Source: Candidatus Tayloriibacteriota bacterium | Lineage (GTDB): Bacteria; Patescibacteriota; Minisyncoccia; Phycocordibacterales; CAIRYW01 | Assembly: GCA_028286725.1 (NCBI GenBank) | Contig: JAQBQZ010000005.1 | Coordinates: 1-50,448, forward strand | Direction: 5' to 3' | DNA: 50,448 nucleotides | Shown here: positions 1 to 50,448 of the stretch, one piece after another | How the letters are laid out: each line of letters starts with the position of its first letter | How positions within the stretch are numbered: the first letter of the stretch is position 1 | Program-made: the position numbers and the translations under genes | The notes under the pieces: model-generated | What the model was told of the DNA's origin: nothing | Database searches by the model: none | The model's input: only the letters and a program-made list of their open reading frames with translations

Positions 1-8
1 ATAATCTG

Positions 9-48
9 GTAGTCGTCAATTACTACGGCCGTAGGAATTGACGACTAC
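9..48. repeat. Near-perfect 40-bp inverted repeat (hairpin), probably in the leader of a minus-strand gene outside the window
   Basis: GTAGTCGTCAATT-A-CTACGGCCGTAG-G-AATTGACGACTAC. Confidence 0.7.
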
Positions 49-108
49 TCCACTTCACTCTTTCAATTAGATATACAGTATAGCATTTTTCAAATATTGA
101 TTATAATT

Positions 109-984
109 ATGAGTATTATGGATAAAAGGAAGAAAATAGCATTTGTTTTTCTCGGTATTCTTGTTTTGATATCCGTTTCTTTCCTTTTTATATCAAGGTC
201 AACTGGGCATCATGGCAGACTCTTCATTTCCTTTTTGAATATTGGTCAAGGAGATGCAATCTATATCGAAGCACCGAATGGCAGACAGATAATGATAGAC
301 GGAGGGCCTGATGAGGTTGTGCTTCGTGAGCTCGGCCGTGTAATGCCAATGTTTGATCGTAGTATTGATGCGATACTCATCACCAATCCTGATAAAGATC
401 ATATCGGAGGATTCATAAATATTATGCAAAAATATAAAGTCGATGACATCATTGAACCTGGAACTATCTCACCTTCTGATACATATAAGACTGTCGAGAG
501 TTTGGCAAAGAAAGACGGACTTCGGCAAACTATTGCGCGACGGGGGATGAATATAATGCTCGACAAAGATCGAAATATTTATTTACATATTCTTTTCCCA
601 GATCGAGATGTGTCGAAGCTTGCGACGAATGATGGATCGATTGTGGCAAAGCTTGTGTACGGTGATACTTCGGTTTTGCTTCAAGGTGATTCTCCACAAA
701 ATATCGAAAAGTATTTGCTCACGCTCAATCCTGCAGAACTCGATACTGATATTTTAAAAACAGGACATCATGGTTCGCGGACTTCGACGAGCAAAGAATA
801 TGTCGAAGCTGCATCGCCTGATTTTGCGGTGATATCATGCGGAGTCGATAATTCATATGGTCATCCACACAAAGAGACTTTGGATACATTGAATAGTCTG
901 AACGTTCCGATACTTCGAACAGATCTCTTGGGGAGAATTAGTTTTGAATCAGATGGAAAGGTATGGGAGAGAACGAACTTCTGA
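109..984 (+). CDS. ComEC/Rec2-like metallo-beta-lactamase-fold hydrolase with N-terminal membrane anchor
   Basis: Motifs IGQGDA, IDGG, TNPDKDHIGG, NDGSIV, GHHGS, SCGVDNSYGHPH. Start is ATG 109 or 118 rather than TTG 97. Confidence 0.85.
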   Translation: MSIMDKRKKIAFVFLGILVLISVSFLFISRSTGHHGRLFISFLNIGQGDAIYIEAPNGRQIMIDGGPDEVVLRELGRVMPMFDRSIDAILITNPDKDHIGGFINIMQKYKVDDIIEPGTISPSDTYKTVESLAKKDGLRQTIARRGMNIMLDKDRNIYLHILFPDRDVSKLATNDGSIVAKLVYGDTSVLLQGDSPQNIEKYLLTLNPAELDTDILKTGHHGSRTSTSKEYVEAASPDFAVISCGVDNSYGHPHKETLDTLNSLNVPILRTDLLGRISFESDGKVWERTNF

Positions 985-1056
985 TAAATTTAAAATAAAA
1001 AAATCTCGCGTTCCAACTTGTGGGCACGAAAGATTGTGAAATTGAACAAAATGATC

Positions 1057-1341
1057 TCAACTGAAAGGTGCGACACCATAGATACCGATGTCACTGCCTC
1101 CAATAACGATAACGGTGTCATCATCTTCAATTGCATGATGTCTGTCCGAAACAACACACCCATTTGGGAGTTGAATATCATGTATGGAGAACAGAAAGTC
1201 TCGAACAGTTAAAGTAGCTTGCACTGGTGTAGTGGCCCACGCGGCAATCGCTTCTTGAAGTTTGCTTAAAAAATCCATGTTGGAGTGGACAAATTCTGAT
1301 CCTGGAGGACATTCCGGAAGACTTGTTGTTATGTAGATCAT
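1057..1341 (-). CDS. Hypothetical protein
   Basis: 94-aa ORF with ATG start, AC-rich upstream tract and AT-rich divergent promoter region. Confidence 0.5.
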   Translation of the reverse strand: MIYITTSLPECPPGSEFVHSNMDFLSKLQEAIAAWATTPVQATLTVRDFLFSIHDIQLPNGCVVSDRHHAIEDDDTVIVIGGSDIGIYGVAPFS

Positions 1342-1540
1342 GTAGGTAGAGGTGGCTTGTGTGTTGCGAAAACCTTTATTTTCTACTTGTATTTATACTT
1401 TAAATAGAAAGAAAGTCAAAACCCGGTTTTTAAGTGCGATCGGGAATTATAAAATATTTACATATCATATATTTTGTGTTATTATAAATCCAATTGTTAT
1501 TTGTCAATTCAGAACCACAAACCCTTGGAGAATATTCAGT

Positions 1541-2440
1541 ATGCTCAAAATCTTTGGACAGACACGGAAACATGAAGGAGATGGAGATAAGCCAAACGAG
1601 GATGTGTTCGGTTTCAATCGCTGGGGATTCGTCGCCTTGGGTGACGGAGTGACTCGTTCTCGCGCCACAGATGGGACTTATCCTGTTCATGTGGCAAAGG
1701 TTGCTCCCAACACATTCCTTGCTGCGATGCTCGCAGAATACTGTGAGTTTCAAGGAGGTGTCTTGGAAATGTTTCTTCGGAACGCTTTCAAGAAGGCTAA
1801 CGAGACTATCACTATCGCAAGCGAAGAGCAGGGTGTTACTTCCCATACGGTTGATTATGGTGTCACCGACTATCTTGGAACAACGGGTGTATGTCTTTTG
1901 GTCCATGAGGGTCGCGCGGCACTTGCCTACATTGGTGATCCAATCGCTCTCTACTTGCCGAAAGGTGGAACGCCAAGATTGCTTACAACCGATCAACTCA
2001 AGCCTTGTCATCGCTTCGGAAAACCTCATTTTTCTGCAATGGTCTCATCGACCGTCAGCCAGAAGGAGGTTAACAATCGCCGAACATTTTGGCAACGGAG
2101 TCAGGTTCGAAACAATCCTGCGGCCATTGATCCGTCCGGTAATCTCATTGGCTTTGGCGTTTTGACGGGCGAACCGTCTGCACTGGAATTTCTTCAAATT
2201 GTTGAACTTCAGGTGCAACCTGGAGATCGATTCATTCTTTCATCTGATGCTTTGCGTGCCGCCGGCTGCTTTGATAATGATGATGAGGGTGTTCACTCAT
2301 ACGCTCCTGCACTGGAGGCCATCTCCAGTATTCCTTTCGAGGGGTGGCCGAGTGCACTGATTGATCTTATTCGTCACTGCGAGGTGAGGGATAAGGTTCG
2401 CAGCGATGATGCGACGGTTGTGGTTGCTGAAGTGATTTGA
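1541..2440 (+). CDS. PP2C/PPM-family phosphatase-like protein
   Basis: Motifs NED, LGDGV, YIGD, ILSSDAL, DDATVV. ATG at 1541 is preferred over GTG 1352. Confidence 0.75.
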   Translation: MLKIFGQTRKHEGDGDKPNEDVFGFNRWGFVALGDGVTRSRATDGTYPVHVAKVAPNTFLAAMLAEYCEFQGGVLEMFLRNAFKKANETITIASEEQGVTSHTVDYGVTDYLGTTGVCLLVHEGRAALAYIGDPIALYLPKGGTPRLLTTDQLKPCHRFGKPHFSAMVSSTVSQKEVNNRRTFWQRSQVRNNPAAIDPSGNLIGFGVLTGEPSALEFLQIVELQVQPGDRFILSSDALRAAGCFDNDDEGVHSYAPALEAISSIPFEGWPSALIDLIRHCEVRDKVRSDDATVVVAEVI

Positions 2441-2458
2441 AGAAGTTCTTTAAGTGTT

Positions 2459-2495
2459 CAAGGGTATTTCGCGCACGCGGAATACCCTTGTTTTA
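2459..2495 (+). terminator. Intrinsic terminator
   Basis: CAAGGGTATTTCGCG-cacg-CGGAATACCCTTG followed by T tract. Confidence 0.7.
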
Positions 2496-2516
2496 TTTCT
2501 ATAGTATAATCTTCAA

Positions 2517-3542
2517 ATGTATTCATTAGAAGAAATTCTTACTTTATATGATATAGGAACAGTTACTGGGGTCACTCCTCTTGAAGGAGGGATTATAAAT
2601 AAGACTTGGAAAGTAAAGGCATCTACAGGAATATTTGTACTTCAAAAAGTAAGTGCTATCTTTGCTCCCTCTGTCATGAATGATACGGAAGCTGTGCTTA
2701 ATTATTTGAGAGCCAAAGGCCAGAATGTTATGTCTATAGTGAAGACCAAGAGTAATGATTTTTTGGTAAATGATACGAATGGGTTTTGGAGAATGTTTAC
2801 TTTTATCGAAGGGAAAGTGTTTTCTGAAATTGTGACTCCAAAAGTTGCATATGAAGCAGGTAAGTTGCTCGGTACTTACCACTTACTTTTGTCAGATTTT
2901 GTTTACGACTTCAAACACATTAGAGGTATCAAACATAATATCCCCGCTCTTTTTAAAGCGTATAAAAAAGCTGTAGAACATAATACTAATCCTGAGATTG
3001 AGGTTATGTTACCCATTATAAACCAAATGATCGAACTGGATCTTCCTTCACACCTCAGAAAAACCGTTAATCATGGCGATCCAAAAATATCTAATTATAT
3101 TTTTGAATCAAAAGATAACCCTCAGGCTGTTGCAATGATTGATTTTGACGATTGTGGCAAAAATTATAATGTACTCCACGAGCTCGGTGGAGCTTTTCGT
3201 TCTTGGGCATGGAGAACTGATAAGGGTGAAAATTGTTTTGATATCGAGCAGTTCACTGCTGCTCTAAAAGGTTATTATGCTGGATCTAAAGGATTTTTAA
3301 CAGATGAAGAATGGGGTTTGATACCACAAGTTATTAAACTCAATCTATTGGAATTATCATCGCGGTTTGTGAGAGATTATTTTGAAGATTCATACTTTGA
3401 ATGGGACCCTCTTTTGTATTCTTCACGCAAAGAACATAATCTCAAAAGAGCAAAAGACCATTTGGCACTATATAAAGATATTTGTATGAAAGAAAAGGGT
3501 ATTATTGATTCAATAAAACTATTATTAGGATCAAATAATTAA
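2517..3542 (+). CDS. Aminoglycoside phosphotransferase/choline kinase-family small-molecule kinase
   Basis: GGIINKTW P-loop, Brenner motif HGDPKISN, IDFDD. Confidence 0.8.
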   Translation: MYSLEEILTLYDIGTVTGVTPLEGGIINKTWKVKASTGIFVLQKVSAIFAPSVMNDTEAVLNYLRAKGQNVMSIVKTKSNDFLVNDTNGFWRMFTFIEGKVFSEIVTPKVAYEAGKLLGTYHLLLSDFVYDFKHIRGIKHNIPALFKAYKKAVEHNTNPEIEVMLPIINQMIELDLPSHLRKTVNHGDPKISNYIFESKDNPQAVAMIDFDDCGKNYNVLHELGGAFRSWAWRTDKGENCFDIEQFTAALKGYYAGSKGFLTDEEWGLIPQVIKLNLLELSSRFVRDYFEDSYFEWDPLLYSSRKEHNLKRAKDHLALYKDICMKEKGIIDSIKLLLGSNN

Positions 3543-3545
3543 TTT

Positions 3546-4295
3546 TTATAAAGATTTCCAAAGTGAATCAAAAATAAAGAGCTGTGTTTTGTAAATGGCT
3601 TGATCTTCAATAATAAGTCCATGAGGGATATCATTTTCACCAACAGAGATCATTGCAACTTTGCCGGCATAAATAAGTGTATAGGTAGGCGGGCTTTCCC
3701 TTTTTGTGAGCCATTTTCGTTCATCTTTGCCGGAAGTTTCTCCTCCTGGGCCATTAGCGATTGTTCGAACGAATATTTTTCTTTTTATTCTTTCGTCTGT
3801 GAAGTTTGGAAATGCATTTTTGTTATAAAGATAAGGTCTGATCGTTGAAGAAGAATAGACAACATATTTTTTATCCTTAATCCTTTCTGTTTCGTCCAAA
3901 ACATCATTCAATATTGATCGAACCCCGCTGTAATCTTCGTAAAATTTTACAACTGGTTGATCGCTAACCCCTTTTGAGAGAATCGATAGCTCAGGAATGA
4001 TGTTCTCGATGTCTTTCGATACTTCATCGATCTCATTCTTTTTTCGAGTAAGGATCTTGGAAAGAACTTTTGGATTTTCGGCAACAAAGTGCTGGTGCCT
4101 TTCTTTGTGATAATACGAAACGAGCCCTTCTTTTTGAAGTGTTTTTAGAATTTCGTAAGTTGTTCCACGATTAATGCCTGATTTCTCTGCGAGCTTTCTG
4201 ATTGCGATGGGTCCTGAAGAAAGGAGGGAGAGATAGACTGCTGCATCTTTATCTGTGAGGCCAAGCTTTTTAAATATAGTTTCTATAGTTGTCAT
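3546..4295 (-). CDS. TrmB-family transcriptional regulator
   Basis: LGLT..AAVYLSLL, wHTH LAEKSGINRGTTYEILKTLQKEGLV, FVAENP, VKFYE. ATG at 4295. Confidence 0.85.
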   Translation of the reverse strand: MTTIETIFKKLGLTDKDAAVYLSLLSSGPIAIRKLAEKSGINRGTTYEILKTLQKEGLVSYYHKERHQHFVAENPKVLSKILTRKKNEIDEVSKDIENIIPELSILSKGVSDQPVVKFYEDYSGVRSILNDVLDETERIKDKKYVVYSSSTIRPYLYNKNAFPNFTDERIKRKIFVRTIANGPGGETSGKDERKWLTKRESPPTYTLIYAGKVAMISVGENDIPHGLIIEDQAIYKTQLFIFDSLWKSL

Positions 4296-4345
4296 TTTTA
4301 TTGACTTAAATATATCATTGATAGCAACTTGTAACAAGTGGAATG

Positions 4346-4445
4346 TTTGTCATAAATAAAATGACAAAAGTATAAATAATTAAATATAGATATATTTAAT
4401 AAGGTATTATTGGACAATATATTTGTCATAAATAAAATTGACAAT
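4346..4445. promoter_or_regulatory. Two copies of a palindromic operator; the second overlaps a sigma70 -35 box
   Basis: TTTGTCAT-AAATAAA-ATGACAAA at 4346-4368 and TTTGTCAT-AAATAAAA-TTGACAAT at 4422-4445. TTGACA 4438, TAAAAT 4460. Confidence 0.65.
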
Positions 4446-4542
4446 AAGTAGTTTTGAATTAAAATGTACTATGAATTAATTGACCTGTTCTTTACAATCA
4501 AGGAATAAGTCAGGAGACAAACCACTCACCAAGATACAGACT

Positions 4543-5415
4543 ATGACAACAAGGGAAGTGGTCTATCACCACTCAATTTTAAGAACCTTCAATGGTTCGG
4601 TGCAGAAGCAAATTGAACCAGGATTTCAATTCGCAGAAGGGGGTCAAGTGGCTCTCATGGATGATATGCTTATGTTTCGTGCCATGCTGCAACATGCAGG
4701 TGTGCCGGTTGCGGTTAACTACGATCTCCGAGTGGAGAACGGGATTATCCAAGAAACAACCGACAATTGTGGCATGGATGGCTACGCTATCATTCGGTGT
4801 CCGCGGGCAGAACTTAGCGCTGAAGATGTTATTCGCAAAATTGCGTTAGCTTTGCGGGGAACATTCAATGCAGATAAGATAACTGTTGTACCTGATCCGC
4901 ACCCGGCAAACTGGTGTTTCGATGAGAGTGGAAATATTCGCTACATTGATTATCAGCCTGCACGGTTTCTAAAAGACTCTGTGCACTTGGTGGGATTTCC
5001 TCAGCCAGTTGGTGAGGAGTACGAATGGTCTGCGAGACGTTACTATTCTAAGCTGGGTATCTTTCGAATGCTCCGTTTCAATGTGATGCGCGCCGGGGGA
5101 ATTTGTCTCGGAGAGGTATTGAATAAGATAATTCGTGCAGAATATTCAGCCGACCTCGTTCGTGAGATTGAGGGAGGTATGGAAAAACTGCTCGTGTATC
5201 GAGTTCAGGCTGGGCAATTGTCCTTGCGAGATGCCTTGGCCAAGTGTGATGCTTGGCGTGTGGATGATATTCGCGAAATCGCGCTGTCAGTCACGGAGAG
5301 CGAGGATCTACTAAACCAGGTGCTCAAACTTACTCGAGGCGATTTCAATCTCTCACTTGAGATACGGCATGCAAGGGCTCTTGAGGCTTGTGATCTGATC
5401 CTGTCAATTCCTTGA
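4543..5415 (+). CDS. Hypothetical protein with a protein-kinase-like catalytic loop
   Basis: DPHPANWCFDESGNIRYIDY resembles the ABC1/APH DPHxxN...D motifs. ATG 4543. Confidence 0.55.
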   Translation: MTTREVVYHHSILRTFNGSVQKQIEPGFQFAEGGQVALMDDMLMFRAMLQHAGVPVAVNYDLRVENGIIQETTDNCGMDGYAIIRCPRAELSAEDVIRKIALALRGTFNADKITVVPDPHPANWCFDESGNIRYIDYQPARFLKDSVHLVGFPQPVGEEYEWSARRYYSKLGIFRMLRFNVMRAGGICLGEVLNKIIRAEYSADLVREIEGGMEKLLVYRVQAGQLSLRDALAKCDAWRVDDIREIALSVTESEDLLNQVLKLTRGDFNLSLEIRHARALEACDLILSIP

Positions 5416-5497
5416 TTCCTGCGGATGGTTCTCTAGATCTTTGCAGACCTAGTGAGCCATTCATTTTTAATACAATAATTAATGATATAATTTTTTT

Positions 5498-6358
5498 ATG
5501 AAATTCGAAATTGACTGCCAAACACATTCTCATTATTCACCAGATGCTGAGAAAAGTCCCCTCGCTATTTTCGAGCGTGCTAGAAGTTTGGGTTTAAAAG
5601 GGGTTATTGTTACAGACCATAATACAACCAGTCACTTTTTAAATATTAAAAAGGTTGCCAAAGCTACTGGTTTAATGACTTGTCTTGCTTTAGAAATTAC
5701 AGCAACTTACGAGAATTCTGATATACATATATTGGCATATGGAAACAATATGGATGCAAAGATTCTTGAGTCGATGCTGAAACGTATTAGAGAAAGTTAT
5801 AACAAGCGATCTAAAGCTATGATTCAGAAATTAAGTAAAGCTGGAATTGCTCAGATCGATTTTGAGAAACTTTTGAAAAAATCAAAAAGCGCATGTGTGA
5901 CAAAACCGGCAATTGCAGACGCATTTGCTCATATAAAAAAGATAGACCAAAAGAGTGCATTAGCGTTTTTTGAGCGAGGAGGGGTAGCATATGTGCCATA
6001 TGGAACTTGGATACCAACTCCAGAAGCTGTCGTAAAATTAATTTGTAAAGCGGGAGGTAAAGCGGTGTTTGCGCATCCTGGAGATTTTTTTGGTAAAAGA
6101 AGTTCATTGCCGGAAGAGAAGAGAGAGCCCGCTTTTTTAAAGTTGATGGATATTCTTTTAGGGGCAGGGCTTGCTGGAATTGAAGTGTGGTACCCATCAC
6201 ATACAAAAGAGCTAGAAAATAAATTTAAAAAAGTGGCTAAAGAAAATGATCTGCTTACCACGGGAGGAAGTGATTGGCACGGACCAAAATTCACTCCAAA
6301 TCGTGAAGTGGGGCAAAGAGGAATAAGCGTTTCTCAGTTTAAAAAACTGATTTCTTAA
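5498..6358 (+). CDS. PHP-domain metal-dependent phosphoesterase (TrpH/YciV-like)
   Basis: QTHSHYSPDA, VTDHN, HILAY, AHPG, GIEVWYPSH, TGGSDWHG. Confidence 0.85.
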   Translation: MKFEIDCQTHSHYSPDAEKSPLAIFERARSLGLKGVIVTDHNTTSHFLNIKKVAKATGLMTCLALEITATYENSDIHILAYGNNMDAKILESMLKRIRESYNKRSKAMIQKLSKAGIAQIDFEKLLKKSKSACVTKPAIADAFAHIKKIDQKSALAFFERGGVAYVPYGTWIPTPEAVVKLICKAGGKAVFAHPGDFFGKRSSLPEEKREPAFLKLMDILLGAGLAGIEVWYPSHTKELENKFKKVAKENDLLTTGGSDWHGPKFTPNREVGQRGISVSQFKKLIS

Positions 6359-6362
6359 TATT

Positions 6363-6406
6363 TAAATAAAATACACCGAGCCCTTGGGCTCGGTGTATTT
6401 TATTTT
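6363..6406. terminator. Bidirectional terminator between the PHP gene and rpmB
   Basis: AAATAAAATACACCGAGCCC-tt-GGGCTCGGTGTATTTTATTT. Confidence 0.8.
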
Positions 6407-6410
6407 GATC

Positions 6411-6650
6411 TTATATAAGTCCTGCTTTCTTGAGTGTTTTGAACGCTCCGTTCTTGTTGATAGTCTTGATACCTCGAGCAGAGAGCACGAGAGAGATAGA
6501 CTTCTGGAGTTCAGGAATGAAGATTCTTTTCTTCTGGAAGTTAGCGTACTTTCGAACATTGCCGCAAGGGTTAAACTGCGTCGCACGAGTACGGTTTGAG
6601 TATCTTCCTCCCATTTGTGATGATTTATTTGTGATTGGGCAAACTTTCAT
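6411..6650 (-). CDS. rpmB: 50S ribosomal protein L28
   Basis: MKVCPITNK...GGRYSNR...YANFQKKR...LSARGIKTINKNG. Confidence 0.9.
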   Translation of the reverse strand: MKVCPITNKSSQMGGRYSNRTRATQFNPCGNVRKYANFQKKRIFIPELQKSISLVLSARGIKTINKNGAFKTLKKAGLI

Positions 6651-6698
6651 ATAATTTGAATTTATTTAACAGTGAAATGTATGTTATCATAATAAACT

Positions 6699-7316
6699 AT
6701 GGAAATCAACTTTTATTTTCAAATCGCTGTTATTATTGTTTCGATTATATTTCACGAGCTTGCCCATGGCTACACCGCCTATTTTCTCGGTGATCCTACT
6801 GCCAAATATGAGGGAAGACTGACTCTTAATCCTTTAAAGCATTTGGAGATCTTTGGATCTATTCTTGTGCCGATTATTACTTACGCTCTCGGAGGAGTGG
6901 TCTTCGGGTGGGCGAAGCCTGTGCCTTACAATCCTTATAATATAAAGAACAAATATGGTGAGGTGATGGTGGCAGTTGCAGGACCTATCTCAAACTTCCT
7001 TGTGGCTTTTGTATTTGCATTGTATTTCAGAACTTTGGATGCTGCAGGAATGATTGCTCCAAATGGACAGCTTGCACTCCTCATCATAATGGTGAACATT
7101 ACACTTGGTGTATTTAATATGATCCCAATCCCGCCTTTGGATGGATTTAAGGTGTTTACTGGACTTCTACCTTATAATTTCAGATATATAAAGGAATATA
7201 TAGAGAAAAACATACTTTTGTTTATCGTTATCTTTATATTTGGATTTTCTTTCGTTATGGATCCTATTGTTGCTTGGTTATTTAGGCTTATGACGGGGAT
7301 TGGGGGAGGAATATAA
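6699..7316 (+). CDS. Site-2 protease (M50 family)
   Basis: HELAH, GRLTLNP, AVAGP, FNMIPIPPLDG. Confidence 0.9.
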   Translation: MEINFYFQIAVIIVSIIFHELAHGYTAYFLGDPTAKYEGRLTLNPLKHLEIFGSILVPIITYALGGVVFGWAKPVPYNPYNIKNKYGEVMVAVAGPISNFLVAFVFALYFRTLDAAGMIAPNGQLALLIIMVNITLGVFNMIPIPPLDGFKVFTGLLPYNFRYIKEYIEKNILLFIVIFIFGFSFVMDPIVAWLFRLMTGIGGGI

Positions 7317-7420
7317 TTCTGAGGACAATACATCAAACTTTTTGATTATAATCAATTTGCAATTTTTATTAACTTATAGTACATTACTGCAATAGCCCAT
7401 AAGGGCCTTTTAATTTATAT

Positions 7421-7840
7421 ATGCCAACAATAAGTCAACTCGTAAAAAGAAATAGAAAGAACAAACAAGCGAAGCCAAAAGCGGTAGCTCTTCGAAAGAG
7501 TTTTAACGTGCTTGTAAACCGACCTGTATATCACAACTCTCCATTCAAAAAGGGTGTATGTACAAAAGTTACTACAAAGACTCCAAAGAAACCTAACTCA
7601 GCGGTTCGAAAGATTGCTCGAGTTCGACTTTCAAATGGTATGGAAGTTACAGCTTATATCCCAGGTGAAGGACATAACCTCCAGGAACACTCAGTGGTAC
7701 TTCTGCGAGGTGGAAAGGTAAAGGATGTTGGTCTCCGATATACTATTGTTCGAGGAGTTCTCGACTGTACAGGAGTTGAAAAGCGACGAAAGCAGAGAAG
7801 TGCTTACGGAACTAAGAGACCCAAGGCGAAAAAAGCATAA
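7421..7840 (+). CDS. rpsL: 30S ribosomal protein S12
   Basis: [30 protein letters not shown]. Confidence 0.98.
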
Positions 7841-7960
7841 CCCCGAGTTTCCTGGATGATTTTTTCAGGAGTACTCGACCAATCTTTGATTGGTCAGGGT
7901 GAAAGGTAAAGAAAAATTTAATTAATAAAATAAGTGGAGTATCCCAAAAGGGAGAAAACA
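7841..7960 (+). promoter_or_regulatory. Structured rpsL-rpsG intercistronic RNA (candidate S7 leader)
   Basis: CCC/GGG closing stem around two hairpins (CGAGT-TTCCTGGA..TTCAGGA-GTACTCG and GACCAATC..GATTGGTC), plus a TCCC-AAAA-GGGA hairpin. Confidence 0.5.
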
Positions 7961-7973
7961 TTACACTAAATAT

Positions 7974-8444
7974 ATGCGAAGAAAACTAAAAGCAAAGCCA
8001 GTTATAAGACCAGACATTCAGTACAAATCTGAAAAAGTTTCAAAGTTTGCTAACTACATAATGGAAAGCGGAAAGAAGCGAGCGGCTCAGAAGATTGTAT
8101 TCGAAGCACTCGATGCTATCAAAGAGAAAATGCAGGTAGAAAACCCTCTTGAGATCTTTGAATCAGCTCTCAAAAACACAGGTCCGCTTATGGAAGTGCG
8201 ATCAAGACGAGTTGGAGGTGCTAACTATCAAGTTCCACGAGAAGTTCGGGCAGAAAGAAAGAACTTCCTTGCTATGAAATGGATCATTGAAGCTGCACGA
8301 GGAAAGAAAGGTCAGCCAATGCACTTGAAGCTCGCAGAAGAATTGATGCTTGCTCACAAGAATGAAGGTGAAGCTGTAAGAAAGAGAGAAAACACTCACA
8401 AGATGGCAGAGGCAAACAAAGCGTTTGCACACTTCGCTTGGTAA
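7974..8444 (+). CDS. rpsG: 30S ribosomal protein S7
   Basis: SRRVGGANYQVP, HKMAEANKAFAHF. Confidence 0.98.
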   Translation: MRRKLKAKPVIRPDIQYKSEKVSKFANYIMESGKKRAAQKIVFEALDAIKEKMQVENPLEIFESALKNTGPLMEVRSRRVGGANYQVPREVRAERKNFLAMKWIIEAARGKKGQPMHLKLAEELMLAHKNEGEAVRKRENTHKMAEANKAFAHFAW

Positions 8445-8463
8445 TTTCAATCAAAAACTAAAC

Positions 8464-8497
8464 AAAAAGAGCGACGCCTATGGCGTCGCTCTTTTTG
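8464..8497. terminator. Bidirectional terminator after rpsG
   Basis: AAAAAGAGCGACGCC-tat-GGCGTCGCTCTTTTT. Confidence 0.8.
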
Positions 8498-8526
8498 TTG
8501 ATTTTGGTAATAAAAAATCGCAAGAA

Positions 8527-8859
8527 TTACTTGCGATGTGGACGAACAGTTTTTCTCTTAGATTTTTTTCCGGCATTTCGAAGCCATGCAGGAGCCTCAA
8601 CGTATCTTTTTCTTGGTGTTGTGAGCCAGTCCATCCAAGAAAGATAATTGCCTGTATCTTCTCTATCTTCTGATCTGACGATGTGGCTTCCTTCCACCCT
8701 CCAGGGAGGATTTCTCTTCCAGCGAGCTTTCTTCCTTGCCCAGGTCTCGTTTCGGTGAGGAGATACGGGCCTAGGAGGTATAGGTCGACTGAACGATCCT
8801 GGGGTTTCGAAGAGGGTTGCGATACGTATCCGCCCTTGCTGACTAAGTGGAGTTCTCAT
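8527..8859 (-). CDS. Hypothetical basic, Arg/Pro/Trp-rich protein
   Basis: 110-aa ORF ending at the bidirectional terminator, with a divergent AT-rich upstream region. Confidence 0.45.
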   Translation of the reverse strand: MRTPLSQQGRIRIATLFETPGSFSRPIPPRPVSPHRNETWARKKARWKRNPPWRVEGSHIVRSEDREDTGNYLSWMDWLTTPRKRYVEAPAWLRNAGKKSKRKTVRPHRK

Positions 8860-9025
8860 AATTCTATTTTCATCGTATCATGTCATACTAAGGTATTCCA
8901 CTTTCTTTTGTGGACATCTATAGATAATAGTGTATACTAGTAATTAAGTTATCTCTCGGAGGTATTTAAGGCTAAGTCTTTATATATTGAGGTAGGGGTA
9001 ATAATTAGTATTAAGCAAATATATA

Positions 9026-9319
9026 ATGGCAAAAAAATTATATGTCGGAGGACTCTCATACAGTACTAACGACGCAGGATTACGAGCAGCGTTTGAGAAA
9101 ATAGGAGCAGTTACATCTGCAACTGTTATTATCGACAGAATGTCAGGACGATCAAAGGGATTTGGTTTCGTTGAAATGGCTAACGACGCGGAAGCGGAGT
9201 CAGCTATCTCAGAATACGATGGCAAGGAACTTGATGGCCGAAAGGTTACTGTGAACGAAGCTCGACCTATGGAAGAACGACCACCTCGACGAGATGGAGG
9301 TTTCTCTCCACGACGATAA
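9026..9319 (+). CDS. RRM-domain RNA-binding protein
   Basis: RNP2 LYVGGL, RNP1 KGFGFVEM, GRKVTVNEARP. Confidence 0.93.
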   Translation: MAKKLYVGGLSYSTNDAGLRAAFEKIGAVTSATVIIDRMSGRSKGFGFVEMANDAEAESAISEYDGKELDGRKVTVNEARPMEERPPRRDGGFSPRR

Positions 9320-9351
9320 TCCAATAAAAGCGCAAGCTTTTTAGGAAAATC

Positions 9352-9387
9352 AAAAAAGCACCGCCTCGAAAGAGGCAGTGCTTTTTG
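9352..9387 (+). terminator. Intrinsic terminator
   Basis: AAAAAGCACCGCCTC-gaaa-GAGGCAGTGCTTTTT. Confidence 0.75.
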
Positions 9388-9489
9388 TATTGCATTTATC
9401 GACTTTTTAATGTATTCTCTGTACCAAGAAGGTCCTCCTTCGCTTTTTAATTTGTATTAAAAATATTTATAATTTTATTTAAGTAATAT

Positions 9490-11634
9490 ATGAACAGAGA
9501 CTATCCATTAGAAAAGATTCGAAACTTCGGTATCATCGCTCACATCGATGCAGGAAAGACAACAACATCAGAAAGAATTCTGTACTACACAGGTATGTCA
9601 CACAAGATCGGTGAGGTGCACGACGGAGAGGCGACTACTGACTGGATGGAACAGGAAAAAGAGCGAGGTATCACAATTACTGCGGCTGCTATTACTTGTT
9701 TCTGGAATCCTACATATATGGGTGAGGACAAGTCTCTCATGCACCGATTCAACATTATCGATACACCAGGACACGTGGACTTTACAGTGGAGGTAGAGCG
9801 ATCTCTTAAAGTATTGGACGGTGGAGTTGTGGTATTCGACGGAGTGGCTGGAGTAGAGCCACAGTCAGAAACAGTATGGAGACAGGCTGACAAATATAGT
9901 GTTCCTCGAGTTTGTTTCATCAATAAACTTGATAGAATGGGAGCTTCTTTTGAAAGAAGCTTTGCTTCTATCGTTGAGCGACTCAACAAAAATGCTGTAC
10001 GAATGCAGATCCCTATGGGTGTTGAAGAAAATCACAATGGTGTGATCGACCTTTTGAAAATGAAGGCGTACTACTTCGAAGGAGATATGGGTATGACAAT
10101 CAAAGAAGCAGAAATCCCAGCAGAATATCTTGAAGAAGCAAAAAAATTCCGAGCAATGCTTGTAGAAAAAGTTGCTGAATTTGATGAGAAGCTCATGAAT
10201 GATTTTCTTGAGGAAAAAGAACTTTCTATTGAAGATCTTAAAAAAACTATCCGAAAGGCAACTATTGCAAACGCACTTTATCCAGTATTTACAGGATCAG
10301 CTTTGAAGAACAAGGGAGTACAGCTTGTACTTGATGCTGTGGTTGAATACCTCCCATCACCTCTTGATATTCCACCAGTAACAGGACTTGATCCTGAAAC
10401 AGGCGAAGTTATCACACGAAAGGCATCAGATGAAGAACCTTTCGCTGCACTCGCATTCAAACTTCAGACAGATCCATTCGTAGGGCAGCTTACATTCTTC
10501 CGAGTGTATTCTGGAACTATTGAGGCAGGATCATACATCTACAACTCAACAACTGGAAACAAAGAACGACTTGGGCGAATCGTACGACTTCAGGCTAACA
10601 AGCGTGAAGAAGTAAAGAAGGTTTTTGCGGGAGAGATCGCAGCTGCGGTAGGACTCAAGGAAGCAAAAACTTCACATACATTCTGTGATGAAACACATCC
10701 AATAATTCTAGATCCAATTAAATTCGCAGACTCAGTGGTGTCACTTCGAATTGAACCTAAAACAAAAGCAGATCAAGAAAAAATGGGTGTTGCACTCAAG
10801 AAACTCGCTGATGAGGATCCAACATTCCGTATTTCTTCAAACCCAGAAACTGGAGAAACTTTGATCGCTGGTATGGGTGAGCTACATCTTGAAATCATGA
10901 TCGACCGAATGAAGAGAGAATTCGGTGTTGAAGCTAATGTTGGTAAACCACAGGTAGCATACAAAGAAACTATTACGACTGAAGCTGAAGCTGAATACAA
11001 ATATGTTAAGCAGTCTGGAGGTAAAGGACAGTACGGTCACGTTGTGCTCACACTTCGACCACTTAAGCCTCTTGAAGAAGGAGAGAAAGTGTCTAAGAAT
11101 ACTCATCGAGAAGAAGGATTTGAATTCACCAACTCTATTAAGGGAGGTGTTATTCCAAACGAATTTATTCCAGCTGTTGAGAAGGGTGTACACGAAGCGA
11201 TGGATCGAGGTATCGTTGCTGGATTTAAGATGGTGGATGTCTCTTGTGAACTTACATTCGGTTCATCACACGATGTGGACTCATCAGAAATCGCCTTTAA
11301 GATCGCTGGTTCTCAGGCATTTCAGGAAGCTGCACGACGTGCAAAGCCTGTTATCCTTGAACCAGTAATGAAAGTTGAAGTGGTAACTCCTGAGAAATTC
11401 ATGGGAGATGTAACTGGAAACTTGAGTTCAAAGCGAGCTCAGATCCTTTCTATGGGAGACCGAGGGCAGAACAAAGTTGTTGCTGCGATGGTTCCTCTTT
11501 CAGAAATGTTCGGTTACGTTACAGCACTCCGATCACTTACGGAAGGACGAGCTTCATCAACAATGGAATTCGATCATTACGAAATCGTACCACCAAACGT
11601 CGAGAAACAGATTCAAGAGAATAAAACGAAGTAG
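9490..11634 (+). CDS. fusA: Elongation factor G
   Basis: [35 protein letters not shown]. Confidence 0.98.
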
Positions 11635-11703
11635 AGATAGATTGGAAAGTAGAAATCAAAGATTAAAAATAAATGCACCTCGGCGTAGCCGCGGTGCATT
11701 TTG
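11634..11703 (+). repeat. Degenerate heptamer array followed by an intrinsic terminator
   Basis: gagatag|attggaa|agtagaa|atcaaag|attaaaa|ataaatg, then AAATGCACC..GGTGCATTTT. Confidence 0.5.
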
Positions 11704-11724
11704 TATTAGTGTTATACTTCCTGC

Positions 11725-12300
11725 ATGAATGACTGGCATCAAGTTGTGGGGACTATGGGAGGATTGATTGCGTTTTTTTCTATCATTCCCTACATTAAAG
11801 ATATCCTACATGGGACTACAAGACCGAATGTTGTCTCATACATACTCTGGTGTATTTTGCTTTCCATATCTGTCTTTGCACAATATAGCTCAGGTGCATC
11901 ATGGACGATTCTGCTTGTTGGAGCAGATCTTGCTGCCGCACTCATGGTTATATTATTTTGTTTTACAGGATATGGCTACAAAAAATATGGACCTTTAGAA
12001 ATCATTTGTTTTACACTCGCGATAATTGCGATTGTTTTGTGGCAAGTCACCAATAATCCTCTTCTTGCTATTATCTTTTCACTCATTGCAGATATCTTGG
12101 CTGGAATTCCTACTATAGTGAAAACATACCGTGATCCAAAATCAGAATTACCATTGGGGTGGTTTATGGTGGCTTTTGGAGCACTATTGAGTCTTATTTC
12201 AAATACTATTTTTGATTTACCAAACCTTCTTTTTCCGGTATGGATACTGATTGTGAATACTCTTATTGGTTTTTTGGCATTAAGAAGAGTTTCTAAGTAA
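11725..12300 (+). CDS. Multi-pass membrane protein (PQ-loop/SWEET-like duplicated architecture)
   Basis: Two repeats IPYIKDILHG..P and IPTIVKTYRDP..E; about 6-7 TM segments. Confidence 0.65.
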   Translation: MNDWHQVVGTMGGLIAFFSIIPYIKDILHGTTRPNVVSYILWCILLSISVFAQYSSGASWTILLVGADLAAALMVILFCFTGYGYKKYGPLEIICFTLAIIAIVLWQVTNNPLLAIIFSLIADILAGIPTIVKTYRDPKSELPLGWFMVAFGALLSLISNTIFDLPNLLFPVWILIVNTLIGFLALRRVSK

Positions 12301-12351
12301 TTGATATACTTCTTTATATTAATGTGAGGTCATGATAGTATCGTGGTGGCT

Positions 12352-12543
12352 ATGAATAACGACGATTCCGAACCTTCCGAACAGTGGTCTAACAGTCAGG
12401 GTCCTTCGAAGATAATTAAAGTTGCATTGCTGGGGATGTTGGTAATCCTCATTATTGTTGCAGTCTTAATCTGTGCCTCTGGGTGGCAGATCAAAGATGT
12501 GTTTGATTGTCTCAAGGATTTTAGTTGGTACACATACCCGTAG
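12352..12543 (+). CDS. Small single-TM hypothetical protein
   Basis: One hydrophobic segment; followed by a terminator-like hairpin with T tract. Confidence 0.5.
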   Translation: MNNDDSEPSEQWSNSQGPSKIIKVALLGMLVILIIVAVLICASGWQIKDVFDCLKDFSWYTYP

Positions 12544-12590
12544 CATTCATGCTCGGGGTTTTTTATTTATGCTATACTTTCGCCACATAC

Positions 12591-13502
12591 ATGAATCTCT
12601 TTATCAAAAAATATTCTCCTCTCCTCGTTTTCTTGGCTGCGATGCTCTGGGCAACTGATGCGCCGTTTCGAGTGTATTTGACAAAAGATCTTTCAAGTAA
12701 TTTTATTGTACTTGTTGAGCACTTTATAAACCTTATTTTTGTATTACCGCTCCTTTTTGTTTCTCGAGAATCAATTAAAAAGCTTACTCTTAAAGACTGG
12801 ATTCCAGTTCTTATTATTGGTGTTGGTGGTTCTGCGCTCGCATCTATTGCATTCACCCAGGCGTTTCATTATGTGAATCCATCTGTGGCTATACTTCTCC
12901 AAAAACTCCAACCTGTCATTGCGATTCTTCTTGCGGGAACAATACTTAAAGAGAAAATGCCAAAGAGATTTTGGGCTTGGGCATTCATTGCACTTCTTGG
13001 TGCATATGTTATTTCTTTCCCGAGCCTTATTCCTCGACTTTATGATGGGGAAGTGTTCAATCCGAATACTATCGGGGTATTGTATGCGCTTCTCGCGGCG
13101 CTCCTTTGGGGAGCATCAACAGTCTTTGGTAAATATGTTTTAAATACCGTAACGTTCGAAGCGATGACGGCACTCAGGTTTAGTGTTGCTTTCGTATTCC
13201 TTCTTGGTCTCAACTTCTCGACCGGAGAGTTGAGCGAGATAGGGCTTCTATCAACGACTGATATTCTTTATCTTATTATCATTGGTATTGTCTCAGGTGC
13301 AATGTCACTTCTTCTATACTATAGAGGACTCCAATACACTAAAGCATCGATTGCAACCTTGGCTGAGCTCGGGTTTGTCTTTGCGTCACTTCTCATAAAC
13401 ACTCTCTTTTTAGGTACAAATCTTGCTTTGATGCAGATGGCCGGTATCGTTCTTCTTCTTATGGCGGTACTCAGTCTCGTAAGAGTAAACAGGGAGGAGT
13501 AA
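12591..13502 (+). CDS. DMT/EamA-family transporter
   Basis: Ten hydrophobic helices, AAMLWAT, LQPVIAILLAGTILKEK, AALLWG. ATG 12591. Confidence 0.9.
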   Translation: MNLFIKKYSPLLVFLAAMLWATDAPFRVYLTKDLSSNFIVLVEHFINLIFVLPLLFVSRESIKKLTLKDWIPVLIIGVGGSALASIAFTQAFHYVNPSVAILLQKLQPVIAILLAGTILKEKMPKRFWAWAFIALLGAYVISFPSLIPRLYDGEVFNPNTIGVLYALLAALLWGASTVFGKYVLNTVTFEAMTALRFSVAFVFLLGLNFSTGELSEIGLLSTTDILYLIIIGIVSGAMSLLLYYRGLQYTKASIATLAELGFVFASLLINTLFLGTNLALMQMAGIVLLLMAVLSLVRVNREE

Positions 13503-13702
13503 TTGTTGACATATAATTTCTCTGTGATAATATTGCTCCTAACGCGTTTGCGTGTTTTTTGTTTGAAAGAGCAATAACATTGCAAATCTAGCGCAATTAT
13601 CAAATCGTTTTTAAGTTACTTCTCTTAAATGGCTTCTCGCGCATTTTGGAGAGGATAATTAAAGACACCCGCCGAAAGGCGTTTAATCTATATAAAATAT
13701 AT

Positions 13703-14893
13703 ATGGCTGAAGCATTTAATCGTTCAAAACCACACGTAAACGTAGGTACTATTGGACACGTTGACCACGGAAAGACTACTCTTACCGCGGCTATTCTTAA
13801 TGTACTCTCACGATCAGGACAGAACGTGAAGCTCAAGGCTGTTGATCAGATCGACAACGCTCCTGAGGAAAAAGCTCGAGGTATTACTATTAACCTCTCA
13901 CACAACGAGTATGAGACAGCTAATAGACACTACGCTCACATTGATGCTCCAGGTCACGCCGACTACATCAAGAACATGATTACTGGTGCAGCTCAGATGG
14001 ACGGTGCTATTCTCGTTATCGCAGCTACAGACGGTGTTATGCCACAGACTCGAGAGCACGTTCTTCTTGCTAAGCAGGTTGGAGTGCCAAAGATCATCGT
14101 TTTCCTTAACAAGTGTGATATGGTGCCTGATACAGAGCTCATTGACCTCGTTGAAGAAGAAGTGCGAGATCTTCTTGCATCACAAGGATATGACCGAGAT
14201 TGTCCAGTTATCCGAGGTTCAGGACTCAAAGCTCTTGAAGCGACAGGTATTGATGATGAATGGTCTAAGAAAGTACTTGAGCTCGCTGACGCACTCGATA
14301 CTTACATCCCTATGCCAATTCGAGAAACTGATAAGCCTTTCCTTATGCCTGTAGAAGATATCTTCTCAATTGAAGGACGAGGAACAGTGGTTACAGGACG
14401 AATCGAGCGAGGTACAGTAAAGATCGGTGAAGAAATCGAAGTTGTTGGTATCAAAGATACTCAGAAGACTACTGTTACTGGTATTGAAATGTTCAACAAG
14501 CAGCTTAACGAAGGCATGGCAGGAGATAACGCCGGTATTCTTGTTCGAGGTCTTAAGAAAGAAGACATCACACGAGGACAGGTTCTTGCTAAGCCAGGAT
14601 CAGTGAAGCCTCATACAGAATTCGAAGGAGAAGTATACATCCTCAAGAAGGAAGAAGGAGGACGACACACACCATTCTTCACAGGTTACAAGCCACAGTT
14701 CTACATCCGAACAACTGACGTTACTGGAGAAGTAGCACTCAACGCTGGAGTAGAAATGGTTATGCCTGGAGATACAGTAACATTCAACGTAAAGTTGGTT
14801 GCCCCTGTAGCTCTTGAAGACCAGACACGATTTGCTATTCGAGAAGGAGGCAAGACTGTAGGTGCGGGAGTTGTAACAAAGATCGTAAAATAA
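13703..14893 (+). CDS. tuf: Elongation factor Tu
   Basis: [31 protein letters not shown] 13703. Confidence 0.98.
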
Positions 14894-14903
14894 AGATGAA
14901 TTA

Positions 14904-14957
14904 AAGTGGTAGGTGGTGAGATTTACTCACCACCTACCACTTGAAACTCACCACTCA
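14904..14957 (+). repeat. 17-bp perfect hairpin built from heptamer repeats, between tuf and rpsJ
   Basis: AAGTGGTAGGTGGTGAG-attta-CTCACCACCTACCACTT, then a further CTCACCA unit. Confidence 0.7.
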
Positions 14958-14962
14958 AATAT

Positions 14963-15313
14963 ATGGCAGTCGAAACAAAAACAAAAAAAGAAAAAACATC
15001 AACAAGTGCTCCAAAGCTACGAATTCGAGTTCGAGCATATGATCACAAGATTCTTGATGCGTCAGTAAAGCAGATCATTGATACTGCTCTACGATTCGAT
15101 GCAGAGATTCTTGGGCCAATACCGCTTCCAACAGAAATTCGAAAGTATACTGTGAACCGTGCATCATTCGTTTTCAAAAACGCGCGAGAGCAGTTTGAAA
15201 TGAGAACTCACAAGAGACTTATTGACATTACTAACCCAAATCCAAAGATCATCGAAGCTTTGTCTAATATGTCTCTACCTTCAGGTGTGAATATTGATGT
15301 AAAAATGATGTAA
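14963..15313 (+). CDS. rpsJ: 30S ribosomal protein S10
   Basis: RIRVRAYDH, GPIPLPT, REQFEMRTHKRLIDI. Confidence 0.97.
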   Translation: MAVETKTKKEKTSTSAPKLRIRVRAYDHKILDASVKQIIDTALRFDAEILGPIPLPTEIRKYTVNRASFVFKNAREQFEMRTHKRLIDITNPNPKIIEALSNMSLPSGVNIDVKMM

Positions 15314-15322
15314 TCCAAATAT

Positions 15323-15940
15323 ATGAAATACATTCTCGGAAAAAAAATCAATATGACACAAATGTTTGCTGAAGACGGTACAGTAAGTCCTGTTACTGTG
15401 ATTGAAGCAACACCATCTAAAGTCACACAAGTAAAAAATGTTGAAAAAGATGGTTATGTAGCAATCCAGATCGGATTTGGTGCACGAAAAGCAAAGAACA
15501 TTTCTAAGGCAGTACAGGGTCACACAAAAGATGTTGGAAACTTCCAAACACTTCGTGAATTCCGATTCGAAGGAGGAGAAACGCCTTCACGAGGAGATGA
15601 AATCACAGTCGACACTTTCAAAGAAGGTGACATTGTTGAAGTCTCAGGAATCACAAAAGGTAAAGGATTCCAAGGTGTTGTTAAAAGACACGGATTCCAT
15701 GGAGGTCCACGATCTCACGGTCAGAAGCACTCAGAGCGAGAGCCAGGTTCTATTTCTGGAGGTACAAGAGAAGGAGGGCGAGTACCAAAGGGTATGAAAA
15801 TGGCAGGACGAATGGGAGGAGACAGAGTAACTGTAAAAGGTCTTCGAATCGTTTCTATCGACAAAGAAAATAACAAGATAATGATAAGTGGTGCGGTTCC
15901 AGGTCGTCGCGGCACAGTGCTTGAAATCAGAAGTAAATAA
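15323..15940 (+). CDS. rplC: 50S ribosomal protein L3
   Basis: GKKINMTQ, TKGKGFQGVVKRHGF, GAVPG. Confidence 0.97.
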   Translation: MKYILGKKINMTQMFAEDGTVSPVTVIEATPSKVTQVKNVEKDGYVAIQIGFGARKAKNISKAVQGHTKDVGNFQTLREFRFEGGETPSRGDEITVDTFKEGDIVEVSGITKGKGFQGVVKRHGFHGGPRSHGQKHSEREPGSISGGTREGGRVPKGMKMAGRMGGDRVTVKGLRIVSIDKENNKIMISGAVPGRRGTVLEIRSK

Positions 15941-15945
15941 CATTT

Positions 15946-16611
15946 ATGGAAACATCAATATATACAAAAGAAGGAAAGGCTAAAGGGAAGATAACTCTTC
16001 CAGAAGAAGTTTTCGGATTGAAATGGAATTCTGATCTCGTGCACCAGGTTGTGAACTCTCTTATGACTGCAAAGCGAATGGGTACTGCTCACACAAAAGA
16101 TCGTGGAGAAGTATCTGGAGGTGGAAAGAAACCTTGGGCGCAGAAAGGAACTGGACGAGCACGACACGGATCATCTCGATCACCTATCTGGGTAGGAGGA
16201 GGTGTTGCTCACGGACCACGAAATGACAAAAATTTTGACAGAAAGATCAACAAAAAAGTAAAGGCTAAATCAATCGCAGTTATTTTGTCACAGAAATATC
16301 GAGACGGTGAGATTATCTTTATGGATTCATTTGGATTTTCTGCTCCAAAAACAAAGGATGCCGTAGCTGTAATGAGCAACATTGCATCTGTTAAAGGTTT
16401 TGAAAAAGTGGCTACAAAGAGAACTAATGCTCTTCTTGTTGCAACTTCATCAAAGGATAAAAATACAGAAAAGAGTTTTGGAAATATTTCTAAATCTTTT
16501 GTTTCTGAGGTTCGAAATCTAAATCCTATCGATCTTATGAAATACAAATACTTGGTGATCGAAAATCCTGAAGTATCTGTCGGACTTATCAAAGAAAGAC
16601 TTGTAAAATAA
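15946..16611 (+). CDS. rplD: 50S ribosomal protein L4
   Basis: EVSGGGKKPWAQKGTGRARHGS. Confidence 0.97.
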   Translation: METSIYTKEGKAKGKITLPEEVFGLKWNSDLVHQVVNSLMTAKRMGTAHTKDRGEVSGGGKKPWAQKGTGRARHGSSRSPIWVGGGVAHGPRNDKNFDRKINKKVKAKSIAVILSQKYRDGEIIFMDSFGFSAPKTKDAVAVMSNIASVKGFEKVATKRTNALLVATSSKDKNTEKSFGNISKSFVSEVRNLNPIDLMKYKYLVIENPEVSVGLIKERLVK

Positions 16612-16615
16612 ATTT

Positions 16616-16900
16616 ATGAAATTCGATCCAAGTACAATCATCATACGACCACGAATCACAGAAAAAGCTGCGGCGCTTTCTGAGACTGGAAATGTGTATA
16701 CATTCGAAGTAACTCAGACTGCAACAAAGACTACTATCAAAAGAGCTATTAAAGAGATCTACAAAGTAACTCCTATAAGAGTGAACACTGTAAACCTCAA
16801 AGCTAAGGCTGTTGTGGTAAAAGGCAAGAAAGGCAGTACAAAAGCTGTGGTCAAAGCGTATGTTTATCTAAAGAAAGGGGATAAGATAGATCTCGCATAA
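16616..16900 (+). CDS. rplW: 50S ribosomal protein L23
   Basis: PRITEKA, YTFEV, KAYVYLKKG; operon position. Confidence 0.95.
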   Translation: MKFDPSTIIIRPRITEKAAALSETGNVYTFEVTQTATKTTIKRAIKEIYKVTPIRVNTVNLKAKAVVVKGKKGSTKAVVKAYVYLKKGDKIDLA

Positions 16901-16910
16901 AACAAAATAT

Positions 16911-17753
16911 ATGAAAACTTACAAACCATACACTAAATCAAGACGAAATACTGTAACGATCAACTATCGTGACCTTCTTTCGGGCGACAAGCCAGAGAAA
17001 TCTCTCGTAGGAGGATTTACTCGAGCAATGGGACGAAACAACCGAGGACGAATCACTACTCGACATAAGGGAGGAGGAAACAAAAGACTCTATCGAGATG
17101 TTGACTTTGTTTATGACAAAAAAGACATCGAAGCGAAGATTGTTTCTGTTGAATACGATCCAAACCGATCAGGATTTATCGGACTTGCAGTCTATAAGGA
17201 CGGTGAGAAGCGATATGTACTCGTTCCAAAATCAATGAAGCCTGGAGATGCATTTATCGTGAGTGAAAGTGCTCCTGCAACTGTAGGAAACCGACTCGCA
17301 CTCAAGAATATTCCTGTAGGAACATTCGTATACAACGTTGAAATGAAGCTTTCAGGTGGTGCAAAGCTTGCACGATCTGCAGGTAACTTCGTAGAAGTTA
17401 TCGCTCAAGACCTCGGGTACACACTTCTTAAACTTCCTTCAACAGAAGTTCGAAAGGTGAAGGATACATGTTTCGCTTCAGTTGGACTCGTATCAAACGA
17501 CGAACATCACCTTGTGAAGTTCGGAAAGGCTGGACGAAGTCGATGGAGAGGAATCCGACCAACTGTTCGAGGTACAGCCATGAACCCCGTAGACCACCCA
17601 CACGGAGGAGGTGAAGGGCGACAGGGGCGAGGACGACGACGAGCTATCTCTATCTATGGTAAACCAACAGGTAAGGGGCAGAAATCTCGAAAACCAAAAA
17701 AGTACTCAAACAAGCATATTGTTACACGACGAAAAGTTGGAAAGCAGAGATAA
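16911..17753 (+). CDS. rplB: 50S ribosomal protein L2
   Basis: EYDPNRS, RPTVRGTAMNPVDHPHGGGEG. Confidence 0.98.
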   Translation: MKTYKPYTKSRRNTVTINYRDLLSGDKPEKSLVGGFTRAMGRNNRGRITTRHKGGGNKRLYRDVDFVYDKKDIEAKIVSVEYDPNRSGFIGLAVYKDGEKRYVLVPKSMKPGDAFIVSESAPATVGNRLALKNIPVGTFVYNVEMKLSGGAKLARSAGNFVEVIAQDLGYTLLKLPSTEVRKVKDTCFASVGLVSNDEHHLVKFGKAGRSRWRGIRPTVRGTAMNPVDHPHGGGEGRQGRGRRRAISIYGKPTGKGQKSRKPKKYSNKHIVTRRKVGKQR

Positions 17754-17772
17754 TCTTAAAACAGAATTTAAA

Positions 17773-17811
17773 ACAAAATGCACCGTGCCTTTGGGCGCGG
17801 TGCATTTTGTT
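17773..17811 (+). terminator. Intrinsic terminator after rplB
   Basis: ACAAAATGCACCGTGCC-ttt-GGGCGCGGTGCATTTTGTTT. Confidence 0.8.
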
Positions 17812-17838
17812 TGTTATTCTGCTATTCTATTAATAATA

Positions 17839-18381
17839 ATGATCAAACTAAAACAAGTCTCATATGAGGATGTTATCGAATTTTTTACAAAGGAACACCC
17901 TATCGATCTCGAGTCACCGCATTTCGCAGGGAATAAGTGGGGGAGATTGCATCTGGATCAAGCTAACAAAGAACTAGGGGGTCTCTGGGCACTTTGTGAA
18001 TTGGAAGTTGATGATATTTTGAGCCTTGTAATTCCATTTCATGCTGCAGAGCAGGGCGATTCAATTCTTGTTGAAGAAAGCGGTCTTGTTGTAATTGGTG
18101 CAATCGATAAGTTGAAAAATTCTCTTCCAGAATATGCTGAAAAAAATCCTGTTTGTTGGGCGAAAATAATGTATTGGAAAGAGAAGGATTTTTCTCCTCT
18201 TTTTCTCTCTACGGCACCTGCGACTCAAGGAAGAAGAAGTCATACAGATCCTTCTTTAGGCACTTTGTTTCATCTAGACGGCCTACATCGCCTTATGAGA
18301 TGGGGTATGGACGGACGCTTTGAGAGTGAGAATTATGCCAAAGGTCCAAAGCTCACGGCCTATGTTGCAGGCTTTAAGTAA
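17839..18381 (+). CDS. Hypothetical protein with a ParB/Srx-like DGxHR motif, inserted in the S10 operon
   Basis: LFHLDGLHRL. ATG 17839 follows the rplB terminator. Confidence 0.6.
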   Translation: MIKLKQVSYEDVIEFFTKEHPIDLESPHFAGNKWGRLHLDQANKELGGLWALCELEVDDILSLVIPFHAAEQGDSILVEESGLVVIGAIDKLKNSLPEYAEKNPVCWAKIMYWKEKDFSPLFLSTAPATQGRRSHTDPSLGTLFHLDGLHRLMRWGMDGRFESENYAKGPKLTAYVAGFK

Positions 18382-18471
18382 ATCCACTTTAACCATTTGA
18401 CATTATTCTAATTTTTGATAGTATATCCCCTATGCTCCTTTGGAGCTATTTTTGATACAAACTTAAAACAA

Positions 18472-18813
18472 ATGACACGATCACTAAAAAAAGGACCTTT
18501 CGTAGAAGCATATCTCTTGAAAAAAATCGAGGGAAAAAGACCATCAGAAACTGGTGTTATTAAGACTTGGTCTAGACGAAGTCAGATCACTCCTGAAATG
18601 GTAGGGTTCACTTTTGGTGTTCACAACGGAAAGGTTCATACTGAAGTTTTTGCTACAGAAGATATGGTAGGTCACCGACTTGGAGAATTCTCACCAACAC
18701 GAAAGTTCACACGACACGGAGGAAAGATGCAGAAGGAGATTGACTCAGCTAAAAAGGCTGCGGAGATCGCTTCAGCTCAAACGGCAAAAGCAGCAACACC
18801 AGCTAAGAAATAA
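18472..18813 (+). CDS. rpsS: 30S ribosomal protein S19
   Basis: [29 protein letters not shown]. Own promoter TTGACA 18397 / TAGTAT. Confidence 0.97.
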
Positions 18814-18824
18814 TATAATTTTTT

Positions 18825-19247
18825 ATGAAAGCAACACTTCAAACATACAGACAATCACCTCGAAAAGTAAGACTTCTTGCAGATCTTATTCGTGGAAAGA
18901 AAATTCCTGAAGCTTTGAATAACCTTGCTTTCGCAGACAAGCGAGCAGGACCTATTTTCGCTAAACTCCTTAAGAGCGCAGTTGCAAACGCGACTAACAA
19001 CGACTCTGCTAAAGCAGAAGATCTTTTTGTAAAAGAAGTATCTGTAAATCAGGGCGTTACAATGAAGCGAATGATGCCTCGAGCTCGTGGATCAGGTGCA
19101 CGAATCAACAAGCGAACTTCACACTTGAGTATTACTCTTGGAGTTAAAGAGCTTGCAAGTCCAAAAGGAAAGAAAGCAGAAGTTGCTGAAACAAAAGAAT
19201 CAAAACCAAAAGTCGTTAAAAAAACAGCTAAGGCTAAAAAAGCATAA
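18825..19247 (+). CDS. rplV: 50S ribosomal protein L22
   Basis: SPRKVRLLADLIRGK, PRARG, KRTSH. Confidence 0.97.
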   Translation: MKATLQTYRQSPRKVRLLADLIRGKKIPEALNNLAFADKRAGPIFAKLLKSAVANATNNDSAKAEDLFVKEVSVNQGVTMKRMMPRARGSGARINKRTSHLSITLGVKELASPKGKKAEVAETKESKPKVVKKTAKAKKA

Positions 19248-19256
19248 TATTTCTAT

Positions 19257-19913
19257 ATGTCACACACAGTTCACCCATATTCACATAGACTAGGTATCAT
19301 TCGAGATTGGAAGAGTAAGTGGTTTGCACTACATTCTAACTATCGAGGAAACCTCAAGGCTGACATTCTCATCCGACAGTATCTCCACAAGAGACTCAAG
19401 GGTATGTTTATTGGTGGTGTTGAAATCGAACGAGGTTCAAAGACTACTCGAATCATCATCAAGACTGGACGACCGGGCATGCTTATTGGACGATCAGGTG
19501 ATGGAACAGTTAAACTCCGAGCAGATATCCTCAAAGCTCTCAAACGAGATAAGATCGTTATGCCAGTTGATTTCAAACTCGATATTGAAGAAGTTCGTTC
19601 TCCAGAGTCTTCAGCTCCAATTGTAGCTGAAATGATCGCAGAAGGTCTTGAGAAACGAGTTCCTTTCCGACGAGTTATGAAGCAGATGGTAGAGAAGGTA
19701 ATGGCTAACCGAGAGGTTCAGGGTATCAAGATCTACATTGGTGGACGACTTGGAGGAGCTGACATGGCACGATCAGAAACGTTGAAGAAGGGACGAATCC
19801 CACTTCAGACTCTTCGAGCTGACATCGATTACGGTACAATTCGTGCATCTATCCCACAAGGTGATCTCGGTATCAAAGTGTGGATTTACAAAGGTGAAGT
19901 TTTCAATAAGTAA
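19257..19913 (+). CDS. rpsC: 30S ribosomal protein S3
   Basis: HPYSHRLG, RPGMLIG, GRLGGADMAR, PLQTLRADIDY. Confidence 0.97.
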   Translation: MSHTVHPYSHRLGIIRDWKSKWFALHSNYRGNLKADILIRQYLHKRLKGMFIGGVEIERGSKTTRIIIKTGRPGMLIGRSGDGTVKLRADILKALKRDKIVMPVDFKLDIEEVRSPESSAPIVAEMIAEGLEKRVPFRRVMKQMVEKVMANREVQGIKIYIGGRLGGADMARSETLKKGRIPLQTLRADIDYGTIRASIPQGDLGIKVWIYKGEVFNK

Positions 19914-19922
19914 AATACATTT

Positions 19923-20348
19923 ATGTTATTCCCTAAAAAAGTAAAATTCAGAAAATGGCAAAAGAATAGACAGAACGAGTCTAAGCGAAGAAACGCTACT
20001 CGAGGAACTACTCTTTCTTTTGGTTCTCACGGACTAAAGGCGATGACGTTTGCCCACGTAAAGAGTAATCAGCTTGAAGCCGCACGAAAGGCTATGGCAC
20101 GAGCACTCGGTAAGACTGGACGAGCATGGGTTCGAATCTTTCCAGACCGACCATGGACACAGAAAGCTGCAGAAACACCGATGGGTAAGGGTAAGGGGGA
20201 TCTTCAGGGATATATGGTGGATGTTGAGCCAGGACGAGTTATTTTTGAAGTTGATGGTGTTACAGACGCTATTGCAGTCGAAGCGCTTCGAAAGGCTTCA
20301 ACAAAGCTTCCTCTCATTGGAAAAGTAATCGCACGAGAAACTAAATAG
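19923..20348 (+). CDS. rplP: 50S ribosomal protein L16
   Basis: PKKVKFRK, QLEAAR, RIFPD, MGKGKG. Confidence 0.97.
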   Translation: MLFPKKVKFRKWQKNRQNESKRRNATRGTTLSFGSHGLKAMTFAHVKSNQLEAARKAMARALGKTGRAWVRIFPDRPWTQKAAETPMGKGKGDLQGYMVDVEPGRVIFEVDGVTDAIAVEALRKASTKLPLIGKVIARETK

Positions 20349-20393
20349 ATTACATAGACAAATCAAGAAAAATAAGTAATATAAGATATTCAA

Positions 20394-20573
20394 ATGACCA
20401 AAGTAATAAACGACAAAAAAATAGACGAACTCCTAAAGGATCTTTATGAAAAGAGAGAGGCTCTTCGAGTGATCAAGTCTAATGGTCAAGGAAAGGATAA
20501 GAACGTGAAAGCTCAAGGAACTCTCAAAAAAGAGATCGCGCGAGTACTCACAGCGATCAACGCAAAAAAGTAG
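20394..20573 (+). CDS. rpmC: 50S ribosomal protein L29 (59 aa, below the ORF-track cutoff)
   Basis: Manual translation MTKVINDKKIDELLKDLYEKREALRVIKSNGQGKDKNVKAQGTLKKEIARVLTAINAKK; KKEIARVLT motif; lies between rplP and rpsQ. Confidence 0.9.
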   Translation: MTKVINDKKIDELLKDLYEKREALRVIKSNGQGKDKNVKAQGTLKKEIARVLTAINAKK

Positions 20574-20595
20574 TAATAGATTTACATAAAACAAA

Positions 20596-20847
20596 ATGAA
20601 AAAAACAGATACAACACAATCAAAAAAGCGAAAACTCACAGGAGTTGTGACTTCAGACAAAATGAAGGACACTTGTGTTGTGCTTGTTCAGCGATACGTA
20701 AAGATCCCAAAGTACGAAAAGTTCATCCAGAGAAGCAAAAAGTACAAGGCAGATGACAAGGGGAACACAAAGAAAATTGGAGATAAGGCTACAATCGAAG
20801 AGTGCCGACCAATTTCAAAAGATAAACATTTTAAAGTAATCGCATAA
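20596..20847 (+). CDS. rpsQ: 30S ribosomal protein S17
   Basis: GVVTSDKMKDT, ECRPISKDKHF. Confidence 0.96.
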   Translation: MKKTDTTQSKKRKLTGVVTSDKMKDTCVVLVQRYVKIPKYEKFIQRSKKYKADDKGNTKKIGDKATIEECRPISKDKHFKVIA

Positions 20848-20856
20848 CATTTTTAT

Positions 20857-21228
20857 ATGATACAGCCAAGATCAATAGTTCAAATAGCTGACAACTCAGG
20901 TGCCAAGATCGGCCGAATTTTCAAAGTGCTTGGATCTTCAAAGAAGCGATATGCAGAAATTGGAGAGCTCGTTATCCTTTCCGTTCAGAAAGCAGAGCCA
21001 CGAAAGGCGGTAAAGAAGAAGGATGTTCTCCGAGCTATTGTTGTTCGACAGAAGAAACCTCTACGACGAAAGGACGGTTCGTACATTCGATTTGATGAGA
21101 ATGCAGTTGTTATCCTTGAAAAGGAAAAGAATGAGCCTCTCGCAGGTCGTGTATTCGGTCCAATTCCACGAGAGATCGCTGAACTCGGTTTCCAGAAGAT
21201 CGCATCACTCGCGCCAGAAATTGTGTAA
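20857..21228 (+). CDS. rplN: 50S ribosomal protein L14
   Basis: ADNSGAK, DGSYIRFDENA, RVFGP, SLAPE. Confidence 0.97.
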   Translation: MIQPRSIVQIADNSGAKIGRIFKVLGSSKKRYAEIGELVILSVQKAEPRKAVKKKDVLRAIVVRQKKPLRRKDGSYIRFDENAVVILEKEKNEPLAGRVFGPIPREIAELGFQKIASLAPEIV

Positions 21229-21245
21229 AGTTTTAAATAAAATAT

Positions 21246-21512
21246 ATGAAAATAAAAAAAGGCGACAATGTAATAGTAATCACAGGCAAGGACAAAGGTA
21301 AGACTGGTTCTGTGGAGAAAGTATTCCCAAAAAAGGATTTGATACTTGTGTCTGGTGTAAACGTTGTAAAGCGACATCAGCGATCACGAACTGGAAACGG
21401 CAAGGGTCAAATTGTTAACAAGGCAATGCCTGTCCACATTTCTAACGTTGCTTCAACAGAGAAGAAAGCTAAAACTGTAAAGGCTCCAAAGAAGGCTGCT
21501 AAAAAAGCATAA
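21246..21512 (+). CDS. rplX: 50S ribosomal protein L24
   Basis: KOW motif KKGDNVIVITGKDKGKTG, PVHISNV. Confidence 0.96.
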   Translation: MKIKKGDNVIVITGKDKGKTGSVEKVFPKKDLILVSGVNVVKRHQRSRTGNGKGQIVNKAMPVHISNVASTEKKAKTVKAPKKAAKKA

Positions 21513-21531
21513 ACCGTAATCAAAAATTATT

Positions 21532-22065
21532 ATGAAATCAATCAAAGAAATACAAAAAGACGCATACAAGACACTCAAAGAAAAATTTGGGTACAAGAAT
21601 GTTATGCAATCTCCAAAGCTTGTAAAGGTGGTGCTTTCATCTGGAACAGGTAAAGTGACAGACAAGAAGCGAAAGGAATACATTGGCGACAAACTCACAA
21701 AGATTGCTGGACAGAAATCGGCAGTTCGAGCAGCTAAGAAATCTATTTCTACTTTCAAAGTGCGACAGGGAGACAATATTGGTTTCCAGGTAACGCTTCG
21801 AGGTGAGAAGATGTTTGCATTCCTCGACAAACTCATCCACATCGCGCTTCCACGAACAAAAGACTTCCGAGGACTCAAGTCTGCATCAATTGATGGCATG
21901 GGCAACGTAACATTTGGTATCAAAGAACACACAATTTTCCCAGAATGTGCAGACGAAGATATCAAGGATACATTTAGTTTTGCTTTCACTGTTGTTGTTA
22001 CATCAAAGAAAAAAGAAGAGACAAAAGCATTCCTCGAACTCATTGGATTCCCGTTTTCTAAGTAA
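21532..22065 (+). CDS. rplE: 50S ribosomal protein L5
   Basis: PKLVKV, IAGQK, VTLRG, ALPRTKDFRG, DGMGN. Confidence 0.97.
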   Translation: MKSIKEIQKDAYKTLKEKFGYKNVMQSPKLVKVVLSSGTGKVTDKKRKEYIGDKLTKIAGQKSAVRAAKKSISTFKVRQGDNIGFQVTLRGEKMFAFLDKLIHIALPRTKDFRGLKSASIDGMGNVTFGIKEHTIFPECADEDIKDTFSFAFTVVVTSKKKEETKAFLELIGFPFSK

Positions 22066-22082
22066 AATCAAAATAGTAAAAA

Positions 22083-22120
22083 ACAAAAAGGTCCGCAGCA
22101 TAGCTGCGGACCTTTTTGTT
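22083..22120 (+). terminator. Intrinsic terminator after rplE
   Basis: ACAAAAAGGTCCGCAGC-ata-GCTGCGGACCTTTTTGT. Confidence 0.8.
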
Positions 22121-22173
22121 TATCCACATTGAATTCACTCAATTCATTTTTTTACTGTATAATTTAGCGATAA

Positions 22174-22527
22174 ATGGAACCAGCTGTTATTAATAACAAT
22201 ATTCCTAAATTTGAAACTCCGCATAGTGGGGGAGGAACAAGCAAGGTCAAATTGACTGTTATTATTCTTATAATAATTGGGGCTGTCGCTTTTAATCTTT
22301 GGTATTATTTTGGAGTTTTTTCTGCAATTCCAGTAGCGGTTGTTTCAGAAGTTGTGCTGCCTCCAGACGATAATGAGAAGACTGTGATTGCATCTGATCT
22401 GGAGAATCGGGTAGCTAAAATCAGTACTGACGATAGAGCTCAGATGATGCAAAGTCTCGCAATGAGAACTAATAGCGAGGTAAAACCAGAAGAAAGAGTC
22501 ATTGCGGTACAATCATTTCAAAATTAA
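22174..22527 (+). CDS. Hypothetical single-TM protein
   Basis: One TM segment; TATAAT just upstream. Confidence 0.65.
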   Translation: MEPAVINNNIPKFETPHSGGGTSKVKLTVIILIIIGAVAFNLWYYFGVFSAIPVAVVSEVVLPPDDNEKTVIASDLENRVAKISTDDRAQMMQSLAMRTNSEVKPEERVIAVQSFQN

Positions 22528-22548
22528 TTATCAATTTATATATTATTT

Positions 22549-23079
22549 ATGTCTAAAAAAACACTCACCGCATTCTTTATAGGTCTTATCATCGGCACAG
22601 TTTCGCTTTCATACGCATCATGGACTTCACCTACTCAGCCGGCGCCAAACGGAAACACTGCTGCGCCTATCAACGTGAGCGCTCTCTCTCAGGATAAGTT
22701 GGGAGTTCTCACTGTTGGCGGTTTGGGAGTTTTTGGTCCAGCACTCGTCACTTCGTCGGGAGGATATGCGCTTCCGTCAAATTTGCAGCTCGGTGTTAAT
22801 GGGTATGTGGGCGCAAGAGGATATTGCGATATGAATGGGCAAAACTGTGTGACAACTCTCGGAGGAACATATGTAAATGCGGTAACGAATAATGCTTCAT
22901 CAGGAAAATCTGTTGTGTGCGGAGGATGGGATATCAAATATCCTGGAAAGACACCTATCAATATGTGGGGATGTGGATCCGCATCAATTTGTCCTGCAGG
23001 ATATAGCGATATCAAAACTTCAAATCCGACTGTAAATAATGTTGAGCAGACACATCTTTGCATTGTCTCTAGTCTCTAA
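22549..23079 (+). CDS. Secreted Cys-containing fibre/adhesin-tip-like protein
   Basis: Signal peptide, WTSPTQPAPNGNTAAPINVS, YCDMNGQNC, C-terminal CPAGY..LC. Confidence 0.65.
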   Translation: MSKKTLTAFFIGLIIGTVSLSYASWTSPTQPAPNGNTAAPINVSALSQDKLGVLTVGGLGVFGPALVTSSGGYALPSNLQLGVNGYVGARGYCDMNGQNCVTTLGGTYVNAVTNNASSGKSVVCGGWDIKYPGKTPINMWGCGSASICPAGYSDIKTSNPTVNNVEQTHLCIVSSL

Positions 23080-23153
23080 TTGATAGAAATAATATTTTTG
23101 TGAAAAGGAAAAGTACCAATTCTTGCGAATTGGTACTTTTGAAAACGAGGTCG

Positions 23154-23354
23154 TTAGCGAGGCATTACTGCATGCGGGTAAACCATGGCTGTCTGGTCTG
23201 CGAGATGCGGGACTTGTCCCAATGCGTCACTTAAGACACTAAAGAGCTTTACAAGGGTGCTCTCCAACCCTTCGAAAACATCGGGCATCATAACTCTGAT
23301 GATGATCAGCGTGATACCAAATCCAATTGCGCGTAGCATATTGGTTGTGTTCAA
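23154..23354 (-). CDS. Small membrane hypothetical protein
   Basis: 66-aa ORF with TTG start. Own promoter (TTGCAA/TATAAT on the minus strand, about 23485-23516) and terminator at 23108-23141. Confidence 0.5.
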   Translation of the reverse strand: MNTTNMLRAIGFGITLIIIRVMMPDVFEGLESTLVKLFSVLSDALGQVPHLADQTAMVYPHAVMPR

Positions 23355-23412
23355 AGGGTGCTGGATAATTGTGACTGACTAGTCCACAACCATGAAGAAA
23401 TAATGTCTTCAC

Positions 23413-23467
23413 GTGCATCCCCCGCCTCTATAGTCCATACTATGGACCATAGAGGCGGGGGATGCAC
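23413..23467 (-). repeat. 55-nt GC-rich near-perfect hairpin in a 5' leader
   Basis: GTGCATCCCCCGCCTCTAT-A-GTCCATA-C-TATGGAC-C-ATAGAGGCGGGGGATGCAC. The single mismatch becomes a G-U pair on the minus strand. Confidence 0.75.
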
Positions 23468-23579
23468 CCTCTTTTTATCTGTATTATATTATACCATATT
23501 TATAAAATATTGCAATAGCATACATTTATTCCCGCATGGTCTATAATATAGTTAATTAATCACATTATCTACTTAAAAA

Positions 23580-23804
23580 ATGTTTAATCTAGAAGCAGGG
23601 TTTGGATCAAGAAATAATGAAGAACCGGGAAGAGTGCCTGAACGAGAGGTTATTGAACTTAGTAAGGAGGTAGAGCTCGATAAGGGTGTTGTTATTGAAC
23701 CTCAAACCTCAGTCTCGGATTCTATAGAGGAGGCTCCTACCTGGCCAGCAGCTGATGAAGATACTGGAAAGATTCCTGATGCTGATCTTAAGGATTGGAA
23801 CTAG
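23580..23804 (+). CDS. Small acidic hypothetical protein
   Basis: 74-aa ORF, Glu/Asp-rich, with upstream TATAAT. Confidence 0.55.
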   Translation: MFNLEAGFGSRNNEEPGRVPEREVIELSKEVELDKGVVIEPQTSVSDSIEEAPTWPAADEDTGKIPDADLKDWN

Positions 23805-23821
23805 GGTAGATATTTTTCCTG

Positions 23822-23955
23822 TTGACATTCACTATAGACCCTGCTAATATAGACAAATCAAGCTCATTTGAGCTTTTTGTTTTACTTGTAAGTGGTAGAT
23901 TACTTTGGTTTGGCTTTAGTATGCTAAAACCTACATCAAATCTTCCATACTGCAA
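23822..23955 (+). promoter_or_regulatory. sigma70 promoter plus a leader hairpin mimicking the 16S rRNA S8-binding site
   Basis: TTGACA(23822)-17 bp-TAATAT; helix TTGTAAGTGGTAGAT(23886-23900)/ATCTTCCATACTGCAA(23940-23955). Confidence 0.7.
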
Positions 23956-23987
23956 AATAGAACGCTAATACTAAAATAATTTAAGAA

Positions 23988-24173
23988 ATGGCAAAAACAT
24001 CAGTAATTGCAAGGTCAAAAAAGACACCAAAATTCAAAAGCCGCGTCGTAAGACGATGTTTTCGATGTGGACGAAAGCACGGATATATGCGAGATTTCGA
24101 TCTCTGCCGAATCTGCTTCCGAGAATTAGCAAACGAAGGAATGATTCCTGGTATCAAAAAATCATCATGGTAA
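23988..24173 (+). CDS. rpsN: 30S ribosomal protein S14 (zinc-binding type Z)
   Basis: [26 protein letters not shown]. Confidence 0.97.
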
Positions 24174-24562
24174 AAGATAATATTTCAAACCTCATAATCA
24201 AGATCAAGAACGGAAGTATGGCTCATAAAACAGCTATCACTGCTCCTTATTCAAAGATGACTGACGCGATCCTTACTCTTCTTCAAAAAGAAGGTTACAT
24301 CAAATCTTTCTCAAAAGTAGGAAAGGGTCTTATTAAGACTGTAGACATCGAGCTTGCATACGATGAAGAAAATACTCCAAAAGTAACAGATGTATACCGA
24401 GTATCAAAGCTTTCAAAGCGAGTGTACACACCATCAAAAAAGATCAAACCGGTACGAAACGGATATGGAACACTTGTATTATCAACACCAAAAGGAATTC
24501 TTAACCAAACAGACGCAAGAAAAATGAATGTTGGTGGAGAAGTTCTATTTAAAATCTGGTAA
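24167..24562 (+). CDS. rpsH: 30S ribosomal protein S8
   Basis: [40 protein letters not shown] 24167 overlaps the rpsN stop. Confidence 0.96.
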
Positions 24563-24574
24563 TCAAATACATTT

Positions 24575-25108
24575 ATGTCACGACTCGGAAAAAAAGAAAT
24601 AGCGATCCCATCTGGAGTAGAAGTAAGTCTCAAAGACCATTCTATTGTTGTTAAGGGTCCAAAAGGAGAACTTACACGAACAATCGACAACAGGCTTGCG
24701 GTTGTTATCGAAGGATCAGTCTTGAAAGTTGAAGTAAAGAAAACAAAAGAAAATCTTTCAGCACTTTGGGGTGCATACGCATCACACATCATGAACATGA
24801 TCGAAGGTGTAACAAAAGGTTTTGCAAAGAAGCTTCAAATCGAAGGTATTGGATACAAAGCAGAACTTAAGGGTACTGAGATTGTATTCGGACTTGGATT
24901 CTCGCATCCTGTTATTGTTAAAGTCCCTGCAGACCTCGCAGCTCTTGTAGAAAAGAACATCATCACTATTTCAGGAATCGACAAAGAAAGAGTGGGTGCA
25001 TTCGCAGCGGGTATTCGAGATCTTAAGAAGCCAGAACCATACAAGGGTAAGGGTATTCGATACGAAGGAGAATATGTACCACAGAAGCAAGGTAAAAAAT
25101 CAGCGTAA
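24575..25108 (+). CDS. rplF: 50S ribosomal protein L6
   Basis: MSRLGK, VKGPKGEL, LGFSHP, PEPYKGKGIRY. Confidence 0.97.
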   Translation: MSRLGKKEIAIPSGVEVSLKDHSIVVKGPKGELTRTIDNRLAVVIEGSVLKVEVKKTKENLSALWGAYASHIMNMIEGVTKGFAKKLQIEGIGYKAELKGTEIVFGLGFSHPVIVKVPADLAALVEKNIITISGIDKERVGAFAAGIRDLKKPEPYKGKGIRYEGEYVPQKQGKKSA

Positions 25109-25127
25109 AGTTTAGTATAAAAATATT

Positions 25128-25472
25128 ATGAAAACATCACCAAAAACAATCAAGAGACAAGTTCGAAAAAACAGAATCAGATCTAAAGTATCTGGGACTT
25201 CTGAAAAGCCACGACTTGCCGTTTTCAAATCTAACAAATACATCTACGCTGAACTCATCAATGATGATCTCGGTGTTACATTGGCTTCTGCATCAAGTCT
25301 CAAAATTACAGGAAAGAAAGCAAATCAGGCGCAGCTTGTAGGTGAAGCTATCGCAAAGAAAGCTATTGAGAATAAAATTTCAAAGGTTGTATTTGATCGA
25401 GGGGGTTATATTTATACAGGAAGAGTGAAAGCTCTCGCAGATGCTGCTCGAAGCGGTGGATTAGAATTTTAA
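25128..25472 (+). CDS. rplR: 50S ribosomal protein L18
   Basis: [36 protein letters not shown]. Confidence 0.97.
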
Positions 25473-25482
25473 ATAATACTTT

Positions 25483-26118
25483 ATGTCTGACGAAACACAA
25501 AAAATCGAAGAAACTACTACTAATGTAACAGAATCTACTGTTGCTGAAGTTTCTACTGCCGGAGTTCAAGCTCATAATCCACGATTTGGTGGTAACAGAG
25601 GGGATGCTCGGAAGAATGATCGAAAGCCAAGACGAGAACCTCGGGCAAAACCTGAATTTGATCAGAAGATTCTTGCTATCAGACGAGTGACTCGAGTGTC
25701 ATCAGGAGGACGACGATTCAGTTTTTCAGTTGCAATCGTTGTTGGTAACCGAAAGGGAATGGTAGGAGTTGGAACAGGAAAAGCTGGAGATACTTCACTC
25801 GCTATCGACAAAGCTGTTCGAGATGCAAAGAAGCATTCTATTGTTGTTCGAACTACAAAGTCTATGTCTATTCCTCACGAAATAAAGGCAAAATTCAAGA
25901 GTGCAGTTGTACACATTCAGCCAGCTCGTGGAAAGGGTATCATTGCTGGATCATCTGTTCGAGATGTTATTGAACTCGCGGGTCTTAAAGACATTAACGC
26001 AAAGCTCCGATCACCATCAAAGAACAAACTTAACTCTGCTCAAGCTACAATCAAGGCACTTCTTTCACTTAAGATGCCAAAGGTTAGCATGAAAAAAGAG
26101 GCAGGAGACGTTAAATAA
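25483..26118 (+). CDS. rpsE: 30S ribosomal protein S5
   Basis: RRVTRVSSGGRRFSF, VGVGTGKA, GIIAG. Confidence 0.97.
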   Translation: MSDETQKIEETTTNVTESTVAEVSTAGVQAHNPRFGGNRGDARKNDRKPRREPRAKPEFDQKILAIRRVTRVSSGGRRFSFSVAIVVGNRKGMVGVGTGKAGDTSLAIDKAVRDAKKHSIVVRTTKSMSIPHEIKAKFKSAVVHIQPARGKGIIAGSSVRDVIELAGLKDINAKLRSPSKNKLNSAQATIKALLSLKMPKVSMKKEAGDVK

Positions 26119-26141
26119 TATTTAAAATTTAAATTACTAAA

Positions 26142-26582
26142 ATGCAAATTCACGAACTAAAAAGAAAAACAAAGAACAAGAAAAGCGTCCAAGTAGGTCG
26201 TGGAGGCAAGCGAGGTAAGACTGCTGGCCGTGGTACAAAAGGTCAGGGTGCTCGTGCTGGACGAAAGATTCGACCAGAAATCCGAGACCGAATCAAAAAG
26301 ATTCCTAAACTTCGTGGATATGCGTTCAATACTATCCAAGTAAAACCTCTCCCAATCATCATCTCATCTATTGAGAAGAACTTTGAGAATGGTGCAGTTG
26401 TTGATATCAACACTCTTATAGCTGCAAAGCTCGTAGAGATCTACAAAGGACGAAATCCAAAGGTTAAGATTGTTGGGGACAAAAAAGGAAACATTCTTAC
26501 AAAGAAGGTGACAATCGTAGGTATTCCAGTGTCAGGAGCAGTTAAAGCTGCGGTAGAAAAAGCGGGAGGAGAAGTTAAATAA
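26142..26582 (+). CDS. rplO: 50S ribosomal protein L15
   Basis: VGRGGKRGKTAGRGTKGQ, PKLRG, VEKAGG. Confidence 0.96.
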   Translation: MQIHELKRKTKNKKSVQVGRGGKRGKTAGRGTKGQGARAGRKIRPEIRDRIKKIPKLRGYAFNTIQVKPLPIIISSIEKNFENGAVVDINTLIAAKLVEIYKGRNPKVKIVGDKKGNILTKKVTIVGIPVSGAVKAAVEKAGGEVK

Positions 26583-26625
26583 TTCTCGTGAGAAATATAT
26601 TTCTCACCACTCATAACTAAATACA

Positions 26626-27900
26626 ATGCAATCATTTTTTTCAAAATTAAAGTTAGTTTTTAGCGACGCGGTTTTGCGAAGAAGAATCATTTCAACTATT
26701 GTGCTTCTCGGTCTTTTTCGAGTGCTTGCAGGGATTCCTATTCCTGGTATTGATGCTCAAAAGCTTGCACAATTCTTTGGCAACAACCAATTCTTCGGAC
26801 TTCTCGATGTATTTTCTGGAGGAGGGCTTTCAAATCTCTCTATCGTAATGCTTGGAGTGGGACCATATATTACTGCATCTATCATAATGCAGCTTTGTAC
26901 TATCATGTTCCCAAGACTCAAGGCAATGTATCAGGAAGAAGGTGAGGCTGGGCGAAAGAAATTCAGCCAGATCTCTCGATTGATCTCAATTCCACTCGCG
27001 CTTCTTCAGGCGGTGAGCTTTATTATACTTCTCGAAAAGCAGGGAATTGTAGGTGAGCTCAGTACTTTCCAGCTTATCGTAAACACGCTTGTAGTAACTG
27101 GAGGTTCAGTTCTTCTTATGTGGATCGGTGAACTTATTACTGAGTTTGGAATCGGAAACGGTGTTTCTCTTATCATCTTCGGGGGTATCGTTGCAACACT
27201 TCCTACAAAGCTCAGTCAGATACTTTATGCCTATGACCCATCAAAGCTTCTTTCATATCTTTTCTTTGCTGCTGTGGCGTTTGTTATTGTCTATGCGGTT
27301 GTATTCATTACAGAAGCAGAAAGACCAATTCCAGTCACCTATGCAAAGCGAGTGCGAGGAAACAAGGTGTATGGAGGCATCTCAACTTATATTCCACTTC
27401 GACTTAATCAGGCTGGAGTGATTCCAATTATCTTTGCACTTTCTATTCTTCTTTTTCCACAGCTCATTTTGAATGTGGTCAAAGGTGCAGTAGCAAATCA
27501 GAGTGTCAAAGATGTTGCGGACACGCTTCTCTCATGGGTTGCCAATCAATGGATCTACGGAATCACATACTTCCTCTTTGTCTTTGTCTTTACTTATTTT
27601 TATACTGCGATCACTTTTGATCCACATCAGATGGCTGAGAATCTTCAGAAGAATGGTGCATTCATTCCAGGTGTTCGACCGGGTACATCAACATCAGAAT
27701 ATGTAGGAAAGGTTCTTACTCGCATTACACTCGTTGGAGCGCTCTTCTTAGGCTTTATTGCGGTCTTGCCGCTCATTGTGAAAGGTCTTACAGGTATTAC
27801 ATCTGTAGCGGTTGGAGGTACAGCGCTTTTGATTGCGGTCTCTGTGATCTTGGATCTTGTGAAGAAAGTTGAGGCTCAGATCTCGATGAGAGAGTACTAG
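26626..27900 (+). CDS. secY: Preprotein translocase subunit SecY
   Basis: LGVGPYITASIIMQL, GIGNGVSLIIF, AGVIPIIFA, FIPGVRPG, GGTALLI. Confidence 0.98.
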   Translation: MQSFFSKLKLVFSDAVLRRRIISTIVLLGLFRVLAGIPIPGIDAQKLAQFFGNNQFFGLLDVFSGGGLSNLSIVMLGVGPYITASIIMQLCTIMFPRLKAMYQEEGEAGRKKFSQISRLISIPLALLQAVSFIILLEKQGIVGELSTFQLIVNTLVVTGGSVLLMWIGELITEFGIGNGVSLIIFGGIVATLPTKLSQILYAYDPSKLLSYLFFAAVAFVIVYAVVFITEAERPIPVTYAKRVRGNKVYGGISTYIPLRLNQAGVIPIIFALSILLFPQLILNVVKGAVANQSVKDVADTLLSWVANQWIYGITYFLFVFVFTYFYTAITFDPHQMAENLQKNGAFIPGVRPGTSTSEYVGKVLTRITLVGALFLGFIAVLPLIVKGLTGITSVAVGGTALLIAVSVILDLVKKVEAQISMREY

Positions 27901-28025
27901 AGTTAAATCAAAACTCAAAGCAGTAGCGAATACCCGAGAGGGTAAAAAGTAAAAATCAAAAATAGAATACCGCATCCAAGGATGCGGTATTCTATTTTTG
28001 ATTTAATATCTTTGATTTTTGAGTC
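27901..28025 (+). repeat. Heptamer array (TCAAAAA-like) interrupted by a 27-nt element, then a 25-bp-stem terminator and the reverse-complement array
   Basis: agttaaa|tcaaaac|tca[27 nt]aaaa|gtaaaaa|tcaaaaa; stem AAATCAAAAATAGAATACCGCATCC-aa-GGATGCGGTATTCTATTTTTGATTT. Confidence 0.7.
27918..27944 (+). mobile_element. 27-nt hairpin micro-element, copy 1
   Basis: AAGCAGTAGCGAATACCCGAGAGGGT is identical over 26 nt to 37159-37184. Confidence 0.6.
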
Positions 28026-28062
28026 ATTTTCGGGTATCATGTGGGTATAATCAAATACACAC

Positions 28063-28644
28063 ATGAACAAAAAAGTCTTTATTTTTATAGGTAAAAGTGG
28101 AAGTGGGAAGGGTACTCAGGCGAAACTTCTTATTGAAAAGCTTGGACAAAAAAGTGAGAGTGTTTACTATGTTTCAACAGGGGATGAATTTCGAAGGGTG
28201 TTTAGTATGAATACATACAGTTCGAATTTGGTGAAAGGAATTGTTGATCAAGGGCTCTTTTGCCCTTCGTTTGCAGCGGTTTCAATGTGGACCAACGCGC
28301 TCTTCAGAGATCTTAAAGAGAATGAGCATATCATTATTGATGGAACACCGCGAAGTGTTTCTGAGGCGATGGTTTTGGACACCCTTTTTCCTTTTTATGA
28401 GGCAGAACCGGTTGTGATCTATATTGATGTAACTCGAGAGTGGGCGACAGAAAAGCTTCTGGGGCGAGCACGTCATGATGATACAAATGACGGAATTACT
28501 TCTCGACTGGATCTTTTTGATTCTCAGATTGTTCCAATTGTTGATATGTATAAATCAAGAGAGAGTATTGTTGTTCATCATATAAACGGAGAACAAGCTG
28601 TTGAAGCAGTGCACAAAGATTTGATGACGGCGCTCGAAATTTAA
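28063..28644 (+). CDS. adk: Adenylate kinase (short, nucleoside monophosphate kinase)
   Basis: GKSGSGKGTQ, STGDEFR, IDGTPR, R.RHDD; position after secY. Confidence 0.88.
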   Translation: MNKKVFIFIGKSGSGKGTQAKLLIEKLGQKSESVYYVSTGDEFRRVFSMNTYSSNLVKGIVDQGLFCPSFAAVSMWTNALFRDLKENEHIIIDGTPRSVSEAMVLDTLFPFYEAEPVVIYIDVTREWATEKLLGRARHDDTNDGITSRLDLFDSQIVPIVDMYKSRESIVVHHINGEQAVEAVHKDLMTALEI

Positions 28645-28733
28645 TTTCGAAATTCTTCACCCTCTAAAGTTTTATCTATCGTTATGCAATATGGTCAAGT
28701 TTTGCAAAAGGAATTTAGATAATAATAGGTAAT

Positions 28734-28754
28734 ATGTGTATGATGAGAATATAA
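28734..28754 (+). CDS. Putative leader peptide MCMMRI
   Basis: ATG TGT ATG ATG AGA ATA TAA upstream of homoserine dehydrogenase. Confidence 0.4.
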   Translation: MCMMRI

Positions 28755-28775
28755 TTATTAATATTGCACAACAAG

Positions 28776-28867
28776 AAAAGCTGGTTTTAATAAATTATCA
28801 TGAAGAGCGATCTCCCTTTCATGTGGTTTACTTTCCAGAATATGCTGTCTAATACAACCAGCTTTTT
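28776..28867 (+). promoter_or_regulatory. Structured leader/attenuator-like element
   Basis: AAAAGCTGGTT(28776-28786)/AACCAGCTTTT(28856-28866) enclosing an inner hairpin AAATTATCATGAA..TTCATGTGGTTT. Confidence 0.5.
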
Positions 28868-28892
28868 AATAGATAAAATTTTCTAGGGTAAA

Positions 28893-29738
28893 ATGAAAAA
28901 CGCGATTCTTTTTGGATTTGGAAATATTGGAAAAGTTTTGGCAGAACAAATTCCAAAAGAGAAAATTGATCTTAAATATATTGTAAACTCAAAAGGAGTA
29001 TTTGATTCTAGCCTTTCAAAACAAGGTGATTTGAGTGATTGGAAGATCTTCGCAAATGATATAGGAATTGTATTCATTACAATCCCAACAGTTAGTGACG
29101 GCGCTAAAGCTTTGGAATACGCTTCATTTTTTCTTGAGAAAGATATCCCTGTAGTGACTTGTGAGAAAGCATCGATCGCAAATCACTTTGAATATTTTAA
29201 AAAACATGAAAATATTTTTAAGTTCACAGCATCTGTTGGTGGTGGAACGAAAATGTTAGAACGATTGTCAAAATTTGATGGAGAAGTTTTTGAAATAAAG
29301 GGAATTGTAAATGGAACTCTTAATTTCATAGGAGACAGTTTGAAAAAAGGAATCAATAAAAATGAAATAGTGAAAGAGATCTTAGAAAAAGGTTTTGCAG
29401 AGCCGGGAGCAAATACATTTGAAGAAATTATCGAAGGAGAGTTGAATGACATTCGGCTCAAAACAGTGATCCTTGCGAATAGTTCGGGAATGTTTGAAAA
29501 AATAATTGGACCTCAAGACATAAAGATCGCTCGAAAAGATCTCGCTAAAAGATGTATCGTGAAAATTTCAAAAGAAAAAATCGAAGCCGGGTTCTTGGAA
29601 GATAACGATGCTGAGTGGCTTCCGGATGGGGTGAATAATGTGTTGTATATAAACACTAAAAAAGTATGTTTTGGTCCTGGGGCAGGGGCTGTGGCAACAG
29701 TTGAATCAATGCTTGGAGATCTAAAAAGTTTGATATAA
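28893..29738 (+). CDS. hom: Homoserine dehydrogenase (short, no ACT domain)
   Basis: GFGNIG, PVVTCEK, ASVGGG, GIVNGTLNFI, GFAEP, GPGAG. Confidence 0.85.
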   Translation: MKNAILFGFGNIGKVLAEQIPKEKIDLKYIVNSKGVFDSSLSKQGDLSDWKIFANDIGIVFITIPTVSDGAKALEYASFFLEKDIPVVTCEKASIANHFEYFKKHENIFKFTASVGGGTKMLERLSKFDGEVFEIKGIVNGTLNFIGDSLKKGINKNEIVKEILEKGFAEPGANTFEEIIEGELNDIRLKTVILANSSGMFEKIIGPQDIKIARKDLAKRCIVKISKEKIEAGFLEDNDAEWLPDGVNNVLYINTKKVCFGPGAGAVATVESMLGDLKSLI

Positions 29739-29754
29739 TAACAGAAATAAAAAA

Positions 29755-30522
29755 ATGGTAACAATCAAGACAAAAGAAGAAATAGCAAAGCTTAAAAAAG
29801 GGGGAAAAATCCTTCATGATCTTTTACATTTCCTTGCGGCAGAAGTAAGGGAGGGTGTTTCGACTAAATATTTGGAGACCTTGGCTCGAAAAAAGATTGA
29901 GGAAGTGGGGGCGACGCCCGCATTTCTCAATTACACTCCTCATGGCGCTGCGAGACCTTTTCCTGCGGCACTGTGCGTTTCCGTTAATGATGTGGTTGTT
30001 CACGGTATTCCAAATGAAAACCCAATAATACTTAAAAATGGAGATATTGTAACGATCGACACGGGAATCTGTTTCGAGGGACTCTACACTGATTCAGCAA
30101 TCACGGTCCCGGTAGGCGAGGTGAGTAAAACTTCGGAGCTACTTCTTAAGGCGACAAAAGAGGCTCTAAATATGGCTATAAAAGTGGTCAGGGACGGTGC
30201 GACAACAGGAGATATTGGGATTGCTATTGAACGCGTAGCGAAAAAATATGGATTTTCTCCTGCAGAAGATTTGGGTGGTCATGGAGTCGGATATTCTCAA
30301 CATGAAGATCCATTCATTCCGAATTTCAAAATGCGGGGCAAAGGTGTAGTGCTCAAAGAGGGGATGGTTTTGGCAGTTGAACCAATGCTAAACGAGGGAA
30401 CATCGAGAGTGGAATTTCTCTCTGATGGATACACTGTGGTGACTGCAGATGGAAAACGAAGTGCGCATTTCGAACATACGATCGTGGTAACAAAAAATGG
30501 AGCAGAAATTCTAACTCTTTAA
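29755..30522 (+). CDS. map: Type I methionine aminopeptidase
   Basis: SVNDVVVHGIP, DSAIT, GHGVG..HEDP, AVEPM, SAHFEHT. Confidence 0.97.
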   Translation: MVTIKTKEEIAKLKKGGKILHDLLHFLAAEVREGVSTKYLETLARKKIEEVGATPAFLNYTPHGAARPFPAALCVSVNDVVVHGIPNENPIILKNGDIVTIDTGICFEGLYTDSAITVPVGEVSKTSELLLKATKEALNMAIKVVRDGATTGDIGIAIERVAKKYGFSPAEDLGGHGVGYSQHEDPFIPNFKMRGKGVVLKEGMVLAVEPMLNEGTSRVEFLSDGYTVVTADGKRSAHFEHTIVVTKNGAEILTL

Positions 30523-30645
30523 GAAATTTTTCATTAAAAATGCATCGAATGTTTCTGGCTTTTGATGCATTTTTTCTTTTTACAAAAAAAGTCAGTTTTT
30601 ATCCAAAATTGATTCGATTTTAGAAAAATTTCATCCCATTTTTTG

Positions 30646-30694
30646 TTATATTTTATATTTTATATTTTTGATTCCATATTTTCGATTTTAACTT
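30646..30694. repeat. Heptamer tandem array
   Basis: ttatatt|ttatatt|ttatatt|tttgatt|ccatatt|ttcgatt|ttaactt. Confidence 0.65.
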
Positions 30695-30810
30695 TACTTA
30701 TCACGACGAGCGAGAAGCGCGTGTACGAGTATTTTTTCTCTCGTCCACAGCGTTCGAGTCGATGTCGGGACAAATAACATCATTCCGAATTCAAGGTTAT
30801 TTATCCCCAT
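30694..30810 (-). CDS. Possible 38-aa small ORF (or structured RNA)
   Basis: Manual translation MGINNLEFGMMLFVPTSTRTLWTREKILVHALLARRDK; its stop is followed directly by the heptamer array. Confidence 0.3.
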   Translation of the reverse strand: MGINNLEFGMMLFVPTSTRTLWTREKILVHALLARRDK

Positions 30811-30856
30811 TTTTTAATAAAAATAATAGTGATTTTCGTGCTAAAATAAGAGTTAA

Positions 30857-33800
30857 ATGCGACTTGTATTCCGCACAATTTTCTTTGTTGTTTTCTCACT
30901 GATTTTTATATCAAAGCCTCTTGTTGCCGACGCCTCTATTGCGACAGAAACTGCCAAAAATATTGGAATATTTTATGCAAACTCGACTATCTCTCTTGCC
31001 GACAAGACAGGTGAGAAAATTTCTGGAGTAAAAGATTTTTATACTCCACTTTTTGTACATACCAGAGAGGATCTTAAAGGGATCTTCGATGGGGCATTTA
31101 TGGTTTCTAATACTGCGCTCAATTCTGTGATCGGTTTGGGAAGGGGAGTTCTCGATACGAGTGCATACCAGATTCAACATACTGGAGAAAATGTTGGAAG
31201 TGTTGTCGCATCTGCAGGTTCTGTACTCGATGATGTGAATAATGTTCTTTTTACAAAAACACCGGAGGTTATTTCAAAGGCAGATATTGCTAAAGTGGAA
31301 GTTACAATACAGGCTGAAGCTACTCCTGACACAAGCGTGTCGACCAAAAAAACAATTTCAGTTGAGAATTTTGCAAGTGCACAAAATGCGATTCACTTTG
31401 CTCTCCCGAGTGCGGAGGATCTTGGAAGTAAAGTTTTGAATGTATATCAAAATATTGGTAATGCGTTTTTGGATTCTGTCGCACACAATACGAATGAAAC
31501 AGTTTCTTCTTGGAAAGGTATGATCGACAAAACGAGAAATGTGGTCGCTGTAGTGAACAGCAACATCAACGAGGCGACAAACGCTCTCGGCAATGTGGGA
31601 TATATCGGAACTAAAAATGTTTTAGATGGTGGAATAGTCATTGGAAATGGAGTATTGAAAACAAGTGAAAAAGTTATTACAAAAACAGGAGATGTGGTTG
31701 CGAGTGCATTTGTTGGCACCAACAATCTTTTACACAACTCAAAGAATGTTTTGTTGGGTTCTGTGACATCTCTAACAGGGTCTTTGACACAGAGTAAAAA
31801 TAATTCCGTTGCGGGAGTTGGTGCGATCTGGGATTTTATAATTGACAAGATCTCAGCGCCTCTTGTGCCTCTCTTTTTCAATTCTTCAAACTCAGATGAG
31901 ACTTCGATAAATGTCATCGACTCAAAAAGTGGTACTGTTCAAAACGGTGTGGCAAATAACCAAAATTCAATAGCTGTAATAAAAAATAGTACAGGAAATA
32001 ATTCTGTCATTGAAAGGCTTGTTAGTAAAAACTCTTATTTCACTATTGATAATTCCGCAGAAATAAACAAATTGCGAGCTGAGATGATCACGCTCAATAC
32101 AAATACGATAAATTATCTCACTGATCGAATTGCGCTTCAGGGATACCACAGTGTGGGTGGTATATCAAATACGATCAATAATATTATCCAAAATGGAACT
32201 GGTACAAGTAACGCGATAAGTATCGATGCTTCAGGAGGGACAACAGGATTTTCATTTTCAGGGGGACCGATCACTTCATCTGGAACATTCACACTAGGGG
32301 GCATACTTAATATTGCAAATGGTGGCACCGGAACTTCGACGCTGCCTATCTATGGAAAGGTTTTGATCGGCAATGCGAATGGATCTTATGATCTTGTCGC
32401 AACATCAACGCTTGGTCTTGGAGGAAGTGGCGGGACAGTAACAAGTGTCGATCTTTCTGTGCCAACAGGGCTCACTGTTTCAGGTGGTCCTGTTACAACT
32501 TCGGGAACATTCGCACTCGGTCTTCAAAGTGGATACACGATCCCGCTTCTCGCATCAACGACAGAGTGGAATTCTGCATATTCAAATCGAATCACATCAG
32601 CATCAAGTCCACTTTCAATTGCGAACAATGTTATCTCACTTTCAACAGGCGGAGATTGGGCAGGAACTTTGGATGGGCAAAGCGGAAGCTATTACACGAA
32701 TGCCAATAATCTCACAAATTTTGGCACACCTTTTTATTCGTACTTCCACGCAACAACAACTGATGCACTTGCGCAAGGTTCTACAAACAAATATTATTCT
32801 TCGGCTCTTTTTGCAAACGATCTTACTGCAACAACATCACTCTCACATATTCAAACACTTGGGGGACTTAGTTCTTTTGGAATATCGGGGGCGACAACAA
32901 CTTCAACAGGAAATTTAAATGTTGCAGGAAACATTAATTTCAACGGTTCATTCCTCCAAAACGGCTCTCCATTTGTCGGAAGTCAGTGGAATACAAATGG
33001 ATCTGATATTTCATATTCTGCGGGGAATGTAGGAATTGGGACATCTACCCCTTCGGCAAAATTAGCAATTACTGGTAGTAGTTCAGGAGATGTGTTTACT
33101 GCCGCCTCTTCTTTTAATGCCCCTTTGTTTACAATTGGAAATACAGGGGTTGTCAAAGTTGCTGCTGTCAATTCAGCAGCAGGATCAATACAAGGACTTG
33201 ATAATTCAAGTTCTGGAATTGGCATATCGAGCGGAAATTTTAATTTTGGAAATTATGCCTACATAGTAGGAACACAAAACACTTTCAGAGTAAATTCGAA
33301 TCTTGCTTTCGGCTTTAGTACTGATATATTTAATAATACAAACGATGTCGCTGTATCTAGAATCTCATCTGGTGTTCTTGGTATTGGCACTGGTTTGGCG
33401 GGGAATAGTTCTGGCACATTGCTTGCAGGCAACATTGGAATCGGTACAACAACTCCGTGGAAGAATCTTTCAGTCGTAGGTGACATGGTTCTCACTGGAG
33501 GATTCTATGATTCACTTTCATCATCTGGTACAAACGGCATGGTACTTCAATCTACTGGATCAGCCACAAAATGGGTGGCAACAAGTACGCTTGGTCTTTC
33601 GTCAACACTTACTGGAACTACCGGTCAATTTGCATATTTTAGTGGGACTAATAATGCGGTGGGCACTTCGTCAATCTTTATTTCAACAGTAGGGAATGTA
33701 GGGATTGGCACAACGAATCCTAGTGGAAAGCTCGATGTTCAAGGAGGTTATACATACTTGAATGGTCTAAGAATTTCAGGATCTGACAACACAAACACCA

Positions 33801-36800
33801 TCTACCAACCTTCAGGAGCAATTGGAATCACTGCAGGAGGCGGAGGTCAAGGATTATTCGTAACAGCTAGTGGTGCAAGTTATGCGAACGGTGCTTTTGG
33901 TGCTGGAACAGCTTCGCCTGGGTATGCCTTACATGTAAGACCACTTGCAACTGATAAATATGGATTATATATCGATGGACTGTCAGCTCAAACTGCAAAT
34001 CTTGCGCAATTTAATGTCTCTGGCGTTCAAAAAGCTTACATCGATAAAGATGGAGGGGCATATTTTGGTGGCAATGTAAGTGTAGGTACAACAACTCCTT
34101 GGGGCCAGCTCTCAGTAAACCCCAACGGCATCACAGGACCATCATTCGTTGTTGGATCTTCAACTGCAACGAACTTTATTGTGACAAATGGAGGGAATGT
34201 GGGGGTAGGAACAGCAAATCCGACTCAAATGTTTGATGTCTTGGTGCCAACAAATGCCGATAAAGGATTTACATTCAGGTCAGGATCAGGGACTATTTTG
34301 ACTGGTACTAATGGATCATCTGGAAATTATGGCTTAACTTTAGCAAATGGCTTGGTGGCGATTGATAATTTTTATGGTCTCAGAATGACGAGTGGAAGTC
34401 TTCCAATTCAAGGTTTGGATAGCTCAGCAACTATTGCTCGCGATCTTTCAATTAGAGGAAAAACTCTGGAATTTAAAACTGGTAATAGTGGTTCTGCGTT
34501 TCCAAATACAGCTATGACAATAGATGTTAATGGTAATGTTGGTGTAGGTTCTACAACTCCTTGGGGTCAATTCTCTGTAAATCCAAACGGTATCACCGGC
34601 CCTTCATTTGTCGTCGGTTCTTCGACAGCGACGCAGTTTGTTGTATCAAATGGGGGAAATGTGGGAATTAACACTGCAGCCCCATCTTCAACATACAAGC
34701 TTGATATAAATGGTGGAGCGCGAATAACAACTGGAAATAGTCTTATTGTTGATACAGTATCTCCAAATGCGGGTGCGAATCTTACTCTTATTGCAGGGTC
34801 TTCTAACCGCGCTTACTTTGGAGGTAGTGGTGTGTTTGGTGGACAGCTCACAGCTGCTACCGGAGAACTTGGGATATCTGGTACGACTGTGCTTCGGTGG
34901 ACCAATGATGCAACATCATACGGTACGGCTGATATTGGATTTTCTCGAGGAGCTTCAGGAAAATTATATTTAGGTAACGGTACAGCAAGTGATTACACAG
35001 GAACGCTTATTGCGGGAAATATTGGTATCGGCACAACAACTCCTTGGGCTCAGCTCTCAGTAAATTCAAATGGAATTACAGGTCCTTCATTTGCTATCGG
35101 CTCTTCAACTGCAACAAGCTTTATTGTGACAAATGGAGGATATGTGGGAATTGGAACTTCTGCTCCAACTCGAAACTTTGTTGTTACCAATAATATTGCT
35201 GGCGCAGGTACGATATCCATTAGTCCAGGTGATCCAACATTAAGTACGGCAATTGGGGCTACTGTAATGCGAACAAATTCTACTGGTAATTTCGATTTTG
35301 ATAACCCAAAGACTATTAATTTTAACTTCAATACTGGAGATAATACTGGCGCAACCAGAAAATTCACCATAAATTATGGATCGGCCCAAACTAATGCATT
35401 AACGGTAGTTGGTGGCGTCGACCAAGCGAATGCAGGGTTTGTTGGTGTAGGTTCTACAACTCCTTGGGGTCAGTTCTCAATAAACCCAAATGGAATAACA
35501 GGGCCATCATTTGCAATCGGTTCATCAACGGCAACACAATTCATTGTGACAAATGGGGGATATGTTGGAATCGGAACCTCAACGCCAAACAACACACTTT
35601 CTGTAGTAGGTGCGGGGTATTTTACAACGGGGCTTTCAGTTGGAGGATCAAATGCGACGACTACTGGCACGCGAGTGTCCATGACACCTGGAACTTTCTC
35701 TTTATACAACAGTAGTGATACAAGCGCGAGATTAAGCCTCTCGCCTGGTGGAAGCGGTAGTTTGCCTAATGGTGTTCCTGGGATTGTTGTAAATTCGCAA
35801 AGTGGCGCTGGCAGTGCAAACTTGTATGGGGCAGCCATTGCTCAAAATGGTACACAAAATACTCTCTCTTTCTATGTCTCCAATGGCACGACGCTCATGA
35901 CCGAGCGTGCGAGGTTTGATAGTAATGGAAACTTTGGTATCGGAACAACTTCACCTCTTGCGCGCCTTGATGTTGTTGGTATTAACAACGGCACGTCACC
36001 GCTCTTTCAAGTTTCAAGTCTCGCTTCTTTTGCAACAACAACGAGATTTCTTATAGACTCAAGTGGAAATATAGGAATCGGAACTTCAACTCCAGCATTT
36101 CCACTTGATGTATATAGTACTGTGAACTCAACTCAAACATACGGATTTTTGAATGCGAGTGGAGTGGTTGGTACTGCAGGTCCAGGATCAAATGGTTATT
36201 CTATTCGTGCGCAAGGAAGAATTATGGCGCCAGAATTTAATGCAGTGTCGGACGCTCGTTTGAAGAATGTGAATTTTGAGCTTACTTCAGATGTGGCATT
36301 GGGAGCTCTTTTGAAACTTCAGCCTGTATCATTTAATTGGAAAAATGAACCAAATGGTCAACCTATTTTAGGTTTCCTTGCTCAAGATGTTGAAACTGTT
36401 ATTCCAAATGCAGTATCGAAAATAGCAACAGAAAATTTTGCAGATCAAAGAATGCTTGATTACAACCAGATTACGGCTGTGATGGTAGGAGCGGTTAAGG
36501 AGATCAAGATCGAGCTTGATGCTTTGAGTCAAAAGATCTCAAGTATGATGCCATGGTTTGTTGACGGTAAGTTCAAGGTCCAAAGTGACGTTTGTGTTGA
36601 TGACGTTTGTGTGACAAAGCAGCAATTCAAGCAAATGCTTTTGAACAGCGGTGCATCACATACGACAGTAAGTGTTCCAAATCCAAATAATACTTCAACC
36701 ACCACAGAATCCACATCAACAACAACTGAGTCAACTTCTACAACTACTCCGCCAAATGAAGATGTAAATACTCCTGTAGAAACTCCATCAGAACCAATAC

Positions 36801-36853
36801 CTGAACCTGCTTCAGCAGATGCGGCTCCGGCACCAGAGACTATAACCCCTTAA
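30857..36853 (+). CDS. Giant secreted fibre/adhesin-like protein with GNVGIGT repeats and a C-terminal peptidase S74 intramolecular chaperone domain
   Basis: Signal peptide; many G(N/Y)(V/I)GIGT(T/S)xP units; SDARLK..LQPVSFNWK..GFLAQDV..LDYNQI; Thr/Pro/Glu-rich tail. Confidence 0.85.
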   Translation: MRLVFRTIFFVVFSLIFISKPLVADASIATETAKNIGIFYANSTISLADKTGEKISGVKDFYTPLFVHTREDLKGIFDGAFMVSNTALNSVIGLGRGVLDTSAYQIQHTGENVGSVVASAGSVLDDVNNVLFTKTPEVISKADIAKVEVTIQAEATPDTSVSTKKTISVENFASAQNAIHFALPSAEDLGSKVLNVYQNIGNAFLDSVAHNTNETVSSWKGMIDKTRNVVAVVNSNINEATNALGNVGYIGTKNVLDGGIVIGNGVLKTSEKVITKTGDVVASAFVGTNNLLHNSKNVLLGSVTSLTGSLTQSKNNSVAGVGAIWDFIIDKISAPLVPLFFNSSNSDETSINVIDSKSGTVQNGVANNQNSIAVIKNSTGNNSVIERLVSKNSYFTIDNSAEINKLRAEMITLNTNTINYLTDRIALQGYHSVGGISNTINNIIQNGTGTSNAISIDASGGTTGFSFSGGPITSSGTFTLGGILNIANGGTGTSTLPIYGKVLIGNANGSYDLVATSTLGLGGSGGTVTSVDLSVPTGLTVSGGPVTTSGTFALGLQSGYTIPLLASTTEWNSAYSNRITSASSPLSIANNVISLSTGGDWAGTLDGQSGSYYTNANNLTNFGTPFYSYFHATTTDALAQGSTNKYYSSALFANDLTATTSLSHIQTLGGLSSFGISGATTTSTGNLNVAGNINFNGSFLQNGSPFVGSQWNTNGSDISYSAGNVGIGTSTPSAKLAITGSSSGDVFTAASSFNAPLFTIGNTGVVKVAAVNSAAGSIQGLDNSSSGIGISSGNFNFGNYAYIVGTQNTFRVNSNLAFGFSTDIFNNTNDVAVSRISSGVLGIGTGLAGNSSGTLLAGNIGIGTTTPWKNLSVVGDMVLTGGFYDSLSSSGTNGMVLQSTGSATKWVATSTLGLSSTLTGTTGQFAYFSGTNNAVGTSSIFISTVGNVGIGTTNPSGKLDVQGGYTYLNGLRISGSDNTNTIYQPSGAIGITAGGGGQGLFVTASGASYANGAFGAGTASPGYALHVRPLATDKYGLYIDGLSAQTANLAQFNVSGVQKAYIDKDGGAYFGGNVSVGTTTPWGQLSVNPNGITGPSFVVGSSTATNFIVTNGGNVGVGTANPTQMFDVLVPTNADKGFTFRSGSGTILTGTNGSSGNYGLTLANGLVAIDNFYGLRMTSGSLPIQGLDSSATIARDLSIRGKTLEFKTGNSGSAFPNTAMTIDVNGNVGVGSTTPWGQFSVNPNGITGPSFVVGSSTATQFVVSNGGNVGINTAAPSSTYKLDINGGARITTGNSLIVDTVSPNAGANLTLIAGSSNRAYFGGSGVFGGQLTAATGELGISGTTVLRWTNDATSYGTADIGFSRGASGKLYLGNGTASDYTGTLIAGNIGIGTTTPWAQLSVNSNGITGPSFAIGSSTATSFIVTNGGYVGIGTSAPTRNFVVTNNIAGAGTISISPGDPTLSTAIGATVMRTNSTGNFDFDNPKTINFNFNTGDNTGATRKFTINYGSAQTNALTVVGGVDQANAGFVGVGSTTPWGQFSINPNGITGPSFAIGSSTATQFIVTNGGYVGIGTSTPNNTLSVVGAGYFTTGLSVGGSNATTTGTRVSMTPGTFSLYNSSDTSARLSLSPGGSGSLPNGVPGIVVNSQSGAGSANLYGAAIAQNGTQNTLSFYVSNGTTLMTERARFDSNGNFGIGTTSPLARLDVVGINNGTSPLFQVSSLASFATTTRFLIDSSGNIGIGTSTPAFPLDVYSTVNSTQTYGFLNASGVVGTAGPGSNGYSIRAQGRIMAPEFNAVSDARLKNVNFELTSDVALGALLKLQPVSFNWKNEPNGQPILGFLAQDVETVIPNAVSKIATENFADQRMLDYNQITAVMVGAVKEIKIELDALSQKISSMMPWFVDGKFKVQSDVCVDDVCVTKQQFKQMLLNSGASHTTVSVPNPNNTSTTTESTSTTTESTSTTTPPNEDVNTPVETPSEPIPEPASADAAPAPETITP
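34070..35585 (+). repeat. Four copies of a conserved ~45-aa module separated by unrelated inserts
   Basis: TTPWGQ(L/F)SVNPNGITGPSF(V/A)(V/I)GSSTAT.F.V.NGG at about 34070, 34532, 35015 and 35440. Confidence 0.85.
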
Positions 36854-36877
36854 ATTTTATTTAAGAATTTAATTAAT

Positions 36878-37387
36878 ATGGCAACAGTTAATCGTTTTGA
36901 AGATTTGGTTGCGTTTCAAAAATCTCGAGAGTTAGTTAGGGAAATATACAAATCTCTTCGTGATTGTCGAGATGGAGGATTTAAAGATCAGATACAAAGA
37001 GCTTCTGTCTCGATACTTTCAAATATTGCAGAAGGTTTTGAGAGTGGGACCAAAGAGGGATTTTTGAACTATCTTTATATTGCCAAAGCTTCTGCAGGAG
37101 AGGTGAGGGCGCAATTGTATGTGGCACTGGATGTAGGATATTTAAATCCAGAAACATTAAGCAGTAGCGAATACCCGAGAGGGTGCAAATATTTACATGA
37201 GTTGGTTTTATCTTGCTCGAAGCTTGTGGCTAGTTTTATCGAAAAACTCAAACAAAACGGCATGGGTGGACTTCAAAGAAAAACGGTAGATAAGAAAGAC
37301 GTGCTCGCGGATTTGATGAAAGAAAAAGGATTTGAATACAAAGATGGGAAAGTGGTGAAGATTGATAACGGGAAATTTCAGCATTAA
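36878..37387 (+). CDS. Four-helix-bundle protein (23S rRNA IVP/Avd-like family) with a 9-codon internal insertion
   Basis: FEDLVAFQKS, DQIQRASVSILSNIAEG, FLNYLYIAKASAGEVRAQLYVALDVGYL. Confidence 0.9.
   Translation: MATVNRFEDLVAFQKSRELVREIYKSLRDCRDGGFKDQIQRASVSILSNIAEGFESGTKEGFLNYLYIAKASAGEVRAQLYVALDVGYLNPETLSSSEYPRGCKYLHELVLSCSKLVASFIEKLKQNGMGGLQRKTVDKKDVLADLMKEKGFEYKDGKVVKIDNGKFQH
37159..37185 (+). mobile_element. 27-nt hairpin micro-element, copy 2, in frame inside the four-helix-bundle gene
   Basis: Removing 37159-37185 joins GAA ACA TT|C AAA TAT = ETFKY. Confidence 0.65.
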
Positions 37388-37456
37388 GCTGATACCCGAG
37401 AGGGTGAAATATATAAAGATTTAAGAATTCAAGATTTAAATATTTAACATTTCAGA
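37386..37456 (+). repeat. Shortened micro-element (copy 3) at the stop codon, followed by a 7-8-nt ATTTAA-type array
   Basis: cattAAGC-TG-ATACCCGAGAGGGTG-aaat, then atataaag atttaaga attcaag atttaaat atttaac atttcaga. Confidence 0.6.
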
Positions 37457-37470
37457 GTATAATTAAACCT

Positions 37471-40386
37471 ATGGCGGAAAATCTACAACAAAACGAAATA
37501 AATAAATTCTCTTCACCTCTTGAAGAGATAGAATATCTTCGTGCCAAAGTTGTCACTGCAGAAAAAAACTATCTTGAAAAATTCGGCGCTGCAGATCGTG
37601 AGAGTATTGTGCGTGAAGAGATTCGTAGATACGCACAGGCGAATCCTGATGAAGTGCTCGCCAAGGGACACAAGATGCTTGAGGTGCATCAAAGAGAGAT
37701 CGTGCTTGAGCTTGCGCCAGAAAACCATGACACCAAAATGGAGGAACTTTTGGCGATTCTTGCAGAACGAGGTCTCCGAAATACCCTTGATATCATTACA
37801 CTTTTGAACAATCCGCACCTCGAAGATGATTTTCATCGATTCCTTGTTCAATACATCAAATCAGGCCTTCCTATAAATGACATAAAAGGGGTTGAAAAAT
37901 ATACCAAAGCTCTCAAGCACACTCTCTTTGAGATTTCTTTACCGACAGCTGAGGGTGAAGAAGAAAAACAAAAAGCACTCAAAGAACTGGTCTCATCAAT
38001 GGAGCAATTTTATGCAGGTATGGTATCTGTTGCTCATCAAAACGATGAATCATTCACAATCGAGCTTGCCAATCCTGAAGGATCGCTCGAGTCTGTTTTT
38101 TATGTTTCGGTTCCCGGTGATATGTCACATCTTTTCGAAAAACAAATTCTCTCTATATTTCCCAAAGCAAAACTCCTTGAGAAAAAAGATGATTACAATA
38201 TTTTCAACTATGATGGAGCAACTGTTGCGATGGAAGGGAAGATCCAGGGCAATCCCATCTTTCCAATCAAGTGCTATGACAAATTCGACTTCGATCCTTT
38301 GAATATTCTTCTCAATACTTATTCAAAGATTGATGAAGATGGTGAGGGTGCGTGTGTACAGATCATTCTTCGGCCTGACCATGAGAAATATCTTGAACAT
38401 TATCAAGAGGCGCTTCGAGATCTTGAAAAAGGAGGAGTGGCAAAAAAAGCGTTAGATGTTAGGCACACCCTTCTTGGACAGTTTTCAAAAACATTCAAAG
38501 AGTTTGCGTTTGAAGGTGTGAAGGAAATTTTCGGACCTGCACCAGGCAAGAATCCACAGATGACTTCTCCTACAAATCGGGCTACAGAAAACCAGACGAT
38601 CATCGAGCAGATAAGAGAGAAGATCTCAACTCCAATCCTTCAGTCCAACATTCGAATCATCGCTTCTGCAAAAAATAGCCAGCGAGCATACAAGATCGCA
38701 TTCGACCTTGCTTCGTCATTCAATCAATTTGAAAATACTCGAGGAGCAAAGATTGTATTTGAAGAAATTGTTCAAAAAATGCAGGCAGAATTTCTAAAGA
38801 AATTTATCTATCGTGTCTTTGATGATACGAAAAACCTTCCGCTTTCAATCAAAGAGGTGACGAGTATTATGCACTTTCCACAGCACAATATTTCATCTCC
38901 TCAACTCAAAGTCTCAAAAGCGGCAACAGCTCCTGCACCGCTTGGACTTGCGTCAAAAGGAACATTGCTCGGTATCAACAGTGATAGAAATCAAAATACT
39001 AATATATTCACCACAGATGAGGATCGTCTGCGACATTTCTATGTTATCGGACAGACTGGTACTGGTAAGACGACACTTCTAAAAAACATGATCACTCAAG
39101 ATATTCTTGCGGGCAATGGTGTCTGTATGATCGATCCACACGGATCAGATATTCAAGACATCCTCGCCATCATTCCAAAAGAACGATATGAGGATGTGAT
39201 CTATTTTGATCCTGGATATGCGCCGCGACCGATGGCTTTGAACATGCTCGAATACGATGTGAACTACCCAGAACAAAAGACATTCGTCGTAAACGAACTT
39301 CTCTCAATCTTCAACAAACTCTTTGATATGAAAGTGGCAGGAGGTCCGATGTTCGAACAATATTTCCGAAATGCTGTGTTGCTTGTAATGGATGATCCTG
39401 CGAGTGGTAATACACTACTCGATGTTTCTCGAGTGCTGTCGTCAAAACCATTTCGTGAACTGAAACTCTCGAAATGTAAAAATCCAACGGTGACACAATT
39501 CTGGAGAGAGATTGCAGACAAAGCGGGAGGGGAGGCATCGCTTCAAAACGTTGTGCCGTATATTACTTCAAAGTTCGATGTGTTTCTCTCAAACGAAATC
39601 ATGCGGCCGATCATTGCTCAAGAGCATTCAACATTCAACTTCCGTGAAGTAATGGATACAAAGAAAATTCTTCTCGTGAATCTCTCGAAGGGAAGACTCG
39701 GAGATATTAATGCCAACCTTATTGGACTTATTCTTGTAGGAAAGATCCTCATGGCGGCGCTTTCACGTGCAGACTCTTTTGGGACATCTCTTCCATCGTT
39801 TTATCTTTATATTGATGAATTCCAGAACATTACGACAGATTCGATTTCACAGATTCTTTCTGAAGCGCGAAAGTATAAACTGTCTCTCACGATCGCACAC
39901 CAATTTATCGCTCAGCTTGAGGAGAAGATCAAAGATTCTGTATTTGGAAACGTCGGATCCATAGCAGCATTCCGAGTTGGTGCTGATGATGCAGAATATC
40001 TCGAAAAACAATTCTCTCCAGTCTTTAATGCAAAGGATCTTTTGAATCTAGACAACAGAAATGCATACATGAAGATGCTTTCAGATGGGAGACCTGTGCG
40101 ACCATTTAGTATAGCGACGATGCCGCCTTTGAAAGGGGATGAGGGAATTGTGGCAAAGCTCAAAGAACTCTCATATCTCACCTATGGGCGAGAGAGAGGT
40201 TTGATCGAAGCAGAGATCGCAAACAAATTCAAAAAAGAACCACCAAAGGAAATTCCACCAAGTTCTCCGTTCGGCACGCCGGTTCCTGTGACACCAATTG
40301 TAGCTCCAGTTGTTCCTGTTACACCAACTCCCGCTGTCACACCTGCACCTGCGCCCGCGACGAAGAATAATCCATTTGCGGTATAA
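37471..40386 (+). CDS. VirD4/TraG/HerA-like P-loop ATPase (type IV coupling-protein-like)
   Basis: DRLRHFYVIGQTGTGKT, IDPHG, LYIDEFQN, SEARKY, AHQFIAQL, FRVGADDAEYL; Pro-rich tail. Confidence 0.85.
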   Translation: MAENLQQNEINKFSSPLEEIEYLRAKVVTAEKNYLEKFGAADRESIVREEIRRYAQANPDEVLAKGHKMLEVHQREIVLELAPENHDTKMEELLAILAERGLRNTLDIITLLNNPHLEDDFHRFLVQYIKSGLPINDIKGVEKYTKALKHTLFEISLPTAEGEEEKQKALKELVSSMEQFYAGMVSVAHQNDESFTIELANPEGSLESVFYVSVPGDMSHLFEKQILSIFPKAKLLEKKDDYNIFNYDGATVAMEGKIQGNPIFPIKCYDKFDFDPLNILLNTYSKIDEDGEGACVQIILRPDHEKYLEHYQEALRDLEKGGVAKKALDVRHTLLGQFSKTFKEFAFEGVKEIFGPAPGKNPQMTSPTNRATENQTIIEQIREKISTPILQSNIRIIASAKNSQRAYKIAFDLASSFNQFENTRGAKIVFEEIVQKMQAEFLKKFIYRVFDDTKNLPLSIKEVTSIMHFPQHNISSPQLKVSKAATAPAPLGLASKGTLLGINSDRNQNTNIFTTDEDRLRHFYVIGQTGTGKTTLLKNMITQDILAGNGVCMIDPHGSDIQDILAIIPKERYEDVIYFDPGYAPRPMALNMLEYDVNYPEQKTFVVNELLSIFNKLFDMKVAGGPMFEQYFRNAVLLVMDDPASGNTLLDVSRVLSSKPFRELKLSKCKNPTVTQFWREIADKAGGEASLQNVVPYITSKFDVFLSNEIMRPIIAQEHSTFNFREVMDTKKILLVNLSKGRLGDINANLIGLILVGKILMAALSRADSFGTSLPSFYLYIDEFQNITTDSISQILSEARKYKLSLTIAHQFIAQLEEKIKDSVFGNVGSIAAFRVGADDAEYLEKQFSPVFNAKDLLNLDNRNAYMKMLSDGRPVRPFSIATMPPLKGDEGIVAKLKELSYLTYGRERGLIEAEIANKFKKEPPKEIPPSSPFGTPVPVTPIVAPVVPVTPTPAVTPAPAPATKNNPFAV

Positions 40387-40459
40387 AAGATTGAGTATGA
40401 TTATGTTGTAGAATAAATAAAATTTGCACAGTTCGCTTCGCGAACTGTGCATTTGTTTA

Positions 40460-40819
40460 TTAACCACTCTTATCTTCGCTCCAAGATGTTGAGACTCTCA
40501 TCTCGTTTAAATGACCAAGCTCTGATGCGATAACTCTGAAAACCCTCCTCGATTCATCTTTCCATTCTGGTGAGACAGACCGGTTAAGATTACTCATAAG
40601 AATTGTCTGAAGTTGTCGCATAGCATTTGCCACTTCATTTAAGACTTCAAGTGATGGTTCGTGACCTAGCTTTTCAAGCTCTCTTGATATTAATGGCGGC
40701 AAACTCCAGATCATTTCTCCAAAGCGGGAAGAGGGCGGTTCGTCAGCACCATCTTGGAGTGCTAGCAAATATGTTACGCCTCTTTTTGTGACGATGTATG
40801 GTTTTGGGATATCTGGCAT
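40460..40819 (-). CDS. Hypothetical protein
   Basis: 119-aa ORF, AC-rich leader, shares the terminator at 40420-40455. Confidence 0.6.
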   Translation of the reverse strand: MPDIPKPYIVTKRGVTYLLALQDGADEPPSSRFGEMIWSLPPLISRELEKLGHEPSLEVLNEVANAMRQLQTILMSNLNRSVSPEWKDESRRVFRVIASELGHLNEMRVSTSWSEDKSG

Positions 40820-40940
40820 ATGTTTGTGGTGGTTGAATGTACACCTCAGAGTAGTTTAGGGTAATGCGGGGGTTTAGTTAATTTTATTGTATGTTTATAC
40901 ATTTTTGACACAAAATGTAATATTTGATACAATATGGCAA

Positions 40941-41585
40941 ATGATAAAAATTCCCGACATAGTAAAAGAAATTTTGTATTCATCTGAAGTGGCACTCAGT
41001 GCTTTTTATGAGGGCTATTTAAATCTTTCTTCGTACGCGGTATCAATAAAAGCGGAAGTTGAAAGTAAGACAAAAAAGAAAGTAAGACTCGGAACTATTG
41101 TTGTCGCACTGTCTAGATTAAAGAAAGGTCTTCGTATACCTAAAAAAATTATCCCAGATGTAAAAATAGAGGATTTATCAATAAGGCAAGGATTGATTGA
41201 GATAACTTTCAATAAAACTCCTGAAAATATATCAAAGTTGAAATTATTGAATGATAAAAGTGATACTCATAATAAATATATTTTAGTGAGTCAGGGTGCC
41301 GGGGAAATATCAATTATTACTCATGTTGCAATGAAAGATTATATTCTTAAAGTGTTCAAGGATAGTCCAAAGGCAATTATTGATTCTTTATCAAGTGTCA
41401 CAATTAGATTTGGTGCTGATTACATTAATACTTCAAATGTTATTTATAAATTTGTGAGGGAATTAGCTTTGAAAACAGTAGTTATTGTTGAGATTATTTC
41501 TACCTACTCCGAATTAAGTTTTATTGTTTTTGATAGAGATGGTGCCAAGGTGCTAGAGATACTTGGAAAAAATATTGTCAGATAG
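40941..41585 (+). CDS. ACT-domain protein with an N-terminal helical/HTH-like region (putative amino-acid-responsive regulator)
   Basis: GYLNLSSYA..GTIVVALSRL; C-terminal EIISTYSELSFIV. ATG 40941. Confidence 0.65.
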   Translation: MIKIPDIVKEILYSSEVALSAFYEGYLNLSSYAVSIKAEVESKTKKKVRLGTIVVALSRLKKGLRIPKKIIPDVKIEDLSIRQGLIEITFNKTPENISKLKLLNDKSDTHNKYILVSQGAGEISIITHVAMKDYILKVFKDSPKAIIDSLSSVTIRFGADYINTSNVIYKFVRELALKTVVIVEIISTYSELSFIVFDRDGAKVLEILGKNIVR

Positions 41586-41777
41586 GTATTTGTGAATAAA
41601 TAAACTCAAAATGCGCAGCATCCAAAGAATGCTGCGCATTTTGTTGACAGAAGTTGGAAATGCTATATAAATAGAGAAATCGAGTTCTTTTAAATGTGTG
41701 TACCACAGCCAAAAGTCTTTTAAAATAGAAGTTTTTTGGCTGTGGTAATGAATACTATGGTCAACTAATCAATTCTT

Positions 41778-42248
41778 ATGAAACTTTTTTTTGCAATTTC
41801 AGTTTTGAGGCATGGTGAACGTGCTTACTTTCGGGAGTTTGAGGATCTGCTGGTGACGGCACTCGAGCACTCCCATCTCCAGATGCCGACATTGGATGAT
41901 TACGAAAAACTGTTGCTTCCCAAAATTCCGCCTAAATCTGACGTTCCGTTTTTTGATGAGTATTTGGAAATCGTGCATGCAAAAAATGCCGCACTCTTTC
42001 CTCAACTCGTCTGGCTCCCAGATCGCCGGTGGCAAGACTCAGAGATTCAGGGTAAATTTAGCTCACTTGGTTGTGCTGGGGACAGGCTTGTGTTTCATCG
42101 ATCTGTTGTGAGGGGTACCCACCCTTACACTCCACATTCAATGATATCTTTTGTCTTTCGAAACGGAAGGTGGATTCATGATGTGATCGGTCCGTTGACA
42201 AAGTTAACCGATCGCTGTTTTGGATTGATTGTCTTGCCGGAGAAGTAA
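41778..42248 (+). CDS. Hypothetical protein
   Basis: 156-aa ORF with own promoter (TTGACA 41644), leader hairpin 41701-41747 and terminator about 42268-42301. Confidence 0.6.
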   Translation: MKLFFAISVLRHGERAYFREFEDLLVTALEHSHLQMPTLDDYEKLLLPKIPPKSDVPFFDEYLEIVHAKNAALFPQLVWLPDRRWQDSEIQGKFSSLGCAGDRLVFHRSVVRGTHPYTPHSMISFVFRNGRWIHDVIGPLTKLTDRCFGLIVLPEK

Positions 42249-42478
42249 TCATACACATTTATTCTCGAAGTGACGCGTAGCAATACGTGCCACTTTTTTT
42301 TATTCAAAATTTTAATAATAATTTTAGGATAAAATGCGAGTCCTAAGTTTAATTTAAAATTAAGTAATAATCGTCTGTAACACCGGTGCGGAGTTTGTAT
42401 TTACCCTTATTTTGTAATATAATCCTCATATTATTCTTAATTCGTAATACTTGATTAGTATCGATATTTTATACATAT

Positions 42479-43078
42479 ATGCACCCAAAAAAGGAACGAA
42501 CATTTGTGATTATTAAACCAGACGGAATCCAGAGAAGTCTCGTAGGAGAGATTATTGGACGATTCGAAAGAACTGGACTCAAGGTTGTGGGAATGAAATT
42601 CGGAATGCTCGACAAGGCAAAGATCTGGACGCACTACGGTAAGGACGATGCGTGGTTCCTCAAAAAAGGAACAAAGATTGCAGAAGACCGAAAGGCTGCA
42701 GGAATGGTTGTAGACAAAGAACCAATTGATTACGGAAAAGATATCATCCGAGCTCTCGAGAAGTTTATGACAGCTTGTCCTGTTGTATCTTTGGTACTTG
42801 AAGGTAACCAGGCAGTAGCGGTAGTGACAAAGCTTGTGGGAACTACAGAGCCAACTACAAGTGATGTAGGAACTATCAGAGGAGATCTTACTCTCGATAG
42901 TTATCAGATCGCTGCAGTAGATGACCGAGCAGTGCGAAATCTTATCCACTGTTCAGATACAGTAGAGAATGCAAACAATGAAATCGCTCTCTGGTTCGAA
43001 GAAAAGGATCTTTTCAACTACCGAGTAGTTGCAGATGCGATACTTTACGATATTAACTTGGATGGAATCCTAGAGTAG
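42479..43078 (+). CDS. ndk: Nucleoside diphosphate kinase
   Basis: ERTFVIIKPDG, GTIRGD, RNLIHCSD. Confidence 0.95.
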   Translation: MHPKKERTFVIIKPDGIQRSLVGEIIGRFERTGLKVVGMKFGMLDKAKIWTHYGKDDAWFLKKGTKIAEDRKAAGMVVDKEPIDYGKDIIRALEKFMTACPVVSLVLEGNQAVAVVTKLVGTTEPTTSDVGTIRGDLTLDSYQIAAVDDRAVRNLIHCSDTVENANNEIALWFEEKDLFNYRVVADAILYDINLDGILE

Positions 43079-43188
43079 GAAGTAAAAAATAAAAAAGCAC
43101 CGCGGCAAAGCCTCGGTGCTTTTTTTATTTCTTCTTGTCTTTCAATAAAAAAATACCACACCTTTCGGTGCGGTATTTAGTTTTGGGA

Positions 43189-43533
43189 TTACTTCGTCTT
43201 CTCTACGATCTTACTGAAGATTGCTGGATGACTTTCTGCAAGTCCTGAGAGGATCTTTCGGTCGAGAGCGATGTTCGCTTTCTTGAGTCCTCCAATAAAC
43301 TTACTGTATGAGATTCCAGAACCTAGAAGTCCTGCTCCAATTCGTACATTGAAAAGCTGTCGTCGATCAGTCTTCTTGTCTCGTCGGTGTGCGAAAGCGT
43401 AAGTACCAGCGTGAGCGATAGCTTCGATAGCCATTTTCTCCTTTGTACTTCGTCCAAATCGGTATCCTTTAACCTGTTTGAGGACATTCTTTCGTGATTT
43501 ATTTGCGTTTACTCCTTTTTTTACTCTTGTCAT
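43189..43533 (-). CDS. rplT: 50S ribosomal protein L20
   Basis: MTRVKKG, YAFAHRR, SYSKFIGGL, LDRKILS. Confidence 0.97.
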   Translation of the reverse strand: MTRVKKGVNANKSRKNVLKQVKGYRFGRSTKEKMAIEAIAHAGTYAFAHRRDKKTDRRQLFNVRIGAGLLGSGISYSKFIGGLKKANIALDRKILSGLAESHPAIFSKIVEKTK

Positions 43534-43565
43534 ATTGTTTTCTTAATTTTAGTAGTGGTCCGTAA

Positions 43566-43754
43566 TTACTTACTTTTTGTGATAAATCTTCGAATGTCTC
43601 TCTGTGACATAGGGAAGTCTGTTGATCGTTTCTTATTCAACTGCTTGTTTCGAGATTCCTTCGCATTAAAATGGTTTTGACCAGCTTTTCGAGCTTTGAT
43701 CTTACCGTTCTTTGTGACCTTTAGTCTCTTTGCAAATGATTTGTTTGTTTTCAT
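43566..43754 (-). CDS. rpmI: 50S ribosomal protein L35
   Basis: MKTNKSFAKRLKVTKNGKI, between infC and rplT. Confidence 0.95.
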   Translation of the reverse strand: MKTNKSFAKRLKVTKNGKIKARKAGQNHFNAKESRNKQLNKKRSTDFPMSQRDIRRFITKSK

Positions 43755-43773
43755 CTTGTTATTTTATAAATTA

Positions 43774-44280
43774 TTATTTGTCTTTTTCTATGACGATACT
43801 GAGTCCTTTTGGAGATTTCTTTGCTTCTTCTGTGATCTTGAATGATACAGATATAAGGCGAAGAATTCTATCAAGTCTCTCTTTCAAAAAATTCACTTCA
43901 AGATACTTTGATCTACCTGTAAGGAATAGATCTATTCTGATCTTATTGCCTTCGGCAAGCCATTCAGATGCTTTTTTAGCCTTGAGAGCCAGGTCATGGT
44001 CGCCTGTACCTATCTTTACTTGGAGATTTTTAACCTCTACTGTATGAGATTTTGACTTCTGGACCTTGAGTTTTTTGTTTGCCTCGTATAAGAATTTACC
44101 ATAATCTGAGATTTTTGCAATAGGTGGAACGGCATTAGGGGAGATCTCAATGAGATCGAGGCTTGCTTCATGAGCTTTGTCCATTGCCTCAGAAAAGCTT
44201 AAAACACCAAGGTTTTCGCCTTGAGATCCAATTACTCTGAGTTCCTTTGCTCTTATTTGATGATTTATTCTTGCGTCCAC
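43774..44280 (-). CDS. infC: Translation initiation factor IF-3
   Basis: INHQIRAKELRVI, LDLIEISPNAVPPIAKISDYGKFLYE. Start is GTG 44280 or an upstream in-frame ATA at 44298. Confidence 0.95.
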   Translation of the reverse strand: MDARINHQIRAKELRVIGSQGENLGVLSFSEAMDKAHEASLDLIEISPNAVPPIAKISDYGKFLYEANKKLKVQKSKSHTVEVKNLQVKIGTGDHDLALKAKKASEWLAEGNKIRIDLFLTGRSKYLEVNFLKERLDRILRLISVSFKITEEAKKSPKGLSIVIEKDK

Positions 44281-44378
44281 TGTTGTTGTAGGTCTTATTG
44301 ACTATAAATATAGCAGAAAATTTGCAAAATGACAATAAGTCCTGTGCTTTGTGACTCATTTTTTGGTATAATTTCTCC

Positions 44379-44690
44379 ATGCCCATTATACCCAAAAGCT
44401 CAAAAGTTAAGTTTGTACTCATTGTTCTTTTTTTACTTATTATCGGTTCTGGATTTTATTTCAAAGCTCGAGATGCGAGAGCTCCAATTGTAGTCAGTAT
44501 ACCTGTTGCAGAAGATGATTCGAATGCGAGCTATCTCGATGGTCAGATGGAGGATGGAGTACTCTTTGATGATTCGAATGTTTCCACTTCGACTGCTACG
44601 AGTACAACAGCAACAACTACTAAAGGTAGCAAAAACACTAAAGAACTTGCCACTACAACTACCACAACGACTACAAAAACAGGTATATAG
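44379..44690 (+). CDS. Membrane-anchored protein with a Thr-rich tail
   Basis: N-terminal TM, poly-Thr C-terminus, TATAAT 6 nt before the ATG. Confidence 0.65.
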   Translation: MPIIPKSSKVKFVLIVLFLLIIGSGFYFKARDARAPIVVSIPVAEDDSNASYLDGQMEDGVLFDDSNVSTSTATSTTATTTKGSKNTKELATTTTTTTTKTGI

Positions 44691-44716
44691 ATATCACTTT
44701 GGTTCAAAAAAAACAT

Positions 44717-44736
44717 ATGTAAGGTTAACTTTACAT
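44717..44736. promoter_or_regulatory. Palindromic operator upstream of the XRE gene
   Basis: ATGTAAGGTTAACTTTACAT. Confidence 0.65.
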
Positions 44737-44764
44737 GCCGAGGTGGCTATGCAATAGTATTGTC

Positions 44765-44968
44765 ATGTCACAAGTAATCATAAATAAACTTATTCATTAT
44801 AGAACCAGTCTGAATCTGACTCAGGAGGACTTGGCAGTGAAACTTGGTGTCACTCGTCAGACGATTATTGCGATTGAGAAGGGTAACTACACACCATCCC
44901 TCCTTCTCGCTCTCAAGGTATCTGGTTTCTTTAAGGTGCCAGTTGAAAAGATTTTTAATTTAAAATAA
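44765..44968 (+). CDS. XRE-family HTH transcriptional regulator
   Basis: LTQEDLAVKLGVTRQTIIAIEKGNYTPSL..VEKIF. Confidence 0.92.
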   Translation: MSQVIINKLIHYRTSLNLTQEDLAVKLGVTRQTIIAIEKGNYTPSLLLALKVSGFFKVPVEKIFNLK

Positions 44969-44973
44969 TAATT

Positions 44974-45327
44974 ATGAAAAAAGAAATTATCATTACATCC
45001 CTCCTTACTGCACTCCTCGCATTTTTTACAATCGGAGGTGATAGGCTGCTCTCTCATTTTATGCTGATGTGGGTCTGCATTGCTTTTACTTTTATCTTTC
45101 TGTTTGGAGTAATCTTTTTTCTTAAAGAAAAGCCACAAGACGAAAGAGAGCTTCAGCATTACATGGATGCGGACAGAAAGGCTTATATGTTTGGAAGTAT
45201 TTGTTTGGCTGTGGTTATTGTTCATCAGGGTATATGGGGCGTGATTGAACCGCTTTTTCCCGTGGTGCTTTTGGCTATGGTTTTATCTCGCGCAATCTTT
45301 CTTGGTTCAAATAGAAGTCACCATTAA
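44974..45327 (+). CDS. Four-TM membrane protein co-transcribed with the XRE gene
   Basis: Hydrophobic segments and a DERE motif. Confidence 0.75.
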   Translation: MKKEIIITSLLTALLAFFTIGGDRLLSHFMLMWVCIAFTFIFLFGVIFFLKEKPQDERELQHYMDADRKAYMFGSICLAVVIVHQGIWGVIEPLFPVVLLAMVLSRAIFLGSNRSHH

Positions 45328-45330
45328 TTT

Positions 45331-45366
45331 ATGTAAAGTTGACTTTACATTTGGAAGTCATATAAT
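45331..45366 (+). promoter_or_regulatory. Second palindromic operator overlapping the promoter of the DipZ-like gene
   Basis: ATGTAAAGTTGACTTTACAT containing TTGACT; TATAAT at 45361. Confidence 0.65.
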
Positions 45367-45394
45367 TACTCTATATCAAGTAATTAAATAATTT

Positions 45395-47206
45395 ATGTTT
45401 TTTGTACTCATCTCATTTGTTGCCGGTATTCTTACGGTTCTTGCACCCTGCGTACTTCCGCTTCTACCTGTCATTATTGGAAGTTCAGTTTCAGATGTGC
45501 GTTCAAAATTAAAGCCATATATAATTACACTCTCGCTTACTGTGTCTGTGATTTTGTTCACGCTTATTTTGAAGGTTGCGACAATTTTTATTGATATTCC
45601 TCCAACGTTCTGGCAATATCTCTCGGGTGGAATTTTGATCATATTTGGACTCATTACTTTGTTTCCAACACGATGGGAAAAGTTTTCAATCAAACTCAAT
45701 CTCATGTTGAGCAGAAAATCTAACAAGTTGCTTGCTCAAGGTGTAAAGAAAGAAAGTTTTTGGGGCGACATTATTATCGGCGCATCTTTGGGTCCCGTGT
45801 TTTCTTCTTGTAGTCCTACATACTTTGTGATTCTTGCCACTGTGCTTCCTCAGAGTTTTGGAAAGGGTCTTATTGATTTAATTGCATATTCGCTCGGGCT
45901 TTCTCTCTCGCTTCTTCTCATTTCAAAACTTGGACAAAAGCTTGTTGGACGACTTGAAGGTGTTTCAAATCCAGAAGGGTGGTTCAAAAAAACGCTTGGA
46001 GTAATATTTCTTCTTGTTGGTATTTTTGTGGCGACAGGTTATGACAAAGTGGTTCAGTCTTATCTCATAGAGCACAGCGTTTTTGATGTTACAAGGATTG
46101 AAGAGAATTATCTTCTACCAAATGCAACGAACAATACTCAAAATTCTATTTCTACAGGATCGGATGCTTCAACAACAAATGAAGATACTTCAAATGCAAT
46201 GGCGGCAACAAGTACATCGAATGCTGCTGGAGAAAAAGTTTCAAAACCTTCATTTCTTACATCTGCTCAAAAAAGTCTCAAATATTCAAAATACAAGGAA
46301 CTCGTCAATCCAAGCGGGTTTGTAAACAGTGATCCGTTTCAGCTCAAGGATATTGTTGGCAAGAAAGTGATACTTCTCGATGTGATGACTTATAGTTGTA
46401 TCAACTGCCAGCGAACATTTCCATACGCAAATGCGTGGTATGAAAAATATAAAGACAAAGGACTTGAGATTATTGCAATCCATACGCCAGAGTTTGCATT
46501 CGAACACAAGATAGAAAATGTTCGTGAAGCTATGGCGAAGTTCGGAATCAAATTCCCGGTTGTACTCGATAATGATTATGGAACTTGGAATGCATACGGT
46601 AATCAGTATTGGCCACGAAAATATCTTATTGATATTGATGGATATGTGACATATGATCATATTGGAGAAGGTGGATATGATGAGACTGAAGCGCAGATCA
46701 AAAAAGCACTCGAGGAGCGAGCAGAAAGACTTGGTAATACAAATGATGTGAAACAAATAAGTAATTCAGATGTGAGCTCAGGGATAGTTCCAGCAAAACC
46801 AGACGCGAAAAGCCAGGAGACATATTTCGGAGCATTTCGAAATGATAATTTCTTTGGTAATGGGAATGGTGGAGCGATGTACACTGACACGTTCACACTT
46901 CCAAAAACATTTGAGCCAAATCAATTTTACCTTGATGGTGATTGGACCGTGAATGATCAGTACATAGAGTCAAATGGAAATGCTATTCTCGTATTTAATT
47001 ATGATGCCACAAAGGTGCATCTCGTGGCAGAAGCTCCAAATGGAGCAACAATCAGAATCCAAAACGGACAAGTGAAAAATACCACGTGGATGGATATCAA
47101 AGACGCAACACTCTATACGATAGTAGACAATCCATCGTCACAAAAAAATATTTTTTATCTTTCGGTACCAAAAGGGGTGAGGTTGTATTCGTTGACATTT
47201 AGTTAA
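45395..47206 (+). CDS. DipZ-like fusion: CcdA/DsbD membrane domain plus thioredoxin domain
   Basis: AGILTVLAPCVLP, FSSCSP, TYSCINC, HTPEF, NQYWP, HIGEGGY. Confidence 0.88.
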   Translation: MFFVLISFVAGILTVLAPCVLPLLPVIIGSSVSDVRSKLKPYIITLSLTVSVILFTLILKVATIFIDIPPTFWQYLSGGILIIFGLITLFPTRWEKFSIKLNLMLSRKSNKLLAQGVKKESFWGDIIIGASLGPVFSSCSPTYFVILATVLPQSFGKGLIDLIAYSLGLSLSLLLISKLGQKLVGRLEGVSNPEGWFKKTLGVIFLLVGIFVATGYDKVVQSYLIEHSVFDVTRIEENYLLPNATNNTQNSISTGSDASTTNEDTSNAMAATSTSNAAGEKVSKPSFLTSAQKSLKYSKYKELVNPSGFVNSDPFQLKDIVGKKVILLDVMTYSCINCQRTFPYANAWYEKYKDKGLEIIAIHTPEFAFEHKIENVREAMAKFGIKFPVVLDNDYGTWNAYGNQYWPRKYLIDIDGYVTYDHIGEGGYDETEAQIKKALEERAERLGNTNDVKQISNSDVSSGIVPAKPDAKSQETYFGAFRNDNFFGNGNGGAMYTDTFTLPKTFEPNQFYLDGDWTVNDQYIESNGNAILVFNYDATKVHLVAEAPNGATIRIQNGQVKNTTWMDIKDATLYTIVDNPSSQKNIFYLSVPKGVRLYSLTFS

Positions 47207-47232
47207 ATAAAAAACGTTAGAGGGGTTTTCCT

Positions 47233-47826
47233 TTAACGTTTAAGTTGGCCTGCTGCACTGAGCAATCCCAAAAGGTACTGTCTCACATAAAATATCCTAG
47301 AACTCACTGTCCCCAGAGAGATATTGCACTGACGTGCAATCTCGAGGTAAGACATGCATTGGATAAATGAAAGACGGAAGATTGTCTGGTGATCCAAGCT
47401 TAATTCAGCAAAACCCATGTTAATAATGGTTAGTACATCTCCGAATTCCGCCACTTCCGAGGGGGAGCTGGCATGTGTGGGTACACTTTCGATGAATGGT
47501 CCTTGGTCTTCATCTTGAATTAAGCGACCTGCGTGATGTCTTTTTTCGGCTCTGTTGGCATCGAGGGTCACATGAATCGCGATAGTGAAGAGCCAGGTTT
47601 TAAAAGCGGACTCTTTCTTAAATTGATGGCGAAATCTCCATACTTTTAGCATTACCATTTGCACAATGTCATCGATCATATTTTGGTGAGGAGTATGACC
47701 TCGACAGATGTTCTCGATGTAATGAATATTATCTTGCATCAGCTCATTGAAAGCTTCCTTGTCACCAGCTTGCATTTTTTCGACAAGTTCCATCTCACTT
47801 GGGTTCTGTGGTTGTTCGGTTTGCAT
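47233..47826 (-). CDS. ECF-type sigma-70 factor
   Basis: GDKEAFNEL, DDIVQ, FKTWLFTIA, SYLEIA..ISLGTVSSRI. Confidence 0.85.
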   Translation of the reverse strand: MQTEQPQNPSEMELVEKMQAGDKEAFNELMQDNIHYIENICRGHTPHQNMIDDIVQMVMLKVWRFRHQFKKESAFKTWLFTIAIHVTLDANRAEKRHHAGRLIQDEDQGPFIESVPTHASSPSEVAEFGDVLTIINMGFAELSLDHQTIFRLSFIQCMSYLEIARQCNISLGTVSSRIFYVRQYLLGLLSAAGQLKR

Positions 47827-47948
47827 AGTGCTGTGGGTTGGTTCGTGTTCTACCTAAAAGCCTACTCCTCCCATATTCTTTGTCAATTTACTACAGTGCA
47901 TATCTTTTTCTCCTTTATACTTTCCATTTTCTCCCTTATACTAACCAT

Positions 47949-48389
47949 ATGTCATATATAGTGAACAAAAAGGCGCATTTCGACTATGAGATCCTGGAGA
48001 AATTCGTAGGAGGAATTGAATTAATCGGAATCGAAGTCAAATCGATCAAGAATAACCAAGGGTCACTCCTCGGGGCACATGTTGGTATTCGAGGTGGTGA
48101 AGCCTTCCTTTTGGGTTCTGATATTCCTCCGTATCAGATGACTAATACTCCAGAGAGTTACGAAAGAACTCGTGCACGAAAATTACTCCTCACTAAAAAA
48201 GAAATCAAAACACTCGCGGATGCAGAAAGCAAAAAGGGGACGACAATAATCCCGATTTCGCTTTTTCCAAAGGCAAACAAAATAAAAATAGAAATAGGAA
48301 TCGCTCGCGGCAAGAAAAAGTTTGATAAACGAGAATCAATAAAGAAAAGAGATGGTGAAAGGGAAATGAGGAGAGACATAAAAGCTTAG
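47949..48389 (+). CDS. smpB: SsrA-binding protein SmpB
   Basis: NKKAHFDY, GIELIGIEVKS, RKLLL, GKKKFDKRE. ATG 47949. Confidence 0.96.
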   Translation: MSYIVNKKAHFDYEILEKFVGGIELIGIEVKSIKNNQGSLLGAHVGIRGGEAFLLGSDIPPYQMTNTPESYERTRARKLLLTKKEIKTLADAESKKGTTIIPISLFPKANKIKIEIGIARGKKKFDKRESIKKRDGEREMRRDIKA

Positions 48390-48432
48390 AAGTAAAGAAG
48401 CTTAGGGCTTAGAAGGAGGAAAAATAAATATT

Positions 48433-48468
48433 AAAACAATACAGTGTACTAGTACACTGTATTGTTTT
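48433..48468. terminator. Perfect 36-bp palindrome, probable terminator after smpB
   Basis: AAAACAATACAGTGTACT|AGTACACTGTATTGTTTT. Confidence 0.7.
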
Positions 48469-48527
48469 TTAGGAAATAAAAAAAACGACAGGGTATTTCA
48501 CCTGCCGCCGTGTGATGATTGTGCTCA

Positions 48528-49226
48528 TCAAGCTTTTTGCTTTTGCTCGTCGAGGAACCGCTGACCATGACCGAGACGTGTGTCGATCAGTACATCCCTT
48601 TTGCAGAGAGGACATTCTTCGCCTTTCGGCACATCCCATTTCTGAAGATTGAGATCGATGAGTGAGACGACGAACCTGACTCCCAGCTTGTCAGCTGTGA
48701 CTCCTCCACGATTACAGAGGGCGCCGACCCCGATGGCTTTTCCACCACATTTTTCGATGATGTCGATGGTTTTTTGCGCACTTCCGCCACTGTTAAGGAT
48801 GTCTTCGATGGCAATCACTCCGTGTTCTTTGATTTTCTCAGCATAGGAAGAGCGGAGTTTAAACGGAGCTTTGTCATCAGTGAGACTTGTCTTCTCCGCA
48901 TAAAGCGATTGAATGACGATACCGTCTTCACGGGGGAAGAGGGTGTTCAGCCAATATGCAGTGAACGCACCGAGGGAGATTGCTCCCATTGGGGCTCCGA
49001 CAAGAGCAACAATGTCATTGTCTTCGAGACGGCATACCTCATTGATACGGTGAGCAAGTTCATGTCCGAGATGCATCAGATGAATCGGGTGGCTTCCTGG
49101 CGCGTCTTTGTCGATGTAAGTGTCCAGATGGGCTCCGGATGCACCAACGAAGTGGCCCGTGTTGACCGCGTCCATCAGTTCAAGGATCTGTTTGATCTCA
49201 GTATCACTGAGTCTTTTGAGTTTCAT
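48528..49226 (-). CDS. pyrE: Orotate phosphoribosyltransferase
   Basis: GHFVGASGAHLDTYIDK, PRPP motif IEDILNSGGS, ECPLC; adjacent to pyrF. Confidence 0.82.
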   Translation of the reverse strand: MKLKRLSDTEIKQILELMDAVNTGHFVGASGAHLDTYIDKDAPGSHPIHLMHLGHELAHRINEVCRLEDNDIVALVGAPMGAISLGAFTAYWLNTLFPREDGIVIQSLYAEKTSLTDDKAPFKLRSSYAEKIKEHGVIAIEDILNSGGSAQKTIDIIEKCGGKAIGVGALCNRGGVTADKLGVRFVVSLIDLNLQKWDVPKGEECPLCKRDVLIDTRLGHGQRFLDEQKQKA

Positions 49227-49233
49227 GAGTTTG

Positions 49234-49340
49234 GTGTTTGTAAAAGTACGAGAGGGCTACCCTCGCACATTTGTTGTTGAGTTTGGGTGAAGCCTGTTTG
49301 GCTATCTCAAATACTACTCACTTTCTAACTTGGTGCAAGT
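49234..49340 (-). promoter_or_regulatory. pyrE promoter and hairpin leader
   Basis: TTGCAC-17-TAGTAT, 9-bp hairpin plus UUUU, TTACAAACAC. Confidence 0.55.
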
Positions 49341-49400
49341 GTAAATATAAAAATAAAAAAGGGGATGATTCTTGCGAACCATCCCCCGTATACCTCTTTA

Positions 49401-50279
49401 TTATTTGAGGTATTTTGCGATCTCTTCATGAAGACGTTTTGCCTCGGTGGCCGCCGCTGCTTCGAAGTCTGTGCCTGCTGAGGCAAAGATGATGCTGCGT
49501 GATGAATTCACGAGGAAGTTTCTGCCCGCCACAGGCACCACGTCTTCCACTTTTGCGCCCTGAGCACCAACACCTGGAATGAGGATCGTCATTTCCGGCC
49601 CCACGAGTTTTCGAACTTCTGCCAATTCAGCGGGCGCAGTTGCACCAACGACGAGAAGACAATTCCTGTTTCGGTTCCAGGAGTGTTTTACTTGGAGTGC
49701 GATTCGCTGGTAAAAGCGAACCTCCCTCGCATGCCCGAGTCCCCATTGCCTGGACTGTTCCGAAGTAATGGTGGTCCAGAGATCCTGAAATTCTGCAGCA
49801 CCAGGATTTGATGTGCGACAGAGAATGATGATGCCTTTTTCGATGCGGTTCAAAAATGGCTGCAATGATTCGCTACCCATGTAAGGGGCGACAGTGATCG
49901 CATCAGCGCCGAGATCTTCGAAGGCGGATGTCACATAGCCGTCATTGGTGTTGCCGATGTCGCCGCGTTTTGCATCCAGGATGACCGGGATATGAGGAGC
50001 GACATGTTTTGCGTAACCAATCACGAGCTTCAAAGCTTCAATTCCGGCCGGACCATGCGCCTCAAAGAATGCGCTGTTCGGTTTGAAGGCTGCAGCATAA
50101 GGTGCTGTTGCTTCGATGATTTTGGTGCAAAATTCAACGAGTCTGCCTTTTACCGTGACAGCATTGAGACTTTGAGGAATCTTTCCCAGTTCGGGATCGA
50201 GTCCGACGCAGACGCGGAAGCCTTGCGCGAATCGTGTTTGAAGTAATGCGTGGAAGTTGCGGGATGATGTTGGTTTCAT
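49401..50279 (-). CDS. pyrF: Orotidine-5'-phosphate decarboxylase
   Basis: CVGLDP, FKPNSAFFE, ILDAKRGDIGNT, RTSNPGA, VVGAT, IPGVGAQG, NSSRSI. Confidence 0.96.
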   Translation of the reverse strand: MKPTSSRNFHALLQTRFAQGFRVCVGLDPELGKIPQSLNAVTVKGRLVEFCTKIIEATAPYAAAFKPNSAFFEAHGPAGIEALKLVIGYAKHVAPHIPVILDAKRGDIGNTNDGYVTSAFEDLGADAITVAPYMGSESLQPFLNRIEKGIIILCRTSNPGAAEFQDLWTTITSEQSRQWGLGHAREVRFYQRIALQVKHSWNRNRNCLLVVGATAPAELAEVRKLVGPEMTILIPGVGAQGAKVEDVVPVAGRNFLVNSSRSIIFASAGTDFEAAAATEAKRLHEEIAKYLK

Positions 50280-50283
50280 GGAT

Positions 50284-50384
50284 GTGTTTGTAATGAAGGG
50301 ATGTAAACGAACGGAGTAACCCGTTCATTTACGGATTTAACTTAGCCATCTCAAATACTACTTAGTTTTTAAACTTATACAAGT
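50284..50384 (-). promoter_or_regulatory. pyrF promoter and hairpin leader
   Basis: TTGTAT-17-TAGTAT, 12-bp hairpin, TTACAAACAC. Confidence 0.55.
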
Positions 50385-50448
50385 TTTGTATTGACAAAAA
50401 AATAGGGAAGAGTAACATATTATTTATGCAATTTAACAAAGCAAATCT

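Follow-up and report, generated by a model that had tools for sequence, protein, structure and literature searches.

A putative S8-binding leader upstream of the rpsN-rpsH operon in one genus of Patescibacteria

The rpsN locus and its transcription unit

The window (the whole stretch of DNA that was analysed, 50,448 nucleotides) is contig C7 of a 906-kb genome in 14 contigs, and it carries the str-S10-spc ribosomal-protein cluster with several insertions. The features of the region around rpsN are listed in Table 1. A previous sequence-only reading had stated that the spc operon is cut after rplE, that rpsN has its own promoter (TTGACA-17-TAATAT), and that rpsN and rpsH overlap as ATGGTAA; our study confirms these three observations. 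The cut consists of the terminator-like hairpin that follows rplE and of approximately 1.9 kb with small ORFs, which separates this hairpin from the rpsN promoter. None of the four small ORFs scanned in this insertion has a Pfam match. The ORFs of the insertion (22174-23804) have 117 aa, 176 aa, 66 aa (minus strand), and 74 aa (acidic); those of 117 and 176 aa are also present upstream of rpsN in another genome of the genus (G005), and a perfect long hairpin lies inside the insertion at approximately 23413-23466. Downstream of rpsH come rplF, rplR, rpsE, rplO, and secY, preceded by gaps of 12, 19, 10, 23, and 43 nt, respectively, with no rpmD between rpsE and rplO. The rpsN product is presumably the zinc-binding short form of S14, as suggested by the two Cys-x-x-Cys pairs in its translation.

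Table 1. Features identified at the rplE-rpsN-rpsH locus (window coordinates).
Feature	Position	Strand	Evidence
rplE (L5), last gene of the upstream half of the spc cluster	21532..22065	+	Pfam Ribosomal_L5 + Ribosomal_L5_C
G+C-rich 19-bp palindromic hairpin between A and T runs; resembles a terminator in either orientation; landmark of the operon cut downstream of rplE	22081..22121	.	hairpin/terminator scan
Promoter-like site TTGACA-17-TAATAT with TG extension; 10/12 consensus matches; arrangement kept in relatives	23822..23850	+	promoter scan, comparison
P0, 6-bp hairpin AAGCUC-AUUU-GAGCUU (23860-23875), then U run UUUUGUUU; begins approximately at the expected transcript start; kept across the order	23860..23883	+	folds, comparison; 100% of cells paired
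P1 5' strand (part of the U run), paired with 23958-23964; pairs mostly invariant, one compensatory change	23878..23884	+	folds
P2 5' strand UUGU, equivalent to 16S 591-594; paired with 23952-23955	23886..23889	+	alignment, covariation
S8-core 5' strand A-A-G-U, equivalents of A595 A596 G597 U598; invariant in 10 distinct leaders	23890..23893	+	alignment, rRNA model
P3 5' strand, paired with 23939-23946; covaries among relatives	23894..23901	+	alignment, covariation
P4 apical hairpin; 8-nt loop 23915-23922 with invariant UAGUAU (23917-23922); closing stem covaries	23907..23931	+	alignment, folds
P3 3' strand	23939..23946	+	alignment, covariation
S8-core 3' strand A-U-A-C-U-G, equivalents of A640 U641 A642 C643 U644 G645; invariant	23947..23952	+	alignment, rRNA model
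P2 3' strand, remainder CAA	23953..23955	+	alignment
P1 3' strand	23958..23964	+	folds
Invariant AAUACUA, complementary to the apical loop UAGUAU; from 14 nt (own clade) to 1-3 nt (G001, G004) before AUG	23967..23973	+	alignment, folds
rpsN (S14, 61 aa)	23988..24173	+	Pfam Ribosomal_S14
rpsH (S8); start overlaps the rpsN stop as ATGGTAA	24167..24562	+	Pfam Ribosomal_S8

The promoter and the P0 hairpin belong to a cassette that is found before rpsN across the order (loci L003-L031) and that consists of TTGACN-17-TANNNT, 4-12 nt, a hairpin of 5-9 bp, and a U run. Most of these cassette hairpins have AAGCUC/GAGCUU as their stem; AAGCCG/CGGCUU is an example of the compensatory variants. A strict script found promoter, hairpin, and T-run together in 19 of 30 loci across the order, with looser forms in several more. 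Since P0 begins 4-12 nt after the -10 hexamer and is followed by the U run, it lies where the transcript is expected to start, and it is the sole hairpin with U run of this kind in the genome. P0 is terminator-like, yet it cannot be an efficient terminator for transcripts from its own promoter; we infer that it serves as a 5'-terminal stabiliser or tuning element. RNA runs (six, at no more than 0.06 of sampled words, three of which were examined) provided only contigs of relatives that are 90-95% alike, which carry no indication of where transcripts begin or end or of their level. One contig of 176 nt begins at 23849, but this end is no evidence for the start of a transcript.

In this genome, GGAGG occurs 0 times at -20 to -5 of 707 long ORFs, and the 3' tail of the 16S rRNA (L001, approximately 2375-2434) is GGAAUAUUUCAAAU, which does not contain CCUCC. 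With no Shine-Dalgarno signal of this type, initiation must rely on the open leader beside the helix. Across the whole genome, AAAUA, AAUAC, and AUACA present a weak peak at approximately -11 to -8 before start codons.

Structure, covariation and distribution of the leader

The minimum free energy (MFE) fold of the leader (23850-24000) has -30.4 kcal/mol, with z = -2.08 and 4 of 200 shuffled sequences folding as well. In this fold, 23886-23890 are paired with 23951-23955 and the helix extends upward, in agreement with the long helix that had been proposed at 23886-23955, which ends 32-33 nt before the rpsN ATG. Counted from the rpsN AUG, P1, which forms the base of the helix, reaches to -24 and the 3' strand of the core to -36 in the clade of our genome; in G001 and G004, the leader structure comes within 12-14 nt of the AUG. 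None of the MFE folds of the ten leaders has paired bases between the helix and the AUG.

We conducted a model-guided alignment of 11 leaders, 10 of them distinct, and it is important to note that this alignment is fitted to the model and favours the structure: 90.8% of the cells of the distinct leaders form standard pairs, against 79.0% when shuffled and 32-49% when the partners are slid. Changes on both sides occur in 12 of 24 pairs, and the covariation score was reached by none of 500 shuffles. An independent MAFFT alignment agrees with this, at 88.7% paired and with double changes in 10 pairs. Covariation extends to the apical stem, where a G-C pair is replaced by A-U in L128. In the helix that carries the core, 10 of 15 pairs show compensatory changes, and the pairs that never vary are exactly the equivalents of A596-U644, G597-C643, and U598-A640; AAGU and AUACUG (the nine core letters and G645) are fully invariant in the 10 distinct leaders. 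Covarying helices that enclose an asymmetric loop of fixed sequence are typically the mark of a site bound by protein. The sequence-only reading was to be abandoned if its core were neither conserved nor covarying in relatives; what the relatives present is this invariant core within a helix of compensatory pairs, an outcome in favour of that reading. On this comparative evidence, we regard the leader as a real, conserved, genus-restricted RNA structure.

The apical loop UAGUAU and the downstream AAUACUA could pair with each other over 6-7 positions (duplex energy, -4.6 to -5.9 kcal/mol), and the chance that two invariant hexamers are complementary is estimated at approximately 1 in 1000. This pairing is without covariation because both of its sides are invariant, and it looks sterically strained once P1 has formed. 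Two other roles of the apical loop were considered and rejected: a switch fold in which it pairs with the core 3' strand lies 6-16 kcal/mol above the MFE in all ten leaders, and its origin as a copy of an rRNA segment finds no basis, as TAGTATG(C) has no rRNA occurrence in the genome.

S8 was identified in 61 of the 61 genomes searched, ours included. Genes were mapped on 30 loci, also including our own, and the 220 nt upstream of rpsN were read in each of them. The leader is present in six of the seven other genomes of the genus (G001, G002, and G004-G007); in the remaining one (G003, locus L007) the AUG comes directly after P0 and its U run. A covariance model of the whole leader (R1) assigns 93-134 bits to the leaders of the genus and at most 23 bits to everything else. 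With stricter filters, R1 found three matches in 151 genomes across the order, all of them in this genus and none in the 148 genomes of other genera. In a pattern scan of the genomes of 185,579 species we obtained 68 loci, of which seven are true according to R1; six of these score as the six congeners, and were taken as the same genomes, and one (L082) is new. A protein-guided metagenome scan gave 14 loci, three of them with the leader, which comprise two new variants and one leader (L129) that is equal to that of L008. These results restrict the scope of the element: it is not a leader of Patescibacteria at large but is confined to one genus, and the other genera of the order have other leaders or none. 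A phylum-wide pattern search (AAGT..ATACTG..ATGGCNAA) matched 72 of 401 genomes, but the reversed control often matched as well, making this search uninformative. The Rfam comparison that had been recommended found no family for the leader region: Rfam 15 at gathering thresholds gave 0 matches in the window, and at E<=10 the interval 23700-24100 gave only two irrelevant minus-strand matches, with E values of 2.3 and 2.7.

Other genera of the same family and order also present structured leaders before rpsN. Three genomes of genus g2 (L018:186-377, L020:1133-1324, and L024:1136-1324) share a different one of approximately 165 nt, in which only one of 59 predicted pairs is compensatory among the three sequences. 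L028 and L029 share a second leader type, and L019 likewise has a different long structured rpsN leader. It is possible that these long structured leaders of other genera are further r-leaders.

Correspondence with the S8 site of 16S helix 21

The helix 21 sequence of E. coli given in the sequence-only reading is correct against K-12 rrsH (GGTTTGTTAAGTCAGATG...CATCTGATACTGGCAAGC). The identity of the cores also holds, as the leader AAGU/AUACUG is equal to the E. coli helix 21 core letter for letter. The pairs of the S8 site have their equivalents in G23892-C23950 (G597-C643) and U23893-A23947 (U598-A640), together with U23948 (641) and the bulged A23949 (642). Five positions are invariant in the 37 rRNA helix 21 segments that we compared (G597, U598, A640, A642, and C643); the leader has all of them in the same geometry. 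In addition, A23890 with A23891-U23951 corresponds to the A,(A-U) type at 595/596/644, the commonest one (20 of 37 rRNAs). The leader thus shares with 16S helix 21 the two pairs, the bulged A642, a single additional base on either side, and a regular helix both above and below the loop; in the leader, P2 and P3 flank the core loop with 89.3% of cells paired. The two differ in that the upper part of helix 21 is replaced in the leader by an unrelated hairpin.

We used a covariance model (R2) built from the helix 21 segments of 36 Patescibacteria 16S genes and E. coli, with no leader included. With filters off, in the window and nine leader loci (73.6 kb), R2 produced 11 matches at E<=10, of which six are leaders in the correct register: L004 (E = 0.23), L005 (1.4), window 23881-23963 (1.5), L082 (2.4), L017 (5.8), and L006 (8.4). 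Our leader is the best R2 match of the window at that E value of 1.5, and R2 places 6 of the 10 leaders in their proper register. When R2 was run over the whole genome, the 16S gene alone passed E<=10. Searching the 906-kb genome for a loose descriptor, in which AAGT and ATACT are flanked by five or more pairs above and three or more below, gave two matches; 20 block-shuffled genomes contained 3.1 on average (range 1-7). The match of a single sequence is within chance on the scale of a genome, and it is more than chance when position and conservation are counted. The resemblance does not extend beyond the core and the helices around it; what gives it weight is its location and its mode of evolution.

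Outside this genus (g1), the same tools provide no convincing S8-like core in the rpsN leaders. A strict descriptor of the S8 core had no matches outside g1 in the 30 regions; its four matches were three true g1 leaders and one unrelated place in L003, with a shuffle mean of 0.24. R2 had 13 matches with E values of 1.3-9.9 in 28 non-g1 loci, only two of which fall in leaders (two of the three g2 leaders, with E = 6.9).

Our study also identified a difference between the leader and the rRNA of its own host. The helix 21 of this genome reads ...CUCUUAGUCAGG...CUGAAACGGGAG..., with the core UAGU/AAACG, and this core recurs in each of the 13 genomes of the order, ours included, from which the 16S region was obtained. 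Among the 37 rRNAs, the cores are AAGU/AAACU (13), UAGU/AAACG (10, this order), AAGU/AUACU (7), GCGU/AUACG (5), AGGU/AAACC (1), and GGGU/AAACU (1). The leader and the resident 16S agree in six of nine core positions, including the five invariant ones, and differ at 595, 641, and 644 (U595, A641, and G644 in the 16S). With these three differences, the leader does not appear to imitate the rRNA of its own host. The description of the element as a 16S mimic seems to hold for the general bacterial S8 core rather than for the resident helix 21, which has UAGU/AAACG. Neither the 26 other Patescibacteria 16S genes nor E. coli have this resident core, in which the bulged A and the adjacent pair seem to have changed places. 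Two records given as E. coli that best match a CPR helix 21 query (L171 and L172) have 16S segments unlike that of K-12 in this region and are possibly chimeric or foreign rRNA copies.

Variation at position 641 is compatible with S8 recognition. In E. coli, the rRNA has AUACUG and the mRNA operator has GAAACUG (+6 to +12 of rplE), that is, U versus A at 641; since its rRNA and its own operator differ there, variation at this position is tolerated by E. coli S8. According to the accessible text of PMC4176348, S8 recognition occurs largely through the shape of the backbone, and the base triple is A595-(A596-U644) in E. coli and G595-(C596-G644) in Thermus. The S8 protein of this genome is 33% identical to that of E. 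coli, and its S-T, Y, and GGE positions are kept and align with the E. coli RNA-contact residues named in the same accessible text (PMC4176348). As judged from its sequence, the S8 protein here is ordinary, and we infer that it could read both types of core, the resident one and that of the leader.

A proposed S8 operator and its alternatives

We propose, with a probability of roughly 0.65, that this leader is an independently evolved S8 translational operator, that is, a genus-specific autoregulatory r-leader of the rpsN-rpsH-rplF-rplR-rpsE-rplO-secY transcription unit. Transcription would proceed from the conserved promoter at 23822-23850, and the leader of approximately 130 nt would fold into the 5' hairpin P0 and one long irregular helix (P1-P2-core-P3-P4), whose internal loop AAGU/AUACUG would offer the recognition surface that S8 uses on 16S helix 21. 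S8 in excess of free 16S rRNA would bind this loop, and the bound complex would be located directly upstream of the sole unstructured A/U-rich stretch before the rpsN AUG, in an organism that lacks a Shine-Dalgarno signal. The complex could then hinder 30S loading sterically, by locking P1/P2 shut, or by favouring the pairing of UAGUAU with AAUACUA. Translation of rpsH would be co-repressed through the ATGGTAA overlap, and that of the tightly spaced downstream genes through coupling. The element lies within the 5' UTR of the S8-encoding unit without overlapping the AUG (24-36 nt upstream). Its base stands 24 nt and its core 36 nt before the AUG, with unpaired RNA from the helix to the AUG, and the start site is therefore not directly occluded in the manner of E. 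coli. Most likely, the bound complex would impede the loading of 30S subunits onto the short open A/U-rich stretch.

The alternative that survives best, although we consider it unlikely, is that the structured leader acts without S8, either as a stability or processing element (the 5' hairpin and long helix serving as a nuclease barrier or RNase III target) or as an operator for S14, L6, L18, S5, or L15, the likeness to the S8 site being coincidental. Several of our results are in line with this possibility: the S8 core of the host's own rRNA is unlike that of the leader, a single-sequence match is within chance genome-wide, other genera have quite different long rpsN leaders in which no clear S8-like core was found, and the invariant UAGUAU(G) loop and AAUACUA are not explained by S8. 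Two factors argue against it. First, an asymmetric loop that never varies and combines the five universal positions of the S8 site with the commonest 595/596/644 type, in the right geometry and before the operon of S8, is an unlikely coincidence. Second, the apical loop has no rRNA match in the genome.

Less probable still is that S8 binds the leader but controls something other than the initiation of rpsN translation, such as mRNA decay, or transcription through the terminator-like P0. P0 with its U run resembles an intrinsic terminator and is kept order-wide, and in our genome's clade the S8 core is far from the AUG. However, RNA polymerase has passed P0 by the time the S8 site is made, which puts P0 out of reach of S8; there is no terminator-like element 3' of the helix, and the distance of 12-14 nt between structure and AUG in G001 and G004 suits a translational block. 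A small-molecule riboswitch, or a DNA-level element with two opposite TAGTAT copies as -10-like hexamers, is very improbable: UAGUAU and the complement of AAUACUA both correspond to TAGTAT, the usual -10 hexamer in these genomes, and no Rfam family fits the region, but these copies have no -35-like partner and no promoter call, the compensatory changes point to RNA pairing, and our reading of the fold reveals no multi-helix junction or pocket typical of riboswitches.

The feedback of S8 on the spc operon is a textbook case. The E. coli operator is located at the start of rplE, as the sequence-only reading had stated, in agreement with the accessible text of PMC3616713 and with the E. coli sequence. 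Both systems have a copy of the helix 21 core (AAGU with A-N-A-C-U-G) inside an operon that encodes S8, and in both a translational feedback that spreads by coupling is expected (PMC3616713 and PMC10931766, in their accessible portions). In contrast, the E. coli operator is a long-range pairing of +6 to +12 with +79 to +84 that spans the rplE start codon, with the strands in the opposite order (numbering as in the accessible text of PMC4176348), whereas the leader described here is a local 5'-UTR hairpin, 24-36 nt upstream of rpsN after the split of the operon, without sequence homology to the E. coli operator. Their distribution also differs, as the element of our study is known from one genus of Saccharibacteria-like bacteria and the E. 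coli-type operator from Gammaproteobacteria. R2 has no match at the rplE start of the window (21532). Considering that the element precedes rpsN and that the rplE start has no match, it is an analogue of the E. coli-type operator and not a member of that class. The sequence-only reading had described an S8 element relocated upstream of rpsN; our comparison does not support a relocation, given the local hairpin in place of the long-range pairing across the rplE start and its presence in one genus only. The differences in position and topology and the confinement to one genus argue for an independent invention.

Narrow, lineage-specific structures that imitate rRNA before the gene of the binding protein are well known from the leaders of S15, S4, L20, and L31. 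The element described here resembles these other r-leaders in its narrow distribution, its position before the gene of its presumed binder, and its imitation of rRNA (accessible text of PMC7247131). The 20 r-leader candidates in the accessible text of PMC7247131 include none for rpsN, rpsH, or S8; the names rpsN and rpsH occur 0 times there, and S8 and the spc operon only in the reference list. The title of PMC3616713 indicates that most regulatory RNAs of E. coli ribosomal proteins are narrowly distributed to Gammaproteobacteria. The accessible text of a 2024 review (PMC10931766) limits established S8 control of spc to E. coli and, presumably, Vibrio, and states that the regulation of spc in other species "remains unknown". 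In the accessible portions of the literature on S8, rpsN, and rpsH leaders and on r-leaders of Patescibacteria, we found no such element. In the available text on the yeast RPS22B intron, the eukaryotic uS8 regulates its own gene via a conserved RNA structure, as proposed here, but acts on splicing.

To our knowledge, few regulators have been described in Patescibacteria. If our proposal is correct, the leader would be a second, independently evolved S8 operator, in which the same protein surface has been captured by a differently placed mRNA site, and it would provide a concrete, testable regulatory RNA for a lineage that looks untestable. It would also constitute a natural experiment on how far an operator is allowed to diverge from the resident rRNA site, and it would reveal a route of translational repression in a genome without Shine-Dalgarno pairing. 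Its scope is narrow, as it concerns one genus and the principle of rRNA mimicry is already well known.

A further scenario, which we present as tentative and with the odds clearly against it, is that the canonical-core leader was invented or acquired after the 16S core of the order had drifted, that it was inserted into the cassette as a hotspot, and that UAGUAU and AAUACUA form a repressing contact. Were this the case, the intrinsic optimum of S8 would have stayed canonical while its rRNA site drifted; the rpsN start would be a natural hotspot for the repeated invention of ribosomal-protein operators, into which other genera have inserted different long leaders; and the contact of UAGUAU with AAUACUA beside the start codon would act as a repressing one in an organism without Shine-Dalgarno pairing.

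Other particularities of the window concern the remainder of the ribosomal-protein cluster and its surroundings. An RRM-domain protein and an ORF without assigned identity lie between rpsG and fusA, and two genes lie between fusA and tuf (7421-14893), while a gap of approximately 700 nt separates rplB from rpsS (17753-18472). At 30857-36853 there is an ORF of 1998 aa with a C-terminal Peptidase_S74 (endosialidase chaperone) domain, followed on its 3' side by a homologue of the 23S-rRNA-intervening-sequence protein and then by a HerA/TraG-like ATPase.

Follow-up and report, generated by a model that had tools for sequence, protein, structure and literature searches.

The hallmarks of REP/REPIN-RAYT systems are a GTAG (or CGTC) motif at one end of the repeat, copy numbers from tens to hundreds or more, inverted doublets (REPINs) or BIME-like clusters and a cognate RAYT gene usually flanked by the repeat. 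MITEs, for example the Correia elements, have terminal inverted repeats and a target-site duplication, and the hairpin-defined elements derived from IS200/IS605 (PATEs) are associated with a Y1 transposase, insertion without target duplication and a strand bias. The palindromic elements of Rickettsia (RPEs) measure 100-150 bp. Di Nocera et al. 2013 (PMC3733652) describe GTAG-tagged REPs as stem-loop-forming sequences of 20-40 bp, for the most part situated downstream of ORFs where the adjoining genes are co-directional or convergent, and probably transcribed. Their ends are able to give the upstream ORF a stop codon, copies are sometimes intragenic (replication and repair genes included), abundance varies among related genomes and some families have no dedicated transposase. 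PMC3733652 also places RPE-1 inside a R. conorii gene.

The window analysed here is a stretch of 50,448 nt (GCA_028286725.1 JAQBQZ010000005.1:1-50448) from the 0.9-Mb genome of a Candidatus Tayloriibacteriota bacterium (G000). It contains three copies of a 27-28-nt unit, each consisting of two adjoining hairpins, the second with a GNRA loop. By analogy, the unit seems closest in kind to the REP elements and, in its behaviour within genes, to the RPEs. It resembles REPs in its stem-loops and its size, which falls within the 20-40 bp class, so that the preliminary description of it as much shorter than a REP does not stand. It is also mostly extragenic and downstream of ORFs, can contain a stop codon, has in-gene copies and differs in abundance between relatives. 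Unlike REPs, it is built from two tandem short hairpins and not from one palindrome, carries its G(T/C)AG in the loop of the first hairpin and not at the unit end, occurs in 7-14 copies per genome as opposed to hundreds, forms no inverted dimers (REPINs) or BIME-like arrays among 41 copies, lacks a RAYT in three of the four host genomes and resides in a small CPR genome. With the RPEs it shares being a palindromic repeat found in frame in protein genes, housekeeping genes included, and apparently translated at tolerated positions; however, its length is about one fifth of theirs, its sequence family and phylum are unrelated and most of its copies are intergenic. Like a MITE it is short, non-coding and interspersed, with presence and absence differing between relatives, but it is far smaller, has no terminal inverted repeats, shows no target-site duplication at three exact events and has no parent IS that could be found. 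Hairpin definition, lack of target duplication and strand bias recall the IS200/IS605-derived PATEs, yet no conserved tetranucleotide target was identified and three host genomes (G000, G005 and G007) contain no Y1 transposase.

Structure and Distribution of the Repeat Unit

The features of the window are collected in Table 1. The gene upstream of copy 1 is presumed to be secY from the name given in the preliminary description and from its conservation, with no Pfam basis, and the L14-like and L24-like genes are likewise presumed such from reading their translations, not from Pfam.

Table 1. Repeat copies, neighbouring genes and related features of the window (CM, covariance model; 4HB, four-helix bundle).
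Feature	Position	Strand	Basis
Copy 1, subtype 'AAGC...GCGA', 27 nt	27918..27944	+	CM match 27913-27950, 52.8 bits
Copy 2, 27 nt, in frame within the 4HB gene	37159..37185	+	CM, 54.1 bits
Copy 3, subtype 'CAGC...GCUG', 28 nt	37379..37406	+	CM match 37374-37412, 50.7 bits
A-rich heptamer tract (AGTTAAA TCAAAAC TCAA...AAAGTAAAAATCAAAAA) hosting copy 1	27901..27956	+	sequence
Intrinsic-terminator hairpin, 20 bp, after secY	27957..28000	.	conserved in G005 and G007
secY (presumed), upstream neighbour of copy 1	26626..27900	+	ORF; 95% identity to G007, 91.5% to G005
4HB gene, PF05635 23S_rRNA_IVP family, 169 aa	36878..37387	+	Pfam E 2.6e-26
VirD4/TraG-like coupling ATPase gene, downstream neighbour of copy 3	37471..40386	+	Pfam T4SS-DNA_transf, TraG-D_C, DUF87
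1998-aa protein with C-terminal Peptidase_S74 (endosialidase chaperone), upstream neighbour of the 4HB gene	30857..36853	+	domain match
Empty site, spacer between L14-like and L24-like genes, 11 nt in G000	21228..21239	+	comparison with G005

The 27-nt layout is a 4-bp hairpin with an AGYAG loop, a single A and a 5-bp hairpin, UACCC-GNRA-GGGUG, and the unit begins and ends where the helices do. The 26 nt AAGCAGTAGCGAATACCCGAGAGGGT recur without change at 27918-27943 and 37159-37184, confirming the identity noticed at the outset, and base 27 is A in one copy and G in the other. The sequence TACCCGAGAGGGT occurs at 27931, 37172 and 37393, always on the + strand, and none of 100 shuffles reached three matches. 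Copy 3 had been taken for a shortened version but is a full-length unit of the other subtype, CAGC-AUUAA-GCUG followed by A and UACCC-GAGA-GGGUG, with a predicted RNA fold of -12.4 kcal/mol (z -4.58). The TAA stop codon of the 4HB gene (37385-37387) lies inside the loop of its first hairpin.

Across a profile of 36 copies the tetraloop follows the pattern G-N-R-A with N unconstrained, and A-G-Y-A-G is conserved at unit positions 5-9, inside the first hairpin's loop and away from the terminus; at the Y position 17 copies have T, 12 have C and 7 have G or A. In an alignment of 48 sequences both helices covary, the second being the GNRA-tetraloop hairpin that had been seen in each copy of the window. 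Both sides change in six of nine pairs (39 cells in total), which none of 500 shuffles equalled, and the covariation score is 0.312 compared with at most 0.083 in slid controls. Predicted RNA folds of the copies range from -7.3 to -12.5 kcal/mol (z -2.0 to -4.6). Other genera contain one to three copies of a related 'long form', which has a covarying outer stem that closes it. Rfam returned no match over a copy (E<=1 at 6 loci, E<=0.1 at 12 further loci) and none for the long form, and no tRNA prediction overlaps a copy. A hammerhead core, a K-turn, a sarcin-ricin loop, a bulge-helix-bulge intron, an integron attC site and an oriT nick site were dropped by eye, as the conserved positions do not fit them.

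The genome-wide search that the preliminary description had called for was extended to the congeners and relatives of G000, eight genomes overall (G000-G007). A covariance model at E<=0.01 finds 12 copies in G000, 14 in G005, 8 in G002 and 7 in G007, 41 in total, and none in the more distant congeners G001, G003, G004 and G006. By SecY and PriA the genomes nearest to G000 are G007, G005 and G002, and G006 is remote; the idea of a patchy distribution within the genus, suggested by Adk identity (91% for G006), was therefore dropped. Of the order's other 148 genomes, 2 have a match, one each, and a strict pattern run across 185,579 species genomes recovers 12 stretches in 5 assemblies. The unit thus appears, from these searches, to be a lineage-specific repeat of one Patescibacteria (CPR) clade that is almost absent elsewhere. 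A literature search on REP or palindromic elements in CPR/Parcubacteria gave no relevant report, and two metatranscriptome runs contain no contig matching the window.

Filled and Empty Sites

Copy 1 lies 18 nt past the stop codon of secY and 13 nt before the intrinsic terminator. The element is absent from the orthologous secY-adk spacers of G005, G007, G002, G006 and G001, and in two sister species this spacer is shorter by exactly 27 nt. Removal of the 27 nt from the spacer of G000 leaves AGTTAAA/TCAAAAC/TCAAAAA/GTAAAAA/TCAAAAA/TAG, equal in length and register to AGTCAAA/TTAAAAC/TCAAAAA/ATAGAAA/TCAAAAA/TAG in G005; the restored heptamer register that had been predicted is seen in this relative's allele. 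The converse situation is found between the L14-like and L24-like genes, where the spacer of G005 measures 89 nt and comprises an element copy plus heptamers. Collinear mapping to G000 was achieved for 17 of the 29 copies of G002, G005 and G007. At 15 of these 17 places G000 has no element, although several such sites are diverged spacers at which gain and loss cannot be told apart; the other two are filled in G000. At the intergenic place of copy 3 an element is also present in G007, which has no 4HB gene there.

Five genes, and not just the one first noticed, carry an in-frame copy: the 4HB gene in G000 and, in G005, genes for an LCAT-like lipase, TopA, an RseP-like protease and IleRS. The lipase of G000 is shorter by exactly 9 aa, and TopA, the protease and IleRS of G005 are longer than those of G000 by 11, 16 and 18 aa, respectively. 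All in-gene size differences are multiples of three, all three frames are used, every in-frame copy is in the sense orientation, and the frame that contains TAG reads CAG GAG in TopA and CAG CAG in IleRS. Extra length by site runs 27, 27, 27, 33, 48 and 54 nt, then at least 78 nt, and the longer ones bring heptamers with them. The three exact filled/empty pairs have no target duplication beyond the ambiguity of an A-run, and the unit has no terminal repeats. These allele comparisons show copies that evidently arise by precise insertion into A-rich tracts and an apparently rapid turnover between sister species. Within genes, copies are seen to persist only where they can be read through in frame, with translation predicted, as the preliminary description had proposed in ascribing tolerance to sense codons.

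The Insertion in the 4HB Gene

Copy 2 encodes SSSEYPRGC, residues 94-102 of the 4HB protein, and the Pfam match ends at residue 95 (profile position 91 of 106). The homologue set numbers 7953 proteins at E<=0.001, the closest non-self member having 80% identity. Among 14 aligned homologues, 13 lack the nine residues and read ETF or ETY, one further residue and YL or TL; the empty allele that had been predicted, ETFKYL, is exact in nine of the 13 and approximated in the other four. The sole filled homologue, P0003, comes from another data set and has SSSAYPRGC at the same place. An AF2 model, in which residues 94-100 form a low-confidence loop between helices 59-86 and 103-129, predicts that the insert sits in an interhelix loop. 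The 4HB tree is (P0001,(P0002,(P0003,P0004))), with support of 85/87 at the key fork, and the distribution of filled and empty alleles is discordant with it: it would take either two gains or two precise losses, or else recombination between alleles. At the site P0002 reads ETF-T-YL and P0004 ETY-E-TL. A metagenome scan for DNA of close 4HB homologues recovered one gene, at 62% identity, which is empty. The 4HB protein was rejected as a partner of the element because 4HB genes occur in all eight genomes, with the element or without it.

The locus is no product of misassembly. Run X1, the possible source, has contigs that agree with the window without indels, and in run X2, which belongs to a different study, a 151-nt contig spans 37029-37179 with one difference, taking in 21 nt of the insert. 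No 27-nt deletion allele is present in the contigs of X1 or X2, a type of sequence that drops rare variants. Artefact or chance repetition, for which nothing speaks except the low copy number in the window, can be dismissed given the shuffles, the 41 copies in four genomes, the partial coverage of the in-gene copy by an independent run and the nine-residue insert of P0003.

Origin and Spread of the Copies

The flanks of 36 copies contain A-rich signals with a period of about 7 nt on both sides, in keeping with the AT-rich 7-8-nt repeats first described around the copies of the window. The host tracts are heptamer arrays near stop codons or terminators and Lys-rich or loop-coding stretches. Some flanks are shared between unrelated sites: the 4HB site of G000 and the lipase site of G005 have a common target of about 30 nt, ACATT^TAAATATTTA, within the shared flank TTTAAAT..A.ACATT^(T)AAATATTTA; AAATCAAAACTCA^AAGCAG is common to three non-orthologous copies; and in G005 AAAACTCA^AAAA is already present at the empty secY site. 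The unit is probably a lineage-specific miniature interspersed repeat, REP-like and RPE-like, spread by flank-homology-assisted copying into A-rich tracts, and such copying is the most likely route of spread. A new copy would be made from an existing one at a site with short A-rich flank homology, possibly by gene conversion over a short patch or by template switching on single-stranded DNA, with DNA uptake perhaps assisting and probably without a dedicated transposase. The hairpins may be retained because they promote copying or for a role at the RNA level, perhaps as structures that serve 3' ends or processing. Of the original proposal of a mobile micro-element, the hairpin repeat and its precise insertion of about 27 nt are borne out, while the copies may be due to recombination and not to mobility proper; the common flanks are equally compatible with a site-specific enzyme that has an A-rich target.

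Conservation, helix covariation and sense-strand bias would also fit a selected RNA function, and a functional RNA module, for instance one that stabilises 3' UTRs, signals RNase processing or binds a protein, with accidental in-gene copies, is possible but not probable. The GNRA loop with its free second base and the covariation of both helices point in this direction, as do the orientation of the copies (the nearest upstream ORF is co-oriented in 27 of 37 cases, and every in-frame copy is in sense) and their position, at least six beginning 0-2 nt past a stop codon and some lying directly before a terminator. The places after gdh and before the pilin-like gene are kept in two species, and the long form has a covarying outer stem. 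Against an RNA module stand the neighbouring genes, whose functions have nothing in common (secY, 4HB, rplL, gdh, cca and others), the lack of conservation of most copies between sister species, the five copies within coding sequence and the lack of an Rfam family.

Somewhat less probable, and on balance unlikely, is a non-autonomous transposon modelled on proposals for REP/RAYT or IS200/IS605-derived elements, in which a putative enzyme supplied in trans would recognise the hairpins on single-stranded DNA and place the fixed 27-nt unit into A-rich targets. Three events that measure exactly 27 nt and are bounded by the feet of the helices, the absence of target duplication known from IS200/IS605-type insertion, the strand bias, the conserved and covarying hairpin and the expansion and turnover within the clade are all in favour of it. 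However, many events include variable amounts of flanking heptamers, and the 41 copies include no opposite-strand pair within 2 kb, the two closest copies being in direct orientation at a distance of 220 nt. A search with chosen Pfam families also gave no support. Y1_Tnp (PF01797, Y1/RAYT) has no match in G000, G005 or G007; the four matches of G002 are not within 50 kb of a copy on the same contig; and the family is found in four genomes without the element. A RAYT was accordingly rejected as mobiliser, PF01797 being missing from three of four hosts and present in non-hosts. Profile searches of G000 for IS110, Relaxase and TrwC found none, and these were rejected for their absence. Its one tyrosine and three serine recombinase genes have no element nearby (best E 0.097 with filters off), and a 'TnpB' match was rejected as PriA with its zinc ribbon, present in all eight genomes. 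The initial observation that the window shows no mobilising enzyme therefore extends, for the Y1/RAYT, reverse transcriptase, IS110 and relaxase families, to the whole of G000.

Rather improbable is a minimal mobile unit that is sequence-directed and moves independently of RAYT, reverse transcriptase and any known transposase. It is entertained because the target of about 30 nt was used in two unrelated genes of two species and because the filled and empty 4HB alleles depart from the gene tree; such movement could be a homology- or RNA-guided copy-and-paste process in naturally DNA-importing CPR bacteria. A retro-derived origin, put forward in the preliminary description, would have a small RNA reverse-transcribed and then integrated, and the sense-strand bias is in line with it, as are two copies that could be small RNA genes, having a possible outer stem and a terminator context of their own. 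A retro-derived origin is very improbable: no poly-A or priming signature accompanies the copies, and RVT_1 (PF00078) has no match in the element-rich G000 and G002, for which reason reverse transcriptase was rejected as mobiliser, but is present in the element-free G004, G006 and G003.

Implications

Genomes of CPR/Patescibacteria are smaller than 1 Mb and are usually called streamlined and repeat-poor. Here a structured 27-nt repeat turns over between sister CPR species without a recognisable transposase, and three essential proteins, TopA, IleRS and the RseP-like protease, appear from the alleles compared to have gained 9-18 residues from it. Peptide insertion by selfish or recombining DNA is thus recorded in a second, unrelated lineage besides Rickettsia. 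The filled and empty sites are presence/absence markers usable for strain tracking in metagenomes, and the exact filled/empty pairs together with a defined target make this a tractable case of REP-like spread without a RAYT. If the hairpins act in RNA, they would be among the few cis-elements defined for CPR bacteria; if RAYT-independent, sequence-directed movement is true, it would represent a new means by which selfish DNA maintains itself in streamlined genomes.

Precise insertion of a 27-nt unit

The unit, 27 nt long, arrives as a precise insertion. In the genome of the window (G000) the secY-adk spacer reads ...AAAACTCA(AAGCAGTAGCGAATACCCGAGAGGGTA)AAAAGTAAAAATC... (unit in parentheses), and that of the congener G005 reads ...AAAACTCAAAAAATAGAAATC..., without the unit; the spacers of the congeners G007, G002, G006 and G001 likewise lack it. 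Removal of 27 nt from the G000 spacer yields the length and heptamer register of G005; that this removal leaves a clean heptamer register had been held in the preliminary description. A 20-bp terminator begins 13 nt beyond this copy (copy 1). Copy 2 lies in a four-helix-bundle (4HB) protein gene, and the Pfam match of the protein ends at the insert. The predicted empty allele, ETFKYL, is borne out: the nine residues are absent from 13 of 14 aligned homologues, and nine of these read exactly ETFKYL. The homologue P0003 (79% identical) is filled there, its nine residues being SSSAYPRGC. In an AlphaFold model (mean pLDDT 76) the insert falls within a low-confidence loop between helices 59-86 and 103-129. 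The tree of the four closest 4HB proteins, computed with the insert removed, is (P0001,(P0002,(P0003,P0004))), with P0001 the window's protein and inner clade support of 85/87. The two filled genes thus do not pair as sisters: the insert must have been gained twice or precisely lost twice, or else alleles recombined.

Copies 1 and 2 match exactly over the 26 nt claimed (27918-27943 and 37159-37184). What was earlier taken for a shortened copy, where the 4HB gene ends, is a full unit of a different subtype (copy 3), and its first loop contains the TAA stop codon of that gene. In the window the 13-mer TACCCGAGAGGGT is present at 27931, 37172 and 37393, always on the + strand, and it has no match in 100 dinucleotide-preserving shuffles of the window. 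Contigs of a possible source sequencing run of the window show no indels against it, and a contig of a run from another study spans 37029-37179, including 21 nt of copy 2. The reads yielded neither an empty allele nor an RNA contig, absences that carry no weight. In G007 the stop codon of a giant-protein gene is followed by 6 nt, an element copy and a VirD4-like gene, with no 4HB gene; in G000 a 510-nt 4HB gene stands between that stop codon and the element. The 4HB gene is thus itself a presence/absence polymorphism adjoining the element.

Copies of the unit and associated features (G, genome; C, contig; L, locus; plain positions are those of the window)
Feature	Location	Strand	Particulars
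Copy 1	27918-27944	+	secY-adk spacer
Copy 2	37159-37185	+	in 4HB gene
Copy 3	37379-37406	+	CAGC-AUUAA-GCUG, A, UACCC-GAGA-GGGUG
4HB gene	36878-37387	+	surroundings 36854-37470
Copy at site without 4HB gene	G007:C28, about 11400-11620 (L036)		before VirD4-like gene
Copy in LCAT-like lipase	G005		named by Pfam; G000 orthologue exactly 9 aa shorter
Copy in TopA	G005		named by conserved motifs; +11 aa vs G000
Copy in RseP-like protease	G005		named by conserved motifs; +16 aa vs G000
Copy in IleRS	G005		named by conserved motifs; +18 aa vs G000
Copies after gdh-like gene	G002:C1:71311 (L092); G000:C4:29405; G005:C6:18413		GUGA loop
Clustered copies	G005:C10:11068-13995 (L037, L049)		three within 3 kb
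AT-only palindrome, perfect or near	G000:C2:29368; C14:65820; C9:124672; C14:79589-79620		ATTTAAATATTTAAAT
Long form	G000:C5:31395-31433 (L093); G005:C1:4785 (L085); L027, L034, L039 (G014); L028 (G009); L029 (G008); L046 (G002); L097 (G078); L098 (G058)		outer stem
adk genes	28063-28641; G006:C6:33138-33713 (L072)		91% identical proteins
Weak 4HB (Avd-like) match	G006:C6:17-322 (L060, L077)		contig start; reverse-transcriptase gene 550-1179
L10 leader (RF00557)	L007 2029-2171 (G000:C14)		56.1 bits; gathering score 44

Copies within genes

Four of the 14 copies of G005 lie in genes, in frame and in sense, and the segment is missing from the G000 orthologues. The unit is read in all three frames among the in-gene copies. 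The frame that should contain CAG TAG instead has CAG GAG in TopA and CAG CAG in IleRS; this sparing of the stop-bearing frame argues that the copies are translated and not removed. Two other copies may form part of N-terminal extensions, given uncertain start codons: one precedes a prepilin-like gene and is common to G000 and G005, and the other precedes a HIT-like gene of G005.

Structure

On RNA folding the unit consists of two abutting hairpins. Standard pairs fill 89.3% of the cells in an alignment of 48 matches, with both-sided changes in six of nine pairs (39 cells in total). This alignment was fitted to the covariance model R1 and is biased towards the structure. None of 500 shuffles attains the observed pairing and covariation values, and pairing falls to 23-52% once partners are slid. 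In a hand alignment of 18 sequences pair 8-16 is AU in seven, GC in seven and GU in three. Compensated stems include ACCU/AGGU, ACUC/GAGU, CAAC/GUUG, CAUC/GAUG and CAAU/AUUG, and the second loop is G-N-R-A with the second base free. No Rfam family matches the unit. That the unit is kept by selection for an RNA role is a live alternative to its spread by copying.

The pair of hairpins, the second with a bulged C (ACCCGAGAGCGGU), also occurs inside an outer stem whose changes are compensated between genomes. This long form, without a match in Rfam, is present in one to three copies per genome, in several genera and varied gene contexts. Possibly it represents a new structured RNA, from which the 27-nt unit may have arisen. 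An L10 leader precedes an L10-like gene of G000; this CPR genome thus has an ordinary ribosomal leader.

Distribution and turnover

G000 comprises 905,920 bases in 14 contigs, of which the window is C7, and is 100% complete by marker genes. Built from 18 aligned copies of G000 and three congeners, the model R1 was run on 21 genomes of the family and gives copy numbers of 12 for G000, 14 for G005, eight for G002 and seven for G007. Three genomes outside the genus give weak matches (3, 1 and 1), and the remaining 14, including the congeners G001, G003, G004 and G006, have no copy. Across the order (150 other genomes sampled) R1 matches only G005 plus two single cases. A strict 24-nt IUPAC pattern, scanned against one genome per species in 185,579 species, gives 12 stretches in five assemblies, each with a title naming it a MAG of Patescibacteria, Paceibacterota or 'Saccharibacteria'. 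The SecY proteins of G007, G005 and G002 are 95%, 91.5% and 84% identical to that of G000, those of the others 80-75%, and PriA ranks the congeners in the same order; the element-bearing genomes thus form the nearest clade to G000. A patchy spread within the genus, as read from Adk identity, is contradicted by this order and was rejected. Adk of G006 is close to that of G000 (neighbouring SecY 79%, PriA 46% identical), whereas Adk of G002 is 35% identical and its SecY 84%. From these identities the history of adk seems to differ from that of its neighbours, by recombination or transfer.

Both flanks are collinear in G000 for 17 of the 29 copies of G002, G005 and G007. Two of these places are filled in G000 and 15 lack the element, some being diverged spacers, of the kind seen at rplJ-rplL, in which gain and loss are indistinguishable. 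The unit in rplJ-rplL is found in G000 only. One-flank mapping shows one extra place, after gdh, to be filled in G000, and protein alignment shows the lipase site there to be empty. Of the 37 copies with an upstream ORF, 27 have the same orientation as the nearest one; five copies lie antisense to the neighbour on either side, and at least six start 0-2 nt past a stop codon. A copy directly follows a gdh-like gene in three genomes; that of G002 has the opposite orientation to the gene and belongs to the bulged-C type.

Target and flanks

The empty lipase site of G000, TTTAAATATTCAGACATT^TAAATATTTAAAT, is near-identical to the reconstructed 4HB site, TTTAAATCCAGAAACATT^.AAATATTTAC, and an empty 4HB gene (62% identical) has GAAACATTTAAAAAT at the same site. 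In a profile of 36 copies, positions -18 to +12 about the second loop are high in information content, with A-rich signals about 7 nt apart on either side of the unit. Non-orthologous copies at three loci in two genomes have the common flank AAATCAAAACTCA^AAGCAG; at secY, the empty site in G005 already has AAAACTCA^AAAA. The extra length per event is 27 nt (three times), 33, 48 or 54 nt, with interval differences of at least 78 nt, and the longer events include heptamers along with the unit. Such variation is unlike the expectation for a fixed-length transposon and is expected for donor copying with a variable tract length.

Perfect or near copies of the AT-only palindrome ATTTAAATATTTAAAT recur at several places in G000, on a rough estimate far more often than expected from base composition; one lies within the LCAT-like gene, where the element has its target. 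Two of the clustered G005 copies have A-rich heptamer arrays around them and, after the arrays, the reverse complements of these (TTTTGACTT-type); together they would form long AT-rich hairpins around the unit.

Candidate enzymes

A profile search of G000 gave no match to Y1_Tnp, RVT_1, IS110, Relaxase or TrwC. Y1_Tnp is present in G001, G002, G003, G004 and G006 and so does not track the element. Genes for Y1 (IS200/IS605-type) transposases of 222-281 aa number three to four per genome in G001, G002, G004 and G006, with none in G000, G005 and G007; they appear to be an active IS family with a distribution opposite to that of the element, G002 excepted. No element lies near the one tyrosine and three serine recombinase genes of G000. 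A 'Cas12f1-like TNB' match proved to be PriA and was rejected. The weak 4HB match in G006 directly adjoins a reverse-transcriptase gene, which is the layout of a diversity-generating retroelement. Movement of the unit by a hairpin-binding enzyme of an unrecognised kind is also a live alternative.

Relation to known repeats and mode of spread

Di Nocera et al. (2013, PMC3733652) characterise REPs as stem-loops of 20-40 bp that bear a GTAG or CGTC tag. By their account, REPs are mainly found downstream of ORFs, are plausibly transcribed, occasionally provide a stop codon or occur inside genes (those for replication and repair among them), and in certain families lack a dedicated transposase; the unit shares all these behaviours as given there. 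In contrast to REPs, it is a double hairpin with G(T/C)AG internal, has a low copy number, no inverted dimers and, in three of its four host genomes, no RAYT (REP-associated Y1 transposase), and occupies a different host. The parallel with the RPEs of Rickettsia is in-frame colonisation of housekeeping genes. RPEs are several times longer than 27 nt. Given these likenesses and differences, the element is not assigned to the REP-RAYT system. Literature joining CPR or Parcubacteria with REP or palindromic elements yielded nothing relevant.

The insertions are precise, strand-biased, located in A-rich tracts and tolerated in frame; turnover is fast and the hairpins are conserved. Copies have flanks in common, two genes have the same target sequence, the length transferred along with the unit varies, and no candidate enzyme turned up among the families searched; from these points we infer that the unit would spread by copying helped by flank homology, through gene conversion or template switching.
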